Part shown: positions 1 through 64,000 of the stretch, one piece after another
Layout: every line of letters begins with the position of its first letter
Numbering within the stretch: position 1 is the first letter of the stretch
Source: an uncultured Ruminococcus sp.
GTDB taxonomy: Bacteria; Bacillota; Clostridia; Lachnospirales; Lachnospiraceae
NCBI GenBank assembly: GCA_900553885.1
Contig: USFD01000001.1
Location: forward strand, 35,651-99,650
DNA length: 64,000 nt
Direction of reading: 5' to 3'
Program-made: the position numbers and the translations under genes
The notes under the pieces: generated by a model
Database searches by the model: none
What the model was told of the DNA's origin: nothing
What the model saw: only the letters and a program-made list of their open reading frames with translations

Positions 1-99
1 TTTCTTGCTGTCATCTGACCGCAGGACAGCAGGGCGGCCAGTCCATCAATATCCACCGCCAAGCGAAATTTGCTCTCTCTTTCTTTTGTCTGTCTCAAT

Positions 100-951
100 T
101 CACATCACCCCCTTCATCTGTTCTTTCAGCCGATTCAATTTTTCCTGCGCAGTCACGCGCCTCCGGCTCTCCCCGGAAAATTTTACCGGGACACACAGTT
201 CCTTCAGGCGGTCATAAATCCGTGCATGAGCCGTATCCTGAGGATTGTTCAGCTCGTTTAGTGTCAGATTGGTAGTCACGATCAGCGGCTTTCCGCTCCG
301 ATACCTGCCGTCGATCACTGCATAAATCTGTTCCAAGCCATATTCCGTGCCTCGTTCCATTCCGAAATCATCCAAAATCAGCAAAGGGAACCGGCACAGG
401 GATTTTATATACTCATTCTTTTCTGAAAAATTAGAGGACAGGTCATTTAAGACTTCCGCGAAATTCGTCATGCGGACCGGGATCTCCTGTTCCAGCAGCG
501 CATTGGCAATGCATCCGGCCAAAAAACTTTTCCCTGTCCCTACCGCTCCCCAGAAGAGGAGACCGATATTATCACGCTTCATTTCCTCCCAATGCTTTAT
601 ATAAAACCGGGCAGTCTCCGTATTCTTTGATTCCACGCGATTCTTTTTAAAGTTCCATTCCCGCATGGCTTTCTCGGAGAAACATCGTTCTTTTAAGCTC
701 CTTACAGTTTCTTCATGCCATGACTGCTCCCGAAGCGCTTCCGCCTGTTCCCGGGCTTTTCTCCGGCAGTCACATTCCCTTGGATGGGTTTTCATTCCGA
801 ACTTCTGCGCCAACTCCTGATCAAAATAGGCTTCCTTCGGCGTGTGGCATTTCCCGCAGTAGGTCAGACCATCTTCCCCGATGTAATCCTCCTCAGTTTT
901 CTCTATCTGAGTTGTCATTTTCTTTAATGCTTCTTCTACGATTTCTTTCAC
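100..951 (-). CDS. IstB/DnaC-like AAA+ ATPase (replication helper/helicase-loader-like)
   Basis: The Walker A motif GAVGTGKSFLAGCIANAL and a Walker B-like LLILDDFG are present. The length (about 283 aa) and the position immediately downstream of a DnaD-like gene with a 4-nt overlap both fit. Confidence 0.7.
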   Translation of the reverse strand: MKEIVEEALKKMTTQIEKTEEDYIGEDGLTYCGKCHTPKEAYFDQELAQKFGMKTHPRECDCRRKAREQAEALREQSWHEETVRSLKERCFSEKAMREWNFKKNRVESKNTETARFYIKHWEEMKRDNIGLLFWGAVGTGKSFLAGCIANALLEQEIPVRMTNFAEVLNDLSSNFSEKNEYIKSLCRFPLLILDDFGMERGTEYGLEQIYAVIDGRYRSGKPLIVTTNLTLNELNNPQDTAHARIYDRLKELCVPVKFSGESRRRVTAQEKLNRLKEQMKGVM

Positions 952-1697
952 AGGCTTTCCTCCTCACTGCATATATAATCCGGAATCCTTCCTGCAGGAG
1001 CAGAACGCTCCGCCCATCTCCTCAGGGTAGCGGCATGGTCGGCATAGTATTTGCCCGTAGATCTCATATAGCCGGATAATTCCTCGATCAGCCGGTTCAC
1101 TCCCGGGATCTCCTGCTGAAGCTTCCTGTACTCGGATTCCGATAAATATACGTTTTGATATTTTCCATAAACAGAGCGGGGTTCCCTCTCTCCACTTATT
1201 TGACTCTGTATCTTTTGACTATTATTCATTTGATTAGAGGACACATTTCTTCCCCTCTGACGGTCACTTTTCTTTCCCTCTGAGCGACAGGTTTCTGTCT
1301 TTCCGGACGGTTCTTTTTCTTTCCTTCCGGACAGGCAGATTCCCCGTCCTTCCTGTGGAATTTTAATGTAAAGAATGTTCGGCATACAGAATCCCTGCCG
1401 CTTCTTTTCTACCAGTCCGGCATCCTCCAGTTCGCGCATCGCTTTCTTGATAGTAGTCTGGCTCTTTCCCAGATCCTTTGCCATGTTGGATATGGGATAG
1501 ATCAAATAGATCTGCCCCTTCTCATCCTTCCATCCATTTCTCCGGGAGAGCTTCGCCCGGTCCAGCAGCATAGCATACAATACTCTGGCGGTATTCGTCA
1601 GTTCCGTCTTCAGCAAAAATCGTGGATAAGGGAGAAAGACCGGAATCCGGGTCTGATCTGTCATGTACTCGGTCAACGGCCTATTCATTTTGTTCAT
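948..1697 (-). CDS. DnaD-domain replication initiator / replisome organizer-like protein (HTH)
   Basis: The segment FLPYPRFLLKTELTNTARVLYAMLLDRAKLSRRNGWKDEKGQIYLIYPISNMAKDLGKSQTTIKKAMRELEDAGLVEKKRQ resembles the N-terminal winged-HTH of DnaD-like/phage replisome organizer proteins. The start was chosen at the internal ATG (MNKMNRPL) to minimise overlap with the upstream small gene. The longest ORF runs to 1841. Confidence 0.55.
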   Translation of the reverse strand: MNKMNRPLTEYMTDQTRIPVFLPYPRFLLKTELTNTARVLYAMLLDRAKLSRRNGWKDEKGQIYLIYPISNMAKDLGKSQTTIKKAMRELEDAGLVEKKRQGFCMPNILYIKIPQEGRGICLSGRKEKEPSGKTETCRSEGKKSDRQRGRNVSSNQMNNSQKIQSQISGEREPRSVYGKYQNVYLSESEYRKLQQEIPGVNRLIEELSGYMRSTGKYYADHAATLRRWAERSAPAGRIPDYICSEEESL

Positions 1698-1896
1698 TCT
1701 TCTGCTGCCGTCTGATCTTCCGCCGATGGCTCCGCTTGGATTCATAACAAGGACAGCAGATGATAACTGTCCGGAAACTCTGCTTACAGTCCCCGATGCA
1801 TTTCCGGCAGGTCTCATTGTGTGTAACCCTTCCCCTTTCATTGAGGAAAAAGGACAGTTCCTGTTTTCTCTTCTTGCTCATTCGCGGCACAGACAT
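1681..1896 (-). CDS. Cys-rich KTR-like small protein (conjugative-element associated)
   Basis: The sequence MSVPRMSKKRKQ...HNETCRKCIGDCKQSFRTVIICCPCYESK carries the cysteine pattern of Cys_rich_KTR proteins, which precede replication initiators in Firmicutes ICE/Tn elements. The start is uncertain. Confidence 0.35.
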   Translation of the reverse strand: MSVPRMSKKRKQELSFFLNERGRVTHNETCRKCIGDCKQSFRTVIICCPCYESKRSHRRKIRRQQKNEQNE

Positions 1897-1944
1897 TCCT
1901 CCTTTCTGCCATCCCGCCGATGCCGTATGCAGGACAGCAAAATA

Positions 1945-2078
1945 TGGTCGCGTTTCAGTATCATTTTTCACATTTTGGGCCAGTCTAAATGAGCTTTTTT
2001 GACCTCAAATATTATCAGACAGGGATTCTACTGCCTGCGGGCAAAAACGCTGTTTGGTCGTGTTTCGGTGTCATTTTT
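1945..2078. repeat. Two 24-bp imperfect direct repeats (tggtcgYgtttcRgtRtcattttt) 110 bp apart
   Basis: The copies at 1945-1968 and 2055-2078 match at 20 of 24 positions. They lie just upstream of the replication module and could be iterons or element-end sites. Confidence 0.4.
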
Positions 2079-2355
2079 GAATAATTTATCTGGACTACCT
2101 CCCGAGTCCGGCAGAATGCGAATAGTTCGGAGTCCGTTCCAGTCTCTTTCTTCTCATGAATCCTCCTTTCATTCTTCCTGTTACGCAGTAACACCACAAA
2201 TGGGGAAGCCGGCAGTCCTGCCGGGATCTTCCTTTTGTGCTGCGTCTCACTTTCCAGTGGACGCTAATATCTGCTAAAGAAGCAGATCATCGAGGGTATG
2301 GGGAATTGAAATCCCAAGCAAGAGCACTACTCTGGAATACACGATTGTGTATTAC

Positions 2356-2465
2356 GAGGTGGATCTTGCTCTTAGAAATCCCCATCAAGATCACGCCCCC
2401 AAAAGGGAAGGGAAAATCCATAACATGGATTTCGGTATTACCGGGGTGGATCTTGCTCTAGAAAA
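2356..2465. repeat. Two 23-bp direct repeats (gRggtggatcttgctctYagaaa), possible att/end sites
   Basis: The copies lie at 2356-2378 and 2443-2465. A near-palindrome aatacacgattgtgtatt sits just upstream at 2335-2352. Confidence 0.35.
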
Positions 2466-2781
2466 GACACTTCCCTCTGCTTATCCAAAAAATCCGCATG
2501 GTTTTTACAAGAAAATGAACAAAAATTTTATTTTTTATGAAAACTACAGAATGTTACTTCTTCGGGCGATTTGATATTGTGCTTTTCTAAAAATCTCCTC
2601 ACTTATCCAAACTGGAAGAAGCAATTTTATAACATCTGAATAGAAAAGTTTTATTTCACCCTTCACTAATAGAAACGAAATCGGGTGGTTTTACAGTGTG
2701 CAAGGAAATTATTTTTAAAAAAGAACATAAAAAAAAGTCACCAGCATAAATAAGCTGACGACTCTAAAAATGTCCTCTTCT

Positions 2782-3090
2782 CTAATTTTCCCTGTCAATA
2801 TTCTTCTGTATTTCCTTCATCAACGAGATTCCTATCTGCAACCCTATTTCCATATATACACTGGCAGTTTCACTTGTAAGTTCATTACACAGATCCAGTA
2901 ATTCTGAGTTTGGATTTGGATCATATTTCGCAACTGCTGTCTCAAATCTTTGATAAATCTCATCCATCCGTTCTTCATAATCCCGATCATCTTTGTCGGG
3001 ACCAATACCAAACAACAAATAATCTGCGATTCCTCGTACAGTTGCCCTTTCAAAAATACCTTTTATTTGCGACATCCTTTTTCTCCTCAT
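2782..3090 (-). CDS. Hypothetical protein (102 aa), divergent partner of an XRE HTH gene
   Basis: This is a clean ORF divergent from the 3199 HTH gene. No recognisable motifs were found. Confidence 0.3.
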   Translation of the reverse strand: MRRKRMSQIKGIFERATVRGIADYLLFGIGPDKDDRDYEERMDEIYQRFETAVAKYDPNPNSELLDLCNELTSETASVYMEIGLQIGISLMKEIQKNIDREN

Positions 3091-3198
3091 ATGTTGTTTT
3101 CATATTCATGATTATACTCGGATATTCGTACATTTTCAATATCCGAGTATATCAATAAAATAATCACATATACTACAGTAGGAGAATGAAACGGAGAC

Positions 3199-3408
3199 AT
3201 GATTAGCTATCGCCCACTCTTTAAAACTATGGCTCAAAAGAATATCTCGTCCTATGCGCTTTTTAAAATGGGATTTTCAAAAGCAACCTATCATTCCATT
3301 AAAAAGGGCAATAGCATCAGTACAAATACAGTCAACCAATTGTGCCGACTGTTACACTGTTCTGTTTCTGATATTATGGAATATATTGATGATGAACAAC
3401 ATGGTTAA
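3199..3408 (+). CDS. XRE-family (Cro/C1-type) HTH transcriptional regulator
   Basis: It carries the helix-turn-helix signature KATYHSIKKGNSISTNTVNQLCRLLHCSVSDIMEY. An RBS (ggaga) lies 6 nt upstream. It is a paralogue of the HTH protein at 19655-19918. Confidence 0.6.
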   Translation: MISYRPLFKTMAQKNISSYALFKMGFSKATYHSIKKGNSISTNTVNQLCRLLHCSVSDIMEYIDDEQHG

Positions 3409-3840
3409 ACTCACTGGCTAAAAAAATCAATACAAGTAATTCTCTACATTTTTACGATTATTACAAACCAAACACTGTTCTCATTACAAAATATTCGAAG
3501 AACATTATATTAAACAGCATGCCCTGTATCTATGGAAATATCTTGTCCGTTCAAGATTCATTATACATATGAATGTTACAATGCGGCAGAGCCGCCAGTC
3601 CGGTGTGGCGTCGGAATAATCAACATGTATTCTATAGTAAGCATATCCTGTTCTATACTTATCAAAAACTTATTCTTTGTGCCTTCATAAATCGAAATCA
3701 GATACTTCTATATACTTATCTGTTATTTTAACACATAAAAAGAGGAGCCAGACTTCTCCGACTCCTCCAAGTATGTGTCCGCAAACACATACCCCAATTG
3801 CTATTAATAATATACTATAACCACAAAAAATATGCAATCC

Positions 3841-3890
3841 TCTAAAGAGAACTTTTTAATATTGTCTAAAGAGAACTTTTTAATATTGTC
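3841..3890. repeat. Perfect 24-bp tandem duplication (taaagagaactttttaatattgtc, 2 copies) overlapping the 3' end of the Abi gene
   Basis: This was read directly from the sequence. Copy 2 encodes the last 8 codons (MTILKSSL*) of the Abi_2 gene, and copy 1 lies immediately downstream. Confidence 0.8.
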
Positions 3891-4912
3891 ATGCGAGAAG
3901 CTAAATCTGGATGAATAGTAAGCCTTGTAACTTCAGGATTTACAGAGTTTTCGTATTCCTTTGTGATTTTTTCAAATTCACGTATAAATATTTTAAGTTC
4001 TGTTTTGGTTACTTTCAGCAATTTCAGATAATAGCAAATTAGAATGATATAATCTCCAATAGTTTTAAAATTTATGTATGGAAGCCCTATTTCCAAAATT
4101 AGACATTGCTTCATTGGTCTAGAAGGATCCATTTTTCTGAATCGGGTATCATAAACAACATCATTATGAGCAATAGCATTTCGCAAATCTTTGAGAGCGT
4201 ATACATATTTATAAACTAATTCTCGATAGGTATCACAGGACAGATTAATGCCTATCGCTCGTGAAATTTTTTCTCTCATATCTATCGTTAGACAGGAAAG
4301 AAGATATCCAAAATCGCCCATAGTCAAAATTTCAAATACTGCCCAAATTGGAACCTCATTATAATTTACATTATTATAAAAATGAGTAATCTTTGGATTA
4401 TCCTTTCGATATGCTCCTGCAATAGAATTTTGAATAGAGCCCTGTAAATTCAACTTATTAATCTGAAATTTTTTCTTAATATCTTCTGAGGTTCCGGGTG
4501 ATGCATTTTTGTAACTGTTTACAACTTTATCATACATATCATAAATACTATTCGATCCTACTTCGTCCATGATTGTATTAAGTGCAATATTTTTCAGTGC
4601 AGTCTCTATAAACATCATTTTTCCATACAACAATGACTTTAATTTTGTATCATACTGGATTGTCGCATTAATTTCATTATACGATATAAAAGGGAGTCTA
4701 TTCTGAGAAGATACAAAGAAACGATATCCTTTATAACCATGAAAATATCCAGTATTAATCAATTGCTGTTTCTGTGAACTTCCAGAAATTGCAATCCCAT
4801 TCTTACGAAGATGACGCATAAGTGCATCGGTAGATTTATAATCTTTTGTTGGCATAATGTCTCCTAAAAAATTTGATATATCCAGTATAATACAAATATT
4901 CCCTATTAACAA
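3866..4912 (-). CDS. Abortive infection protein, Abi_2 (AbiD/AbiF-like) family
   Basis: The N-terminal region (KDYKSTDALMRHLRKNGIAI...QKQQLINTGYFHGYKGYRFF) matches the Abi_2 N-terminal pattern. The protein is about 348 aa and AT-rich, and it sits in a defence-island context. Confidence 0.6.
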   Translation of the reverse strand: MLIGNICIILDISNFLGDIMPTKDYKSTDALMRHLRKNGIAISGSSQKQQLINTGYFHGYKGYRFFVSSQNRLPFISYNEINATIQYDTKLKSLLYGKMMFIETALKNIALNTIMDEVGSNSIYDMYDKVVNSYKNASPGTSEDIKKKFQINKLNLQGSIQNSIAGAYRKDNPKITHFYNNVNYNEVPIWAVFEILTMGDFGYLLSCLTIDMREKISRAIGINLSCDTYRELVYKYVYALKDLRNAIAHNDVVYDTRFRKMDPSRPMKQCLILEIGLPYINFKTIGDYIILICYYLKLLKVTKTELKIFIREFEKITKEYENSVNPEVTRLTIHPDLASRMTILKSSL

Positions 4913-4989
4913 GATAACCGTCCCAAGTAGTACCGCCGTAAAATTTAAAATTACCCTGGCCTTTGCGAGTTAGAGTAATTCACTATAAT

Positions 4990-5260
4990 TCATATGCGAT
5001 TTTTGATAGATTGGAGTTTTTCACTCCAAGGTGCCAGCTCTGGCAGTTGTTCATCGGTCATATCTTTACATGACCGGTGCTCCAGCAGAAATTTAAGATA
5101 TCCATAAATATTCAGCCCATGTGCTTTTGCCATTCCAACCATTGTGCAGACTACCGCACTGGCATTCTCTCCGGTCACGACCAGAAAGCCTCTAGAACAG
5201 GTTTTTCCTTTTCGAGACGAAGCTATTTCCGCTTTTCATAATCACCGGGATACTTTTTTG
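4990..5260 (-). pseudogene. IS66-family transposase C-terminal remnant
   Basis: The translated segment ...GFLVVTGENASAVVCTMVGMAKAHGLNIYGYLKFLLEHRSCKDMTDEQLPELAPWSEK matches the conserved IS66 C-terminus (GAKASA..YSLIETAKANGLNPYEYLK...LLPWN). The catalytic domain upstream is missing. Confidence 0.5.
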
Positions 5261-5619
5261 TTAATGGAATCCTCAATGACGAATAACCGATTGCAGTATT
5301 GGACACCCTGTACTGCCGACTGGTTGTAATCATACTATTTCCCTTTGGGAACAGCATCGATAAAGTATCAGCGGATATACCCAACAAGAGCAGCGTCTAG
5401 TCCACGGAAGATTGTTGTATTCCCCCGGAAGCGAAAAGATAAAGACGGGAATAGAGATGAAGCAATGCTGGGATCGATCATGCCATGGTCGAAAGAACTT
5501 CCGGATGAATGTTATAGTAAGCGCCGCCAATGAACAGCGGCGCATGACTTATCAACCGCGACCTTCCAGAGCATGCCCCAGAGAAATGGGATAAGTAAAA
5601 AAACCTCCTTACCATTCAC

Positions 5620-6738
5620 TTACTTCCTCAAAATACCAATCAACGCCTCTGCAATCGCTAAGGCTTCTTCTTCTGTATTCTCCACACCGAAGGAAATGCG
5701 TATCGTGCCTTTTGCATATTCTTCCGGCACATGAATCGCCTCTATCACATGAGAGACACGAGCATTTACTGAATCGCATGCGGAGCCAGTGGAAATACAG
5801 ATTCCCTTCAGGTCCAACCGATGAAGTAGCATCTCGCCATCAGCTCCTTTGATGGAAATATTTACATTTCCAGGAAGATGATAGCTATTGCCGTTTCTTC
5901 TGTACTCAATGCCCGCAAAAGTCAACGTATCCAGAAGAATTTTCTCTAGCTTTCGGAGTCTCTGTGAGGACGCTTCCATGCGATTGCAGTTCTTTTTCAG
6001 AGCTACAGCCATAGCTGCGATTGCCGCCACGTTCTCTGTGCCGCCACGTCTACCGTGCTCCTGTGAGCCGCCATCAGCATAAGGATGAAGCTCTACGCCT
6101 TTACGGATATACAGAAATCCGCTGCCCTTCATTCCGTTAAATTTATGTGCCGACGCAGAGAGCATATCAACGTCAAGTTCTTTCACATTAATTGGAATAT
6201 GACCAACCGCCTGCACTGCGTCGGTATGGAACAGTGTACCATGTTCATGCGCAATTCTGGTAAGCTCCTTGATCGGTTCGATTGTCCCAATCTCGTTATT
6301 AGCCAGCATAACAGAGACGAGTCTCGTATTGTCCGTTATATACTGTGAAAGCTTTTCCGGCTGCACAATACCATCATCCGTCACCGGCAGGTAAGTTACT
6401 GGATAGCCGAGCAGCTCGATTGCCGCGCAAGTATTCAATACAGCATGGTGCTCAATCTTGGATGTAATGATTGTTCGCATTTTTGCGTCGGGAAATACTG
6501 AACTCTTAATCGCCCAGTTGTTACTCTCGGTACCGCCAGAGGTAAAATAGATTTCGTCCGGCTCCGCTCCTATGCACGCAGCAATAGTTTCACGAGCCTC
6601 GGAGATTGCCTTCTTGGCCGGTTTGGCGAAGAAATACGGCTGTGAAGCATTACCATATTCCCCAGTTAAAAAGGGCATAGCTGTTTCCAACGCATCTGTA
6701 TCTAATTTCGTTGTCGCTGCATTATCAGCATAAATCAC
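5620..6738 (-). CDS. Cysteine desulfurase (NifS/IscS class V aminotransferase), last gene of the BREX-like operon
   Basis: The protein starts with the classic MIYADNAATTKLD motif (GTG start, RBS aggtgg). The PLP-lysine region SASAHKFNGMKGSGFLY and a C-terminal active-site Cys region ISTGSACDS are present. The start lies 16 nt from the stop of the upstream Zn-ribbon gene. Confidence 0.85.
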   Translation of the reverse strand: MIYADNAATTKLDTDALETAMPFLTGEYGNASQPYFFAKPAKKAISEARETIAACIGAEPDEIYFTSGGTESNNWAIKSSVFPDAKMRTIITSKIEHHAVLNTCAAIELLGYPVTYLPVTDDGIVQPEKLSQYITDNTRLVSVMLANNEIGTIEPIKELTRIAHEHGTLFHTDAVQAVGHIPINVKELDVDMLSASAHKFNGMKGSGFLYIRKGVELHPYADGGSQEHGRRGGTENVAAIAAMAVALKKNCNRMEASSQRLRKLEKILLDTLTFAGIEYRRNGNSYHLPGNVNISIKGADGEMLLHRLDLKGICISTGSACDSVNARVSHVIEAIHVPEEYAKGTIRISFGVENTEEEALAIAEALIGILRK

Positions 6739-6753
6739 AAAATTCCACCTGCC

Positions 6754-6963
6754 TCACTCAAAAAGTTTGCACCCCTCATTTTTGAACTCTTCGATTTTGT
6801 CCTGAAGTTCCTCAGTGGTCACTTCCAATTGCTCAGCTAAACAAGATATACAATAAAAATTCTTAGAACTTTTCCCCATCAGTTTTTTTGTAAGTCCTAT
6901 TTCGTTTTTACTGATATTCTTTTTTCCGCAAATATAACAGTCTGCCATCTTAATCATTGTCAT
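6754..6963 (-). CDS. Small Zn-ribbon protein (CxxC...CxxC), unknown function
   Basis: The sequence contains CYICGKKN...YCISCLAEQ...EGCKLFE. The start was set at an internal ATG to remove the 65-nt overlap with brxL. The longest ORF runs to 7014. Confidence 0.35.
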   Translation of the reverse strand: MTMIKMADCYICGKKNISKNEIGLTKKLMGKSSKNFYCISCLAEQLEVTTEELQDKIEEFKNEGCKLFE

Positions 6964-8464
6964 AATCTCTGCACACAGTAAATGCAGGTATGTCCTTTCC
7001 TTTATACTCATCATCCAGCAAGCCTAACTGATATTTGATGGTATCTCTCATTTTTCTTGCCCTGTCCAAACAGTATCGCTTGAAATCGTCAGATGAGATA
7101 TCACTAGGTTGCCTTACGTTAGGGAATAGAAGTTTTAAATACGCCGTAGAAATTCTTTTTACTGCCTCCGTATCTCTTGTGTCTGCGCCGTCAGGAACAA
7201 CAACAAGCTCATCAACTATTGCTCTATAGCTCATATCATCTCTTAGTTCATGCATGATTGAACAGAAGTATTCCGAGTTTAAAGCCCAACCGGATGCCTT
7301 TAAATCATCGTTCATTCTCGGAATGTTCCAACCTTTTATAAAACCATGAAACCTATCAATAAGTGCAGATTCATGAAAAACTTTTGGAAGCTCCACGAAC
7401 ATGTTTCCATAACCGTCTTCTTCCATAGATGCTTTGCTTATATTTCCACATAAAATCATTCCTGCATAAGCGGTACCCTCGTGATTACCGACAGTATAGA
7501 CACCAGATTCAAGATATCCCTTAAGGGCGGCTCTCATTTCATCAGTATCCGTAAATGAAATCGTCTGAACCTCATCAAGCGTGATGAAATCGTTTCCTGC
7601 CACCAAGCCTTCCATATGACGGTTTTGATCATAAAACATTTTTGCACGGCTCATAATTCCGCCGCTTGACAGCCAGCCAAAACGACTTACTCGTCCGAAC
7701 AAATAAGATTTCCCTGTCCCCTTAGGCGCTAATTCTATTAAATTCAATCTTTTTTCTATGAAAGGAAGCAGACGTGTAAGCATGGTGAGCTTCTTTTCTT
7801 CATCGCCGTTATACCCGTCAGCATTATAGTCCACTGCGCCCAAAATAATATCGATCCATTCCTTCGTGGAGAATTCTTTTCTTGCATCCTTAAAATAATC
7901 AATGTCTATTCTGTATGGACAAAACGGTTTAAAAGAAAGCAACTTAATCTTTCCTTTTTTGCCGGCTTTAGATCTGTCCCGATTTTTATTAACGTTGAAT
8001 GACCATTCGTGCTCATACTCGTCAGGGGACTGATATCCCAGTTCGACCATTCCCCACGTCTCATATTCATGAATAAGATCGGCCTTGCATTCATTCCAGA
8101 CATTTTCATCAATCAGTGTGTCTTTAAACGAAAGTCCAAAATCAGGCAGTGAGAATGAAACCTTTCCTGTCTTTATATCTATGTCGATAGATATTTTGGC
8201 TAAAAATCTTACAGTCTCCTGTTCTATGACCACACGATTTTTTATTGAATTCCAATCTTCTTTTTTAGGAAGATAGGTATGTACAAATTTTAAGACCCTA
8301 TCCACATCAAAAGTGCCATTCTCATCTTCAAATTTCCGAAGGATCCAATCCCTCATAAAAGATGGAAGGCTAAGTGCTGAAAAGACGTTACTCTGCTTTT
8401 TGAGATCTTTGTACACAACCATCTCATCAAAGCAATTCTTTAATTTTTCCTCAGTAATAGTCAC
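6950..8464 (-). CDS. brxL: BrxL-like Lon-related AAA+ ATPase (BREX)
   Basis: The N-terminal region (YKDLKKQSNVFSALSLPSFMRDWILRKF) and the segments ELAPKGTGKSYLF...SSGG....MFYDQ...IDRFHGFIKGWNIPRM match my recollection of BrxL (Lon_rel) family motifs. It starts with GTG behind an aggagg RBS. At 504 aa it is shorter than typical BrxL proteins, and I could not find a clear Lon protease Ser-Lys motif. Confidence 0.55.
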   Translation of the reverse strand: MTITEEKLKNCFDEMVVYKDLKKQSNVFSALSLPSFMRDWILRKFEDENGTFDVDRVLKFVHTYLPKKEDWNSIKNRVVIEQETVRFLAKISIDIDIKTGKVSFSLPDFGLSFKDTLIDENVWNECKADLIHEYETWGMVELGYQSPDEYEHEWSFNVNKNRDRSKAGKKGKIKLLSFKPFCPYRIDIDYFKDARKEFSTKEWIDIILGAVDYNADGYNGDEEKKLTMLTRLLPFIEKRLNLIELAPKGTGKSYLFGRVSRFGWLSSGGIMSRAKMFYDQNRHMEGLVAGNDFITLDEVQTISFTDTDEMRAALKGYLESGVYTVGNHEGTAYAGMILCGNISKASMEEDGYGNMFVELPKVFHESALIDRFHGFIKGWNIPRMNDDLKASGWALNSEYFCSIMHELRDDMSYRAIVDELVVVPDGADTRDTEAVKRISTAYLKLLFPNVRQPSDISSDDFKRYCLDRARKMRDTIKYQLGLLDDEYKGKDIPAFTVCRDYDND

Positions 8465-8482
8465 TTAGATTCCTCCTACTCA

Positions 8483-10762
8483 TCAAAACAAATCATCGAA
8501 ATCGTCATTCATAGTTGCACTCTTACCGGCTGCTTCGATTTCTATATGACCGGCGAGATCATTGCCCAGATAAACATCTGCTGAATACGTTCCCGATCTT
8601 TTAATATCTGGAATATCAACTTTGAAATGATTATCATCAATACATTCGGACTGATATCTCTTATTTTCATACCCTATGGTCAGAGTATCTCTTATAGTTT
8701 TATTTACATATAAGGTTACAGTAATTCCCTTTTTATAATCAGCCTTAATCTTTTCTCCATCAACGACTGTCACAACAAAGCTGCTATCATTCAGCGAAAA
8801 GGTAATGATCGGTACAATAACCTCTTCCAGCGAAGCTCCTCCGTGTACTTCTACATTGGCCTCTCGGCTACCCTTAAATCTTCCATAATCAGCAAGAACT
8901 ATATATCCTCGATCTTCCTCATTTATTGCAAATGGAAGATCACATCCAGAAAAGAATTTACAACACCTTCCTGAATGTTTACCCTTTGTATCGGTTTCGT
9001 ATTTTTCTTTCTTATTACGCAACACCGCAAGACGTGATGCTCCGTGATCACTTGCAATCACAACGCGTTCGTACTTTCTAAGGCCTAATGTCGTAGCGAC
9101 ATCACTAACTGCTTTTTCAATGATTTCCAACTCCCTTGCCAAATGAATAGGATAAGGATTTTTCGAACTATAGTAATATCCACCTTTATCTTTATGTTTT
9201 ATTTCATCAAGTTCCTCCTCTTTCGGATGCCTTAAATCTTCTGGCCAGTTATTAAAGAAGGCATTGTTTTCACAAGTAATAGTGGGCAGTTCAGCCCTGC
9301 CGATTTCTACAGAAATTTTCAGCCCGCGTCTTCTTGCAAGTTCCGCAATGAATCCAAGATATTCTACTCCAAGTGCATCAATCCAAAAAAGCTGAGTAGA
9401 CCCGTCATTCTTTTCTTTAACAAGCTCATCTCTCTTCGGAAGACGATTATATATTCTCTCAAGCGCAAGTTTGTCTACTTCTTTCAAAAAATCATCGGTT
9501 AGACTATTTCTAAGCTTGAGTTCCTTATATTTTTCAAAATATGTTGTTATTCTAGCAGCAAATCCAGAATCAAGCCCATTCCCATTAAACGGATATCTGT
9601 TGGTATAAGCAGCAAGATCTGGGTATAACTCCCCAAGATTCTCAGGCAGGCCATTATTGGCAATCCAAATGATAACCTCCTGCTTTTCAACCAAAGTATT
9701 ATCCGTTAATTTATAAACACTTTCACCGACGTTTACACGATTGTCATTTACAAAGGGAGCTATTTCTGCTTCGGGATAATGTGATAACAGTCTTTTCCGT
9801 TCTTTATAAAATTGCTGATACTCAGCATTTGTATGAGAAACGGCAATAATAGCACATAGTATTCCTTTCTTGAAACCGGAAAGTCCTGTACTGTTTTTTA
9901 AAACATATCCCAAGTATTTACCTTCATATGCTTTGGCATTCATCACCAAATAGATGTAAAACAACCAACTATTATACTCCTCTCCATATAGTAAACCGTA
10001 AAAATCAGCATCCTGAAAATCAGTAAATCCATATTCTTCAAACAACTTGTTAGTTTGAAAATTCATATTCCGAAGATCTGTAAGCAACTTCTCCCACATA
10101 TCTTCTGTCCCGTACTCCTTAGGGACTTCATCCATGTTTATATTTTTGGCAATCGCTTCATAAGAATCTCTTACACGCTGAATAGGAAGCAAGGAATCTC
10201 TAAATTCCATAATAGTGTTCGCAGACACTTCATTATTGGCCCCGCCTTCCAGAACTTTCAGAAGATTTTTTACTCCATTTATTTTATATATTCCAAGTCC
10301 AGGATCAGAAAATTTAAAGCACAGTGATGTAGCAAGTTCATCACTAAATGCAACCCTTCCGCTTTCAACCAACCTTTTATCATTCTTTACAAGTAATCTT
10401 ACCTGAGGCTCTACACATCTCAGCAACAAAACGACCTGAGCATTTCCCAGATTGTAATCTTTCAGTTCGGTCAAAACATCGTTTACTCTTTCGTTGCCGC
10501 ATAAAGCAAGGTATTCCCCCAAACCGAGCATCACAATATTATTGTAAGAAAATGAAACATCCGCTGTTTCAAGTTTTTCTCTCATCGCATCTAAATCAGG
10601 AAGTTTGTCGACATTTTTGCAGCATTCACTTATACGCAAAAAACTGATCGCTCTGCTTTTTAAGTTATCTATTACTTCTCCGTATTCCTTATCTCCGACT
10701 ACCATGTAAAAAGGCTTATGGATTTTTGAAGCAAAATAGTCTTCTATTGGCTTCATATTCAT
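8483..10762 (-). CDS. pglZ: PglZ-domain protein (alkaline-phosphatase superfamily) of BREX
   Basis: The motifs WIDALGVEYLGFI and VVIASDHGAS fit the PglZ phosphatase-like core. The length (759 aa) and its position between brxC and brxL also fit. Confidence 0.65.
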   Translation of the reverse strand: MNMKPIEDYFASKIHKPFYMVVGDKEYGEVIDNLKSRAISFLRISECCKNVDKLPDLDAMREKLETADVSFSYNNIVMLGLGEYLALCGNERVNDVLTELKDYNLGNAQVVLLLRCVEPQVRLLVKNDKRLVESGRVAFSDELATSLCFKFSDPGLGIYKINGVKNLLKVLEGGANNEVSANTIMEFRDSLLPIQRVRDSYEAIAKNINMDEVPKEYGTEDMWEKLLTDLRNMNFQTNKLFEEYGFTDFQDADFYGLLYGEEYNSWLFYIYLVMNAKAYEGKYLGYVLKNSTGLSGFKKGILCAIIAVSHTNAEYQQFYKERKRLLSHYPEAEIAPFVNDNRVNVGESVYKLTDNTLVEKQEVIIWIANNGLPENLGELYPDLAAYTNRYPFNGNGLDSGFAARITTYFEKYKELKLRNSLTDDFLKEVDKLALERIYNRLPKRDELVKEKNDGSTQLFWIDALGVEYLGFIAELARRRGLKISVEIGRAELPTITCENNAFFNNWPEDLRHPKEEELDEIKHKDKGGYYYSSKNPYPIHLARELEIIEKAVSDVATTLGLRKYERVVIASDHGASRLAVLRNKKEKYETDTKGKHSGRCCKFFSGCDLPFAINEEDRGYIVLADYGRFKGSREANVEVHGGASLEEVIVPIITFSLNDSSFVVTVVDGEKIKADYKKGITVTLYVNKTIRDTLTIGYENKRYQSECIDDNHFKVDIPDIKRSGTYSADVYLGNDLAGHIEIEAAGKSATMNDDFDDLF

Positions 10763-10767
10763 GAGGA

Positions 10768-13700
10768 TTATTCACCTCCATTAATAATTTCTATTCCGAG
10801 TGTCATACTCTCTTTTACCATGGAAATAAGATGTTCCTTTAACTCATCACTACCCATAGAATTAATCTTAGCAATGGCCTTATCACTGCCTCCGGCATTA
10901 TATTCCGCCTTTGCAAGTTCGCAGATCTTCTCACGAATGCGAGGATGTGAATCCCATTCATATGCATCTATAGGCAGAGTATCCAAAGAATCCCTGACTT
11001 TTTCAATGTCGGTCAGGAGCTTTCTATAAGTTCCCAATATACTGCTAAATGCTTCATCGACTTCCCGCTTGTCATTCAGACTATCAAAAAACTGTGCGCC
11101 GTTCAAAAATTCCAATGCTTCCTTGAACTCTTTCTCGCTCGCAGTACCTCTGTTGAGAACTTCAAAAGTCTTTCTGGCCTGATCATATTCCCCCTTTGGA
11201 ATTATCGATAAAATCGGCGTCCTATTTATAGCAGACCAGGCAGCCGGAGTTTTAGTACCGGTCTTATCTCTCCATAACTTGAAGAGCTGTGTCTTTGTCT
11301 GATTCTTACGGAATTCATCAGCGACTCTCTTTACTATTGCATTACTCTCTGTCCTTGACTTTTTGAAAATATCGGCAAGCTCTGCCGTCCTTAACCGAGC
11401 CACATCGTCATCATTCAGGCCTTCCAGATAAGGAGAATAAATCCTCATGAATGCAGGAATTTCATTTGAAAGATAACTTTCAAGTACAGCCGAATTACTT
11501 ACTATACTATCTGTATAGGTTTTCATCTGCTCCGGCAGGATATCAGCGTCAAGGTAAATCTTTTTCAAGAATTCAAACACATCTTTCAGTTGGGGATATT
11601 CCTCCTGAAGAGCTTCACATGAGCACATTACGAATTTCAGTTTTTCCTGCCATTCCTTATCTGCATCATTCTTGGAATGAACTGTAATATGCAGAATATC
11701 ATTAGTTGCCTTTACATATGTATAGTCAATTATAAGTTCCTTGATCCTTTCTTCGCCTGTATCAAGATTCCAAAGACTGGAATATTCAACTGAGAACAGC
11801 CTTCCGATATCTTTTATAATGTTATCATCGCTTGCTCCGATATTATCAGCCAAATTTCGAAGCTTCCTACCATCAAAATGTTCGATAAACTTCAGCATAC
11901 CTTTGCGGCAGTTTTCCGGAGTCAGTAAATCATGAAGGGAACCTACTATTTTATCGTTTTTCAAAGATTCAGCGCCAATCTCTTTTGCAATCTGATGCGC
12001 ATCTTCGCCCTCTTTCTGTACGAGGAGTATATATTTGGAGACAATATCATAAACTCCGTCAGCATCTACATACCTTAAGCACCATACCGGCAGTCCCAGA
12101 TTCTGCATTCTGGACTTCACAGACGACGATGCCTTTGCGGGAGATGAGAGCGTATTTTCCGGAATACCCCATGCTTTTTCAGTAGTGGCATAGAAGGCAC
12201 GTTCCTCCTGCGTCATTTTTACTATGTAGGTAGAGGTTCCCTTACTTATGCAGTTGCCAATAATCTCTGCAAGTTTGTTCGAATCCATCTCTCCGTTGGC
12301 ACCTTTGGGGTCAATATAGCGATATTTTGTCAGGCTATATTCCTTGAGAAGAAATCCCATAAGGAATGCCGTCAAATTGCACTGTGCATATCCAAATTTA
12401 GATACAAGATGCTCGTACACATCAAGAACTGACACTGACTGATTATTGTCAAACAGATCTTTTATCAAAACTTCAACAGAGGACTTTATGACCGAAATTC
12501 CTATACCAGAGGTCTCGGGCTTTGTCCAATAATTATCAACATTCCATACACCTGCTAACGTGCTCTTTTCCGCCCCAGCCATTACTCCGCTTGTCTTTTG
12601 GTTAATGCCGCACAAAGCAGCTGCCTTTGCATTTGATAACTTGAATTGCGATTCCGTAAGCCCCTTTCCAAAATCAGGCACATATCTGAATTTTTTAAGA
12701 ACAACCGTCTGCAGAACGTCTGCCACAGCTGAACCACCCAATACTTTCTCCCCATCAGGATAATCCTTGCTCCATATCGTAAAAATTCCGTTATAGATGC
12801 GATTCTTCCATGTTATGGTTAGAACCTGCTCCGCTTTCTTGGCGTTATCTCTTGCAGACAGATTGTTATTATGTTGATAGTAATTCGCCATTGCGGAGTA
12901 CTCGACATAAGAATTAAAATCGTCATCACCCAGCGGACTTGCTGTAGCATCGATAAATAGAATGTTGTTATAATCTCCGCTTGCCACCGCTGCCTTAATC
13001 TTGTCACGCAGCGCGACGCCTTCTGCTGCGTCTTTCGCAAACGCTAAGACAGCATTAAAGTGCCAATTTTCCTGACGATTTTTTAATGTATTGATTTTTT
13101 TTGTAATATCATTTATCGTCACCGTAGTTATCTGGCCGCTCGTGTAGTCTTCGGCAAAACGTAACCTAAGCGGCGGATTCAGAGAAAGACAGGTTCCAAG
13201 TTTTCCGTCACTGACGAGGCTAGCAGCTGAACTGCTGTTTCTAATCAACTCCTTGTATTCATTTATCTTTACCTGATCTCCGGCAAGTACCGCCACACCG
13301 TAGGCAAATTTATTATTACCGATAGGTGTCTGAACGAGAACTCCACTCTTGCAGAGCTGCTTTGCCAGATTTTTGCATTTAGTATCCATTCCGGAAGTTA
13401 TGCCTTCAAAAACATAACTAATGTTCTGTTCCGTCGGCTTAAGTACGTCAAGCTCACCACCCAAGCGTTTATCAATCGCCTGCATGATAAGGATAGCTTT
13501 CAGGACACGTTTTTCATCATCCCTGAGATTTTTCTGCTGAGGATAAGCGTCAAGGATCATTCTGATGTCAGGAGAAAGGTTATCTTTGCCCTTTTCATAG
13601 AAGAAGTCCCAGAGCATATCAATAGTCAAAAATGGGTAATCGTCATCCGGTCCATAGTTGGATATGAACCACTGAAAAGCCTGCGAATCATCTTTTACCT

Positions 13701-14907
13701 TAATAAAATCAAACATACTACGCTGATTGGATGCAAACGCAGACGCAATGTTTTTAAGGACAAGCGCGGCCATAGGATGAAGCGGCATAATCTTCTTTAT
13801 AACTTTCTGATCAGTGATATTCGCCGCTTTCATCACAGCGTTTCTTGAATCGCTGAGACGACTGTTGAGCGTGTTAGCGCAGTTATTCCAAGTATCTGCT
13901 GCTGCCGATTTAACCTTGAAAGCATCGCCTATGAGATCAAACGCAATATTGTCTGGGAGCGTGATCTCAACCTTATCAAAACGTTGCTGAACAACCTTCC
14001 ATGATTCATCCTGATTATCAATAATACTGCCCGCCTGATGGGTAACGATGACAAGATAGAACGGACTCTCCTGGCAAAGAGCGACGACTTTCTGAAACTC
14101 ATCAAGCGAATACTTGTTGTTTTCAAAGAATTTGCTGAATTCATCCCAGAAAAATACAATCTTTATATGATTCTGGTCAATTACATCCTTGAGCCATACT
14201 TTCAGCCTGTCGGCATCAAGATTCATAGCTGTAATGCCTTCTTTGTCAGCAAGTTCAAAAATGTTTGACATGAGATCCTTTATGTCGCCGGATTTCTTCA
14301 ATGTATTGAGAACCTCATCTGCATTGGACTGAGAGAACTTTGCAATCCATTCTGGCTTCTGGAGAAGATCATTAAAGAATCTTTTATGTGCCGGGTCTTC
14401 TATCCAAGAGATAACATTCTCCTTGAATGTATTTTCACCCATATATGTAACACGATCACTCTTTTCCAAAGCTTCACGTACACTCTCCTGAATTTCGGCA
14501 AAGAACTTCTGCGGAGTGGTAATTCCGCCTGTCGCATATCTGTAAACTGTCACAATACCCCTGTCTCTGTGGCCAAGAAGCTTTGAGAGAAGGTCGCTCT
14601 CCTTTTTCAGCGCGTCATAGCTATTCCAGTAAGCTTTCAGCTCATCTTCGGGGACTTCCAGAATACTCTTCAACGCAAAAGCACACTGTGATTTTCCGGT
14701 TCCGTAAGCACCGTGAATCCATACGGAACGGTTCGTGCTTCCTCCCAGCATATTTTCTGTTGCACGCAGTAATTTGATAAATGTCGCGTGGGGGTAGGTG
14801 GTATCCCACCTTGCGCCTCCCGCTATCGCGGAATCATCAATACACGGGAAATACTTTTCATCGATATCAAAGAACTGATCGTATTTTCCTCTTCCAAATC
14901 CAGCCAT
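10768..14907 (-). CDS. brxC: BrxC/PglY-like P-loop ATPase (BREX)
   Basis: An N-terminal Walker A motif GAYGTGKSQCAFAL and a Walker B-like IVFFWDEF are present. The protein is 1379 aa, with a gaggagg RBS, and follows the type-4 BREX gene order. Confidence 0.6.
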   Translation of the reverse strand: MAGFGRGKYDQFFDIDEKYFPCIDDSAIAGGARWDTTYPHATFIKLLRATENMLGGSTNRSVWIHGAYGTGKSQCAFALKSILEVPEDELKAYWNSYDALKKESDLLSKLLGHRDRGIVTVYRYATGGITTPQKFFAEIQESVREALEKSDRVTYMGENTFKENVISWIEDPAHKRFFNDLLQKPEWIAKFSQSNADEVLNTLKKSGDIKDLMSNIFELADKEGITAMNLDADRLKVWLKDVIDQNHIKIVFFWDEFSKFFENNKYSLDEFQKVVALCQESPFYLVIVTHQAGSIIDNQDESWKVVQQRFDKVEITLPDNIAFDLIGDAFKVKSAAADTWNNCANTLNSRLSDSRNAVMKAANITDQKVIKKIMPLHPMAALVLKNIASAFASNQRSMFDFIKVKDDSQAFQWFISNYGPDDDYPFLTIDMLWDFFYEKGKDNLSPDIRMILDAYPQQKNLRDDEKRVLKAILIMQAIDKRLGGELDVLKPTEQNISYVFEGITSGMDTKCKNLAKQLCKSGVLVQTPIGNNKFAYGVAVLAGDQVKINEYKELIRNSSSAASLVSDGKLGTCLSLNPPLRLRFAEDYTSGQITTVTINDITKKINTLKNRQENWHFNAVLAFAKDAAEGVALRDKIKAAVASGDYNNILFIDATASPLGDDDFNSYVEYSAMANYYQHNNNLSARDNAKKAEQVLTITWKNRIYNGIFTIWSKDYPDGEKVLGGSAVADVLQTVVLKKFRYVPDFGKGLTESQFKLSNAKAAALCGINQKTSGVMAGAEKSTLAGVWNVDNYWTKPETSGIGISVIKSSVEVLIKDLFDNNQSVSVLDVYEHLVSKFGYAQCNLTAFLMGFLLKEYSLTKYRYIDPKGANGEMDSNKLAEIIGNCISKGTSTYIVKMTQEERAFYATTEKAWGIPENTLSSPAKASSSVKSRMQNLGLPVWCLRYVDADGVYDIVSKYILLVQKEGEDAHQIAKEIGAESLKNDKIVGSLHDLLTPENCRKGMLKFIEHFDGRKLRNLADNIGASDDNIIKDIGRLFSVEYSSLWNLDTGEERIKELIIDYTYVKATNDILHITVHSKNDADKEWQEKLKFVMCSCEALQEEYPQLKDVFEFLKKIYLDADILPEQMKTYTDSIVSNSAVLESYLSNEIPAFMRIYSPYLEGLNDDDVARLRTAELADIFKKSRTESNAIVKRVADEFRKNQTKTQLFKLWRDKTGTKTPAAWSAINRTPILSIIPKGEYDQARKTFEVLNRGTASEKEFKEALEFLNGAQFFDSLNDKREVDEAFSSILGTYRKLLTDIEKVRDSLDTLPIDAYEWDSHPRIREKICELAKAEYNAGGSDKAIAKINSMGSDELKEHLISMVKESMTLGIEIINGGE

Positions 14908-14909
14908 GA

Positions 14910-17216
14910 TTAATCCTCCTCAAACAGACGTAGGACATCCTTCGATGTCTTATCCGTCAATGATATTTTATCCAGGTCATTTGTAAACGTAGCGTTTATG
15001 AAATCCGGGTACTTAGCTGTCAACCCCATCAAAATTGACTTGGTATCCTCATATTCGAGTCCGAAGAGTCGAGTTGGGCTGATACCATCACGATCTATAT
15101 CATCGTTCATCATCCATGCTAGAGTAAATTCCTTGTAGTCGTTGCACGCCTCCGCAAATTTGTAGAGAGCATAAAGAACAACGCGGTTGTCAGAAATAAT
15201 ACATTTAGTTCTACAAATAGAATTAATCTGTCTACCGTTCTCTTCAACACACCCCCAATTCAACGTAGTTCCCATAGGTAATTCACAAAATCTCTTAAAG
15301 GCATTTATGATCGACGTAGCATCCGCCTTACTTACTCCCTCAGCCATTAAGAGATCCCTTACTTTATTTCGCGGATAAAAAATTCCAACATCCAAATTAT
15401 TTACATACCATGCAAACTGAGGATTTTCAACAAAATTAACTATCATAATTCCCCAAGATGTTTCGCTTTCCCAGCCAAGTTTTGAAACAATATCATAAAG
15501 TGCCGTTGTTTTATTATCTTTACCTATAATTCCAGATTCTCTAAAAAATCTTTTAACTTTTGGCTCTTGATTTTTTTTATTCAACGTATTGTTCTCCCAA
15601 TACTCATTTCCAAGTTCAAAAAACTCTCTGATCCAATCTACCTTTGGCGCATGATTTGCAAAGGAATTTAAACTCTTATCTTTCATGTTTCCTCCTGTTG
15701 TAGTTCTTAAAGAATGAAATAATAAACATCCATCATCTATTTCATGACATTGTCCACAATGAACACAACCATCAATTTTTAAGCCATGATCAAAGGTAAT
15801 ACAACCGTTTCGGCAATTCGTCTCACAAACACGACATCCTGTACAATATGCAGCCTTATGGAATACCTGCTTAAACTTCTTTATTTCTTGCGGATATTTC
15901 TTTAATAATGACGCATCACATGTAACAATATATCCTTCTAATGTTTGCTCAAAGGAAAATTCGAACGGAATTTGTCCAAGTGTTTTAATCCATTCTCTCC
16001 AATCAGTTGATGGATTCTTCACCGTAATAATAAGTTTTCGATCCTTTACTTCGTCTTTATACTTTTGCTTATTAATCGTAAGATCTCTTCCGTTTTTTCG
16101 AGCATTCCATCCACCCCTGGATACATATGTGTTAAGTGAATTTTCATTATCCTTATCTCTTGCATCCATCGATTTTATCAGATCTACATACTTTGAAACT
16201 TCAGAGGGATATGCACAATATTGAATATAATCTCCTTTATTGCCACCCATAGGACAGAAAAGACACCCCGCTCTAGAGTTTCCCTTTTTATAGGCTTCAT
16301 TGACATATATACCCTTTGCAAATATATACAGCCATACCTCAGCGGACGTCCACTCTAAAATCGCATTAAAACTATATTGCCCCTTCTGCTTTTTCCCATA
16401 ATTTTCGTACTGGTATTCGCTTCTGGCTACACTTTCATGCTTGCGGACACCAACAAAGTCCATTCCAACGTAATCATCTTTGCCGGTAATCTCTCTCAAC
16501 TTCAGCGTCTGTGGTGCACTCTTATGAACGCTGCAGCACCAGCGAAGAACCCTTGCAGGAGGGCCGAAAATCTTCCAGGATTCATGTGGATCAAAGTGGG
16601 ATCGAGCCACATAAAACGGCGTTCCATCCTCTTCACAAGCCTGCTTTTCTTTTTCAACTGCAACATAGGTATCCGGAAATTCCATTCCTGTATCGCCGAA
16701 GACAACAACAAAGCTCCCCTTAGGCAATGCCCGTTTCACCAGATCTAAGAGTACCGCACTGTCCTTGCCTCCCGAAAAAGCCACATGGAATATATCGAGC
16801 TTGTTCTTATACTTCTCGTATATTGCCACAATCTTTTTGACCGTAGTATTCTCAATGATATCAAGCAGATCAAGATTCTTATTAACCATTCCCTCTATAT
16901 CAACAGGGCGTAACATACCCCCGTCTGGCTCCGGCTGAACAGGATTGCCCTCACTGTCCTTGGGGATTATTATCTCCGGTGCTTCATACAGGTTACCGCC
17001 TTTAAGTTTAGCCACCTGCTTTCCTCTATACCAGTATTGAACAGACTCCGCCCACATATAGGGAGCATCCGATTGCTTGTCATATTTCCAGTATTTATCA
17101 AATCCAAGCAGATCCAACTCCGGTGCATAGACCGGTCTTGGCTCCTTAGAAAATACTGTAGGCGTGGAATTCAGAAGGATCCCGCCTGTTTCTTCATCAT
17201 AAGTATATGAATACAA
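14910..17216 (-). CDS. brxP: BrxP-like PAPS-reductase family PP-loop ATP pyrophosphatase with a C-terminal Cys-rich (Fe-S-like) region
   Basis: The PP-loop motif SGGKDS appears in HVAFSGGKDSAVLLD. A Cys cluster follows: CTGCRVCETNCRNGC....CVHCGQCHEIDDGC. The start is TTG, 2 nt after the upstream stop, behind an aaaggag RBS. It is homologous to DndC/SspD-type proteins. Confidence 0.65.
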   Translation of the reverse strand: MYSYTYDEETGGILLNSTPTVFSKEPRPVYAPELDLLGFDKYWKYDKQSDAPYMWAESVQYWYRGKQVAKLKGGNLYEAPEIIIPKDSEGNPVQPEPDGGMLRPVDIEGMVNKNLDLLDIIENTTVKKIVAIYEKYKNKLDIFHVAFSGGKDSAVLLDLVKRALPKGSFVVVFGDTGMEFPDTYVAVEKEKQACEEDGTPFYVARSHFDPHESWKIFGPPARVLRWCCSVHKSAPQTLKLREITGKDDYVGMDFVGVRKHESVARSEYQYENYGKKQKGQYSFNAILEWTSAEVWLYIFAKGIYVNEAYKKGNSRAGCLFCPMGGNKGDYIQYCAYPSEVSKYVDLIKSMDARDKDNENSLNTYVSRGGWNARKNGRDLTINKQKYKDEVKDRKLIITVKNPSTDWREWIKTLGQIPFEFSFEQTLEGYIVTCDASLLKKYPQEIKKFKQVFHKAAYCTGCRVCETNCRNGCITFDHGLKIDGCVHCGQCHEIDDGCLLFHSLRTTTGGNMKDKSLNSFANHAPKVDWIREFFELGNEYWENNTLNKKNQEPKVKRFFRESGIIGKDNKTTALYDIVSKLGWESETSWGIMIVNFVENPQFAWYVNNLDVGIFYPRNKVRDLLMAEGVSKADATSIINAFKRFCELPMGTTLNWGCVEENGRQINSICRTKCIISDNRVVLYALYKFAEACNDYKEFTLAWMMNDDIDRDGISPTRLFGLEYEDTKSILMGLTAKYPDFINATFTNDLDKISLTDKTSKDVLRLFEED

Positions 17217-17218
17217 GC

Positions 17219-19603
17219 TTACTTTCTCCTTTCTCGCAGCTGAGCAGCTTCGTTTATCAGCAAATCAATATCTTTGTATTTCTTTCTTTCCATATATCCA
17301 GCCTCTGTCAGAAAACCAAAGACCTCGCTCTGCTGCAAATCTCTACCAGAGCGTGCAACTGCTTGCGTCATAATATCATGATAGCTAAGCGTACATGACT
17401 TAATCACTATTGCCCCTGAATTAGATGAATTTGCGCGACGCGTCTCATACTTATATTTTTTGCTGAACCGGCGGCAATAGCTTTCAAGCAAATAAAGGTT
17501 CCATCCATATCCACAGAAGGGGAATGTACTAAAAGTCGTTATTTCCCGCATTCCGATAAAGTCATCGGTGATCACATAATCAAGCGCCGCATCTATGCGG
17601 TCTATATCAAACTGAATAAATCTATCCGCAATAAAATCATCCTTATCAACGCGAACCATGACAGCATTAGCTGCCTCGATTATATCTGGTCGCCTGATAG
17701 TACCTGTAACCCGTTTAGCTATACCTTCAAGGCGATCATAAGTGCATTTATCCTGTTTCCGGCAAAACTCAATTACAGCAGTGTATGTATCTTTACTGGC
17801 TCCTTTACGCGTCAGTACTCTAGCATTTCTCTCGAAACGATCCTCAACCAATTTGTAAAAGCATGTATAAAGTGCTGCCTCCGAAATTTCCGGATTTGCT
17901 TCAACTAAATGGTCAAATGGGATCTCGTCCAATGAAACCACTCCATGTTTCTCACATTGCTCATCCGCGTAATCAGAAAGGCTTTCTATCTCAGCTTCGT
18001 CCGCTTCAAACCAATCTGCCTGCATATAAGTTTCCGCAGAATTCCAGACGAATGCTGGCTGTTTGGCCAGTGTGAACTTTATCTTATCCATCGGAATCAG
18101 TGGCAGTTTCATAGAGAGTTCATCAAAAGTCTGCAATGTACTGCTGCCCCAAACACGTATAATATCATTTTTTATTAGTTCAAATTCTGTTTGGCGCTCT
18201 GAAGGTAAAGCAAAATAATTACTCCTGTACCGAAACTGCGGCATAAGATACTTTAATATTGCCTTAAGCATATCTGCCGATATGATCTTCGCCTCAGAAT
18301 ATTCATAGAACTTAAAATCATAAAGCGAATCATAATAAACAATATTGACTCCTTGATTCTTATAGTCATTAATCTCATTAACGATGGACTTCATACTGTC
18401 ATCCGAGATAAGATAAACTTTCCCATCAAACTCAAACCCCATCTCTCTGATGGCATTAAGCAACACGTCATCACTCAGTGAACAATCCAAATCGTTAACT
18501 TCCTCATAGGATGCTCTAAATCTGTACAGTTCTACACCATCGTCCTTAAAGCCATACTCAAAACGTGGGAGCTTCAAAGTTTCTCTTATTCGATCTAACT
18601 CGTCCTTGCTTACTTTTTCTTGCGGGGAAACCTTTTCACCTTTTGACTTTTGAAACTTTCTACCTCCTTTCAAGCCCAAGAACTCAAGATATTTTGCTAA
18701 TGCAGCAGTTAACCTATTATGCTGCGTTTCATTATAGACTCGAAAATCATTATCCAAAGTCAAGAGTGCTATATTGCTTTCTAATTTATCTAGAGATTCC
18801 TCGCCATAAATTCTACCTGTACCAATATTATGTTCCGCACATAAAGAATCACATCTGTTAATTGCTGATGCATAGCTTCTTCCTGTAGGCGCAGCAAGAC
18901 CTTTATTCTCTGTCAGCCAAAGATAAAAGTCAGACTTATTTATTCCTGAACTTGGTTTATCTTTCTCTTCTGTCTCTTCATCAGGATACTTATGCACAAG
19001 AAATTCTTTATACTTGATTAATCCGCTAATCATGGAGTATCTCCGACTCCTTGAATGGATTCTTATTCCTTTACTGCTCCTGATATTATCTATCAAGAGA
19101 GATATTTCATCAGAATCATCCATTTCAAGGATTCGATTATGAATGACCCCCTTTTTCTTCAACAATATCTCCAAGACCCCCAATTCTTCGATAACCGCTG
19201 AAGAAGCTTTTTCAGACAAAGTATGCTCAAGCCATTCTTGAAACGCGGATTTATTGTTTGTGGAAGCTTCTGACACAATCCTCGCCTCCTTTAATAATTC
19301 AGCAAATGCATCTTGATCATTTTGATATTTATTAACTATATCGAAGTACCATCCACGTGTAACATGCAGACCTGACTTACCACCAGTATACGCATATTCG
19401 AGGCAGTTCATCTGAAGCGAAATACCATTCTCATTACGAAATTTCTCGTCGATTTTAATTCCACGTGATTCAGCTTCTTTTCTAAGCCTTTTTGATACTT
19501 CTGATATTGCCTCTTTCCTTTCAGTTTTTCCATTCAGTACGTCTATCAGTGCTTGGAGCAAGACAGCTTGTTCATGCTCATTCCAGACAATTCTGGTTGA
19601 CAT
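17219..19603 (-). CDS. Large hypothetical protein (794 aa), first structural gene of the BREX-like operon
   Basis: This is a clean ORF with an RBS (gaaggaagg). No P-loop or nuclease motifs were recognised, and no family could be assigned. It is translationally coupled to brxP. Confidence 0.5.
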   Translation of the reverse strand: MSTRIVWNEHEQAVLLQALIDVLNGKTERKEAISEVSKRLRKEAESRGIKIDEKFRNENGISLQMNCLEYAYTGGKSGLHVTRGWYFDIVNKYQNDQDAFAELLKEARIVSEASTNNKSAFQEWLEHTLSEKASSAVIEELGVLEILLKKKGVIHNRILEMDDSDEISLLIDNIRSSKGIRIHSRSRRYSMISGLIKYKEFLVHKYPDEETEEKDKPSSGINKSDFYLWLTENKGLAAPTGRSYASAINRCDSLCAEHNIGTGRIYGEESLDKLESNIALLTLDNDFRVYNETQHNRLTAALAKYLEFLGLKGGRKFQKSKGEKVSPQEKVSKDELDRIRETLKLPRFEYGFKDDGVELYRFRASYEEVNDLDCSLSDDVLLNAIREMGFEFDGKVYLISDDSMKSIVNEINDYKNQGVNIVYYDSLYDFKFYEYSEAKIISADMLKAILKYLMPQFRYRSNYFALPSERQTEFELIKNDIIRVWGSSTLQTFDELSMKLPLIPMDKIKFTLAKQPAFVWNSAETYMQADWFEADEAEIESLSDYADEQCEKHGVVSLDEIPFDHLVEANPEISEAALYTCFYKLVEDRFERNARVLTRKGASKDTYTAVIEFCRKQDKCTYDRLEGIAKRVTGTIRRPDIIEAANAVMVRVDKDDFIADRFIQFDIDRIDAALDYVITDDFIGMREITTFSTFPFCGYGWNLYLLESYCRRFSKKYKYETRRANSSNSGAIVIKSCTLSYHDIMTQAVARSGRDLQQSEVFGFLTEAGYMERKKYKDIDLLINEAAQLRERRK

Positions 19604-19654
19604 ATTGTAATGTTCCTTCCTTCACTACAGTATATAAAATGATATATCCCATAA

Positions 19655-19918
19655 TCAGGACTCTGTACTTTTGTCTTTTGTAATATTCGGCACACGTTCC
19701 ATAATGTCCTCGACATTGCAGTCAAGGGCTTCGCATATTCTAAGCAACACGTCTGTCGTGACATTCTCGCATCTGCCCATCTTAGCGATCGATGCGGCGC
19801 TAACGTCACTTTGCTTTTGCAATTCCTGTTTCTGGATCCCCCTGTCGATCAGGAGTTTCCATAAACGGTTGTAATTAAAATGCGTTGCTGTTTCTTTTTT
19901 AATTTTCTGCTCTGCCAT
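19655..19918 (-). CDS. XRE-family HTH regulator heading the BREX-like operon
   Basis: The start MAEQKIKKE... sits behind a ggag RBS. The HTH signature LWKLLIDRGIQKQELQKQSDVSAASIAKMGRCENVTTDVLLRICEALDCNVEDIM is present. A 52-bp gap separates it from the next gene. Confidence 0.6.
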   Translation of the reverse strand: MAEQKIKKETATHFNYNRLWKLLIDRGIQKQELQKQSDVSAASIAKMGRCENVTTDVLLRICEALDCNVEDIMERVPNITKDKSTES

Positions 19919-20639
19919 TTTCAGACTCCGTTTCTTTATTTCAGGTGCGACCAAACAGTTCATTGCCATCCAGTGAAAGTTCAAGAGCGCAATGTCCTAT
20001 CATAGTCTTCTTTGTTTCCGCATCGTATGTATCCAGCCGGTCAAAAGCTAGAAATACCTACTTGCCTGACTGTTCCTGTGCTTCGTATGCCCTGATGATC
20101 TCAACCATGATCTTCTTCTATATGCAGCATTTATATGTCCTATATCACGTAGGGAGCGGCGTCAGCTTAAGATTTACCGGGTCGAGCGTAATAACACCTC
20201 TATACTGTGCGCCGGTTCCGCCGTTATTCGGCGTTTCAAAAGTATACTTGTTCAGCTTCTCCATGCAGAAAAGCAGCAGAAAACACCGGCAAAACGGTGG
20301 CAAATATTTTTAAAGCACGATTTTTTACAATGTTCTTGTGCTTAAGGGTTCCCTAGTCAACGGAAATGCTACAAATTTCGCAGGGTACCCCGGCACGGCA
20401 CAGAAATCCCAAGATATTGTACCACAAGGTCACTTAAAAATCTATTCTATTTAACGATTTTATAAGCAATCGCTTAAGTAATAACGAAAGAGAATAAATT
20501 TTTAAGCACTGTTTCCAGAGACTCGCTTCCCTTAGCTAAACTTCCCATAATTCCAGCATATACTATGCCGGCAGCAGAGATATGCTGTAACCAGAGGAGA
20601 ATGGAACATCAAAATAAAAATGATCAGTTGGAGTAATAG

Positions 20640-21000
20640 ATGGAGATTACACGGCTACGGTTTGGGATGATTGCGCCGGTAATCCAGGGAACCTATCTAA
20701 ATGAATCCATCATGGCCTACTGCCGGAGGATGTCGCCCCCGATGCAGTTCCCGGATGGACGGACTGTAAAATATAATCCCAAAACGATCGGGAAACGGGT
20801 CTCTCTTTACCGGAATAGCGGGATTGACGCCTTGACACCGAAAACGCACTCGAATCTGAGGAAGACTCAGGTACTCACAGAGGGATACAATCGATGAGAT
20901 ATATCGAATCAAGCTGAAATATCCGAAACTGAACGCAACACCAATCCACGCCAGGCTAGTACAGGAAAGCCTAATCCCTGCAACGGTTTCCGCGGAAACT
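20640..21000 (+). pseudogene. Frameshifted N-terminal fragment of a Mu/IS481-like DDE transposase
   Basis: The ORF MEITRLRFGMIAPVIQGTYLNE...RTVKYNPKTIGKRVSLYRNSGIDALTPK continues in another frame as DTIDEIYRIKLKYPKLNATPIHARLVQESLIP...*. No DDE domain follows. Confidence 0.45.
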
Positions 21001-21330
21001 GTTTGATTTCCGCCAATACGGTCTTATCTTCTTCCGTCAGCCTAACTTGGGTGGTACCTTGGGTAGCTTGGGTAGTTTTTTCAGCACCTTGGGGGATATC
21101 CTCCAGCGCATCCTCTGTATTGCGATAAAAATTGATGCGAAATCCGATCTCCATATCGCGGAACTCCGACTCACGCAGTCCATATTCCCTCATGGCTTCC
21201 AGCAGCTTCGAAATACCGCTATCTCATGCCTCAATCAAATTCATATAGGAGAATGCATAAGCAAGCGCAGGGTTTCGAATCTTGGAATATCCCTCTTTCA
21301 TCTTGTCCAGCGTCACGCCAGACATAAGAC
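20909..21330 (-). pseudogene. Remnant of a RecG-C-terminal-like (HATPase_c_4 / AlbA_2 family) regulator gene
   Basis: The segment ...KLLEAMREYGLRESEFRDMEIGFRINFYRNT...AEKTTQATQGTTQ... matches the characteristic C-terminal region of these proteins, including the TTQ repeat. It is interrupted by an in-frame stop. Confidence 0.35.
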
Positions 21331-21370
21331 CGTCAGGCGAGATGCTTTCCAACCTCCCACGGTCATCCCA

Positions 21371-21414
21371 CTACACCATTTACTACACCATTTCCGCAAA
21401 AATCTACACCATTT
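21371..21414. repeat. Three copies of ctacaccattt within 44 bp
   Basis: This was read directly from the sequence. The copies lie inside decayed non-coding DNA. Confidence 0.5.
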
Positions 21415-21766
21415 GACGCTCCCAGACAAAAAGGCAGAACCCGCAAAAACCTTGTAAAATAAGGCTTTACGGGCTCTGACGCCACAGGACAAAACCACCC
21501 GCTCCACGGCAAGAGGTGAGTGCTAATTTTTTAATTTTGTTATACTCCCCAGGACTACCCACCAATTTTCTATGTATTGATGCAACATTCCCGCTATAAA
21601 AGATATGTCCGTTACATGTTTTCCTTCTAAAAATATATACAGCATACCTTTCCTTATCCAGCCCCTATTTCCATTACAGTATTCCCCCGTAAAACTCGCT
21701 GTATCCTTACTAAATTCTCCTTCACTTCCACTCGTAGATGCAAAAAAGGATCTCCTTTCATATAGA

Positions 21767-22738
21767 TTATCCGCAGTATTGTCTATATGCTTCGATTAAA
21801 ACCCGCTGAATTTCTTCCCTAAACCTCTTCGGCCCCATCACTTCACATTGATCTATATGCTCTAAAACCCATAACTTCATTTCTGATGGCACACCCATAA
21901 TCTTGACTGCGATTTTAGTCCCGTCGTTTCGTATAACATCAGCATCTTTTCCGAAAGTCTCCGCTACATCCTGCCATAAATCCAGGCCACACTCTATTTC
22001 GAATTTTTCTTTTTTCTCTCCATTCTGAAAAATAAATTTCTCCGCATACTGACCGGGATTTAAGCCTCCGAAGATCATATCAACCCCTCTTTCCAGTATT
22101 GCAATATCTTTTAACAGATCGATACGAAAATGTTCCAGTTGCTCTATCCCTTCTCTTCTGCCAAGAATGTAATAATTTCCTTCTGCCCACAGAGTAACAT
22201 ACGGGCTCAACACAATCGGACTGTCCTGTCTTTCCGTCAGCTCGTGATCCAGCCCATATTCCATCATTTTCACGCTCACTTTACACCCCTGGTTAATCGC
22301 AACATTGAGTGTGTCTATATTATAGAACAGCTGTTTATTCAGTATTTTCTTCTCTGATTTTACAAATACGGTTTTCTGGAGCATTCTTCCCTGAAAAATA
22401 CTCTGAGTATCTGTCAGTTTTTTAATGATGGTTTTCCCTGTTTTCTCATTTATCATATCGGAAGCAGCCACAGCATCACAGAGTAGCCTTATTTCTGACA
22501 GTTCAAATTCTCTGTCAATCAGATAATACCCCTCCCGATTTTCCTGATATCCTTCTATTTCAATCCCCATACTACGAAGAGCGTCAATATTACGATAGAC
22601 TGCCCTGCGCTCCATATCAATATCATATACTTTTTTCAGCTTTTCCCGTATTTTTTCTGTTGACAGAATATGATTTTCATCCGTATATCTTTTTAAGATC
22701 TCATATACACATAATATAGTTGCCTTTTGTGCGATCAT
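21767..22738 (-). CDS. WYL-domain transcriptional regulator (wHTH-WYL-WCX architecture; BrxR/CapW/PafBC-like)
   Basis: The N-terminal wHTH (ILCVYEILKRYTDENHILSTEKIREKL...RRAVYRNIDALRSMGIEIE) and a central WYL-like region are present. At 323 aa it is typical of this family. It is divergent from the PolC-like gene. Confidence 0.65.
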   Translation of the reverse strand: MIAQKATILCVYEILKRYTDENHILSTEKIREKLKKVYDIDMERRAVYRNIDALRSMGIEIEGYQENREGYYLIDREFELSEIRLLCDAVAASDMINEKTGKTIIKKLTDTQSIFQGRMLQKTVFVKSEKKILNKQLFYNIDTLNVAINQGCKVSVKMMEYGLDHELTERQDSPIVLSPYVTLWAEGNYYILGRREGIEQLEHFRIDLLKDIAILERGVDMIFGGLNPGQYAEKFIFQNGEKKEKFEIECGLDLWQDVAETFGKDADVIRNDGTKIAVKIMGVPSEMKLWVLEHIDQCEVMGPKRFREEIQRVLIEAYRQYCG

Positions 22739-22898
22739 TATTTTTACCTCTGAAGATTCTTAACTATATTATAGCGGTTCATCCTCTTCAAGGCAATCAA
22801 ACGCTGTACCTGAAATAGTACAACGACTGGAATACATATGGCAATTATAATTTGCTATACTCTACCCACGAAACAAAGCAGAAAATGGAGGGTTAACA

Positions 22899-24248
22899 AT
22901 GAACATACCACATATTGAACATGCACTGGATCATATAACAACTGCCTGTCAGAAAAAACTTTCTTTTCTTTATCCCCAGGGAGTACCAGAACCGGTACGC
23001 GACAGGTATACGAAAGAACTCACTTTGCTCTCACATTCCGAACTTATAGATGATTTTGAAATATTTCGGTTGTTTTCAGATGAAGCAAGAAAAAGTTCTG
23101 TTCCCATACACATGAAAGGAACCGTCATGGGATCGTTTATTTATTATCTTCTTGGAGTAAACTGCTTTAATCCGCTTCCAGTTCACTATTATTGTACTGA
23201 CTGCGGTTATTATGAAGAAGTCCATACTCATCTGTTTGGAATTGATCTTCCCTCAAAAAAATGTCCGCAATGCGGGAAAGATATTACAGCTGACGGTTTT
23301 AATCTGCCGCTTGAAAGTGTCTGGGGTAATGACGGGAAAAAAATTATTTCATTTGAGTACTCCGTAAGTACAGAATTTTTCCCTTTTGCCCGGCGTGTGC
23401 TTAATTCCATATATCCTGATAACCCTGTTATCCCATGGGGTATGTTTCAGTTTGAGGCAGGGCTTTCAGGCCCCGATAGAGACGGACAGGTAATCGGTAT
23501 TTCCCCTGCCGGCTATACTGTACTTCCGGCAGGAAATACAATCCACGACTATCCTGATCTGATTTCTTATTTAGAAAATGGTGAACCCTGTGTTACAGGC
23601 GGCAGTTGGGAATTATCGATACATTCATTAAAACCGATACGCTTATGCCAGTTCGATTACATAGATGACCTGCTCCATCTTCAGCGGGCAACCGGGATTT
23701 ATGCAAATGAGCTGACTCCTGACGTACTCCGTGATATCACCTGGAGTAATATCTACAATACTGCCATACTGAACAGTACATCCCGTATGTTGTTCCATGA
23801 AATGAAGCCAAAAACATTTAAAGATATGGTTGCTTTGGATTCCAGTTCTCATAATTCTTTTTCGTGGAATAAGAATTATGCCGAAGGTATTAACCTTTAC
23901 TGTTTTCAGAAAATGATCTCATCTGACGCCTTTAAAAAATATCCCTGTTTTACACGGGAAGATTTCTTTGATTATTTACTTGAATCCGGCCTCGAAAGAT
24001 CTTTAGCTTTTGAAGCATCCGAACGGATCAGGAAAGGACATGCTTGTTCCACAAAAGAAAGCAAAGAACTATTTGATTCACTCCCCATACCTGATGATAT
24101 GAAAGAAGTTGCCAGAAATTATTGGTATGTATTTCCTCGGGCACATGGGATCGAATATATATTACTCTACGCTCAACTTGCCTATTATGCCAGAATTGAC
24201 AGCCGTGCCTTCAGTAAAATCATGTTTAAAAAGAAAAACCCAATCTAA
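22899..24248 (+). CDS. PolC-type DNA polymerase III core homologue (PHP-C/Zn-finger/palm/fingers region) with the catalytic aspartates apparently replaced; a pseudo-polymerase
   Basis: The segment HYYCTDCGYYEE...GIDLPSKKCPQCGKDITADGFNLPLESVWG parallels the PolC Zn-finger HYLCPNCKYSEF...GFDLPDKNCPRCG...DGHDIPFETFLGF. The segment YVFPRAHGIEYILLYAQLAYYA parallels PolC MFPKAHAAAYVLMA and the FNKSHAAAYAVVAYQ of the dnaE gene in this window. Where PolC has PDIDLNFS this protein has KIISFEYS, and where PolC has KLDILGH it has HLQRATG. An RBS (ggaggg) is present. Confidence 0.7.
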   Translation: MNIPHIEHALDHITTACQKKLSFLYPQGVPEPVRDRYTKELTLLSHSELIDDFEIFRLFSDEARKSSVPIHMKGTVMGSFIYYLLGVNCFNPLPVHYYCTDCGYYEEVHTHLFGIDLPSKKCPQCGKDITADGFNLPLESVWGNDGKKIISFEYSVSTEFFPFARRVLNSIYPDNPVIPWGMFQFEAGLSGPDRDGQVIGISPAGYTVLPAGNTIHDYPDLISYLENGEPCVTGGSWELSIHSLKPIRLCQFDYIDDLLHLQRATGIYANELTPDVLRDITWSNIYNTAILNSTSRMLFHEMKPKTFKDMVALDSSSHNSFSWNKNYAEGINLYCFQKMISSDAFKKYPCFTREDFFDYLLESGLERSLAFEASERIRKGHACSTKESKELFDSLPIPDDMKEVARNYWYVFPRAHGIEYILLYAQLAYYARIDSRAFSKIMFKKKNPI

Positions 24249-24329
24249 TACAAAACACCGGGACAAAATATCGCGACCACTAATTAAGCGGTAAATTTAA
24301 GGGGTTCAGTGAATGTCACATTAAACCGG

Positions 24330-24420
24330 ACTGGCCTCTAGTCTATCTGATTGAAAATGACATTCTGACACTTACGCTCATTGATACCGGAACACATGCA
24401 GATATTTTTAAACTTCAGTA
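24330..24420 (+). pseudogene. C-terminal remnant of a RelE/ParE-like toxin
   Basis: It translates as ...LIENDILTLTLIDTGTHADIFKLQ*, which resembles the RelE/ParE C-terminal pattern (..IL.IGHR.DIY). No upstream ORF remains. Confidence 0.25.
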
Positions 24421-24612
24421 ATAAGGCGGGCTATCCGATTGTTGATATCCCGCCTAAATCCATATGTCAACTGGTGGGTTTAACGTTCAATTGGCGAAAC
24501 AGTGTTCAGCCAATTCAGGAACCTTACCCCTTTTTCTTACCCGCTGACAGACACTTTTCTGTACCGCTGACAGACTTTTTACTGCTATCCAATTCTCTTT
24601 AAGAAAATTTCG

Positions 24613-24939
24613 CTACTGTTCAGACTGTTCCACTTTCTTTCTATAATTCTCCAACTGATGGAAAACACCTGTTACATATACGGAAACTTCCTCTATCCGG
24701 AATATGATCACATAGTCCATATCAGTTAAGACCTCCTCCCGATACCCTCTGTGCCGCAGATTCATCTCTCTGCTTTCAGGAAACTGAAAAAAATCTTCTT
24801 CCAGTCTGTCATAAATCCTGTCGATACTGTCAAACAGATGTACAGTTGCCCGAGTGTTTTTCAGTCTGTATATCAAATGATATATAAGGTTATCCAAAAG
24901 TTTTTCTGCTTTTTCAGTAATGATCAGTTTATAAGCCAT
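24613..24939 (-). CDS. Type II toxin, RelE/ParE superfamily
   Basis: The protein is 108 aa. It overlaps the upstream antitoxin gene by 11 nt, and its size and architecture are typical of ParE/RelE toxins. Confidence 0.55.
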   Translation of the reverse strand: MAYKLIITEKAEKLLDNLIYHLIYRLKNTRATVHLFDSIDRIYDRLEEDFFQFPESREMNLRHRGYREEVLTDMDYVIIFRIEEVSVYVTGVFHQLENYRKKVEQSEQ

Positions 24940-25198
24940 GCCGTTCTCTCATAGATGAAAGGGACTTCTTTGCATCCTTTATCTTCCCTTCCCGGATCTG
25001 CGTCTCCGAAGCCTCAATATCTTCATACATTTCAATCCGTTTCATCTGAGATTCGTAACTTTCCATGCTCATGATGACCATATCACCATAACCGTTTTTC
25101 GTAACATAGATCGGTTCATCTGTACGATGACACATTTCTGATATATCAGAAGTATTTTTCAGATCCTTTATTGGAATAATCTTCGGCATTATATGCAC
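24929..25198 (-). CDS. Type II antitoxin, Phd/YefM-like
   Basis: The protein is 89 aa. The segment IPIKDLKNTSDISEMCHRTDEPIYVTKNGYGDMVIMSMESYES matches the Phd/YefM pattern (I.ATEAR.NFS.L....EPV.IT.NG....VL.S.E.YE). Confidence 0.55.
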   Translation of the reverse strand: MHIMPKIIPIKDLKNTSDISEMCHRTDEPIYVTKNGYGDMVIMSMESYESQMKRIEMYEDIEASETQIREGKIKDAKKSLSSMRERHGL

Positions 25199-25304
25199 TT
25201 CTTTCTTCTATGGCCTATATACCATTATTATATCCATATCATCAATCATTCTTTATAAAAAGGGCCGCACTGAATTCACAGAATTTCAGCACAATTTACA
25301 GACC

Positions 25305-26186
25305 TTATAAGTGTGAAAATGGAATTCCGCTTTCTATCTTATTATCCTTTTGCATAGGGAATAAAAAATAATCGCTATTAATATAAACTAATTCATATAA
25401 CTCTGGCACAACAGAAAATTGTTGACTCATAATACGAATTGGCTCATACAACAATTTGTCCGCTCGAGTTCCCACAATAATCCCTTTTAAAATGCCATCC
25501 AGACTTATGCCGGGGTTTTCTTCGGATGTATCTTTTATTAAAAATCTATATTCATTCTCATCTCTCCAATCTGGATGCTTCGAAAAATAATATATATCTG
25601 CAAATTTTTCTATTCTGTTTTCAACCACCTTTTCAATACTATTTTCCTTTAACTCACTTGTATATAATGTGTATGCTTCAACACTAGCTTCTAATTTATC
25701 ATAATCATATTCATAAATCACATCACGTGACAAATGATACCGATCACAAAATTCATCATCAAACTTCTCTACAAATTTTTTCTTATCTAAAACCAAACAT
25801 ACTCCTTTATGATTATCGGAATACTGTGCCCACATTCTGGGCTTTATAAAACCTCTTCCTTTATTCCTGGGAAAATCCATTTGTTTAGGAATACTGTCCT
25901 GTGAGCAGCACAAAACCTTCACTGCTTTACGCAATGCATCTGCAAATCTCTTTTGATTTGTAACAAACTGAGCAAAAAAAGCATCTTGCGGTTCCATCCC
26001 CCCGCCTAAATCATCGTTCATTTGAAAACCGTGATCATAAATTTCCTCGGGATCATTTGTTTCTCTAATATTCGAAAATCTTAGCGTCTTTTGTGGCAGT
26101 ATATACAATACCAATGTTTCAATTGTTGTATAATGATATAGGTATTCTTGTGTATCTTCCTCATTATTTATCTTTGTTGATATCAT
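25305..26186 (-). CDS. DUF2971-family protein
   Basis: The sequence YLYHYTTIETLVLYILPQKTLRFSNIRETNDPEE is the hallmark DUF2971 motif (YHYTS...L.......LR.S....NDP.E). Confidence 0.55.
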   Translation of the reverse strand: MISTKINNEEDTQEYLYHYTTIETLVLYILPQKTLRFSNIRETNDPEEIYDHGFQMNDDLGGGMEPQDAFFAQFVTNQKRFADALRKAVKVLCCSQDSIPKQMDFPRNKGRGFIKPRMWAQYSDNHKGVCLVLDKKKFVEKFDDEFCDRYHLSRDVIYEYDYDKLEASVEAYTLYTSELKENSIEKVVENRIEKFADIYYFSKHPDWRDENEYRFLIKDTSEENPGISLDGILKGIIVGTRADKLLYEPIRIMSQQFSVVPELYELVYINSDYFLFPMQKDNKIESGIPFSHL

Positions 26187-26631
26187 AAAATTTCTCCTTA
26201 TCTTTTAAAAATAGTATCTCTGCCAGCATAGACAACCACATGTTGCTCTTCAACTGTATACACGGTCGGCTGAACATGGACTCTTTTGTAGCCTTCATCC
26301 GGGAGCTGTTTCCAGCCGCCTGCGCCAAAGAGTCCCTCAATTTTTCGTCTGAAAGAATATGAGGGGTCACTTTAACCGGAAGATCCTTTAAATCTTCCTC
26401 ACGTTTTCCTTTTTCGACGGCTGCCTCGGATCACGTCCTCTTCGGGCTGGCTCAACAACATAAAGAGTTTCTGTCAAGGCTTCTGCTTCGTTAAAAATAA
26501 ATTCCAATTCCAGCCGGCCTGCTATGACATTCAGTTTTTCAGAAGGGCGCCCTTAACGTTTATCCTTTGCGTCAGCGATCTGCTCAATCAGATACTCCAT
26601 GTTCGCATTCCCATGCCTCTGTCACGATATG

Positions 26632-27654
26632 TTACTTCTCCTCCAAAACCTCATTATCCAGCTCTTCAACTTCTTCCGGAGTCATTTCAAGAAGCTCCGC
26701 AATCATCGCAAGGCTCATCCCCTTCTCCTTCTTTTTCCTGATAAGCTTCTGCAGAACGCTTCGCTCTCCCTGCGTCTTTCCCTGTTTTATTCCCTGCTCT
26801 ATTCCCTGCTTTATTCCCTGCTCTATTCCTTGCTTTATTCCCTGCTCTATTCCCTGCTCTATTCCTTGCTTTATTCCCTGCTCTATTCCCTGCTTTACTC
26901 CCCGCTCTATTCCTTCTTCCATTCCCTTTTTCAGGCCATACTCTCTTGCACTCTTCATCTGTGAATTATAATCTCTTATCGCTTTTTGACGGGCCTCATA
27001 CTCCATCCTTTTCTGTTCATCCATACTGAGCTTCTTCAGTTCATCATATGCCTCTTCAATATACTCGTCTGTCTTCGCCATATCTTCGAACTCCTTTCGG
27101 TTCTTCCCGCCAAAAAAGCGCATCCAGCGGATAACCCCTTCTTCATTCTGATCCCCGGGAGGCAGCTTTTTCAATTCAAGGATATGAAGCTCCATCAGAT
27201 CCGTATACTGTTCTCCGGTTTCCACATCACAGAAAGCAATCTTCCGGTAACACTTTTTATCCTGAGGAAAATGGATGAAATCCAGGATGCTTACATGAAT
27301 GCATTTCTTCAGCACATCATAATCTTCTCCCTCTTTAATCTGCCCGCTGTACGTTTTGCTCACATAAAACAGTACCCGGCTGGACCAGTAGCCAAAATAA
27401 GCGACCTGCATCTCCATATTGATTTTTGATCCGTCCTCCATCTCCACCATCACATCAAGAATCCCCAGCTTTGCATCTTTTGATTCTTTCTTTGTGGCAT
27501 TCGGAATGAGTGTTGTCTTTCTTATTGTCTTCGGATCTTTTCCCATGATCGCCGCAATAAATCCTTGTCTGACTTTCGGATTCTGCATCAATTCTTTAAA
27601 ACAGAAATCCACGGTGGGAAGCATAATAAAATTTTCACTGTTTCTTTTGTCCAT
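26632..27654 (-). CDS. Rpn-family recombination-promoting nuclease / putative transposase (PD-(D/E)XK, YhgA-like)
   Basis: It has the typical Rpn N-terminus MLPTVDFCFKELMQNPKVRQGFIAAI and a C-terminal low-complexity QGIEQGIKQGIEQGIEQGIK repeat. Confidence 0.75.
   Translation of the reverse strand: MDKRNSENFIMLPTVDFCFKELMQNPKVRQGFIAAIMGKDPKTIRKTTLIPNATKKESKDAKLGILDVMVEMEDGSKINMEMQVAYFGYWSSRVLFYVSKTYSGQIKEGEDYDVLKKCIHVSILDFIHFPQDKKCYRKIAFCDVETGEQYTDLMELHILELKKLPPGDQNEEGVIRWMRFFGGKNRKEFEDMAKTDEYIEEAYDELKKLSMDEQKRMEYEARQKAIRDYNSQMKSAREYGLKKGMEEGIERGVKQGIEQGIKQGIEQGIEQGIKQGIEQGIKQGIEQGIKQGKTQGERSVLQKLIRKKKEKGMSLAMIAELLEMTPEEVEELDNEVLEEK
26784..26935. repeat. 12-nt tandem repeat (~13 units of YtattccYtgct), coding
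   Basis: The repeat lies inside the Rpn gene and encodes the GI(E/K)Q repeat. It is not a CRISPR array. Confidence 0.8.
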
Positions 27655-27974
27655 ATATCTACCTCCTATCTTACCACGTTCTCCATTTGAAAAAAACAGA
27701 AACCTTGGAATGTTCGGACAGATCTGTCCGCAAGAACCTGACTGTTCAGATTATCAGAATACGCTCCGTACTCCGGAGCATGGCCGGAAGCTTCGATAAG
27801 ATAAATTTCCGGACCGCTTAAGATTTTCTCAGATACAAAGGCACCCGAACCAGGAACTGTTTCGGATGCCTCTACAATACCATATCAGATTTTCAGATAC
27901 AACAGCCGGACAGTATAAAATCCGGTTATCAACAAACTTACACGAGTTATAAAAAGTTATCCACAGAGGATTGC

Positions 27975-28433
27975 TTACCAGCTGCATCTTCCACAGTTCG
28001 TACACGGAATACAGCTTCTCTTTTTAATTTCAGCTTCCCAGGGCAGAATTTCCACGGAAGACGCTTCTGATTCAGGAATTATCCACTGCTGATCTCTCAC
28101 CTGAAAACAGATTTCCCCTTTGTCCATTCGGATCTGCACAGGATCAATATGAATGATTTCCGGATGCATGCAGTTCTGATAAAGGATCGGTGAAATTTCC
28201 GTTTCCCCGTTTCTGATCCGGAAGACATGAGAAGCAGTAATGATTACAAGTCCGCCGTCTTTTTCTTCCGTAATTCCCGGCGGCAGCACACATGGATACG
28301 GATACTCCATATCTACCCTTATCGTTCCCATCTCTGTCTGCCTTTCCACTGCTTTTCTTTCGTTTTCAGTCTTTCCGCTATCTGATAAATTTTCCTTTTC
28401 TTTCATTTTCTGAATTTCCTTTCGGCTTTTCAT
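27975..28433 (-). CDS. Hypothetical protein with a C-terminal CIPCTNCGRC motif
   Basis: It is a 152-aa ORF with a K/E-rich N-terminus. No family was recognised. Confidence 0.3.
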   Translation of the reverse strand: MKSRKEIQKMKEKENLSDSGKTENERKAVERQTEMGTIRVDMEYPYPCVLPPGITEEKDGGLVIITASHVFRIRNGETEISPILYQNCMHPEIIHIDPVQIRMDKGEICFQVRDQQWIIPESEASSVEILPWEAEIKKRSCIPCTNCGRCSW

Positions 28434-28776
28434 TGCTTTTCCCTATTATATCTTATTCACAATCTGATGTATAGAAGTCGTATACGGTTAAGCGGCTCTC
28501 CATATCCGCTTCACTGCAGCGTCTGACCCCTGACCAGATCTTATTTTCTCTGACTGGATTTATAAAATCTCCTTCCGGTCATACGTCCATCTCCCTCATA
28601 TTTTTCATCATACATGTTTATCCTGCCCATTACAAGATTTTTACCCCCGGCAGACGAATCCTCTCAATCGGTTTAATTTTTTCTTAATTAAATGCCGCAT
28701 AAGTTGAACCTGCCTGTACTTTCATATATAATCGAGAAATCAGGCTGAAAAAGCCGTAATTTAACCGGAGGTTTCC

Positions 28777-29304
28777 ATGAAATACCTGATTGATTTTGCC
28801 GTTCTGGCTCTTTTATATGTTTTTGTATTTTTCAGAAAATGGAAAATAAAAGGAACTGATGTACTGCTTGTCAACACACTGATGTACGTATATCTTTCTT
28901 TCGTGCTGTACTTTACCCTGATGCCTGTCATAACATCTGTCCCGCTTATTCTGAATCATTCCTATGTGCCTATGAATCTGGTACCGTTTATAGACGTTTC
29001 AGAAGGGAGAGGGGACTTTATAAGACAGGTAGTCCTGAATATCATTATGACTATCCCATTCGGGTTCCTGTTCCCTTTAACCCGGAATCGGACTGCTAAG
29101 TTTGGCCGGACCGTACTTTTCTGCTTTCTGATGAGCCTGGGCATCGAGGTGCTGCAGCCGCTGATCAATGATTTCAGATCTTCCGATATTACGGATCTGA
29201 TTACGAATGTAACCGGCGGAATCATCGGATACATCCTTTCCCTTATTTTCAGGCCGGTTACATTTAAAGTTCTGGACCATGTAAAAAAGAGGGCCTGCGC
29301 TTAA
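28777..29304 (+). CDS. VanZ-family membrane protein
   Basis: The N-terminus is multi-helical. The segments NIIMTIPFGFLFPL and GIEVLQPLINDFRSSDITDLITNVTGGIIGY fit VanZ-like proteins. Confidence 0.65.
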   Translation: MKYLIDFAVLALLYVFVFFRKWKIKGTDVLLVNTLMYVYLSFVLYFTLMPVITSVPLILNHSYVPMNLVPFIDVSEGRGDFIRQVVLNIIMTIPFGFLFPLTRNRTAKFGRTVLFCFLMSLGIEVLQPLINDFRSSDITDLITNVTGGIIGYILSLIFRPVTFKVLDHVKKRACA

Positions 29305-29345
29305 TATGTCAGACCCTCTTCCCCGCAGATATCCCCGGTTCTTTA

Positions 29346-30020
29346 TCATCCGGCGGTTTTCTCCCGGGCCGGCTCTCCTTCCAGTTTCCATCTCATCAGC
29401 AGCTTTCCCAGCTGTTTCGCAATCAGTCCCACCAGCAGCGCCGCCGCCACGGTTCCTTCTCTTACGCCCTGCAGACGGCCGGTAAATCCAAGCGACAGGA
29501 CACATGCGATCACAACAAGGGTTACGTCAAATCCGACTTTCATATATCCGAATTTGATCTTCGGAAGCACTTTGCAGATCGCCAGTACAACGCCCTCTCC
29601 GGCCAGCACAACCACGCCGGCCTTTACTTCCAGGCTGACGCCCACTGCCACCAGCAGGATTCCGATCAGACAGACAATCCACTGCTGCCAGTATGTAGTG
29701 CAGCGGACGCCCTGAACCGCCCACACGCCGAAATCCGTCAGATACCCGAAGAAAAATGCCACCGGCAGCTGCATCAGCTGGATCGGATGATAGTTTCTTC
29801 TTAATATCAGAATCTGCAGGAGAATAAATACACAGTGCATAACGATCGTAGCCGTTCCCACCGTCAGCGGCGTGAACAGGCTGACCACATAAGGTACACT
29901 TGAAATAGGGGATGTCCCCAGACTTGCTTTAATAGAAAAAGCCACACCAAAGGCCATAATGGAAAGGCCCGCAAGAAGAAGCAGATACCGCTTCGCAATA
30001 TAAACAGGTAATTTGTTCAA
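29346..30020 (-). CDS. YczE/YitT-like integral membrane protein
   Basis: It is a polytopic hydrophobic 224-aa protein with an SLGTSPISS motif. Confidence 0.4.
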   Translation of the reverse strand: MNKLPVYIAKRYLLLLAGLSIMAFGVAFSIKASLGTSPISSVPYVVSLFTPLTVGTATIVMHCVFILLQILILRRNYHPIQLMQLPVAFFFGYLTDFGVWAVQGVRCTTYWQQWIVCLIGILLVAVGVSLEVKAGVVVLAGEGVVLAICKVLPKIKFGYMKVGFDVTLVVIACVLSLGFTGRLQGVREGTVAAALLVGLIAKQLGKLLMRWKLEGEPAREKTAG

Positions 30021-30044
30021 TTTTCCTCATTCCTTTCATAAACA

Positions 30045-30080
30045 TGAACAAAGCCCGGCACCTGAGATGCCGGGCTTCTG
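30045..30080 (-). terminator. Rho-independent terminator downstream of the J-protein gene
   Basis: The hairpin agcccggcatctcaggtgccgggct is read on the minus strand. Confidence 0.4.
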
Positions 30081-30224
30081 ATGACGTTCTGTAATTTTCA
30101 ATCCTGTTATCTCTTGCTTATGATACCACGATTTTCTGAATTTCTCAAATTTCCCCTTCTGAGACATTTCATTTCCCAGGTCCTGTTTCGGACAGAGCTG
30201 CCGGTTCTGTCCGGCTGCTTCCGA

Positions 30225-31316
30225 TTACGCCGCGCTTGTACGGTGGATCTGCTCTCTCTTCAGAGCCTGCTCATACTCTCTTAATTTCTGCCGTGCTTCC
30301 GGTCCGATATTCTGAGGAATCTGGATCTCAATCACAGCGTACTGGTCTCCTCTTACAGAAGGATTGCTCATGGATACAACGCCTTTTCCTCTCAGGCGGA
30401 GTTTTGTTCCAGGCTGTGTACCTTCTTTAATCCTGCATACTACGTCTCCGTAAATAGTCCGTATTCTGGCTTCTCCGCCGAATACAGCTGTTGTATACGG
30501 AATTCTGACGGTTGTATAGATATCCATTCCTTCTCTGCGGAATCCCGGTTTCTCCTGCACGGTTACTTTCAGAAGCAGATCGCCCGGTTCTCCGCCGCCG
30601 CTTCCCGGCATGCCTTTTCCTCTCAGACGGATGGACTTGCCGGATTCAATTCCTGCCGGAATCTTAATATCCAGTGACTGTTCCTTTCCGTCAGAGCCTC
30701 TCAGATGAATCCGCTTTGTACCTCCAAGTACTGCCTCATCAAAGGTCACATCGATATCGGCATGAAGGTCTTCTCCCTTCATCTGAAATCCTCCGGAGCC
30801 ATATCCGCCAAAGCCGCTGCCTCTTGTGCCGCCGCTGTGAAAGCCGCTGTTCTGGAAACCGCTGCTCCAGAATCCGCCGGATGTACCGCCGGATGTTCTT
30901 CCGGAAGTGCTTCCGCTAAATCCGTTTCCGAATATATTACGAAGGAAGTCATCCATGTCTTCGCCGCCTTCAAAATGAAATTCCTGGTAGCTGCCGCCCG
31001 GCCCGTAAGACTGCCGGTAAGTTCTTCCGCCCTGTCCACCGAAGCCGCCATATCCGCCGCCGGCCTGAGGACCTCCTTCCTCAAATGCCGCATGGCCGAA
31101 CTGGTCATACAGTTTTCTCTTTTTATCATCACTTAATACGTTATACGCTTCTGTAACTTCTTTAAATTTTTCTTCCGCCTGCGGGTTGCCTGTATTACTG
31201 TCCGGATGGTACTTTTTTGCCAGTTTTCTGTAAGCTTTTTTTATGGCAGCGCCATCCGCTCCCCTGCTGACGCCCAGCACATCATAATAATCTCTTTTTG
31301 CGCTCATTTCATTCAC
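30225..31316 (-). CDS. J-domain chaperone (DnaJ/CbpA-like, no Zn-finger domain)
   Basis: The J-domain signature [31 protein letters not shown] is present. It is followed by a G/F-rich region and DnaJ C-terminal domains. No CxxCxGxG repeats were found. Confidence 0.75.
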
Positions 31317-31690
31317 CCTCCTTCACAGTCTCTGCCGAAGAAAAACGAGAAACCTGTCCGCGGCCTCTCGTTCCCTTCCTTTCTATATATGAATCACCAG
31401 ATCTGAATCTTTCAGTGTTCTATCTGTAATATAACACTTGAATTTTATCCTGTCAAGATCGGGATGTAAATAAGTTCTTTTTATTTTGTTGCAATTCCGT
31501 TAATTTTTCTTTTTCTTTTCTCTGACTCATTGACAGGGAAACCCAACTTCTATATACTTTTTTCTATCGGCTTTCTGAAGGATACCGCGGCCCGGCAGCC
31601 CCCGGACAGAGTTTACAGGAGACACCGGGCAGTCTTTTCAGCGCCGTATCGCACATCTGTCAACCATGTTTATGAAAAAGGAAGATACCA

Positions 31691-32266
31691 ATGAATTCAG
31701 AAAACAAAACAGAAAATAAAATTTTAACGATTCCCAACCTGCTCTCCCTGTTCCGGCTGATTCTTATCCCGGTAATTGTCTGGCTGTACTGGGTCCGGAA
31801 AGATTACTTTCCCGCCGGAGTCCTGCTGATTGTTTCCGGCCTGACTGATCTTGCGGACGGATACATTGCCCGGCGCTTTCATGCAGTCAGCAACGTAGGG
31901 AAAATCCTGGATCCCATAGCGGACAAGCTGACCCAGGCGGCTATGCTCTTCTGCCTGGTTACCCGCTTCCCGCTGATGGCGGCGCCTTTTGGCTTTCTTG
32001 TAATTAAAGAAATCTTTATCGGCACAACCGGTCTGCTGATGATCCGCAAAACAGGAAAAGTTGTGGGAGCGGACTTTCACGGCAAAGTGGCTACGACACT
32101 GCTCTACGCCATGATGATCCTTCACATTTTCTGGATCGATATCCCCTCCACTGTTTCCGCCGTGTCAATCCTGATCTGTCTGGTATCCATGGCCTTCACC
32201 CTGCTCACCTACGGATCAAGGAACATGCGGGTACTTCAGGGACAGGAAAAACTGGACGAAAAATAA
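31691..32266 (+). CDS. CDP-alcohol phosphatidyltransferase family protein
   Basis: The DG...AR......G...D...D motif appears as DLADGYIARRFHAVSNVGKILDPIADKL. The protein is membrane-embedded. Confidence 0.7.
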   Translation: MNSENKTENKILTIPNLLSLFRLILIPVIVWLYWVRKDYFPAGVLLIVSGLTDLADGYIARRFHAVSNVGKILDPIADKLTQAAMLFCLVTRFPLMAAPFGFLVIKEIFIGTTGLLMIRKTGKVVGADFHGKVATTLLYAMMILHIFWIDIPSTVSAVSILICLVSMAFTLLTYGSRNMRVLQGQEKLDEK

Positions 32267-32389
32267 ATCTGCCTCTTGACAACGGTGCTATACTATAGTT
32301 GTAGCAAAGAAATACACTTAACAAGACCTATTTGTTCGTACAAAGTGGAAGGCTGCTAAGCGTGATTCAGTGATTGGAGGAAAAGATAA

Positions 32390-32977
32390 ATGAATACTTT
32401 AAAAGCTGAAAAAAGAGACATGACAATTAAAGCCAAGAAACTTAGACGTGAAGGATTTGTTACGGGATGTATATTCGGCCGTGAACTGACAGAATCAATT
32501 CCGCTGCAAATGGAAAAAGCTTCGATCGAGCGTCTTCTGAAAACAGAAGGCAAGGGCGGACAGGTTATGCTGGAAGTAGACGGCAAGACATACGACGCAC
32601 TGATCAAGGAAATTGATTTTAACCCGCTCAAAGGTACCATTGACGAAGTTGATTTCCAGGCTCTGGTAAGCGGAGAGAAAGTTCACTCCACCGCAGAGAT
32701 TCATCTGCTCAACCATGAGAAACTGGAAGACGGAGTTGCACAGCAGATGCTCCACGAAGTATCCTTCAAGGCTCTTCCGTCTGCGCTGGTTGATAAAATC
32801 CAGATCGATATCGGAGATATGAAGCCTGGTGATACACTGAAAGTCAAGGATCTTGATATTGCCAAAGACAAGGACGTAGACCTTCTGACAGATCCGGAAG
32901 ATGTTGTCGTAACCATTACAGAGGTACACGCAGCTGCAGCAGAGGATGCTGACGAGGAAGAGGAAGCAGCCGAATAA
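32390..32977 (+). CDS. 50S ribosomal protein L25 / general stress protein Ctc
   Basis: The N-terminus LKAEKRDMTIKAKKLRREGFVTGCIFG and the full length of the protein are consistent with the L25/Ctc family. Confidence 0.8.
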   Translation: MNTLKAEKRDMTIKAKKLRREGFVTGCIFGRELTESIPLQMEKASIERLLKTEGKGGQVMLEVDGKTYDALIKEIDFNPLKGTIDEVDFQALVSGEKVHSTAEIHLLNHEKLEDGVAQQMLHEVSFKALPSALVDKIQIDIGDMKPGDTLKVKDLDIAKDKDVDLLTDPEDVVVTITEVHAAAAEDADEEEEAAE

Positions 32978-33042
32978 GGAGCAGATTCCTTTCATCCGGA
33001 ATTCTGAGGAGTCAGTTTTCCGGAATGTATTCCACATACAAT

Positions 33043-33086
33043 AAAAAAGGATTCAGAATCGTAAAAGGTTCTGAATCCTTTTTTAT
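33043..33086. terminator. Bidirectional Rho-independent terminator
   Basis: The sequence aaaaaaggattcagaa-tcgtaaaaggt-tctgaatcc-tttttt forms a stem flanked by an A-run on one side and a T-run on the other. Confidence 0.7.
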
Positions 33087-33186
33087 GCTTTATAATACAG
33101 ATAACAGGGTCCGGCCTTCCAGCCGGAACGCCGGACCCGCATTTCCACCCTTGTAAGAAAGCATCTTCTGTATCGGTTCGCTCCTT

Positions 33187-34584
33187 CTAGAACGGGCCGT
33201 ATCCGATTCCGTATGCGATCATTACCATCACAAATGCGCTGACTATAAATCCCAGATAAATCTTCCAGCAGAATTTCAGCCAGGAGCCGTAATCGACTCC
33301 GCACATAGACAGCTGGATCACTGCGCTGCCCGGCCAGAAGCTGTTTGTAATGCCATCGCCGTACTGATATGTCAGTACCAGTACCTGCTGGTTGATATTG
33401 AGGATCTTGCCCAGCGGCTGCAGGATCGGCATGACAATAACCGCCTTTCCGCTTCCCGATACAACCAGGAAATTAAAGAGAGTCACAAAGATAAATATGA
33501 TCAGAAGCGCAAGGATCGCGCTCTTATTCTGCAGAAGCTGCGCCATTCCATGCACAATGGTATCCATAATGCATGCCTGATTCATCAGCACGACTACTGA
33601 CTGGGCAAGTCCCACTGCAAACGCTGCGGCAAATACCCGGACCGCACCTTTACAGAAGAGCTGGCACGCCTCGCTGGGTCCGAACCGGGAAATCACCGAC
33701 AGCAGGATTCCCATAATTATATAGATCGCCGCAATCTGGGGGAAGGACCATCCCAGTCGGATGCAGCCGTATCCCTGAGCAATAATAATTCCCAGGAAGA
33801 CAAGAAGCCCCAGCACTTTTCTCACTGTCATTTCTTCCGCATCCGTCATCTGATCCCCTGCTTTCATATTCATATATTCATCCTTCATCAGGCTCAGTTC
33901 CGGATTTTTCTTGATTTTCCGGCAGTATGCGTAAAGTCCCGCCAGGCCGATCACGTAGAATACCACCAGTCCCGCAGAACGGAACCCGATTCCCGAAAAC
34001 AGCGGCAGCCCCACGATCTGCTGGGCCACTCCGGTGGTAAAGGTATTCATCAGTCCGGAAGTAAATCCCACCGTACTTCCCACAATCGCAAGTCCGGTTC
34101 CGACCATCCGGTCATATCCCAGCGCAAATCCGATGGTTACGGCAAGGGGATAAAACGGATATGCCGCTTCGCCGTATCCCAGTACGCCGAAGATCACAAA
34201 GATTGTATAGAAGATGCAGACCACGGAAAATTCTTTTCCCTTTGTCTTCTTCAGAATCGCGTTGATCCCGGCTCCGAAAGCTCCGCTAACCTCCAGAAGA
34301 TAAATCACTCCCGAACTGATAAAAAGCGTGCCCATAATCGTAGCGCCGTTTACGAATCCGGTATATACTGCTTCAAAATAATCCATGAATCCAATGGGAT
34401 TCTCATTTTCAACATAAGAAAATGTATCCGGATCAATTACGGTAATTCCCGCGCTGTCCTCGATCCTCTCATACATTCCGCTTGGTATTATGTAGGACAG
34501 CACTACAATAAACAGCATAATAACAAGAAGAATGATAAATACATGGGGCATGTGAAAGCCCTTTTTTACTGCTTTCTGTTTCAT
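33187..34584 (-). CDS. YfcC/DcuC-family transporter (putative amino-acid/peptide-derivative carrier)
   Basis: The N-terminus KKGFHMPHVFIILLVIMLFIVVLSYIIPSGMYER is typical of the YfcC family. It is translationally coupled (ATGA) to the upstream M20 gene. Confidence 0.65.
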   Translation of the reverse strand: MKQKAVKKGFHMPHVFIILLVIMLFIVVLSYIIPSGMYERIEDSAGITVIDPDTFSYVENENPIGFMDYFEAVYTGFVNGATIMGTLFISSGVIYLLEVSGAFGAGINAILKKTKGKEFSVVCIFYTIFVIFGVLGYGEAAYPFYPLAVTIGFALGYDRMVGTGLAIVGSTVGFTSGLMNTFTTGVAQQIVGLPLFSGIGFRSAGLVVFYVIGLAGLYAYCRKIKKNPELSLMKDEYMNMKAGDQMTDAEEMTVRKVLGLLVFLGIIIAQGYGCIRLGWSFPQIAAIYIIMGILLSVISRFGPSEACQLFCKGAVRVFAAAFAVGLAQSVVVLMNQACIMDTIVHGMAQLLQNKSAILALLIIFIFVTLFNFLVVSGSGKAVIVMPILQPLGKILNINQQVLVLTYQYGDGITNSFWPGSAVIQLSMCGVDYGSWLKFCWKIYLGFIVSAFVMVMIAYGIGYGPF

Positions 34585-35837
34585 TTTTTCTTCTCCCTCC
34601 CGTGGTCTCTCAGCCAGGATACCGCCACATTGGCGTGCACTGCCGCTCCCAGTGGCAGTACGGCTTCATCCAGCACCATTCTGGGGCTGTGAAGCGGAGC
34701 ATTTCCCGGCGCTCCTGCTCCGATAAATGCGAACATGCCCGGAACCTGTTCCGTCACATATCCGAAGTCCTCTGTTCCTGTCATGGGAGGAATCTGTTTC
34801 ACATTGTCCTCTCCCACAATTTCACTGATATAGGGCACTGCCTCCCGGCAGAACGTCCCGTCCGTCCAGGTACAGGGCGTATGGAAAACAGTCATTTCGT
34901 ATTCACCGTTCCATGCCTTTACATAATGATCCACCAGTTCCGGAATCCGCCGGGTCAGACGGGCTGCCGCCTCCACATCCTGGGTGCGCAGTCCGATATG
35001 AAGTTCCGCCTCATCCGGTATAATATTCACCGCAGTTCCTCCCTTCGCTACCCCGCAGGTCAGTGCCACGGTAGCGGCCGGATCTGCCTCCCGGGTCGCC
35101 AGAAGATTCACTGCCTGGTAAAGCTGATTCATAATCATCAGCGGATCCACGCAGAGCTGGGGCTGGGAACTGTGTCCCCCTTTGCCTTTTATCTTTACAA
35201 TAAACGTATCCAGGGAAGACGAGTTGACTCCTACCGAATATCCTACCTGGCCGGTGGGATCCACGGACTGCACGTGCAGGCCGAAGGCTACATCCGGTTT
35301 CGGGTTTTCCAGAGCCCCGTTTTCCACCAGGATACGGGCTCCCGCGCCGGTTTCCTCCCCGGGCTGGAACATCAGCTTCACTGTTCCTTCCAGCTCATCT
35401 TCCATTTCCTTTAAGATCTGTGCAGCTCCCAGCAGCATGGCCGCATGACTGTCATGGCCGCACATGTGGCTGTATCCGCTTTCCGAGCGGAAGTCCAGAT
35501 CATTTTCTTCCCGGAGAGGAAGGGCATCTATATCTGCACGCAGCAGGATACAGGGTTCTCCCTTCCCGATTACAGCGGTTACTCCTGTGGCCCGCTCCAT
35601 CCGGGGAAACCCTGCACTGATATAATCTTCTGTCATCTTCTCCGGCAGCGGTCCCCCGCAGGGCTGCCAGGAAATTCCCATCTGATCCAGCCGGCTGCAG
35701 ATATAGGCGGTAGTCTGAGGCACATCGGTTCCGATTTCCGGAATCTGATGCAGATATCTCCGGTCCTCTCTGATCTGCCCGAACAGTTCCTCCGCCCGTT
35801 TCTTTATCCTTCCGGCTGTCTTCTGCTCATTTTCCAT
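34581..35837 (-). CDS. M20-family amidohydrolase/peptidase (N-acyl-amino acid amidohydrolase-like)
   Basis: The metal-binding motif HMCGHDSHAAMLLGAAQIL is present. The start was set at the ATG with an aaggag RBS (MENEQKTAG). The longest ORF runs to 35879. Confidence 0.75.
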   Translation of the reverse strand: MENEQKTAGRIKKRAEELFGQIREDRRYLHQIPEIGTDVPQTTAYICSRLDQMGISWQPCGGPLPEKMTEDYISAGFPRMERATGVTAVIGKGEPCILLRADIDALPLREENDLDFRSESGYSHMCGHDSHAAMLLGAAQILKEMEDELEGTVKLMFQPGEETGAGARILVENGALENPKPDVAFGLHVQSVDPTGQVGYSVGVNSSSLDTFIVKIKGKGGHSSQPQLCVDPLMIMNQLYQAVNLLATREADPAATVALTCGVAKGGTAVNIIPDEAELHIGLRTQDVEAAARLTRRIPELVDHYVKAWNGEYEMTVFHTPCTWTDGTFCREAVPYISEIVGEDNVKQIPPMTGTEDFGYVTEQVPGMFAFIGAGAPGNAPLHSPRMVLDEAVLPLGAAVHANVAVSWLRDHGREKKK

Positions 35838-36144
35838 AATGATCTCCTTAAAATACAAAGAACTCCGAATTTCTGACATTCCACCTTCGGAGTTCTTTTT
35901 ATAATTATAACTGTTAATGAATAATTATTCTAATGTTATCACTTTCCCCGGAATTTATCAATGTTTCTGTTAAGATTTCGCAAAATTATGTAAAATTATG
36001 TCTGATATTCACAGCCCCGGATCTGATCCGGAATTTCTCTCCGAAAGTGAATCACATCCTGACAAATCGCTCTACTTCTGGTATGATTATAACATCGGCA
36101 TGTGAAATGCTGAGCCGTTTTAAACAAAAGGAGTGTGAAATATT

Positions 36145-37764
36145 ATGTCATCAGACAGACACTTATTTATGAATGGAAATATTTTTACCTCTGACAGCGA
36201 ACAGCCTTACGCGGATGCGATGGCCGTGGAAAACGGACGTATTCTCTGGATCGGAAAGCAGTCGGAAATACCGGACTCTCTCTCCTCCTGTTCTTCTGTC
36301 ACTGATCTGGGCGGCCGGAGAGTTATTCCCGGATTTATCGACGCCCATATGCATCCGGCCATGCTGGCAGACATGCGCAAACAGATTACGGTTATGCCTC
36401 CGGAGATCAATTCTATCGAAGAACTTGTGGCAGCCATAAAAAAGCGCCGGGAAACACAGACAGAAGGGGAATGGATCAGCGGCTGGGGCTATGACGAACA
36501 TGGCCTGAAGGAACAGCGCTCTCCAAACAGATACGACCTGGACCGGGGCTGCAGCGATTCGCCGGTCTATATGCTGCGCACCTGCGCCCATATCTGCTGC
36601 GTGAACAGTATGGCCCTGAAACTGGCAGGGATTGACCGGAACACACCGGATCCGCCGGGCGGTGAAATCGAGCGCGGTGAAGACGGAGAGCCTACCGGCG
36701 TACTCAAAGAAAATGCCCGCAGCCTTGTCTCTGTCCTGCTGCCCCCTGAGTCCCGGGAACAGAAAGTGCAGAATCTTCTGGAGCTGGGCGATCTGCTCAC
36801 TTCCCAGGGCATTACAGCCGTCTGCGATATGGGCAACCTGGACCACGAAGATAATCTGCCCATCTATGAGGCGGCAGCAGAAAAGGGCTTCCGCCAGCAT
36901 GTAGGCGTCTATTATATGTGGGATTTCTTTGCGGATGACAAAGACTTCCATATACCGCCGGAACTTCTGGACCGGAACCGTTCCATTTTCGCAGCAGGGC
37001 TGAAGCTGATCGGCGATGGCAGCGTCTCCGGGCGGACTGCCTGGATGAACCGGCCTTACCCCGGCACAGATGATGAATACGGCATTTCCGTATGCAGTGA
37101 TGATCTGGTGGAATCTGCCGTTTCCTTCTGTAAGAAAAACCACTGTCAGCTCTCCATGCACGCCATGGGCGGACGGGCAATCTCCCGGATGATCGACCGG
37201 GCCTGCCGGGAAGAAAAATGGACACCGGATGGCATCCCCTACGTCAGAATCGAACACGCCACAGATCCCTCCGACGACAGTCTGAAAAAGGCCGCCGGAC
37301 ATGGTATTTCTTTTGTGACACAGCCCATTTTCCTGTACGCCGAAAGCAAGAGCTATCTGTCCAATCTGGGGCAGGAATGGACCCGCCGGTGCTACCCCAT
37401 CCGCCATATTCTGGAGGGAGGCGTTGTACTTGGATTTTCTACAGATGCTCCGGCTACTTTCTGGGCCGTGCCTTCTGATCCCTTCCCGGGCATCAAACTG
37501 GCGGTAACCCGCACCGCGGCTGACGGCACCGACTGCGGCAGAGATCAGGCGGTAGACGCAGAAACCGCCGTAAAACTTTACACCGATGGAGCAGCACAGG
37601 CCGCAGGCTTCCCGGATATGGGAAAACTCATTCCCGGATATCGGGCGGACTTTGCAGTACTCAGTGATGATATTCTGCATATTTCTCCGGAAAAGATCGA
37701 TCAGATCCGGGTGGAGGAAACTTATATCAGCGGAGAATGTGTTTACCGCCGGAACGGAAAATAA
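36145..37764 (+). CDS. Amidohydrolase-family metal-dependent hydrolase (YtcJ-like, amidohydrolase_3)
   Basis: The pattern NGNIFTS..........NGRILWIG......RRVIPGFIDAHMHP is typical of this family. An aaaggag RBS is present. Confidence 0.75.
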   Translation: MSSDRHLFMNGNIFTSDSEQPYADAMAVENGRILWIGKQSEIPDSLSSCSSVTDLGGRRVIPGFIDAHMHPAMLADMRKQITVMPPEINSIEELVAAIKKRRETQTEGEWISGWGYDEHGLKEQRSPNRYDLDRGCSDSPVYMLRTCAHICCVNSMALKLAGIDRNTPDPPGGEIERGEDGEPTGVLKENARSLVSVLLPPESREQKVQNLLELGDLLTSQGITAVCDMGNLDHEDNLPIYEAAAEKGFRQHVGVYYMWDFFADDKDFHIPPELLDRNRSIFAAGLKLIGDGSVSGRTAWMNRPYPGTDDEYGISVCSDDLVESAVSFCKKNHCQLSMHAMGGRAISRMIDRACREEKWTPDGIPYVRIEHATDPSDDSLKKAAGHGISFVTQPIFLYAESKSYLSNLGQEWTRRCYPIRHILEGGVVLGFSTDAPATFWAVPSDPFPGIKLAVTRTAADGTDCGRDQAVDAETAVKLYTDGAAQAAGFPDMGKLIPGYRADFAVLSDDILHISPEKIDQIRVEETYISGECVYRRNGK

Positions 37765-37797
37765 ACATCGAATAATGAAAGAAAAGAGGAAAGATAT

Positions 37798-38892
37798 ATG
37801 TTTGAATTACCACGCTACAAAGAACCTGATTTTTCAGATTCCAGATTTGCCAACGCGCCGGACGCCGCATGGGAGGAAGTGACTATTGACGGCGTTGCCC
37901 CGGAAAACTATCACAGTACGTCCATGTATCCGGAGTATTTTAAGATAAACGGAACCTGGACCCTTGCCAGAGAAAGCCGGATGGACTCCAGTGTCGTCCT
38001 CCGGGACAGCGGAGAGCTGGATGTAGTGGAAAACCGCAACCTGAAAAAGGGAGACAAAGTCATCCTGGGACGTACCGAAAACGGGGAAGAAGGCATCTAT
38101 CTGCACAGCACCGGCTTCGAATCCCCGGAGGAAACAGAAAGTGATCAGTTTGTATTCCGCCAGGGCCGAAGCCGAGAGACCTCCTTCGCCCGGGACTATG
38201 ACCGTTTATTTGAGCTGCTCAGATATGAAAAAGAGCACGGAAACATTCTCTGGGTTATGGGACCTGCTTTCTCCTTTGACGCTGACGCCAGAAGAGCTAT
38301 GCAGGCCATGATAGAGCACGGATATGTGGACGGTCTTATGGCCGGAAACGCCCTGGCCACCCACGATCTGGAAGGCTCCATGTTCCACACAGCTCTGGGA
38401 CAGGATATCTACACGCAGAAATCCCATCCCAACGGCCACTACAATCATCTGGATGTCATCAACCGGGTACGCAGAAGCGGCTCCATCGCCCGGTTTGTGG
38501 AGGACTATAACATTGACAACGGAATCATGTACAGCTGTGTAAAAAACAATGTTCCTTTTGTTCTTACCGGTTCTATCCGAGATGACGGACCTCTGCCGGA
38601 GGTTATCGGAGACGCTTACGCGGGACAGACTGCAATGCGCGGCATGGTGAAGAAAGCCACCACCGTAATCTGCCTTGCCACCATGCTCCATACTATTGCT
38701 ACAGGAAACATGACTCCCTCCTACCGGGTACTGGAGGACGGCACAGTCCGTCCGGTCTTCCTCTACACCGTAGACGCAGACGAATTCGTGGTAAACAAAC
38801 TGCTGGACAGAGGCAGCCTGGCAGCCACAACAATTGTAACCAATGTACAGGACTTCATTATGATCGTAGCCAAAGGAGTGGGGATTCTGTAA
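37798..38892 (+). CDS. Conserved protein, possibly LOR/SDH-family (TIGR00300-like; ornithine cyclodeaminase-type)
   Basis: It is a 364-aa ORF with an RBS. The family assignment comes from recollection only. Confidence 0.3.
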   Translation: MFELPRYKEPDFSDSRFANAPDAAWEEVTIDGVAPENYHSTSMYPEYFKINGTWTLARESRMDSSVVLRDSGELDVVENRNLKKGDKVILGRTENGEEGIYLHSTGFESPEETESDQFVFRQGRSRETSFARDYDRLFELLRYEKEHGNILWVMGPAFSFDADARRAMQAMIEHGYVDGLMAGNALATHDLEGSMFHTALGQDIYTQKSHPNGHYNHLDVINRVRRSGSIARFVEDYNIDNGIMYSCVKNNVPFVLTGSIRDDGPLPEVIGDAYAGQTAMRGMVKKATTVICLATMLHTIATGNMTPSYRVLEDGTVRPVFLYTVDADEFVVNKLLDRGSLAATTIVTNVQDFIMIVAKGVGIL

Positions 38893-38970
38893 TCTGCGGC
38901 TGACGGAGGCTGAGATCCGGAGATCGGCCGAAACCACCGGGATACCGGGAATGGGAGACGTATTCCGGGG

Positions 38971-39163
38971 GAAGAGGTGGGGAAGTTCGGTTCCGTTACC
39001 ACGGCTAAGTAAAACTAACAACCGGGAATCAGGCTAAAAACAAGATTCACAATGGCAACTCGCGTTCCGCTCGAACAGTCCCATTGTGAATCTTAACGCC
39101 TGATTCCCGGTTTTAAGTTTTACTAAAGCCGTTCAAAAGTCACCGACCTCCCCCACCTCTTCC
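38971..39163. repeat. ~193-bp imperfect palindrome (arms ~85 bp, ~25-nt central loop)
   Basis: The left arm ggaagaggtggggaagttcggt...gtaaaactaacaaccgggaatcaggctaaaaacaagattcacaatgg is the reverse complement of ccattgtgaatcttaacgcctgattcccggttttaagttttac...accgacctcccccacctcttcc. Confidence 0.7.
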
Positions 39164-39453
39164 CCCGGAAAGCCGCATCCATCCGTCCGTATCCCGCCGC
39201 TTTCTGCGGTTCTTCGGACAATCAGACTCCTCGTCAGCTGCAGATCACAGAAAAAAAGAAGCACTCCCTGCCGGTTGTGCTTCGCTTCTTATCCTTCCGT
39301 CCGGCTACTGTACGGAAGTTATGATTTCTGTGTTTCCATTCCAGGCTCTTGCCTCCATACCGGTCCGGGCCCTTCTCCGATGCTCTTCCGTCTTCTCCCA
39401 CTTTCTCTTCCATCCGCTGAGATTCGGAATCGGCGATCGGAAAGAACAGCCTT

Positions 39454-39534
39454 GAGGCCGTGGTGTGGTGGCAGAGGACCGCTGCGTCTGCGGTCCGAAC
39501 GAAAGTGCGTCCTCTGCCATCACACCACGGCCTC
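39454..39534. repeat. Inverted repeat with 26-bp near-perfect arms (gaggccgtggtgtggtggcagaggac / gtcctctgccatcacaccacggcctc) and a 29-nt loop
   Basis: This was read directly from the sequence. It lies in a 680-bp convergent intergenic region. Confidence 0.7.
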
Positions 39535-39570
39535 ATGGCGTCCCCTCTCCTATACGCGATTCTGACCATC

Positions 39571-40440
39571 TCAACGGATCAGAATCTCATAGTTCTGCTG
39601 GAATTTTTCTCCTCCTGCCACTTTATTGACACCTGGTTTTTCTGAGAGTTCGGATGTAAATCCCATATTGTCGCATCTTCCCATCCATGGTTCCAGGCAT
39701 ACGAACGGCGCGTCTTTTACGGACCAGATTCCGAAGTTCGGGAATCCCTGGCACTTCAGCCCCACATAGGGCGTGCGGTCTTTATGGCACAGCCACACTT
39801 CTTCAATCTGGCCGCCGTCAAAGATCATAGCGTCTCTATCAAACATTTCTTCTGTCACCGGAACATATCCCTCATCCAGCTTCAGCTGATAAACAGTGTC
39901 CGGATCCGCCGCTCCCTGAGGCAGAGCAAGGCGGATGTAGTTCAGTGCATCTTTTCCCGGGAACCACAGCAGATAATCTGACTTCTTCCCGTCTTTTTCC
40001 GCGAAACGAAATGCCGGATGGCCGCCGATTGTAAAATACATGGTTTCATCTGCGGGATTTTTCACTTCCCATATTACCTGTATTCCTTCCTCTTTCAGGA
40101 CATATGTAATCACAAGTTCAAAATCAAAAGGATATACTTCCTTTGTATCTTCTGTAGAGACAAGAAGAAATGAGGCTTTCCCTTTTCCGGAAGCAATACA
40201 GCGGAACTCGTTGTCCCTGGCGAACCCGTGCTGGGCAGTGGGATACTGAATGCCGTTAATAAGCACCGTATTCCGGTATGTTTTTCCTACATTCGGAAAG
40301 AGTACCGGTGAATGGCGTTTCCAGTATGCCGGGTCTCCTTCCCAGAGAACGTCGGTTTCTGTCTTTTTGTCGTAAATACGGGTCAGTTCCGCTCCCAGTT
40401 CTGCTATTTCAACACAGAACCGTTCATTTTCAAGTCTCAT
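39571..40440 (-). CDS. Aldose 1-epimerase (galactose mutarotase-like) family protein
   Basis: The sequence RFCVEIAELGAELTRIYDKKTETDVLWEGDPAYWKRHSPVLFPNVGK is typical of the LacX/aldose epimerase family. Confidence 0.7.
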   Translation of the reverse strand: MRLENERFCVEIAELGAELTRIYDKKTETDVLWEGDPAYWKRHSPVLFPNVGKTYRNTVLINGIQYPTAQHGFARDNEFRCIASGKGKASFLLVSTEDTKEVYPFDFELVITYVLKEEGIQVIWEVKNPADETMYFTIGGHPAFRFAEKDGKKSDYLLWFPGKDALNYIRLALPQGAADPDTVYQLKLDEGYVPVTEEMFDRDAMIFDGGQIEEVWLCHKDRTPYVGLKCQGFPNFGIWSVKDAPFVCLEPWMGRCDNMGFTSELSEKPGVNKVAGGEKFQQNYEILIR

Positions 40441-40500
40441 ACAGTTCTCCTCCTTCAGATAATCTGTTTTACATCAGCAGTATTCCTGCCGTAAATCCGG

Positions 40501-41715
40501 TTATTCCCCGGTGTTTTCAGAACCGGTATCCTGTGCGCTTCCATCATCTGAACTGCTGTTATCGGATGTGCTGCTGCCATCAGACGTGCTGCCGTCATCG
40601 GATGTGCTGCTGTCATCAGACGTGCCGCTGTCATTGGAAGTACTGCTGTCTGAACCGGTATCTTCTGTTGTGGTATCTGTCTGCTCTACCTGAACACACT
40701 GGTCAACCAGATACTGCATCACAGCATCCTGACGGATTACATCTTTCAGGAGATCCTCTCCCACTGATTCCGTATATTCCTCCACATCTGTCGTGCCGGC
40801 CATGGCCGCATAACGGGCCATCGCTTTCTGATATTCTTCTTCTGTAGGCTCCAGATCCAGTTTGTCTGCCAGAAGCTTAACCGCTTCCTTCATCTTTACA
40901 ACATTCTGAGCGCTCTCCTTCATCTGAGCGTCAAAATCTTCTCTGCTCATGCCCATATAATTTTCAATAAATGTATCCAGATCAAGCCCTGCGCTTACTG
41001 CATACTGATTGTAGTATGCTTCTCCCTCGGAAATCTGATCCTCTACCTCGCCCTCCGGATATTTCTTTGCCTCTACCTGTGCAAGGAATGCATCCTGCAT
41101 TTCCGTTGCCAGCTGCTGATCGACACAATAATCACGGATTTCTTCTTTATACTCGTCAACAGTGTCAGACTTATCACTGTTTTCCTGTACCCATTCATCT
41201 GTCAGTTCCGGAACCTCAGACGTATAGATCTCATTCAGTACAATATGGAAGTCTGCAACTTTGCCGGACAGATCCTCCGTATATTCCTCCGGGAACTGAA
41301 CCTGGATATCAAATTCGTCCCCTGTTTTATGACCGACAATCTGTTCCTCAAATCCTTTATAGTCGTCTGTCGGTCCGATCATTAAACCGGATCCGAGCTG
41401 GAGATCGTATCCCTGTGCTGATCCGCCGCTGAATTCTTCCCCGTCTATGGAGCCTTTGAAGTCGATATTTACCATATCGCCTTCCTCAGCCGCTCTGTCC
41501 GTAACCGTCTCCTGTTTCACTGTCATCTGCAGACGAAGCTGGATTTCCGAATCGATATCGTCATCGGTTATATCCTCCGGCAGCACCTGAGGAACTTCGA
41601 TTCCCTTATACTGCTTTACCGTCACATATTCATTTGACAGTTCTCCTCCTGAGCATCCGGCAAGTGAAGCTGCCAGGACGCCTGCCATAAGTACTGTAAT
41701 CAGTTTCTTTTTCAT
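40501..41715 (-). CDS. Lipoprotein with trigger-factor/FKBP-like domain and Ser/Thr/Asp-rich C-terminal tail
   Basis: The start is MKKKLITVLMAGVLAASLAGCSGG (lipobox) behind an aaaggag RBS. The segment NIDFKGSIDGEEFSGGSAQGYDLQLGSG is trigger-factor-like. The tail reads DSSTSNDSGTSDDSSTSDDGSTSDGSSTSD. Confidence 0.5.
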   Translation of the reverse strand: MKKKLITVLMAGVLAASLAGCSGGELSNEYVTVKQYKGIEVPQVLPEDITDDDIDSEIQLRLQMTVKQETVTDRAAEEGDMVNIDFKGSIDGEEFSGGSAQGYDLQLGSGLMIGPTDDYKGFEEQIVGHKTGDEFDIQVQFPEEYTEDLSGKVADFHIVLNEIYTSEVPELTDEWVQENSDKSDTVDEYKEEIRDYCVDQQLATEMQDAFLAQVEAKKYPEGEVEDQISEGEAYYNQYAVSAGLDLDTFIENYMGMSREDFDAQMKESAQNVVKMKEAVKLLADKLDLEPTEEEYQKAMARYAAMAGTTDVEEYTESVGEDLLKDVIRQDAVMQYLVDQCVQVEQTDTTTEDTGSDSSTSNDSGTSDDSSTSDDGSTSDGSSTSDNSSSDDGSAQDTGSENTGE

Positions 41716-41791
41716 TGTTCTTCTCCTTTTTTCCGCGCTGTGTTTTTCTGCGCTGTATTTTATTTTCATCCGGCCTGTTTCCCCGCCTCTT

Positions 41792-43267
41792 TTACAGAAG
41801 CGGAGAAAGCAGCCGCGAAAACTGCTCTTTTGCTTTAATCACAATGCCTCTCTCATCATATATCTTTCTCGTGACATGGGTGCACTGGGTCATATCATTT
41901 TCAAATGCCCGCTCCAGACGCCGGACGGTTCTTTCACTGTAGATCACGGCATTTACTTCAAAATTCAGTCCGAAACTCCGGATATCCATATTTGCCGTTC
42001 CCACACAGGCCACCATGCCGTCCACGCTGAGCGTCTTGGCATGAAGGAAGCCGTTATTATACACATAACATTTTGCTCCCGCGGCCACCATATCTCCGAT
42101 ATAGGAATATGTAGCCCAGTACACGAAGGGATGATCCGGCTTACAGGGCACCATGATACGCACGTCAATTCCGGACCTGCTTGCAATCTTCAAAGCATCC
42201 AGTATAGATTCATCCGGTATGAAATACGGCGTCTGAATATACACGTGATCCTTTGCCCTGTGGATCAGCCTCAGATAATTGTCATGAATCGTTTTGATCT
42301 GGGAATCTGGCCCGCTGGATATGATCTGTACCGGATCCCGCCCGTTTCTCACATACACCGGAAGCTCAAACAGCGTATCTTCCAGGAACAGATTTTCCTT
42401 TGCGGCATAATTCCAGTCCAGCACAAAACGGACTGCCAGAGACGTTACCGCAGCCCCTTCAATACACAGATGGGTATCCCGCCAGTAGCCGAATTTTTTA
42501 TCCCGGCCGAGATATTCTCTTCCTACGTTAAAGCCTCCTACAAAGCCGATTCTTCCATCAATTACCACAATCTTTCTGTGGTTTCTGTAGTTTACACGCA
42601 GCTGAAGTTTCCCAAGAAGAGCCGGGAAAAACTCCGCCACCATGATTCCTTCCGCTTCCAGCCTCTCCCAGTCCCGGTTGTGCATGGTTCTGCATCCCAT
42701 ACTGTCGAAAAGCACCCGGACCTGGACGCCCTCCCGTGCTTTCTGTATAAGAACCTTTTCAATTTCCTGCCACAGTTCATCATTCCGGATAATGTAATAC
42801 TGCAGATGAATATATTTTTTCGCCTGCTTCATTTCCTCAATGAGAGCCCGGAACTTTGCCTTTCCGTCTGTATAGATCCTGATGTCGTTATTGTCCGTGA
42901 GAACCGCTTCCCCGGCCTCCAGATTATAAAGGATCAGATCCCGGAACCGGTTCATCTCCGGATTGGCAAGGCGCAGCCTTTTGTGGTATATGGTTTCCTC
43001 CTGCCTTCGGACTGCATATTTCACTTCCCCTTCGATTTCTTTTGCTTTGAACATCCTGCTCTTATGGAAATCCTGTCCGATAATCAGGTAGAGGATAAAT
43101 CCTAAAATCGGTATAAAATACAGCAGAAGAAGCCATGTCCAGACTGTCTGCGGGGATCTTCTCTGAAAAAAAACGATAATAAGCGAAAGGAAGATGTTTA
43201 TGATGAACAGATTATCCATAATGAAATCAGATACCGTCACCATTCCGCTCCAAATTGTTTCTGCCAT
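41792..43267 (-). CDS. cls: Cardiolipin synthase
   Basis: Two PLD HKD motifs are present (HRKIVVIDGRIGFVGGFN and LHAKTLSVDGMVACVGTANMD), with N-terminal TM helices. The start was taken at MAETIW behind an aaaggag RBS. Confidence 0.8.
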   Translation of the reverse strand: MAETIWSGMVTVSDFIMDNLFIINIFLSLIIVFFQRRSPQTVWTWLLLLYFIPILGFILYLIIGQDFHKSRMFKAKEIEGEVKYAVRRQEETIYHKRLRLANPEMNRFRDLILYNLEAGEAVLTDNNDIRIYTDGKAKFRALIEEMKQAKKYIHLQYYIIRNDELWQEIEKVLIQKAREGVQVRVLFDSMGCRTMHNRDWERLEAEGIMVAEFFPALLGKLQLRVNYRNHRKIVVIDGRIGFVGGFNVGREYLGRDKKFGYWRDTHLCIEGAAVTSLAVRFVLDWNYAAKENLFLEDTLFELPVYVRNGRDPVQIISSGPDSQIKTIHDNYLRLIHRAKDHVYIQTPYFIPDESILDALKIASRSGIDVRIMVPCKPDHPFVYWATYSYIGDMVAAGAKCYVYNNGFLHAKTLSVDGMVACVGTANMDIRSFGLNFEVNAVIYSERTVRRLERAFENDMTQCTHVTRKIYDERGIVIKAKEQFSRLLSPLL

Positions 43268-43464
43268 ATAGTAAAACTCCTTTATTTTCTGCGGAACACC
43301 GTCTTCATCTCTGCCGGCGTACAAAAATCCGCTATACACAGTATACTCGTTTTCCCGTTGAAAAGTAACCCCTAAAATACCACAATTACTTGCACATCAT
43401 AAAAAACAATGTTACAATACTACAAGCATAAAAGCAAAATATTAAAGGTTTAGGAGGGTTTATT

Positions 43465-43911
43465 GTGAGTCCATTCTGGATTACGTTGATCGTGATCATT
43501 GTCATATTGATTGTGGCATGTATCGTGTTATATTTTCTGGGCAAGAAAGCTGAGAAAAAACAGGCCGAGCAGAAAGAGCAGATGGATGCCGTTGCCCAGA
43601 CTGTCAGTATGCTGATTATTGACAAAAAGAAACTGAAACTCAGAGAAGCCGGACTTCCCGCCGTGGTTCTGGAAAATACCCCCAAGTATCTCAGGCGTGC
43701 GAAAGTTCCTGTTGTCAAGGCAAAAGTCGGACCGAAGATCATGACTCTGATGTGCGACGGCCGTGTATTCGACGTAATTCCGGTTAAGAAAGAGATCAAA
43801 GCCGTAGTAAGCGGTCTTTACATAACCGGGATCAAGAGTGTAAGAGGCGGCTCCATTGAAGTGCCCCAGAAAAAGAAGAAAGGCTTTTTCTCACGATTTA
43901 AAAAGCAATAA
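43465..43911 (+). CDS. Hypothetical membrane-anchored protein (148 aa)
   Basis: It starts with GTG behind an RBS (aggaggg). The N-terminus is a single TM helix followed by a basic region. Confidence 0.45.
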   Translation: MSPFWITLIVIIVILIVACIVLYFLGKKAEKKQAEQKEQMDAVAQTVSMLIIDKKKLKLREAGLPAVVLENTPKYLRRAKVPVVKAKVGPKIMTLMCDGRVFDVIPVKKEIKAVVSGLYITGIKSVRGGSIEVPQKKKKGFFSRFKKQ

Positions 43912-43962
43912 AAAAGGATGTTGGAAATCTGCACATCAGATCAGATTTTCAACATCTTTTTT
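43912..43962. terminator. Bidirectional Rho-independent terminator between convergent genes
   Basis: The stem gatgttggaaatctg / cagattttcaacatc is followed by tttttt and preceded by an A-run. Confidence 0.65.
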
Positions 43963-44446
43963 AATTCAGCACGGAAAACTCTCCGCTGTTTTTCGATACA
44001 ATATCCAGCTTGATCTTACAGTCAGCGAGAGGCTCATGATTCACATCCAGTTCATAGTCAACCTGTACGTTTATCCGGTCGTCTTCCACACTGACCTCCA
44101 TATTCCTGGTATTCACCCCCACCAGCATCTGTCCGTAAGGGGTACGGTAATAGGTCAGATTTTTCCTGTTCTTTTCGAAAATCATATGAGAGCTTGACAG
44201 ACCGCTCTTTACAATCTCCACACTGTCTGTGCCGGTTATCTTGATTCTGTTCTTTATCGTTCCGGCCATCCCTTCCAGCACTTCATCATAGAGAATATAA
44301 TGCTTGCCTCCCCTGCAGTAATAACTGGCAGGAGTCACAACCTCAATTGCATCCTCTCCGGATTCCAGCGCTTCTATTTTGTCATCCGGCTCCGCCATGA
44401 TATCAATGTGATGCCCGGAAATACTGACTAATACATCCTTTGTCAT
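43961..44446 (-). CDS. DUF1934-family protein (YwiB-like)
   Basis: It is a 161-aa protein immediately upstream of murI, a typical arrangement. It has a beta-rich composition. Confidence 0.5.
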   Translation of the reverse strand: MTKDVLVSISGHHIDIMAEPDDKIEALESGEDAIEVVTPASYYCRGGKHYILYDEVLEGMAGTIKNRIKITGTDSVEIVKSGLSSSHMIFEKNRKNLTYYRTPYGQMLVGVNTRNMEVSVEDDRINVQVDYELDVNHEPLADCKIKLDIVSKNSGEFSVLN

Positions 44447-44449
44447 ATC

Positions 44450-45277
44450 TTAAAATTCCTCGATATTTACTACATTCGTAGTAGGAACGTCAAAAGGCAT
44501 CACCGTATTTGCAAATCTGCGGAATTTTTCCGCAGCGTCGCTTACATAAAAAGAGTAAGTGCTGTGGCGCCCTTCGCCGCCCTCATTTGCCATATCCTGC
44601 TCCCGGAGAAGCTTTTTCAGATCCATGGCTGTCTCATATGCAGGGTTGACGATCTGTATCTTCTCCCCCATATAAGCACGGATTTTGGAACGCAGAAGAG
44701 GATAATGGGTACAGCCCAGAATCATGGCGTCAATATCCGTATTGCGCATGGATTCCAGATAATACTCTATCACTTCCTGTGTAACTACGTGCTCCTTAAA
44801 TCCCTCTTCCACCAGAGGGACAAAAAGCGGACATGCCTTCTCAATTACTGTAATATCCGGGGCCATCTCATGGATGACCCTGGTATATACGCCGCTCTGT
44901 ACAGTAGCGTCTGTTCCCACAACCCCCACTTTCCGGTTTCTGGTCGCTTCCACAGCCGCTCTGGCTCCCGGGACCACCACGCCCATGATAGGAATGTCAA
45001 ATTCGTCCCTCACTGCATCCAGCGCCAGCGCACTGGCCGTATTGCAGGCAATTACAATCGCCTTTACCTGTTTTGTTTTCAGGAAACGGATAATCTGCTC
45101 CGAAAAACGAATAATTGTATTCTGGGATTTGCTGCCGTACGGGACACGGGCTGTATCCCCGAAATATACAATATTTTCGTCCGGCAGCTGCCGGGAAATC
45201 TCCCTGGCAACCGTCAGGCCTCCCACTCCGGAATCAAATACTCCTACCGGAGCCGTCTTCCTGCTCTCTGTACTCAC
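44450..45277 (-). CDS. murI: Glutamate racemase
   Basis: The motifs VGVFDSGVGGLTV and ACNTAS and the active-site region GCTHYP are present. Confidence 0.85.
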   Translation of the reverse strand: MSTESRKTAPVGVFDSGVGGLTVAREISRQLPDENIVYFGDTARVPYGSKSQNTIIRFSEQIIRFLKTKQVKAIVIACNTASALALDAVRDEFDIPIMGVVVPGARAAVEATRNRKVGVVGTDATVQSGVYTRVIHEMAPDITVIEKACPLFVPLVEEGFKEHVVTQEVIEYYLESMRNTDIDAMILGCTHYPLLRSKIRAYMGEKIQIVNPAYETAMDLKKLLREQDMANEGGEGRHSTYSFYVSDAAEKFRRFANTVMPFDVPTTNVVNIEEF

Positions 45278-45390
45278 GTTTTCTAATCTCCTTTAAACCA
45301 CACATAAATGAAATCTGTGCAGCTTTTTTCCCGGTTTCCCGGATTCTCACGCGGCCGCAAGGACCGCCCGGCCTTACCGGCCGTATTCAA

Positions 45391-46410
45391 TTACAGTGCA
45401 AGTGTCTTTGCCACGTCATACTGATACTGCGGAATTTCTTTCTTCATCGCCAGCGCTTCCTCAATATCAAAGTCTACATACTGACCGTTCTTGTAACCTA
45501 CAACGCGGTTTGTTTTGCCCTGGCAGAGAAGATCCACCGCCATAGCTCCCATGATAGAAGCATAGACTCTGTCTTTACATGTGGGGCTTCCGCCGCGCTG
45601 CATGTGTCCCAGAATTGTTGCTCTTGTCTCAATACCGGTAGCTGCTTCAATTCTCTTTGCCATGTTAATGGAATCTCCGATTCCCTCTGCATTAATAATA
45701 ATATAGTTCTTCTTACCGCGTTTTTTGTTTGCCATAATATCCGCGATAATCGCGTCTTCGTCAAAATCATGCTCTTCCGGCATCAGAATGCGCTCTGCCC
45801 CGTTGGCAATACCGCACCACAGAGCCAGATAGCCTGCGTCACGTCCCATAACCTCAATAATACTGCAACGCTCATGTGAGGTTGATGTGTCACGTACTTT
45901 ATCAATTGCTTCCATTGCCGTATTTACAGCTGTATCAAAACCAATGGTATAATCTGTACAGGCGATATCAAGGTCAATGGTTCCCGGAACACCTACTGTG
46001 TTTACTCCCAGGTTTGCAAGCTTCTGTGCACCTGCAAAAGAACCGTCTCCGCCGATCACAACCAGGCCGTCAATTCCATACTTCTTACAGATAGCCGCAG
46101 CTTTCTGCTGCCCCTCTTCTGTACGCATGGACTGGCACCGTGCCGTCTGAAGAATTGTACCTCCACGCTGAATTGTATCAGATACATCGCGGGCCGACAG
46201 ATCAATGATCTCTTCCTTCAAAAGGCCGTGATAGCCTCTGCGGATTCCGCGGACTTTTAATCCACGTGAAAGCGCTGTTCTGACAACCGCACGAATTGCT
46301 GCATTCATTCCCGGAGCATCTCCTCCACTTGTAAGGACTCCGATTGTACGGATAGTGTCTTCAATTTCATCTAAATATCTTGCTTTATCATTCCCATTAT
46401 TTTCTGCCAT
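45391..46410 (-). CDS. pfkA: ATP-dependent 6-phosphofructokinase
   Basis: The signatures IGVLTSGGDAPGMNAAIRAVV, GGDGS and MGR are present. Confidence 0.9.
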   Translation of the reverse strand: MAENNGNDKARYLDEIEDTIRTIGVLTSGGDAPGMNAAIRAVVRTALSRGLKVRGIRRGYHGLLKEEIIDLSARDVSDTIQRGGTILQTARCQSMRTEEGQQKAAAICKKYGIDGLVVIGGDGSFAGAQKLANLGVNTVGVPGTIDLDIACTDYTIGFDTAVNTAMEAIDKVRDTSTSHERCSIIEVMGRDAGYLALWCGIANGAERILMPEEHDFDEDAIIADIMANKKRGKKNYIIINAEGIGDSINMAKRIEAATGIETRATILGHMQRGGSPTCKDRVYASIMGAMAVDLLCQGKTNRVVGYKNGQYVDFDIEEALAMKKEIPQYQYDVAKTLAL

Positions 46411-46474
46411 CTTAGTTTCCCACCTTTCTACTAAAAATCAGATAAATGCCAAACCCGAGATTATTCTACCTTAT

Positions 46475-49400
46475 TTAGAAGTGGTTTTCAATAGCTTTTT
46501 CCACCACTTTCACCCGGCTTTCGCCGTAATGATTCATCAATCTGCTCAGGATCTGCGGGTTTATCCTGATATTTCTGTTCTTCGGGAAGCGCTTCACCGC
46601 CCGCTCTTTGGCGCAGTATATTACAACCTCGTCATCTCCTTCCGAATCTGCCAGATATCCGTATACGATCTCTTCATCATCCAGATAGGATGCTTTATCC
46701 GGGAACTGAATCCACAGCTGCTTTTTCGTCCGTTCAAAGGGGATCACTTTTTCACAGATCAGCTTGCTGGCCTTTTCATCTTCCGCCGACACCCGGCCCC
46801 GGATAAAGACTTTGCTGTCAGGTTCCAGATACTCTCTGTTTTTCTCATAATCTCTGGGGAAAACCACAACCTCTACTGTCCCGAACAGATCCTCTACAGT
46901 GACAAAAGCCATCATCTGATTGGTCTTTGTGTGTTTCACTGTCTTATCCGTTATCATACCGCCTATAATCTCTTTGGCTCCATCCTGCACTTTGGGCTTT
47001 CTGCTCTCCTCGTCCGGCTGAAAATCCGCTGAGGTTGCTGAAATCACCTTCCGCCATTTTTCCTCATATTCTTCCAGAGGATGCCCGCTGATATAAACCC
47101 CCAGGACTTCTTTTTCAAATGCGAGGAGATTTTCCTTTGTATACTCTCCCACATCAGGAAAACGGATCAAAAACTCCTCTTTCTGATCATCGGAAGCCAT
47201 ATCAAACAGGCTCATCTGACCTGCCATAGAGTATTTTTTCTCCTGATTTACATGATCTACAATCTGAACATAAATACTCATGAACTGCTTTCTTGTGCCG
47301 CCCAGCGTATCCAGGGCGCCCGACTTGATGAAATTCTCAATGGCTCTTTTATTAAGAACTTCCTTCGGAGAAAGCCTGGTGATAAAGTCCTCCAGATTTT
47401 TGTACGGGCCATAGGCCGTCCGCTCCTCTACGATCGCCTGAATCACAGGTTTGCCCACGCTCTTGATTGCGGCCAGACCGTAACGGATATTGCCGTTATC
47501 CACAGAAAAATCTGCTTCTCCCTTGTTAATATCCGGCGGCAGAATGGAGATATTCATCTGTCTGCAGGCATAGATATATTCTGCCACTTTTGAAGGATTT
47601 TCAATCACTGATGTCATAAGTGCAGCCATAAATTCCACCGGATAATAATATTTCAGCCATGCCGTCTGATAAGCCACGACAGCGTAAGCCGCTGCATGGG
47701 ATTTATTGAATGCGTATTTGGCAAAATCAATCATCTCATCATAAATCTTATTCGCCGTCTTCTCATCAATTCCATTTCTGATACACCCGGGAACACCGGT
47801 CTCCTCATCTCCGTACACAAAGATCTGACGCTCTTTCTTCATAACGTCGCCTTTTTTCTTGGACATGGCCCGCCGGAGCAGATCGCTTCTGCCCAGGGTA
47901 TATCCGCCCAGATCGCGCACAATCTGCATAACCTGCTCCTGGTAGACAATACAGCCGTAGGTGGGCTTGAGGATCGGCTCAAGCTGAGGGCAGTCGTAAG
48001 TAATGGAAGAAGGATCATTCTTTCCTCTGATGTACTGGGGGATAAAATCCATGGGGCCCGGACGGTACAGGGAAATACCGGCAATAATATCCTCCAGGCT
48101 GTGGGGTTTAAGCTCCTTCATGAAACTTTTCATACCCGCGCTTTCCAGCTGGAAAATTCCGTCTGTCTTTCCGGTTCCGATATAATTCAGAACATCCTGA
48201 TCATTGTAGTCAATCTTTTCCATGTCCAGAGACGGATCTTTTTTTCTCGCCATTCTCACTGCATTCTGGATCACAGTCAGCGTACGCAGCCCCAGGAAAT
48301 CCATCTTGAGCAGTCCCAGCTCTTCCAGTGTGGTCATCGTAAACTGGGTCGTTATCGAACCGTCAGCCGCCCGGGATAATGGCACATACTCATCCACCGG
48401 CTTCTGGCTGATCACCACTCCCGCGGCATGCATGGAGCTGTGACGTGGAAGTCCTTCCAGACGTTTTGCCATGTCGATCAGTTCCTTTACCTGGGGATCT
48501 GTCTCATAAGTTCTGCGCAGCTCCGGATTTTCCACCAGGGCTTTATCAATAGTTATATTCGGTTCCTGCGGAATCATCTTGGCGATGGTATCTACAAATG
48601 CGTAGGGCAGATCCATAACCCGTCCCACATCCCGGATCACGCCCCGGGCCGCAAGCGTTCCGAATGTTACAATCTGCACCACCCGGTCCTTGCCGTATTT
48701 GCGCACCACATAGTCAATTACTTCCTGCCTTCTCTCAAAGCAGAAATCCACGTCAATATCCGGCATGGATACACGCTCCGGATTAAGAAACCGCTCAAAA
48801 AGGAGCTGGTATCGGATCGGATCAATGGTTGTAATTCCCAGGCAGTAGGATACAATACTTCCGGCTGCGGATCCTCGCCCCGGTCCCACTGCAATGCCAT
48901 GATCTTTGGCATATTTGATAAAATCCCACACAATCAGAAAGTAGTCCACATACCCCATGTTTTTTATGGTACTCAGCTCGTAGTCCAGCCGTTCTCTCAG
49001 TTCGTCAGTTACCTCCGGATACCGCTTCTCCAGGCCCTCCCGGCAGAGCTTCTGCAGATATTCCCAGGAAGTATAGCCGTCAGGCACATCGTATTTCGGA
49101 AGCTTTGTCACGCCAAACTCAATCTCCACATGACAGCGGTCCGCGATCTTCTGGGTATTGTCCAGCGCCCGCAGCGCATAGGGGAACAGCCTTTCCATCT
49201 CTTCCGGAGACTTTACATAATACTGTCCGCCTTCATAGCGCATCCTGTTCTCATCTGCGAGCTTCTTTCCGGTCTGAATACACAGAAGTATATCATGCGC
49301 TTTCGCATCCTCCGCATAGGTATAATGCACGTCATTTGTGGCTACAAGCTCAATTCCTGTATCCGCCGACATCTTAAGCAGCTGCTGATTTACCAGGGTC

Positions 49401-49948
49401 TGATCCGGAATTCCATGATCCTGCAGTTCGAGAAAATAATTTCCTTCCCCGAAAATATCCCTGTACTCCAGTGCTGTCTTCTTCGCCTCTTCATACAGTC
49501 CTTTGACAATATATCTCTGCACCTCGCCTGCCAGGCATGCGCTCAGAGCAATAATGCCGCTGTGATACTCCCTCAGAAGCGCTTTGTCTACTCTGGGCCG
49601 GTAATAATATCCATCCACAAATCCCTTTGAAACAATCTTCATCAGGTTGGCATATCCCTCATTATTTTCCGCCAGAAGCACAAGGTGATAATACCTGTCG
49701 TCTCCGCCTGTCACTTCACGGTCAAATCTGGAATTGGGGGCTACATAGACTTCGCAGCCGAGTATCGGGTTGATCCCCTGTTTTTTCGCCTCCCGGTAAA
49801 AATCAATTACGCCGTACATCACCCCGTGATCCGTAATCGCCGCGCTGTTCATTCCAAGTTCCTTAACCCGGGATACATATTCTTTTATTTTATTTGATCC
49901 GTCCAGCAGACTGTACTCCGTATGGACATGTAAGTGTACAAAACTCAT
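46475..49948 (-). CDS. dnaE: DNA polymerase III alpha subunit (DnaE-type)
   Basis: The protein begins with a PHP N-terminus (FVHLHVHTEYSLLDG). The catalytic motifs PDIDVDF and LKMDFLGLRTLTV and the fingers motif FNKSHAAAYAVVAYQTAW are present. It is 1157 aa. Confidence 0.9.
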   Translation of the reverse strand: MSFVHLHVHTEYSLLDGSNKIKEYVSRVKELGMNSAAITDHGVMYGVIDFYREAKKQGINPILGCEVYVAPNSRFDREVTGGDDRYYHLVLLAENNEGYANLMKIVSKGFVDGYYYRPRVDKALLREYHSGIIALSACLAGEVQRYIVKGLYEEAKKTALEYRDIFGEGNYFLELQDHGIPDQTLVNQQLLKMSADTGIELVATNDVHYTYAEDAKAHDILLCIQTGKKLADENRMRYEGGQYYVKSPEEMERLFPYALRALDNTQKIADRCHVEIEFGVTKLPKYDVPDGYTSWEYLQKLCREGLEKRYPEVTDELRERLDYELSTIKNMGYVDYFLIVWDFIKYAKDHGIAVGPGRGSAAGSIVSYCLGITTIDPIRYQLLFERFLNPERVSMPDIDVDFCFERRQEVIDYVVRKYGKDRVVQIVTFGTLAARGVIRDVGRVMDLPYAFVDTIAKMIPQEPNITIDKALVENPELRRTYETDPQVKELIDMAKRLEGLPRHSSMHAAGVVISQKPVDEYVPLSRAADGSITTQFTMTTLEELGLLKMDFLGLRTLTVIQNAVRMARKKDPSLDMEKIDYNDQDVLNYIGTGKTDGIFQLESAGMKSFMKELKPHSLEDIIAGISLYRPGPMDFIPQYIRGKNDPSSITYDCPQLEPILKPTYGCIVYQEQVMQIVRDLGGYTLGRSDLLRRAMSKKKGDVMKKERQIFVYGDEETGVPGCIRNGIDEKTANKIYDEMIDFAKYAFNKSHAAAYAVVAYQTAWLKYYYPVEFMAALMTSVIENPSKVAEYIYACRQMNISILPPDINKGEADFSVDNGNIRYGLAAIKSVGKPVIQAIVEERTAYGPYKNLEDFITRLSPKEVLNKRAIENFIKSGALDTLGGTRKQFMSIYVQIVDHVNQEKKYSMAGQMSLFDMASDDQKEEFLIRFPDVGEYTKENLLAFEKEVLGVYISGHPLEEYEEKWRKVISATSADFQPDEESRKPKVQDGAKEIIGGMITDKTVKHTKTNQMMAFVTVEDLFGTVEVVVFPRDYEKNREYLEPDSKVFIRGRVSAEDEKASKLICEKVIPFERTKKQLWIQFPDKASYLDDEEIVYGYLADSEGDDEVVIYCAKERAVKRFPKNRNIRINPQILSRLMNHYGESRVKVVEKAIENHF

Positions 49949-50101
49949 CCGTTCCTCCCTGATAAAAACTTCCGCTGTGTGTTGCAGAACCCTTATACAA
50001 AAAGGGCGGTTTCCTCTCCGGAAACTGCCCTCTGCTTCACTCTTGTTTTCCTCTCATCTGTCAGAGGAATCCCGATATGGCTTTCCTTCGCTCCGAAAGC
50101 C

Positions 50102-50341
50102 TTATTTTCCTCCGTGCATCATAAAGTTGATCAGCTTATCTGTATCTTCCGGCTCGTATGCGATCACTTCAAGCTCCGGAATCTCTCCGTTTGAAAAGAT
50201 ATTTGCCATAGATACATACTGGGAAAGCTTTGACTTCAGATTCAGTCTGTCGCCCTCGCCTGTAACAAGCTCAACTTTTCCTTTGCAGGAATCAACTACT
50301 TTAAAAAATCCCTCGATATCTGATATATTCTGAACTTTCAT
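50102..50341 (-). CDS. Small HPr-like protein lacking the His15 phosphorylation motif
   Basis: The segments RLNLKSKLSQYVSMA and ELEVIAYEPEDTDKLINFM parallel HPr/Crh KVNLKSIMGVMSLG and EITIYADGSDEKEAIAAL. No GIHARPA-like segment is present. Confidence 0.3.
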   Translation of the reverse strand: MKVQNISDIEGFFKVVDSCKGKVELVTGEGDRLNLKSKLSQYVSMANIFSNGEIPELEVIAYEPEDTDKLINFMMHGGK

Positions 50342-51013
50342 TTTCTCTCCTCCTTAAATGAAGCTTCACATTACGGTTACTTCCAGGAATGCTGCTTTGC
50401 ACTCCTATTGCTTATTATACCTTATTTCCCCGGGATTGCAAGCTTTAATTCGGATTTGTCGAAGGGAACTTAGATTAAGAAATACCGAAAATATTCAGAA
50501 GTTCTGAATAGAATCGGACGGAGATACCGGATATGGAGTTCTGGCTCCGCTCCGGAATCTTAGAAAAACAGGAGATCCGGAATCCGATTAAAAGCAATGC
50601 CTGAGATGAAAACTCACGATGTTCGGACAGCTTCATCTCAGGCATTAACATCAGATTCCAGATCCCCTGCTTTTTTGACAGATTCCTCCAAGTCACCAGG
50701 ATTCCATATCCGGCATCTCCTGTGTATTCTATCCGTGAGAAACTTCTGTGTATTTCTGTTTTCCCAAAACAGAACTTCTTTTCGCAATTCCTCGTAAAAC
50801 AAAGCCCAAAGGGAGCTTTAACGGCCCGGATTATCGATTTCGCCGGTAAGGCTCTCCTTTCTTATATGCCTGTTTCGGACGAATTCCTTCAGTAAGTTTT
50901 CGGAGAAAAATCTGTTTTATTTTATTTTTTTTAATTAGAAAATTCTGGTTTTTATTGAATCTGTTCGGCATTCAATCTAAAATAACGGTAAAGATTGCAG
51001 GAGACTAATAGGG

Positions 51014-52855
51014 ATGCGGAAGATAAAGGAACTCTATTCCAGATTGATAAAAGTGAAATTGTCAAATCAGATTATTTTTGTAATTGCTGTGATTTGTCTG
51101 ATGCAGATTATAGGTACATTTTTGATGTATATTTATTTTTATAACATTCGTAAAGATGAGATTATAGGAAATAATATGCAGATGCTCCATCAGGCAAACA
51201 GTAATTATTTCTCGGGAATTGTAGAAGAATTGTCTGCAGCATCCAGAGATGTATTTGTAGACGAAGTGTTCTGGGAAAACAGTGGGCAGGCTTCTGGTAC
51301 GGAAGATAATCAGATCTATAATATACTGGCAAATCAATATCAGACGAGAAACACTATTGACAGCATTTATCTCTTTTCAAGTACTTCTGACAAACTGTAT
51401 ATCATGGATGACGTTTCATTTAACGAGATCCCCATTGTTACAACGGCGGGGAGTACATTGTATCTTGTGGATGATCAGGATCTTGGACTTATGCCATGGT
51501 TTATGAAGGCGAAGCAAAATGGAGGAGGTCTTACGGTTACAAAAGACCGTGCAATCAGAGACGGTTCAAAAGAGATTATCTGCTTTTCCAGATATATCCA
51601 GTATCCTTTGAAAAATGATAATTACTATTTTATTATTTCTGTAAATATGAATAAAAGCAGGCTGGATGATCTTCACAGCCAGCTAGATGATAAAGAGGAG
51701 TCTCTGATTATTTATGACGATGAACTTCAGCAGATTTATGCCAGCGAGGAAAGAGGTGAAAAGGATTATCAGATGATTCGGTCTGCAATCAGTCGGCAGG
51801 AAAAAACCAGTTACTGGTTTACAGAGGAAATTGAGGGGGAAAAATGTATCGTTATAGGGGATAATTCCGCCACAGAAGATTGGACAATGGTAAAAATCAT
51901 ACCGGAAAATCAGGCACTGGCAAGTGTCCGGCTTCAGTTTATTATTAACTGCATGGTGATTTTTGCTATGTTTATTCTGGGAGGTTGGGCATTGTATTAT
52001 ATTATAAACCGTACGACCAGACCGATTGAAAATCTGGCTCATACAATGAGGCATTACAGACAGGGGGAACAGTATGAAGATATGGTCCCCGAAGGGTGCA
52101 ATGATGAAGTGGCAACATTGTACCGAAGCTTTGAACAGATGAATGAAAGGATTAACCGTCTCATTGAATCAGAATATCAGAGTCAGATTCAGGAGAAACA
52201 GGCCCGGCTCGAAGCGCTTCAGGCGCAGCTTGACCCCCATTTTCTGTACAATACACTTCAGACAATAAGCGGCATTGCTATAGAAAAAGGGGTGCCGGAG
52301 ATTGAGATGATTGATAATTCTTTAAGCCGCATCCTCCGTTATAATCTGAACAGTGGAAAGACCCTTGTCACAGTTGCGGAGGAGATGGGGATTGTCAGAG
52401 ATTATATCGAAATACAGAAATTTCGTTTTGGAGACCGGCTTTGTCTAAGAGTAAAACTGTCAAAAGAAACGTTGGAGAGCAGAGTGCCGGTTTTTACTCT
52501 CCAGCTTGCTGTTGAAAATGCGATCAAGCATGGAATGGAGACGACTATTGAAAATGTTGAAATTTCTGTATCTGACCATATTACAGAAAAAACCAGAGAA
52601 TTTATTATTGAAGATAATGGAAGGGGCATAGAAGAAGAACGGCTGAAGGAAGTAAAGAAAATGCTGAAAAACAGCCACGAAATGAAAAGACAGGGCTATA
52701 ATCAGAAAGGCCTGGCGAATTTGAATGAACGGATCAAACAATACTTTGGCAGCGGGTACGGCGTTCAAATAGAACGGAGAAAAGAACGCGGGACCATTGT
52801 AAAGGTAACTCTGCCGAAAGGAGAGAGCGTGAATGATAAAAGTGCTGATAGCTGA
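51014..52855 (+). CDS. Sensor histidine kinase (YesM/LytS-type, His_kinase + HATPase_c)
   Basis: It has an N-terminal TM helix, a second TM segment around residue 300 and a HAMP-like region. The H-box LDPHFLYNTLQTISGIA and a C-terminal ATPase region are present. Confidence 0.8.
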   Translation: MRKIKELYSRLIKVKLSNQIIFVIAVICLMQIIGTFLMYIYFYNIRKDEIIGNNMQMLHQANSNYFSGIVEELSAASRDVFVDEVFWENSGQASGTEDNQIYNILANQYQTRNTIDSIYLFSSTSDKLYIMDDVSFNEIPIVTTAGSTLYLVDDQDLGLMPWFMKAKQNGGGLTVTKDRAIRDGSKEIICFSRYIQYPLKNDNYYFIISVNMNKSRLDDLHSQLDDKEESLIIYDDELQQIYASEERGEKDYQMIRSAISRQEKTSYWFTEEIEGEKCIVIGDNSATEDWTMVKIIPENQALASVRLQFIINCMVIFAMFILGGWALYYIINRTTRPIENLAHTMRHYRQGEQYEDMVPEGCNDEVATLYRSFEQMNERINRLIESEYQSQIQEKQARLEALQAQLDPHFLYNTLQTISGIAIEKGVPEIEMIDNSLSRILRYNLNSGKTLVTVAEEMGIVRDYIEIQKFRFGDRLCLRVKLSKETLESRVPVFTLQLAVENAIKHGMETTIENVEISVSDHITEKTREFIIEDNGRGIEEERLKEVKKMLKNSHEMKRQGYNQKGLANLNERIKQYFGSGYGVQIERRKERGTIVKVTLPKGESVNDKSADS

Positions 52856-53558
52856 TGATGAAAGTATTATCCGCAGGACAATACGGCTGATTGGAAACTG
52901 GGATGAAAATGATATGGAGATTATAGGCGAAGCGAAAAACGGAATAGAAGCGGTAGAACTTATTCGGGAAAAGTCTCCGGATCTGATTCTTCTGGATATG
53001 AAGATGCCGGGATATTCCGGCGAAGAGGTAATGAATATTATTAAGGAAAATAATACGGGCAGCTCTGTTATTGTAATCAGTGGATATGATGACTTTCAAT
53101 TTGCAAAAGTTGCTTTGAAATACGGAGCTATGGATTATATACTGAAGCCCATAGACAGACATGAACTGAATTGTGCACTGGAGAAAGTACATAAAAAATA
53201 TTCCGATAATCCGGAAAGTAATGGAATTGTCCGGCAAAAAGATATAGCAGAGCAGATCAAAGACCGTATTGACAGGGAATATGCAGAAGATATATCCCTC
53301 AGTAGTCTGGCGGCGGAATATTATGTAAACAAAGATGTTCTTTCGCGTACATTTAAAAAGAAATATGGGAGAGGATTAACAGGTTATATTAATCATGTAA
53401 GACTTGAGCAGGCCAAAGCTTATCTTCTGGCCGGCTACAGCAGCACACAGGCAGCGGAACTTGTTGGATATCATGACGTAAATTATTTCAGCAGAATATT
53501 TAAAAAAACATATGGAATCTCCCCGACAAATTTCGTCAGCCAGTCGCCTTTATCCTAA
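52833..53558 (+). CDS. Response regulator with AraC-type HTH output (YesN-like)
   Basis: The receiver domain shows MIKVLIADDE...LILLDMKMPG. A C-terminal AraC HTH is present. It overlaps the kinase gene. Confidence 0.8.
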   Translation: MIKVLIADDESIIRRTIRLIGNWDENDMEIIGEAKNGIEAVELIREKSPDLILLDMKMPGYSGEEVMNIIKENNTGSSVIVISGYDDFQFAKVALKYGAMDYILKPIDRHELNCALEKVHKKYSDNPESNGIVRQKDIAEQIKDRIDREYAEDISLSSLAAEYYVNKDVLSRTFKKKYGRGLTGYINHVRLEQAKAYLLAGYSSTQAAELVGYHDVNYFSRIFKKTYGISPTNFVSQSPLS

Positions 53559-54017
53559 AATAAAAGGAGAAGAGTTGTTATACTTTTTATTTGAATTTGT
53601 GGGTGGAGAAAGTTTCCGCCGGGGAGTCCGGATATGGTGCCGGAGAGCACGCTTTTGCTCGGATCGCGGCGCAGCGGTACATAAGAGCGCAAAAGACGCG
53701 CTCTAAGTGCCGGCGCCGCTTTACGGCTCTCCATCACCATACCCGGACTCCCCGGCTGCGCTTTCCCACTCACAATTCCAAATTCAGACAGGAAGGGAAG
53801 AAGACAGAACTTTATCGGCTGATACGGGAACTGTGTTCTGTGCTGATATTTGAAAACAGGTTCATTTCCTGTTTGAAAAGCAGAAACCGGATAAGCAGTT
53901 GGCCGTAGTCGAAAAAAATCTGTCTTCGTTTTCCTGGTTGCAGTTGAAATTATCGGTGGCAGTGCCGATTGGATAAGAACAGAAAATGGCGGAATACGGA
54001 CGGCGGGATGCGCCTTT

Positions 54018-54225
54018 CGGATAGCAGCTGCGGGAAATTTCAGCGACTTGAAGCGTAATTTAGTAAAAATTAAAACCCTGAGTTCAGGCGTTAGGATTTT
54101 CAATGGATCTGTCCGAACGGAACGTGAGTTTCCATTGAAAATCCTGTTTTTAGCCTGTGCTCAGGGTTTTGTAGTTTTAATTATTACGCGGAACGGAGCT
54201 GAAATTTCCCGCAGCTGCTATCCGA
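54018..54225. repeat. 208-bp imperfect palindrome with perfect 27-bp termini (cggatagcagctgcgggaaatttcagc ... gctgaaatttcccgcagctgctatccg)
   Basis: This was read directly from the sequence. The internal arms also pair (aggattttcaatgga / tccattgaaaatcct and aaaccctgag / ctcagggttt). It lies in the 900-bp gap upstream of the ABC operon. Confidence 0.75.
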
Positions 54226-54457
54226 AAACGATTTATTCTCACTTCGTATTCTGACATTTTCGGACTTTTTTTCAATCGCATGCCGCAGAAAAATTCGAAT
54301 TTTTATCGGTTTTGTCCTAAAAACAGTCTGAATCGTCTATATATTTTGCCCTTCTCGGAGAATATGATAAAGATAGTTCAAAGAAGTAAAACTTTTGAAT
54401 ACCAGAACGAAAAATGTCAGTATATGACGCATTATTATGTGAAAAGGAGGAAAAAAG

Positions 54458-55759
54458 ATGAGAAAAAGGAAACTTTATTCAACTGTTTTGTCAGCTGCAC
54501 TTGTGTCGGCAATGGTTTTGACCGCATGCTCCGGTTCATCTGGAGGAGGCGGAGGAGAAGGCGGTTCTTCAGGAGATGCTGTAGAGCTGGAATTTTTGTT
54601 TGGAGATCCGAACAGGACGGAGATTTTCAGTCGTATTGTAGAAGATTTTAACAGCAGTCAGGACGAAGTACATGTTACATTCAACGCAACGGGTACCAAT
54701 CATCTGGAGGAGCTGATGACCAGACTGGCTACAGATGACGTGCCGGATCTTACCAGCCAGCTTCAGGGATTTGAGCTTGCCAGCTATGTGGACGCCGGAT
54801 ATATCAAAGATATCAAGGATGAGCCTTATATGCAATATATCCGTGAGACAGAACTTGATACGGTAACGATAGATGGAGGGGTATATGGTATCCCAATGGA
54901 TACACAGGCCTGGGGCGTATTTTATAACAAAGAATTATTTGAACAGGCTGGAATTGAAGATGTTCCCAAAACAGTGACAGAACTGGAAGACTGTGTGGAC
55001 AAATTAAATGATGCCGGGATTACACCTTTTGCCGCGGGATACGCTACGGAGTGGACGATAGGGCAGTTTTTAGGATACGGGGCATCCTCTATTCTGACTC
55101 CGGCGGCTGTGGAGCTGGGAGATAACTACAAAAAAGGCAACTGGACCTTTGATCAGCCGGGAATTGATACGGCTTTTGATGTACTTGACCTGGTGGCGGA
55201 TAACACACAGGACAGGCCGTTTGATACAGACGTGTCAGGGCAGTATGCAGTTTTTGCAAAAGGAGAGGCAGCTATGATGCTGCAGGGCAACTGGTCTATT
55301 CTTCAGATAAGGGAGCTGAATCCGGATATAAGTATGGGAATGTTCCCGCTGCCTATCTCGGAAAATGAGGAAGATCTGCTGTTTCCGAAACAGTACGGAT
55401 TTGTAATAAATGTGCTGGCAAATACGGATAAGGATCCGGAGAAGGCGGATGCAATCAATAAATTCATGGAGTTTTTCCTGAATCCGGAAAACGGCGGCGG
55501 ATATTATTATGACGAGATTGGCATACCTACGGCTAATGCTGTGGCAGAGCCAAAACTGGATGAAGCGTCGGAAATTCTCCAGACCTATCTTCAGGATGAA
55601 AAAACAGTATTTACTTACTATGCTTATGAGCCGGCAGGTTTTGATGCAGAGTCATGGAAAGTGACCGTTCAGTATCTGAATTCCGGAGAAAAGGATCATG
55701 CAAAGCTGATTGAGGATTTTGACGCTGCATTTGACAAATATGCAGATGCGCTGGAGTAA
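54458..55759 (+). CDS. Sugar ABC transporter substrate-binding lipoprotein
   Basis: It has a lipobox (LTACSG), a Gly/Ser linker and an SBP_bac_1-like body. Confidence 0.8.
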   Translation: MRKRKLYSTVLSAALVSAMVLTACSGSSGGGGGEGGSSGDAVELEFLFGDPNRTEIFSRIVEDFNSSQDEVHVTFNATGTNHLEELMTRLATDDVPDLTSQLQGFELASYVDAGYIKDIKDEPYMQYIRETELDTVTIDGGVYGIPMDTQAWGVFYNKELFEQAGIEDVPKTVTELEDCVDKLNDAGITPFAAGYATEWTIGQFLGYGASSILTPAAVELGDNYKKGNWTFDQPGIDTAFDVLDLVADNTQDRPFDTDVSGQYAVFAKGEAAMMLQGNWSILQIRELNPDISMGMFPLPISENEEDLLFPKQYGFVINVLANTDKDPEKADAINKFMEFFLNPENGGGYYYDEIGIPTANAVAEPKLDEASEILQTYLQDEKTVFTYYAYEPAGFDAESWKVTVQYLNSGEKDHAKLIEDFDAAFDKYADALE

Positions 55760-55807
55760 AAATGATTTCAGGCGGGGCGGAGAAATATCTCTGTCCCGCT
55801 GCCGGAG

Positions 55808-56686
55808 GTGACAGGTATGAAAAGCAGGAAAAAGAAAAGAGAAGCAGTTGATTTTATAAGATTTGTTTTCCCGATGCTGGCGCTGTATACGCTCTTTTTT
55901 ATTGTCCCTTTATTTCAGACAATCGGTTTTTCGTTTACAGACTACAATGGGATTAATCCAAGACGGAAATTCATAGGATTTGACAATTACATAGATGTAT
56001 TTCACGATGAACTTTTCTATAATTCTATGAGGTTTACTGTACTTTCTGCTTTACTGCTGATTGTTGCGGCCAATGTGTTGGGGTTTCTGCTTGCCCTTGC
56101 ATTGAACAGAAAGATCAGAAGTAGAAATATACTGAGAGCTGTGATTTTCTGTCCATTTATATTCAACAATGTAACGGTAGGGTTTATCTGGCAGTTTCTC
56201 CTGGGAAGATTCATGACAGATCTGTACCCCATGACCGGATGGGAGATCTTCCGTATAGGGTGGCTTTCTGAGGAAAGTCTGGTGCTGTATTCTGTTGTGG
56301 CAGTAAAACTATGGCAGTCTATTGGTTATTTTATGGTAATTTATCTTGCAGGCCTGCAAATGCTGCCTCAGGATCCTGTAGAAGCAGCAGTGATTGACGG
56401 ATGTACCGGGATGAAACAGATCAGATACATTACGCTTCCTCTTATGAAACCGACGATTTTTGTATGCTTGTTTCTGGCAGTTACCGAGAGCCTGAATATG
56501 TTTCCATTGTTAATGAGTCTGACAAATGGAGGCCCGGGACACGCGTCAGAAAATATATCCCTTTATATTTACAATGAAGCCTTTAAAAGCCACAGAATGG
56601 GGTATGCTTCCGCGTTGGCCGTAGTGCTTACAATTGTAATTTCTGTAGTGGCCGCACTGCAGATGAGACTGACAAAGGAGGACTAA
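55808..56686 (+). CDS. Carbohydrate ABC transporter permease (MalF/UgpA-type)
   Basis: It has 6 TM segments and an EAA-like loop. Confidence 0.75.
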   Translation: MTGMKSRKKKREAVDFIRFVFPMLALYTLFFIVPLFQTIGFSFTDYNGINPRRKFIGFDNYIDVFHDELFYNSMRFTVLSALLLIVAANVLGFLLALALNRKIRSRNILRAVIFCPFIFNNVTVGFIWQFLLGRFMTDLYPMTGWEIFRIGWLSEESLVLYSVVAVKLWQSIGYFMVIYLAGLQMLPQDPVEAAVIDGCTGMKQIRYITLPLMKPTIFVCLFLAVTESLNMFPLLMSLTNGGPGHASENISLYIYNEAFKSHRMGYASALAVVLTIVISVVAALQMRLTKED

Positions 56687-56689
56687 AAG

Positions 56690-57520
56690 ATGAAAGAGAA
56701 AAAGAGTACAAACCGGATTCTGACTGCACTGCTCTGGCTGTTATGTATCTGCATGTTCCTCCCCATGGTTTTTATTATTATCAATGCATTTAAGCCTTTT
56801 GATCAGGTTGTAATGGATCCGTTGGCTCTGCCGGAGGTATGGAATCTGGACAATTTCAGAGAAGTGATGAAAACGGGAAATTACGTAAAAGTATTCGCCA
56901 ATACAATTTATTTTGCTTTGTTGAGCGGAATAATCGTAATCGGTCTGGGCTCGATGGCGGGATATAAGCTGGCCAGAATGAATAACAGAACAGGTCGGAT
57001 TACATCACTGGTGTTTATGGTAGCTATGATGCTGCCGTTTCCTGTAATAATGATTCCGCTGGCTGTGGTAGCGTCTGATCTGCATATTTCGAACAATCTG
57101 ACCCTGATATCTGTGCTGAACGCAGGGTTTTCATGTTCACTGGCAGTTATTATGTATACGCAGGCGGTAAAATCTATTCCCCGGGAACTGGACGAGTGCG
57201 CGCAGATTGACGGATGCAACGGGTATCCCTTTTTCTTCCGGATCATATTTCCGCTACTGCGTCCGATAACAGGCACCGTTGCAGTGCTCTATTTTATTCG
57301 ATACTGGAATGATCTGCTGCTTCCAATGATTCTGATTTCTGATAAGAAATTATATACGATTCCTCTCTCTCAGCTGGCGTTTTACAATCAGTTCACGCAG
57401 AACAGATGGAATCTTCTGCTTGCGTCGGGGCTTATGGCTATTGTTCCGGTTATAATACTGTATCTGTTTGCCCAGAAAACAATTATTAAAGGAATTGCCG
57501 CAGGTGCGGTAAAGGGGTAA
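56690..57520 (+). CDS. Carbohydrate ABC transporter permease (MalG/UgpE-type)
   Basis: It has an EAA-like motif and begins 4 nt after the previous permease gene. Confidence 0.75.
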   Translation: MKEKKSTNRILTALLWLLCICMFLPMVFIIINAFKPFDQVVMDPLALPEVWNLDNFREVMKTGNYVKVFANTIYFALLSGIIVIGLGSMAGYKLARMNNRTGRITSLVFMVAMMLPFPVIMIPLAVVASDLHISNNLTLISVLNAGFSCSLAVIMYTQAVKSIPRELDECAQIDGCNGYPFFFRIIFPLLRPITGTVAVLYFIRYWNDLLLPMILISDKKLYTIPLSQLAFYNQFTQNRWNLLLASGLMAIVPVIILYLFAQKTIIKGIAAGAVKG

Positions 57521-57525
57521 AAATT

Positions 57526-59589
57526 ATGTATAAAGAAACAAAGATAAAAGATGTAAAGATTAAGGGAGGGCTGCTGTACGAAAAAAGAAAAGTGGCGGCA
57601 GAAAAAACAGTCCCGTATATTAAAAAAGCTCTGAATAATGAGATAGAAGGGATATGCCCAAGCGGAGCTTTTGAAAATTTCAAAGCAGCAGCCGGAAAGT
57701 CGGAGAAAAAGTTTTACGGACTGGTATCCCAGGACAGTGATCTGTTCAAATGGATCGAAGCAGCGTCTTTTGCTCTTCAGTTTGAGTATGATGAGAAGGA
57801 ACGGAATATGAAAAGTCCGGCACAGCCGGAACACGATATAATATCCCGGGCAGAAGCGGGATGCGGAGAGATCGAAGAGCAGATCAGAAGTGATCTTGAT
57901 AAAGCTGTTTCACTGCTTGATGATGCACAGCAGAAAAACGGGTATCTGAATTCTTATTATATTTTAAATGGACTAAAAGATCGCTGGCATTATCTGAAAG
58001 AATCCTGTCAGCTGTACTGTGCCGGCCACCTCATGGAAGCAGCAGCAGCGGACTATGAGGTTACAGGTGAAACAGAGCTTCTGGACATTGCCCGGAAATA
58101 CGCAGACTGTATCGGGCGGGCATTTGGAACGGAGAAAGGGAAAATACACGGATATGACGGACACGCGGAGGTGGAGATGGGGCTGTATCGTCTGTATGAG
58201 GTTACCCGGATAAATCGGTACAGAAAGCTGGCCGACTATTTTGTGGAAGAACGAGGAAAGAGTCCTTGCTTTTTTTCAACGGAAAAAAGGAATGGGGATG
58301 TGTCGGATAATCTGGTATATGAACTGGAGGAAGTGGATTACAGACACTCCCAGTCACATATGCCCATCCGCGAACAGAAAGAAGCTATGGGACATGCGGT
58401 AAAAGCTATGTATTTTTATACTGCAGCTGCAGAGAAAGCAAGATTAGATGAAGACGAAGCACTTTTTCATACGCTGAAAATTTTGTGGAACAGTGTAACG
58501 AAAGAGAAGATGTATCTGACAGGAGCAATCGGAGCGTCTGAATATGGTGAGAGCTTTAGTTATCCTTTTGATCTCCCTCCGGATCTGATGTACGGAGAAA
58601 CCTGCGCGGCTATCGGATTATTTCTTTTCGCCTACAGGATGCTTCTGTCAGAGGTGGATTCCTGCTATGGTGATGTAATGGAAAGGACTTTGTATAACGG
58701 CATTCTTGCTGGAATGTCTGAAAGCGGCACAGAGTTCTTTTATACCAATGCGCTGGAAATCGACCCCGAAAAATGTGAAAAAAGAAAAGACCATATGCAT
58801 CTCCAGCCGGTACGGCAGCCTTGGTTTGACTGTCCATGCTGTCCGCCTAATATTGCGCGGCTGCTTCTGAGTCTGAATAGATATATCTATACTGCGGATG
58901 AAGAATGTCTTAACATTCATCTTTTCAGCGAGAGCATCTTTTCTGCAGAGGGATGGGTGGCGGAAATGAAAACAGAATATCCTGAAAATGGAAATATAAA
59001 ACTGAACGTTACAAAAACGACCAGTGGGCAGGGAAAGGTGAAAATCCGGGTTCCTCAATGGTGCAGGGAGGCATCTTATAGTGTGAGAGGAGAATCGGTT
59101 TCACCCGAAGTAGAAAAGGGATATGCTGTATTTCTGACAGGAGAAGGCGATAGCCTGGAGATCGATATATCCATGCCTATGGTTCCGCAAAAAATCTATG
59201 CTGATATACGGGTGAAAGATCTGATAGGAAAAGCGGCGGTTATGCGCGGCCCTGTCGTATATTGTGCAGAAGAAGTGGATAATGGAGAACTTTCAGTTTT
59301 GTTCTGGAAGGACAGGGGGGAAATGATCTGGAAAAAGGGCCCGGCAGCCGGAACGCCTGATTCTGAACAGATTATTGCAGAAGGATGGCGCTGTAAATCG
59401 GACAGAGATGAACTGTATACTGTACAGTCTCCCTGTTTTGAAAAAACGCAGATAACACTGATCCCATATTATCGCTGGAACAACAGAGGAAAAGGAGCTA
59501 TGAGGGTATTTCTGAACACTTTGTTTGCGGCAGATGGAATGACAGGTTTTATGACAGAACAACAGGAGGAAAAAGATGAAAAAGAATAG
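57526..59589 (+). CDS. Glycoside hydrolase family 127 (beta-L-arabinofuranosidase, DUF1680)
   Basis: The conserved Cys motifs WFDCPCCPPNIARLL and GETCAAIG match GH127 zinc-site cysteines. Confidence 0.7.
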   Translation: MYKETKIKDVKIKGGLLYEKRKVAAEKTVPYIKKALNNEIEGICPSGAFENFKAAAGKSEKKFYGLVSQDSDLFKWIEAASFALQFEYDEKERNMKSPAQPEHDIISRAEAGCGEIEEQIRSDLDKAVSLLDDAQQKNGYLNSYYILNGLKDRWHYLKESCQLYCAGHLMEAAAADYEVTGETELLDIARKYADCIGRAFGTEKGKIHGYDGHAEVEMGLYRLYEVTRINRYRKLADYFVEERGKSPCFFSTEKRNGDVSDNLVYELEEVDYRHSQSHMPIREQKEAMGHAVKAMYFYTAAAEKARLDEDEALFHTLKILWNSVTKEKMYLTGAIGASEYGESFSYPFDLPPDLMYGETCAAIGLFLFAYRMLLSEVDSCYGDVMERTLYNGILAGMSESGTEFFYTNALEIDPEKCEKRKDHMHLQPVRQPWFDCPCCPPNIARLLLSLNRYIYTADEECLNIHLFSESIFSAEGWVAEMKTEYPENGNIKLNVTKTTSGQGKVKIRVPQWCREASYSVRGESVSPEVEKGYAVFLTGEGDSLEIDISMPMVPQKIYADIRVKDLIGKAAVMRGPVVYCAEEVDNGELSVLFWKDRGEMIWKKGPAAGTPDSEQIIAEGWRCKSDRDELYTVQSPCFEKTQITLIPYYRWNNRGKGAMRVFLNTLFAADGMTGFMTEQQEEKDEKE

Positions 59590-61564
59590 GGTGGAAATTG
59601 AAGACTCTTTCTGGAGCAGCCGTATCAGACAAATGTGTGACACCATTATTCCGTACCAGTACGCGGTCCTTAACGATCAGATTCCGGGAATACCCAGAAG
59701 TCATGCCATAGAAAATTTCCGGATAGCGGCCGGGCTTTCAGAAGGAATGTACCAGGGGATGCTGTTCCAGGACAGCGATGTGGGGAAATGGATAGAAGCG
59801 GCGGCCTGGTCTCTTGGAATCAGAGAAAATCCGGAGATTGAAGAGAAGATTGATGGCCTGACGGACATTTTAAAAAAGGCTCAGCAGGAGGATGGATATC
59901 TGAATTCCTATTACACATGCGTCCGGCCTGGCGAAAGACTTACTAATATTGCGCACGGGCACGAAATGTACTGCGCAGGCCACTTGGTAGAGGCGGCAGT
60001 GGCATATGCGCAGGTTTCCGGAAAAACAGAATTGCTGGACATTATGGAAGGCTGTATAGAATATTTTATGTCGAAAATCGGACCGGAGAAAGAAAAACTT
60101 CACATATATCCGGGACATCCGGAATTGGAGCTGGCTTTATACAAGTTGTACCGCTATACAGAAAAAAATAAATACCTGGAATTTATGAAATACCTTTTGC
60201 TGGAGAGAGGAAAGCAGCCATCCTTTCTGCTGGAAGACCCGGGGTTTGGAGAACAGTACCACGATAAATGGTTTGGCCTTGAATATCATCAGGCTCATCT
60301 TCCGGTTCTGGAGCAGAGAGAGGCGAAAGGTCATGCGGTAAGAGCGATGTACCTTTATGCGGGACTTGCTAATCTGGCATATGAGATAAAAGATTCGGAG
60401 ATTACAGAGGTACTTGAGATTTTGTGGGAAGATGTGACAGAACGAAAAATGTATGTTACCGGGGCCGTAGGGGCTGAGGAACACGGAGAAGCATTCGGAG
60501 TACCATACGATCTGCCGAATGAAAGAGGATATGGAGAAACATGCGCGTCTATTGGTCTTATATTCTGGGCCAGAAGAATGTTAAAGCTAAAATTGGATTC
60601 CCAATATGCAGATGTAATGGAGCTGGCATTATATAATGGGGCGCTAAGTGGAATGTCTCTTGATGGAATGTCCTACTTCTATGTTAATCCATTGATGATT
60701 ATTCCGGAACAGGCAGAAAGCAGATATGATCTGCGGCATGTCAGAACAGAACGGGTGCCGTGGTTCGGCTGCGCATGCTGCCCGCCGAATGTGGCCAGAT
60801 TACTCATGTCGCTGCCTGACTATATCTGTGATTATGAGGTTTATAAAAAAGAGCTGACAATTCATCTCTATATCTGCGGGAAAATTTCGATAAGTGAAAA
60901 CATATGGTTTGAGGTGTCGGGAAACTATATTGAGAGCGGGAAAATAAAATTCAGATATTGCGGAAATCCGGAAGAGATAACTCTTCGATTGCGTCTTCCC
61001 GGATGGAGCAGGAAGACCGGCATACAGATAAATGGCAGTCCATACCATCCGGAAACAGAGCGCGGATATGCCCGGATTACAAAAAGGTGGATTGCGGGTG
61101 ATGAACTGGAACTGGCATTTGATGTAACACCGTGTTTTATTTATGCAGATCCCAGAGTTGCAGCAGATGCCGGGCGGGCAGCGGTCAGGCAAGGTCCTGT
61201 GATCTACTGTCTGGAGCAGGAAGATAATGGGAAAAACCTGAATTCGGTTGTCGTGAAAGATTTCTGCTCTGCTGAAGATTGGATGGAACACCAGAAAAAC
61301 TCTGCAGAGGGCAATAAACATCACTCATGTAATTCGCCGGACAGTGATGGCTGTAATGATATCTTCTCCGATAATTGCATTGAGATGCCGGTACATGCAG
61401 TGTATCTGCGTGGTTACAGAGAAAAGTCGGAAACTTCGGATGGACGGCTTTATTCGGCCAGGAGGCCGGTGAAAGAAAAAGGTATATTCAGGGCCGTGCC
61501 ATATCATATATGGGGAAATCGGGGAAAAGGAGAAATGCTGGTATGGATACGGAAAGCGGAGTAG
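59576..61564 (+). CDS. Glycoside hydrolase family 127 paralogue
   Basis: It carries WFGCACCPPNVARLL and GETCASIG and shares an overall parallel motif order with the upstream paralogue. Confidence 0.7.
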   Translation: MKKNRVEIEDSFWSSRIRQMCDTIIPYQYAVLNDQIPGIPRSHAIENFRIAAGLSEGMYQGMLFQDSDVGKWIEAAAWSLGIRENPEIEEKIDGLTDILKKAQQEDGYLNSYYTCVRPGERLTNIAHGHEMYCAGHLVEAAVAYAQVSGKTELLDIMEGCIEYFMSKIGPEKEKLHIYPGHPELELALYKLYRYTEKNKYLEFMKYLLLERGKQPSFLLEDPGFGEQYHDKWFGLEYHQAHLPVLEQREAKGHAVRAMYLYAGLANLAYEIKDSEITEVLEILWEDVTERKMYVTGAVGAEEHGEAFGVPYDLPNERGYGETCASIGLIFWARRMLKLKLDSQYADVMELALYNGALSGMSLDGMSYFYVNPLMIIPEQAESRYDLRHVRTERVPWFGCACCPPNVARLLMSLPDYICDYEVYKKELTIHLYICGKISISENIWFEVSGNYIESGKIKFRYCGNPEEITLRLRLPGWSRKTGIQINGSPYHPETERGYARITKRWIAGDELELAFDVTPCFIYADPRVAADAGRAAVRQGPVIYCLEQEDNGKNLNSVVVKDFCSAEDWMEHQKNSAEGNKHHSCNSPDSDGCNDIFSDNCIEMPVHAVYLRGYREKSETSDGRLYSARRPVKEKGIFRAVPYHIWGNRGKGEMLVWIRKAE

Positions 61565-61759
61565 TTTTATGAAAGCTTCTGCCCGGGATTCCCGGCCGGA
61601 AGATTCCTTCACATTACAAATCCGGATTTTTGCTCTGGCAATGCTGACGTGTTGGTGCTATAATGGGGAAAGATAAGCGCCTGTACAAAGGGAACAGCAG
61701 ACGAAAGTTTCTGCCCTGCACGGCGCCTGGAGAATTTAGTCAGGAGGAGCGAGAATAAC

Positions 61760-62845
61760 ATGAGAAAAGTAATGCTTACCGGGGACCGCCCCACGGGAAA
61801 ACTTCATGTAGGCCATTATGTGGGTTCGCTGAGACGGCGGGTAGAGCTTCAGAATACAGGAGACTTTGATGATATATTTATTATGATTGCAGATGCACAG
61901 GCACTGACAGACAATGCGGACAATCCGGAGAAAGTGCGCCAGAATATTATAGAGGTGGCGCTGGATTATCTGGCCTGCGGCCTGGATCCGGCAAAGTCTA
62001 CGCTGTTTATACAGTCCCAGGTTCCTGAGCTGTGTGAACTGTCCTTTTACTATATGAATCTGGTTACCGTATCAAGGCTTCAGAGAAATCCGACGGTAAA
62101 AGCAGAGATTCAGATGAGAAATTTTGAGGCCAGCATTCCGGTCGGATTCTTTACCTATCCGATCAGTCAGGCGGCGGATATTACGGCATTTAAGGCGACG
62201 ACAGTTCCGGTAGGAGAAGATCAGATGCCTATGCTGGAGCAGACCAGAGAGATTGTGCACAAGTTTAATTCTGTTTACGGAGAGACGCTGGTTGATCCGA
62301 AGATTCTGCTTCCGGAAAATGAAGCGTGTCTGCGTCTTCCGGGAATTGATGGAAAGGCAAAGATGAGCAAATCCCTGAACAACTGTATCTACCTGTCGGA
62401 GGAACCGGAGGAGATTCAGAAGAAAGTGTTCAGTATGTTTACAGATCCCACTCATATCCGCATCGAGGATCCGGGAAAACTGGAAGGAAACACAGTGTTC
62501 ACGTATCTGGATGCGTTCTGCAGACCGGAGTATTTTCCGGAGTTCCTGCCGGAGTATAAAGATCTGGATGAGCTGAAGGACCATTATAAGAGAGGCGGTC
62601 TGGGAGACATGAAGGTAAAACGGTTCCTGAATAATGTGCTGCAGGCAGAACTGGAGCCGATCAGAAACCGGAGAAAGGAATTCCAGAAAGATATTCCGGC
62701 CATTTATGAGATCCTGAAAAAAGGCAGTGAGAAGGCTGAGGCTGTAGCAGCCGAGACACTGAAGGATGTAAAGGCAGCTATGAAGATCAATTATTTTGAC
62801 GATATGGATCTGATCAGAGAGCAGAGTGAAAAGTTTTCGGAATAG
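61760..62845 (+). CDS. trpS: Tryptophan--tRNA ligase
   Basis: The HIGH-type motif TGKLHVGHY and the KMSKS motif are present. The protein is about 361 aa with an aggagg RBS. Confidence 0.8.
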
Positions 62846-62887
62846 GATCTGCGGAATAAAAGATTAAAATACAGATTAAAACGGGAG

Positions 62888-62926
62888 GAATGTCGGCAGA
62901 AGGCATTCCTCTTTTTATGCTTTTTT
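62888..62926 (+). terminator. Rho-independent terminator after trpS
   Basis: The stem gaggaatg-tcggcagaagg-cattcctc is followed by tttttatgctttttt. Confidence 0.65.
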
Positions 62927-63050
62927 CTGTAAATGCCTGTAATGAGGAGGATAAGTAAAAAGAGGAGCGGGAAAATGAAGAGGCAATGAAGCGGCAAGAC
63001 AAAAAACAGAGAGTGAAAGATCTGATCTTTCGCTCTCTGTCCCTGTGTAC

Positions 63051-63123
63051 GTGCGATAGAAGATTCGAACTCCCGACCTTCTGGTCCGTAGCCAGACGCT
63101 CTATCCAGCTGAGCTAATCGCAC
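63051..63123 (-). tRNA. tRNA-Arg (anticodon ACG)
   Basis: The reverse complement GTGCGATTAGCTCAGCTGGATAGAGCGTCTGGCTACGGACCAGAAGGTCGGGAGTTCGAATCTTCTATCGCAC folds as a cloverleaf. The anticodon loop is CTACGGA, a TPsiC arm GGTTCGAATCC-like segment is present, and CCA is not encoded. Confidence 0.8.
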
Positions 63124-63285
63124 ATGTAATTGCTGTCTCATTCACAGCAAAAATTATTATAGTGTATTTTTCTGGAACTGTCAAGCATAAAATGAGATTT
63201 TCTTTGAAAATATGGAAAAGAGATGATAATCATGGAATAGCATGATATAATGCACATAACTTTTGAGAAGGGAGATGGATTCACC

Positions 63286-64000
63286 ATGGACGGCAGTGAG
63301 TGCACGGATATTGAAAAAATTTTGGAAAGACAGAAGAAGTTTTTCGGCAAAGGTGTTACAAAAGATATCTCTTTTCGGAAAAAAGCACTGAAGCATCTGA
63401 GGAGGGCGATCCGGTGCTATGAGGAGGAGCTGGAACAGGCGCTGAAACTGGATCTGGGAAAACACAGGTCGGAATCGTATATGACAGAGATCGGATTTGT
63501 CCTTGCAGGTATATCCCAGGCGCTGCGGAATCTGGAGAAATGGGCCGGAGAAGAATATATTCCCACCCCGGTTTATATGCAGCCGGGGAGAAGCAGAATC
63601 CGCAGGGAACCGTACGGAACGGTCCTGATAATCGGCCCATACAATTATCCGTTTCATCTTCTGATGGAGCCGCTTACATCCGCTGTGGCGGCCGGCAACT
63701 GCGCGGTAGTCAGAACGTCGAAGCAGACGCCTCATACATCAGAGGTTATCCGCCGCATGCTGACACATGCCTTTCATCCGGAATATATCTGGTGTGCGCC
63801 GGGAGATCAGGTGGATAATCCGACAATTTTAAAACAGAGGTTTGATTATATTTTCTTTACGGGAAGCCCGCGGACCGGACGCCTTGTCATGAAAGCGGCG
63901 GCCGAGAATCTGGTTCCGGTGACGCTGGAGCTGGGCGGGAAGAGTCCGGTTATCGTAGATAAGACGGCAGATATACCGACGGCGGCCAGACGGATTATGT
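63286..64000 (+). CDS. NAD(P)-dependent aldehyde dehydrogenase (ALDH3-like), 3'-truncated by the window end
   Basis: The N-terminus MDGSECTDIEKILERQKKFFGKGVTKDISFRKKALKHL and the segment ELGGKSP are typical of ALDH class 3. The ORF is open at position 64000. Confidence 0.65.
   Translation, partial: MDGSECTDIEKILERQKKFFGKGVTKDISFRKKALKHLRRAIRCYEEELEQALKLDLGKHRSESYMTEIGFVLAGISQALRNLEKWAGEEYIPTPVYMQPGRSRIRREPYGTVLIIGPYNYPFHLLMEPLTSAVAAGNCAVVRTSKQTPHTSEVIRRMLTHAFHPEYIWCAPGDQVDNPTILKQRFDYIFFTGSPRTGRLVMKAAAENLVPVTLELGGKSPVIVDKTADIPTAARRIM

Follow-up and report, generated by a model that had tools for sequence, protein, structure and literature searches.

A probable complete type 4 BREX operon with its own cysteine desulfurase gene and a lead gene of unnamed family

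The window, that is, the whole stretch of 64,000 nucleotides that was analysed, very probably contains an intact and complete eight-gene type 4 BREX operon, for which homologous systems point to a role in phosphorothioate (PT) modification. The operon most likely marks the DNA of its own cell with sulfur, not with methyl groups. Sulfur-based marking had been proposed in a sequence-only reading of this DNA; published work with homologous systems lends the proposal experimental support, but the idea is not new (PMC12914056). The statement in the same reading that type 4 BREX was experimentally uncharacterised had to be dropped, since PT has been shown for type 4 systems (PMC12914056). The window operon would represent a clean, complete instance of PT-type BREX.

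Gene content, layout and setting

All eight co-oriented ORFs of the operon were found on the minus strand, from 19918 to 5620. They are listed below in gene order, followed by a separate regulator gene.

19655..19918, minus strand: Cro/C1-type HTH protein, 87 aa (PF13443 HTH_26, E=2.6e-18)
17219..19603, minus strand: 794-aa lead protein, predicted to have a helical variable N-terminus (1-330) and about six winged-helix units (333-794)
14910..17216, minus strand: BrxP, PP-loop/PAPS-reductase family, 768 aa (PADLOC PDLC02510, 852.9 bits, residues 1-765)
10768..14907, minus strand: BrxC/PglY ATPase (SspC homologue), 1379 aa (PADLOC PDLC02485, 1545.6 bits, 8-1376)
8483..10762, minus strand: type-4 PglZ phosphatase-family protein, 759 aa (NF033445, 543.5 bits)
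6950..8464, minus strand: short BrxL, 504 aa (TIGR02688, 389.1 bits; cut-off 329.3)
6754..6948, minus strand: Zn-ribbon protein, 64 aa (CxxC...CxxC and a C-terminal helix in the sequence)
5620..6738, minus strand: group-I (NifS/IscS/DndA-like) PLP cysteine desulfurase, 372 aa (PF00266, Aminotran_5, 8e-79)
21767..22738, minus strand: HTH-WYL-WCX regulator (PADLOC WYL, 1.3e-13; weak Pfam WCX and HTH_11 matches)

The operon is tight and translationally coupled. The HTH gene and the 794-aa gene are separated by 51 nt, and the following gaps are 2 nt (794-aa gene/BrxP), 2 nt (BrxP/BrxC), 5 nt (BrxC/PglZ), 18 nt (PglZ/BrxL), 1 nt (BrxL/Zn-ribbon, with the Zn-ribbon start at ATG 6948 in TAAGATG) and 15 nt (Zn-ribbon/desulfurase). 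Between the 794-aa gene and BrxL, each of the four junctions has a GGAGG-like Shine-Dalgarno sequence within the end of the preceding gene. The earlier description of eight co-oriented genes, with gaps of 18 nt or less from the 794-aa gene to the desulfurase and translational coupling through embedded RBSs, agrees with these coordinates and junctions. The longest Zn-ribbon ORF would overlap BrxL by 65 nt; because relatives are 64 aa, the protein is most likely of 64 aa and not of 86 aa.

The operon had been taken to reach 19984, the end of a 109-aa TTG ORF, but its first gene most likely begins at ATG 19918 (87 aa), with a GGAG about 7 nt upstream. The small HTH protein is probably the operon regulator. 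A small HTH gene ahead of the lead gene was found in a minority of related loci and its family varied (HTH_26, HTH_17, HTH_3), thus the gene would be accessory rather than core. The HTH-WYL-WCX regulator is co-oriented with the operon, with about 1.8 kb of gene remnants between, and in two surveyed loci (L008 and L056) weak homologues of it immediately precede the lead gene. It is possibly BrxR-like; its membership in the BREX system is uncertain.

HMM searches matched BrxP, BrxC, PglZ and BrxL by curated or dedicated models, which upheld their assignment to BREX families, and every motif quoted for them earlier was present in the translations. BrxP, the predicted sulfur-inserting enzyme with a C-terminal DNA-binding region, matched PF01507 at residues 145-322 (2.8e-27) and contains AFSGGKDS and an eight-Cys ferredoxin-like region (CxxCxxCxxxC...CxxCxxC), with a weak EFR1 ferredoxin match at 433-491. 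Its tail had no match in Pfam or in a profile search of PDB sequences. Among orthologous BrxP C-termini, DUF4007 (PF13182) was the top Pfam family in 8 of 40, weakly (best E=1.4e-4), and the text of PMC12914056 and PMC12839542 describes homology of this region to DUF4007 on the basis of HHpred and modelling. BrxC carries the Walker A motif GAYGTGKS.

PglZ scored far above the cut-off of 140 for NF033445 ('BREX-4 system phosphatase PglZ') and also matched PADLOC PDLC02554 (679 bits), DUF7864, DUF7863 and DUF7862. Its translation contains WIDALG and SDHGAS, and the metal-site residues D462, D572, H573 and H640 were invariant among 18 homologues. BrxL, which contains ELAPKGTGKSYLF, consists of an N-terminal domain and an AAA+ ATPase without the Lon protease domain (PF13337, 1.7e-110; PF20442, 2.6e-30; PADLOC PDLC02505, 735 bits with a 482-position profile). 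The Zn-ribbon protein matched DUF2197 weakly (E=0.0019).

Methyltransferase families were matched by none of the eight operon products and none of the flanking ORFs tested, so the reported lack of a PglX-like methyltransferase stood. The reported lack of BrxA and BrxB stood for stand-alone genes only; the text of PMC12839542 reports BrxP as carrying a fused BrxA-like DUF4007, and type-4 PglZ as having an inactive STAND domain, BrxB-like, fused at its N-terminus.

The architecture lead gene-BrxP-BrxC-PglZ-BrxL-Zn-desulfurase recurred in about 80 species-level loci of Bacillota, Desulfobacterota, Synergistota, Spirochaetota, Bacteroidota, Planctomycetota and methanogens, and the window locus is a textbook example of this commonest type 4 architecture. 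In our sample of 80 species-level loci, the denominators differed by gene (69 for the desulfurase, 74 for the Zn-ribbon, 63 for the lead gene). A Zn-ribbon homologue followed BrxL in 72/74 loci, and in this sample the Zn-ribbon tracked BrxL more tightly than the desulfurase (53/69).

The setting of the operon is a low-GC mobile or defence island in a Clostridia-like genome, probably related to Lachnospiraceae. Short ORFs without family, resembling gene remnants, lie between 19984 and 21767. On the desulfurase side, an IS66 C-terminal remnant comes next and then AbiD, and the flanks also carry a PDDEXK_2 transposase and RepA_N/IstB-like genes. Such remnants and mobile-element genes on the flanks would fit a locus that is decaying or silent mobile-element cargo without function. 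We consider this very unlikely: compared with profiles and orthologues, each of the eight ORFs is full length, and the exact sequences of the 794-aa protein, BrxP and the desulfurase recur on 82-147 contigs, a pattern that favours recent spread under selection.

The cysteine desulfurase and the predicted sulfur marking

The desulfurase was similarly close to DndA, SspA and NifS. It contains SAHK (lysine) and the GSAC cysteine loop, and scored 428 bits with PADLOC DndA and 423 bits with SspA. It remained below the cut-offs of the equivalogs NifS (TIGR03402, 444.3 against 530.75 bits), DndA (TIGR03235, 312 against 480 bits) and IscS.

With NifS as the best NCBIfam match (444 bits) and no equivalog cut-off passed, DndA included, the gene could be taken for a housekeeping NifS/IscS gene that stands beside BREX by chance. 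The sequence-only reading had staked its interpretation beforehand on conservation of the desulfurase in syntenic loci, and the gene was carried by 53 of 69 related loci from many phyla, where it likewise follows the Zn-ribbon gene. In the window it lies 15 nt from the upstream gene, its other neighbours are the IS66 remnant and AbiD, and the adjacent ORFs tested gave no hit to a NifU/IscU partner or to any other gene of Fe-S assembly. The text of a published survey concluded likewise (PMC12839542). Chance adjacency is effectively refuted by the synteny, and we regard it as scarcely credible.

According to the same text, the desulfurase is present in 255/457 type-4 taxa (56%) and is proposed as a sixth core component, and a small zinc-finger protein co-occurs with it. 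This association was published in January 2026, and the earlier view that the operon composition was undescribed was thus overtaken. The absence of the gene from 16/69 related loci, together with the sufficiency of host SufS in the published reconstitution, suggests that the operon desulfurase may be dispensable. Similarity of the desulfurase across loci was unrelated to that of PglZ (rho -0.05; 0.61 for PglZ and BrxC), suggesting that this component is less firmly retained and can be exchanged.

Synthesis of PT DNA by type 4 BrxP and BrxC was demonstrated by Yuan et al. (bioRxiv 2024, Nat Commun 2026), with PT dinucleotides arising from the two proteins together with a host cysteine desulfurase (PMC12914056). 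By genetics and LC-MS, loss of brxC abolished PT and brxP plus brxC in a SufS-bearing host produced it, and in the Bacteroides salyersiae brxPCZL system PglZ and BrxL were dispensable for modification. The anti-phage activity of variant type-4 systems was, according to these authors, still to be investigated (PMC12914056).

By analogy, the operon may work in four steps. The PLP cysteine desulfurase would first draw sulfur from cysteine as a persulfide. BrxP and the BrxC ATPase would then set the sulfur on a non-bridging backbone oxygen at short motifs in host DNA, with BrxP contributing a PP-loop ATP-pyrophosphatase core, an Fe-S-type Cys cluster and a DUF4007-like DNA-binding tail. In the third step, PglZ and the short BrxL ATPase may block replication of incoming unmarked DNA, with the multi-winged-helix 794-aa protein probably as a DNA-recognition or sensor subunit; the part given to this protein is the weakest point of the scheme. 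The small HTH protein would govern expression. Steps 1 and 2 are experimental in homologous systems, from which we infer them for the window locus; the chemistry of PT, the motif that is modified and the exclusion of phage are extrapolated to this locus.

The main task of the desulfurase might instead be assembly or repair of the BrxP Fe-S cluster, and not the supply of sulfur to DNA. The eight-Cys region of BrxP, its weak EFR1 match and a Fer4_10 match in one BrxP orthologue (L004) are consistent with such a role, as is the description of DndA as a NifS-like desulfurase that can assemble the Fe-S protein DndC (You et al. 2007, as cited in the text of PMC12914056). In the Dnd and Ssp models, however, the same desulfurase serves as the PT sulfur donor; the roles are not exclusive and one enzyme could do both. 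We judge a mainly Fe-S role rather unlikely and prefer donation of sulfur to DNA. Little is at stake in the sulfur reading as a whole, because PT marking and the pairing of an operon desulfurase with a zinc-finger are already in the literature. With its own sulfur donor, no McrA and a mobile island as its setting, the operon would lend itself well to heterologous reconstitution.

The 794-aa lead gene

The lead protein had been described as of unknown family, and indeed it matched no Pfam, NCBIfam or PADLOC model. Fold matches were to winged-helix folds only, without any enzymatic fold, so we model it as a tandem winged-helix array that is apparently non-enzymatic. Its strongest conservation is in a motif at 691-730 (FPFCGYGWNLYLLESYCRRFS). 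Every surveyed locus (63/63) had a homologue immediately before brxP, and about 3,900 clusters at 50% identity matched the family. It is the fastest-evolving product of the operon; relatives carry DNA-binding N-terminal modules (integrase SAM-like, RNAP alpha-CTD, sigma region 4), which are shuffled among them.

We propose tentatively, at somewhat less than even confidence, that this large unnamed family is an integral seventh component of this clade of type-4 BREX, and that it could be a DNA reader which senses invader DNA or PT status and couples it to PglZ and BrxL. The lead protein is an obvious candidate for a part in self versus non-self discrimination by PT-BREX and in the triggering of PglZ and BrxL. 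Rapid evolution and shuffled N-terminal modules would also be expected of a specificity determinant, and this multi-winged-helix protein, which is apparently non-enzymatic and whose gene is translationally coupled to brxP (2-nt gap), might choose the PT motif instead of acting in restriction, sensing or regulation. However, brxP, mcrA and brxC of B. thetaiotaomicron alone gave the native dinucleotide pattern, in a host that may or may not encode a lead-gene homologue, suggesting that specificity resides in BrxP and BrxC. The specificity role is rather unlikely in our view, and the reader role is retained as the working proposal.

The family was not found in the text of PMC12914056, nor in the main or supplementary text of PMC12839542. 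The lead gene alone may still be undescribed, the remainder of the operon being already in the literature. Universally linked, rapidly diversifying and multi-winged-helix as modelled, it is the part that merits specialist attention.

Comparison with known systems

The pairing of desulfurase and BrxP resembles that in DndABCDE, where NifS-like DndA is paired with the PP-loop PAPS-reductase-family DndC. BrxP itself was rejected as DndC (TIGR03183, 30 bits against a cut-off of 290.4; PADLOC DndC, 31 bits, PP-loop core only), as was the desulfurase as NifS of nitrogenase Fe-S maturation (below the TIGR03402 cut-off, and no adjacent nifU or iscU). No operon or flanking product matched DndB, DndD or DndE in PADLOC or NCBIfam, and the window ATPase is of the BrxC/SspC type, whereas that of Dnd is DndD of the ABC/SMC type.

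SspA, the SspC ATPase and the PAPS-reductase-family SspD of SspABCD are homologous to the window desulfurase, BrxC and BrxP. The SspA profile gave 423 bits; SspC (<=83 bits) and SspD (41.6 bits) gave partial matches with scores far short of those from the Brx profiles. In the text of PMC12914056 and PMC12839542, the BrxP tail is reported to correspond to SspB (DUF4007). The window has PglZ and BrxL instead of SspE or SspFGH, and no stand-alone SspB.

Compared by gene content, brxPCZL of Bacteroides salyersiae DSM 18765 shares the four core families with the window (PMC12914056). It has mcrA between brxP and brxC and uses host SufS, whereas the window operon lacks McrA and has its own desulfurase, Zn-ribbon, 794-aa lead gene and HTH_26 regulator. 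A close likeness is to the type 4 BREX of 'Expanding the landscape of BREX diversity' (NAR 2026, PMC12839542), which, as described in its text, the window matches in gene content and order, sharing BrxP (given there as PAPS reductase plus DUF4007), BrxC, type-4 PglZ, BrxL, a DndA-like desulfurase and a zinc-finger protein.

Composition and surroundings of the type 4 BREX operon

The sequence-only reading had described eight co-oriented genes, and ORFs for all eight were found on the minus strand, with the start codons of two genes corrected.

Genes of the operon, in transcription order
19655-19918, minus strand, small HTH protein, 87 aa (ATG start, GGAG 7 nt before it)
17219-19603, minus strand, lead gene, 794 aa
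14910-17216, minus strand, BrxP, 768 aa
10768-14907, minus strand, BrxC, 1379 aa
8483-10762, minus strand, PglZ, 759 aa
6950-8464, minus strand, BrxL, 504 aa
6754-6948, minus strand, small Cys-rich (Zn-ribbon) protein
5620-6738, minus strand, cysteine desulfurase, 372 aa

An alternative version of the HTH gene, a 109-aa ORF with a TTG start, extends to 19984 and is probably over-extended. The intergenic gaps were 51, 2, 2, 5, 18, 1, and 15 nt in transcription order, and GGAGG-like ribosome-binding sites were located within the ends of preceding genes. The promoter scan of the operon gave fewer promoter-like sites than shuffled sequence, and it showed no convincing terminator after the desulfurase. 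A search for an operator in the form of inverted repeats before the HTH gene likewise gave nothing convincing. A weak hairpin was present upstream of the operon (20284-20299).

Every motif quoted in the earlier reading was found in the translations. BrxP matched the PADLOC BrxP model end to end (852.9 bits) and PF01507 (2.8e-27), BrxC matched PADLOC BrxC (1545.6 bits), and PglZ matched the NCBIfam model "BREX-4 system phosphatase PglZ" with 543.5 bits against a cut-off of 140. BrxL scored 389.1 bits with TIGR02688 (cut-off 329.3) and contained BrxL_N and BrxL_ATPase domains; its family-model matches included no Lon protease domain. The last gene product was a cysteine desulfurase of the Class-V aminotransferase fold (8e-79), about equally close to NifS (444 bits), PADLOC DndA (428 bits), and SspA (423 bits) and under every equivalog cut-off. 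The first gene matched HTH_26, and the lead protein had zero matches in Pfam, NCBIfam, and PADLOC. As had been claimed, no methyltransferase was present in the operon, nor in the flanks tested.

The operon was placed in a stretch of low GC content, about 0.36-0.44 versus 0.46-0.53 further on.

Features surrounding the operon
100-1841, minus strand, RepA_N replication initiator and IstB/DnaC-like ATPase, at the left edge of the window
3866-4912, minus strand, Abi_2/AbiD-family abortive-infection gene (PF07751 3.8e-30; PADLOC AbiD 2.3e-26)
4990-5178, minus strand, 62-aa ORF, IS66 C-terminal element (PF13817, E=1.6e-6, 28.6 bits, slightly below cut-off)
21767-22738, minus strand, HTH-WYL-WCX regulator with BrxR-like architecture, about 1.8 kb upstream of the operon and co-oriented with it
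22899-24248, plus strand, 449-aa ORF with a weak partial DNA_pol3_alpha NTPase match (5.5e-5, residues 12-94)
24613-25198, minus strand, ParE toxin and Phd-YefM antitoxin pair
25305-26186, DUF2971 gene, after the ParE/Phd pair
26632-27654, PDDEXK_2 "transposase", after the DUF2971 gene
46475-49948, true DnaE

The region is a multi-system defence island, because the AbiD gene adjoins the BREX operon just downstream. The 62-aa ORF between the desulfurase and the AbiD gene, whose sole match was the IS66 element, is a transposase remnant. Short ORFs without a family match separated the WYL regulator from the operon; weak homologues of this regulator were found directly before the lead gene in two related loci, L008 and L056. 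Beyond the island were ordinary chromosomal genes such as DnaJ and DnaE. The RepA_N and IstB/DnaC-like genes suggest that the island is part of an integrated plasmid or an ICE-like element. Public contigs with the exact lead protein numbered 85, against 5 with the exact DnaE, and in a related locus, L004, T4SS/conjugation genes were located directly upstream of the brx operon. The BREX system evidently travels on mobile elements.

Conservation across loci and possible exchange of the desulfurase

A profile was built from type 4 PglZ homologues, and 80 loci were retrieved with it from contigs at one genome per species; ORFs were called in these loci and searched with the window's proteins. The loci came from taxa including Lachnospiraceae, Oscillospiraceae, Selenomonas, Desulfobacterota, Synergistota, Spirochaetota, Tannerella, Planctomycetia, Armatimonadota, Methanospirillum, and Methanoplasma, the nearest being those of Lachnospiraceae and Lachnoclostridium (PglZ identity 69-70%). 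Among loci with enough flanking DNA, a Zn-ribbon homologue followed BrxL in 72 of 74, and a lead-protein homologue was directly upstream of BrxP in 63 of 63, the latter count covering one PglZ clade of at least 38% identity. The proposed linkage of the desulfurase to the operon held in relatives, since a cysteine desulfurase was found at most 2.5 kb downstream in 53 of the 69 loci with enough flanking DNA.

Median identity of each protein to the window's copy across the surveyed loci
Lead-gene C-terminal module (C-module), 34%
PglZ, 42%
BrxC, 51%
BrxP, 58%
Desulfurase, 58%
Zn-ribbon, 66%
BrxL, 73%

Similarity of the desulfurase did not follow that of PglZ across loci (Spearman -0.05, against 0.61 for PglZ and BrxC), so the desulfurase behaves like a module that can be exchanged, not like a core part evolving with the others. 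This result fits the view in the literature that the desulfurase can be exchanged and replaced by housekeeping enzymes. In the related loci L006-L085, desulfurase similarity to the window fell in two bands, about 430-550 bits (mostly Bacillota) and about 330-390 bits (others). Together with the missing correlation, the bands hint that the desulfurase has been replaced or recruited more than once.

The lead protein

Relatives of the lead protein in protein searches carried only "hypothetical" annotations, and a profile run against 1.84 billion representatives collected 3,892 clusters (E <= 1e-3) of 600-1,860 aa, in all of which the conserved module was C-terminal. On their contigs, six of six homologues examined (22-63% identity) belonged to a brx operon and directly preceded its PAPS-reductase gene; several were themselves preceded by a small HTH gene. 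The N-terminal module (N-module) was mostly unalignable across loci. In some relatives the N-terminal part was about 42% identical but the C-terminal part only about 23%, and this unevenness indicates module shuffling.

In the AlphaFold2 model (mean pLDDT 84, pTM 0.44), residues 1-330 were predicted as helical bundles, followed over residues 333-794 by about six helix-helix-helix-hairpin units; the pTM is as expected for such a predicted beads-on-a-string layout. The best Foldseek matches were the tandem winged-helix proteins UFL1, SelB C-terminus, Dcc1, and ESCRT-II, with no enzymatic fold among them, and a profile search against PDB sequences gave no match. The N-terminal Pfam modules in the 63 orthologues and long relatives were of DNA-binding types only: integrase SAM-like, RNAP alpha-CTD, sigma-70 region 4, and HhH. 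We also considered a detached DUF4007/BrxA/SspB homologue. A detached copy of the DUF4007-like BrxP tail was rejected at the sequence level, because hhalign of both modules against this tail gave less than 3% probability.

The best-conserved stretch was residues 691-730 (FPFCGYGWNLYLLESYCRRFS), in which P695, W701, L706, E707, S708, and S714 were invariant, and C697 and C710 nearly so. With its two near-invariant cysteines, this stretch is a candidate partner-binding surface, metal site, or sulfur-relay site. No mention of the lead family was found in the texts of PMC12914056 and PMC12839542 or in the supplementary text searched, though their figures and neighbourhood tables may depict it; the text of the Yuan et al. 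paper and preprint does not describe the first gene of the B. salyersiae operon. The lead gene may plausibly represent a conserved type 4 BREX component that has no name yet.

Proposed sulfur-based marking and published type 4 systems

By homology, the desulfurase would supply persulfide sulfur, and BrxP with BrxC would place phosphorothioate (PT) at short motifs, as shown for homologues. PglZ and BrxL would exclude DNA that lacks the modification, the operon would be controlled by the HTH protein, and the lead protein may be a DNA-recognition or sensor subunit. Alternatively, the desulfurase may mature the Fe-S cluster of BrxP, in addition to or in place of sulfur donation; work cited in the text of PMC12914056 describes DndA in such a role for DndC.

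Yuan et al. (bioRxiv June 2024; Nat Commun January 2026, PMC12914056) reported that BrxP amounts to a fusion of SspD with SspB and that BrxC is homologous to SspC. In their study PT was lost upon brxC deletion, brxP and brxC cloned with mcrA in a SufS-containing host reproduced the PT pattern, and modification still worked without mcrA, brxZ, brxL, or a downstream gene. PT modification was only partial in the systems studied. Because brxP and brxC sufficed for the native pattern in this reconstitution, we lean toward placing the lead protein on the restriction or sensing side rather than in modification, on the assumption that the window's system can be compared with that of B. salyersiae.

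A BREX survey with 457 type 4 taxa (NAR 2026, PMC12839542) found PAPS reductase in 89% of them, DUF4007 in 97%, and BrxL in 96%, and described the PglZ of this type as fused to an inactive STAND domain that resembles BrxB. The interpretation in the sequence-only reading is supported, as sulfur-based marking agrees with the published PT results on homologous type 4 systems. The novelty assigned to the operon was not upheld: the inference of sulfur marking is correct, but it was already known from Yuan et al. and the NAR 2026 survey, and partly validated by experiment.

Follow-up and report, generated by a model that had tools for sequence, protein, structure and literature searches.

A PolC-derived pseudo-polymerase paired with a WYL regulator in Lachnospiraceae

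Our study of a 64,000-nucleotide stretch of an uncultured Ruminococcus sp. (contig USFD01000001.1), hereafter the window, identified a two-gene cassette that in all likelihood consists of a dead polymerase core and a divergently encoded regulator of the WYL class. The PolC-like protein belongs to the C-family polymerases as an inactive form that has not been described before, and it works like nothing so far characterised. The sequences establish its fold, its domain losses, the loss of catalytic carboxylates and of the HPGG and PEFGT motifs, purifying selection, pairing with the WYL gene, a conserved palindrome with promoters on both sides, and the variability of the genomic surroundings. We tentatively read the pair, with nearly but not quite even confidence, as a WYL-controlled cassette carrying a non-catalytic PolC core and serving most likely as an accessory module of phage defence or replication stress.

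The PolC-like gene (22899..24248, + strand) is an unbroken open reading frame of 449 codons with an ATG start, preceded at 6 nt by a GGAGGG ribosome-binding site (22887..22892, + strand) whose GGAGG is conserved across loci. It had been described from the sequence alone as an intact stand-alone homologue of the PolC core, and this is what we find. The protein has the palm-thumb-fingers core fold of the C family, with a Cys4 zinc finger in the palm, a shortened thumb segment, and fingers. The NCBIfam equivalog models of PolC, TIGR01405 and NF001688, match it with E=1.6e-37 and 7e-37, at 128.8 and 126.6 bits that fall far below the respective cutoffs of 1043 and 873, and only model positions ~823-1300 are covered. 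A phmmer search of the PDB returned PolC only (3f2b, E=1.6e-30; 9qpc, E=1.6e-27), in two blocks spanning residues 3-177 and 296-430; a profile of the family improved the match to 8e-41 and left residues 186-295 unaligned. The protein is one third of the length of PolC and is 23-31% identical to real PolCs.

The boundaries of the protein are those of a core stripped of its accessory domains. It begins at position 2 of the Pfam palm family PF07733 and ends ~20 residues past the FPRAH motif, inside the fingers. The sequence-only reading had placed its start in the C-terminal half of the PHP domain, which does not agree with this boundary; neither a PHP domain nor a DnaQ-type exonuclease was matched by Pfam or by comparing model coverage with PolC. 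Relative to the PolC structures 3f2b and 9qpc, the family lacks the N-terminal, OB, PHP, exonuclease, HhH duplex-binding, clamp-binding and tau-binding regions, and the previously noted absence of the N-terminal domains, the exonuclease and the C-terminal clamp-binding region is thus supported by Pfam and by the coverage of the PolC models. The protein is PolC by descent, and of the functional hallmarks of PolC it keeps only the fold and the zinc finger. The dnaE gene of the window (46475-49948, - strand) carries the motif PDIDVDF and, as had been reported, FNKSHAAAY.

We mapped the catalytic triad on a MAFFT alignment in which the core regions of five full-length PolCs were set against the 449-aa protein and nine of its relatives; all other retrieved proteins were then added, and we counted residues over 152 full-length relatives (400-470 aa). 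The PolC motif PDIDLNF aligns to I-S151-F-E153-Y-S-V and LKxDILGH to L-K-P-I-R248-L-C, which puts S151, E153 and R248 at the three aspartate positions (D1, D2 and D3). The first is serine in 78 relatives, aspartate in 19 and threonine in 19 (acidic in 27 of 152), the second is aspartate in 75 and glutamate in 63 (acidic in 138 of 152), and the third is arginine in 56, leucine in 23 and methionine in 12 (acidic in 5 of 152). The rarity of acids at D1 and D3 indicates that two of the three catalytic carboxylates are lost in the family, with one acidic residue usually retained. The initial claim that no acidic residues remained is therefore wrong: at D2, E153 keeps the charge. Because HMMER fails to align residues 186-295 to PolC, the register at D3 rests on MAFFT and on predicted secondary structure, in which a beta-strand (residues 245-251) leads into a helix, as it does in the LKFDILGH segment of PolC. 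Shifting the alignment of the 152 relatives by up to four columns either way recovered no conserved acid at this position. The segment HLQRATG, first proposed as the D3 site, sits ~14 residues after R248, within a helix; that register was incorrect, and the loss of D3 that it was meant to document stands.

Other parts of the PolC core are also altered. The motif KRTTGQHPGG is degenerate (GQVIGISPAG in the 449-aa protein), and a deletion of ~21 residues relative to PolC removes (I/L)PEFGT, a segment missing in 152 of 152 relatives. A second deletion takes ~30 residues out of the segment linking the DxD and HPGG strands. We take this segment to be the thumb, going by the domain boundaries of E. 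coli Pol III alpha; within it, residues 181-200 are the least confident part of the structure model (pLDDT 63-72). What is retained includes the PolC-specific Cys4 zinc finger and the FPRAH fingers motif, both recognised from the beginning: C99, C102, C122 and C125 match the cysteines of PolC and are kept in 150-152 of the 152 relatives, and R414/H416 of FPRAH are kept in the same alignment. The motifs RGT..GS, R353/D355 (T/C-R-D/E-D) and K379/G380 (RKG) persist as well. The family has further gained conserved residues that are not in PolC (D51, D52, E54, R57, C231, C350, Q262, R263, G266 and Y268), and its specific conserved sets are DDFE (51-54), C17/C231/C350 and LQR.TG.Y. No convincing clamp-binding motif was found when we inspected the family consensus by eye. 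Since the C-terminal duplex- and clamp-binding region, including HhH, is missing, the thumb and PEFGT segments carry deletions, and the predicted pI is an acidic 5.8, canonical binding of a primer-template should not be assumed, and the proposal of a repurposed DNA-binding module lacks support.

Might the protein still be an enzyme, a polymerase or a nucleotidyltransferase, acting through E153 and other carboxylates such as those of DDFE? The frequent acid at the second triad position, the partial retention of triphosphate-contact motifs, and the new conserved acids D51, D52 and E54 could be taken to say so. Yet the first and third carboxylates are not conserved, the second position is S, T, C or H in some full-length members, HPGG and PEFGT are lost, and DDFE takes the place of hydrophobic residues of PolC. 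In structures of the C family, the part of the palm that bears DDFE packs against the PHP domain. As this domain is missing here, DDFE may be merely newly exposed surface. We consider residual catalysis very improbable.

The PolC-like protein belongs to a sizeable family. A search of 5.8 billion proteins gave 146 clusters, nearly all of 430-450 aa, with 99-100% coverage and identity down to 43%. An exhaustive search of the 50%-identity representatives added several dozen more stand-alone clusters, to ~25-30% identity; there real PolCs (~1400 aa) surfaced only at ~E=1e-30, in partial matches of 28-31% identity. The family counts ~150 full-length relatives with the same ends, annotated as 'hypothetical protein' in every source naming them. 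In comparisons with relatives for which dS is unsaturated (Nei-Gojobori), the dN/dS of the PolC-like gene is 0.12 and 0.14, and that of its WYL partner is 0.07-0.08. The truncated architecture, taken alone, would speak for a recent, decaying fragment of a duplicated polC. We reject this idea, whose probability is negligible in view of the low identity to real PolCs, the many full-length relatives reaching ~30% identity, the dN/dS values, the gene's own conserved promoter and ribosome-binding site, and the absence of polC remnants in its flanks in the window. The sequence-only reading had likewise held that this was no dead gene fragment. The pair with the WYL gene was found in Lachnospiraceae and Erysipelotrichaceae. 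The distribution is patchy, with ~30 matches among 185,579 species genomes in a pattern-limited search.

The regulator gene (21767..22738, - strand) is divergent from the PolC-like gene and encodes 323 aa with an N-terminal winged HTH, a central WYL domain and a C-terminal WCX domain, all three present. A phmmer search of the PDB with this protein returned nothing, and the class assignment needed a fold search. When the WYL protein was compared by tblastn with all fetched loci, ~24 of the 27 informative ones had a homologue in divergent orientation, situated upstream of the PolC-like gene at a distance of ~155-165 bp. The WYL homologues at paired loci are 64-82% identical and the PolC-like proteins 40-80%, so the partner is the better conserved of the two in the same loci. 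Where it is missing, the locus is cut off by the end of a contig (L006, L029), contains copies that are truncated or decayed (L011, L036), or carries a full-size PolC-type gene outside the family (L032-L034, L037); within the close clade, L017 alone has no WYL gene, and there a 733-aa gene encoding PHP plus a PolC core precedes the family member. At two Erysipelotrichaceae/Solobacterium loci, a WYL gene of just 29% identity reads in the same direction as the PolC-like gene, in the order 75-aa ORF, WYL gene, PolC-like gene; the link between the two has therefore outlived rearrangement. Starting from the WYL side (P0369, >100 contigs), the reverse search found a 438-aa PolC-like gene as divergent neighbour, and the pairing was seen in five further contigs reached in this way. 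Distant relatives of the PolC-like protein (~30-38% identity) have no WYL gene and have other neighbours. The adjacency to a WYL regulator noted in the initial description is hence not only correct but can be strengthened: the WYL gene is an obligate partner of the PolC-like gene rather than a mere neighbour, and the two have a conserved control region in common.

This control region spans 160 bp, and the 22 such intergenic regions that we aligned come from loci with proteins that share only 40-80% identity. An imperfect palindrome (22802..22825; family consensus GCTGTACC-N6-GGTACAGC in the 22-region alignment) separates the two divergent promoters, in a position immediately upstream of each -35 element, and is the putative operator to which the WYL protein would bind. 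The promoter of the WYL gene (22768..22796, - strand) has a -35 element TTGCCT (22796-22791), a 17-nt spacer and a -10 element TATAAT (22773-22768), scoring 10 of 12 consensus matches in a consensus scan; almost every one of the 22 loci preserves its ATTATA and GCAA. The predicted promoter of the PolC-like gene (22829..22861, + strand) has an extended -10 element, TG-c-TATACT (22853-22861), and a weak -35 overlapped by a conserved GG-a-ACA element (22829-22838) that appears to resemble a third half-site of the palindrome. The corresponding alignment columns, 'GG.a.Acat' and 'Tg.TATAgT', are conserved across the 22 loci. Promoters that look self-sufficient and a half-site-like element over the -35 favour repression by the WYL protein; the palindrome has its centre ~52-55 bp ahead of each presumed start site, which would suit a role as activator. 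A 98%-identical relative (L038/L039) has a nonsense mutation in the WYL gene and an intact PolC-like gene, which argues against a strongly toxic product if the WYL protein is a repressor. This argument is not decisive, because the shortened WYL product still includes the wHTH.

The genomic surroundings of the cassette fit the defence island that had been proposed for the window. Its first ~28 kb form a block of low GC content (0.31-0.45, against 0.46-0.54 at ~29-50 kb) with AbiD, a DndA/IscS-like gene, the cassette, ParE/Phd, a DUF2971/PDC-S31 gene, a PD-(D/E)XK transposase, and a BREX type-4-like operon comprising BrxL, PglZ, BrxC, BrxP and a 794-aa gene. The neighbours at other loci are entirely different: DndB with a methyltransferase; HNH, a methyltransferase and a McrBC-like system; alanine dehydrogenase and Trk genes; an N6-methyltransferase and a resolvase; MNT-HEPN adjoining lysS; or GmrSD. 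Some loci have housekeeping neighbours only. The 134 flanking ORFs of 15 genomes contain 135 Pfam families, among which only an Xre-type HTH recurs (8 ORFs), and neither all-against-all BLAST nor Pfam revealed a third conserved gene among them. PADLOC identified BrxL, DndA, PbeC, PDC-S01, PDC-S72, PD-T4-3, components of MADS and others in some flanks, and no family of PADLOC-DB v2 matches the 449-aa protein at E <= 0.001. The cassette is a two-gene unit, often but not always edging variable defence cargo.

These neighbourhoods bear on two other readings of the cassette. BREX genes flank it only in the window and at L014/L019, on opposite sides, and all other loci lack BREX; with neither consistent co-occurrence nor a fixed position, we rejected the idea of a BREX component. 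Alternatively, the WYL protein could be the sensor-regulator at the head of variable defence islands, controlling the same-strand genes that come after it (BREX in the window), with the dead PolC core as its co-sensor or modulator instead of an effector. Against this idea, the WYL gene is followed by gaps of 80-480 bp and by unrelated genes, the genes after it are housekeeping or on the opposite strand at L004 and L025, and BREX lies on the other side of the cassette at L014 and L019. We find it distinctly unlikely.

The cassette does not seem to come from phages or plasmids. A tblastn search of 50,697 phage and 72,556 plasmid records found no member of the family, only real PolC at <27% identity, a scan of IMG/VR yielded no member, and BFVD contained full-size DnaE-type polymerases only and no PolC-like pseudo-polymerase. 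We therefore rejected a phage or plasmid origin on the grounds of these collections. The WYL-linked clade is chromosomal and occupies the same position with or without an integrative element inserted alongside.

Our library of representatives also contained many PolC-derived proteins that lack the exonuclease. Some have PHP plus core (600-860 aa), with the triad aspartates (DDD) retained in some and lost in others, and some are cores of ~430-450 aa with DDD, HPGG and PEF retained (P0192, P0208). In one relative a dead core is fused to domain IV of DnaA, inside a mobile-looking operon, and in another a dead core is followed by DUF1643. The PolC-like gene of the window represents a single clade within a broader radiation of truncated PolC-like proteins. 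These, with or without the triad, bearing PHP or fused to DnaA domain IV, appear to have been classified by nobody.

The DnaA fusion raises the question of whether the dead core is a replisome-binding adaptor, by which a mobile element recruits the replication proteins of the host or the host blocks this recruitment. The fused relative is 38% identical, its DnaA domain IV is the origin-binding HTH, and it sits in a 13-gene operon by an integrase and an IS91-type transposase in several independent assemblies; the family member that comes after the 733-aa PHP plus PolC-core gene points in the same direction. PHROGs gave nothing useful on the neighbours of either variant. This adaptor role is nevertheless improbable for the WYL-linked clade, given its constant chromosomal position and the lack of members in the phage, plasmid and IMG/VR collections.

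Comparison with known systems suggests ImuB as the nearest concept to the PolC-like pseudo-polymerase, and BrxR/CapW or DriD with their cargo as the nearest regulatory logic. Like ImuB, the protein has a polymerase fold that stayed under selection after loss of catalytic carboxylates, is presumably a non-catalytic binding module, and may be under stress-responsive control. However, ImuB is an inactive polymerase of the Y family that serves as a scaffold, and the PolC-like protein is a C-family one by fold search; the analogy is functional only. By eye, neither a clamp-binding nor a RecA-NT motif shows in the family consensus; the 134 flanking ORFs include no ImuA or DnaE2 like those of the ImuA-ImuB-DnaE2 mutasome; and ImuB is under LexA, whereas the PolC-like gene is paired with a WYL protein. 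WYL regulators of this class sense single-stranded DNA and regulate the defence or damage genes next to them (PMC11662680, PMC9122601, PMC10853764). CapW is a repressor that leaves its DNA site once ssDNA arising from DNA damage has bound to the WYL domain (PMC11662680). BrxR, a repressor too, stands at the head of many defence islands (PMC9122601), and the BrxR family has been reported mainly in Proteobacteria (PMC9122601, PMC9122588, PMC11662680). The cassette resembles BrxR/CapW systems in the architecture of the regulator adjoining its cargo, the palindrome in the common promoter region and the frequent location in defence islands. It differs from them in its occurrence in Lachnospiraceae and Erysipelotrichaceae, in a WYL protein too divergent for a sequence match to any solved WYL protein, and in a cargo that is a single dead polymerase core with no match in the defence catalogue searched (PADLOC-DB v2).

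DriD and PafBC are, by contrast, ssDNA-activated activators of SOS-independent damage responses (PMC10853764, PMC12041258), and they inspire another explanation, in which the WYL protein works like them and the cassette serves the DNA-damage response instead of phage defence. Induced by damage, the dead core would then act at a checkpoint or as a scaffold; it might put a brake on replication, or recruit another polymerase as the counterpart of ImuB in the PolC family. The likeness to DriD-DidA and PafBC would lie in a WYL factor with a small, dedicated, damage-induced and non-enzymatic effector, and in an operator upstream of the -35 (PMC10853764, PMC12041258); the differences are that the effector is unrelated and that the distribution here is accessory, not core. 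The patchy occurrence of the family, its location in low-GC variable regions, the lack of a clamp-binding motif and of the C-terminal domain, the lack of ImuA- or DnaE2-like neighbours, and promoters that are apparently activator-independent, with their conserved TATAAT and extended -10, all count against it. We regard a pure damage response as unlikely, on the whole.

The mechanism that we prefer is that of a WYL-controlled accessory module, and the PolC-like protein is probably a stress- or phage-induced non-catalytic factor. The WYL protein would bind the palindrome between the divergent promoters; ssDNA from DNA damage or phage replication would bind its WYL domain and change its activity, as for CapW, BrxR and DriD; and the PolC-like gene would be switched on and the dead core produced. 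This core would work without catalysis, by means of its zinc finger, its fingers and triphosphate-contact motifs, its single D/E and its family-specific conserved surface. The retention of the zinc finger, RGT..GS, TReD, RKG, FPRAH and one D/E makes it possible that it binds the 3' end of DNA, a nucleotide or some partner in the replisome, and once bound it could interfere with, or report on, DNA replication. A decoy that closely mimics PolC is unlikely with an identity of only ~25%, and we set this idea aside. A more specific version, possible but on balance doubtful, is that the pair is a stand-alone immune or checkpoint system, in which an ssDNA-triggered dead core caps 3' ends, sequesters a nucleotide or replisome partner, or binds phage replication proteins, and so halts the replication of the phage (or the cell).

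Several observations fit the accessory-module reading poorly. The 449-aa protein matches none of the PADLOC defence models, several loci have housekeeping neighbours only, and the distant relatives do without the WYL gene. The palindrome, placed just upstream of the -35 elements, leaves the core promoters uncovered, the WYL nonsense mutation disfavours a strongly toxic effector if the WYL protein represses, and polymerase-like binding of DNA is hard to reconcile with the acidic pI, the shortened thumb and the loss of the HhH/clamp region.

Previous surveys would not have brought this family to light. The C family is viewed as four groups, PolC and DnaE1-3, all of them active enzymes. One survey, of Pol III alpha homologues in 2014, removed fragments without an intact active site (PMC3919608), and another, in 2026, divided the C family into PolC and DnaE1-3 alone and left aside sequences that were truncated or had strongly diverged (PMC12926913); a conserved inactive branch of the C family was therefore left out by design. 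Our full-text search of the literature found nothing on a PolC-like protein paired with WYL, on PF07733 in defence, or on an anti-phage 'PolC-like' protein.

Overall, what is new here is an inactivated polymerase paralogue under putative WYL control. This inactive branch is widespread in gut Lachnospiraceae, evolves under purifying selection, and is tied to the class of WYL regulators that controls phage defence and damage responses. If the immune or checkpoint reading is true, it would be the first inactivated branch of the C family with a function of its own. If the dead core does interfere with replication, the pair would offer a simple two-gene system in which a dead replicase core acts against the replisome or phage replication, and a Gram-positive, non-Proteobacterial example of WYL-controlled immunity.

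In a close relative represented by two independent assemblies (L038 and L039), the PolC-like gene is 98% identical to that of the window and intact in both, and its WYL regulator gene (8869-9840 in L038, 501-1472 in L039) carries a premature stop that divides it, with no indel, into two open reading frames of 149 and 165 amino acids. This split is identical in the two assemblies.

The arrangement differs at other loci. In Erysipelotrichaceae and Solobacterium (L024, 8519-11344; L026, 3226-5946), a 75-aa open reading frame, a WYL gene 29% identical to the window's and the dead PolC core all lie on a single strand; the L024 cassette adjoins a GmrSD gene. Another family member (46% identity to the window protein; L017, 7701-11329) lacks a WYL partner, and directly 5' of it lies a gene for a 733-aa protein with PHP domain and PolC core, devoid of exonuclease, which matches the PolC equivalog model with E=1.7e-116, at a score below its cutoff. 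At L035 (4365-14160), the PolC-core-like gene is shorter and more distant (342 aa, 27% identity); downstream of it lies a gene for an AAA ATPase of 684 aa, and two WYL paralogues, which share 27% identity with the WYL protein of the window, occur inside 5 kb.

One variant is a fusion (proteins P0134, P0419 and P0422; L046/L047, 8001-9620), in which a dead PolC core, 38% identical to the window protein, carries DnaA domain IV (PF08299) at its C-terminus. Its gene lies inside a co-directional 13-gene operon encoding unknown proteins, which adjoins a tyrosine integrase and an IS91-type Y2 transposase, and the fusion was found in assemblies from NCBI, ENA and Logan. Many PolC-like proteins without exonuclease were also retrieved (among P0184-P0269), a set that is apparently unclassified. 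It includes forms of 600-860 aa with PHP domain and core, either with the three catalytic aspartates (P0200, P0210, P0227) or without them (P0209 DCK, P0220 YDS, P0224 YTY, P0269 NEV), and cores of about 430-450 aa that retain these aspartates together with the HPGG and PEF motifs (P0192, P0208).

Beside the cassette, the window encodes a BREX type-4-like operon on the minus strand (5620-19603). It begins with a gene for a 794-aa protein (17219-19603) that had no match in Pfam, PADLOC or NCBIfam, followed by BrxP (14910-17216), BrxC (10768-14907), PglZ (8483-10762), BrxL (6950-8464) and a DndA/IscS-like cysteine desulfurase (5620-6738). L014 and L019 have a comparable DndA-BrxL-PglZ-BrxC set, on the opposite side of the cassette relative to the window. 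An AbiD/Abi_2 abortive-infection gene (3866-4912, minus strand) lies within the lowest-GC stretch of the window (0.31-0.33). Immediately 3' of the PolC-like gene, a RelE/YafQ-type toxin has left a C-terminal remnant that can still be read (about 24300-24420, plus strand). Further on come a ParE/Phd toxin-antitoxin pair (24613-25198, minus strand), a candidate defence gene of the DUF2971/PDC-S31 type (25305-26186) and, at 26632-27654, a PD-(D/E)XK_2 transposase. The close relative at L038 lacks the segment matching window 25648-26619, and only the C-terminal part of its DUF2971 gene remains.

In five loci of one species (L041-L045), the cassette adjoins lysS. Tn916-like elements (integrase, sigma-70 r4, HTH_16, DUF6462) are inserted into the lysS end in four of them, and L043, from another strain, has no such insertion; the cassette and its neighbouring MNT-HEPN pair keep their position with or without the element.

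As for replication of the host, the genomic dnaE (1157 aa; 46475-49948, minus strand) has intact PDIDVDF and FNKSHAAAY motifs, which shows that the host uses a normal C-family enzyme; polC is absent within the 64-kb window.
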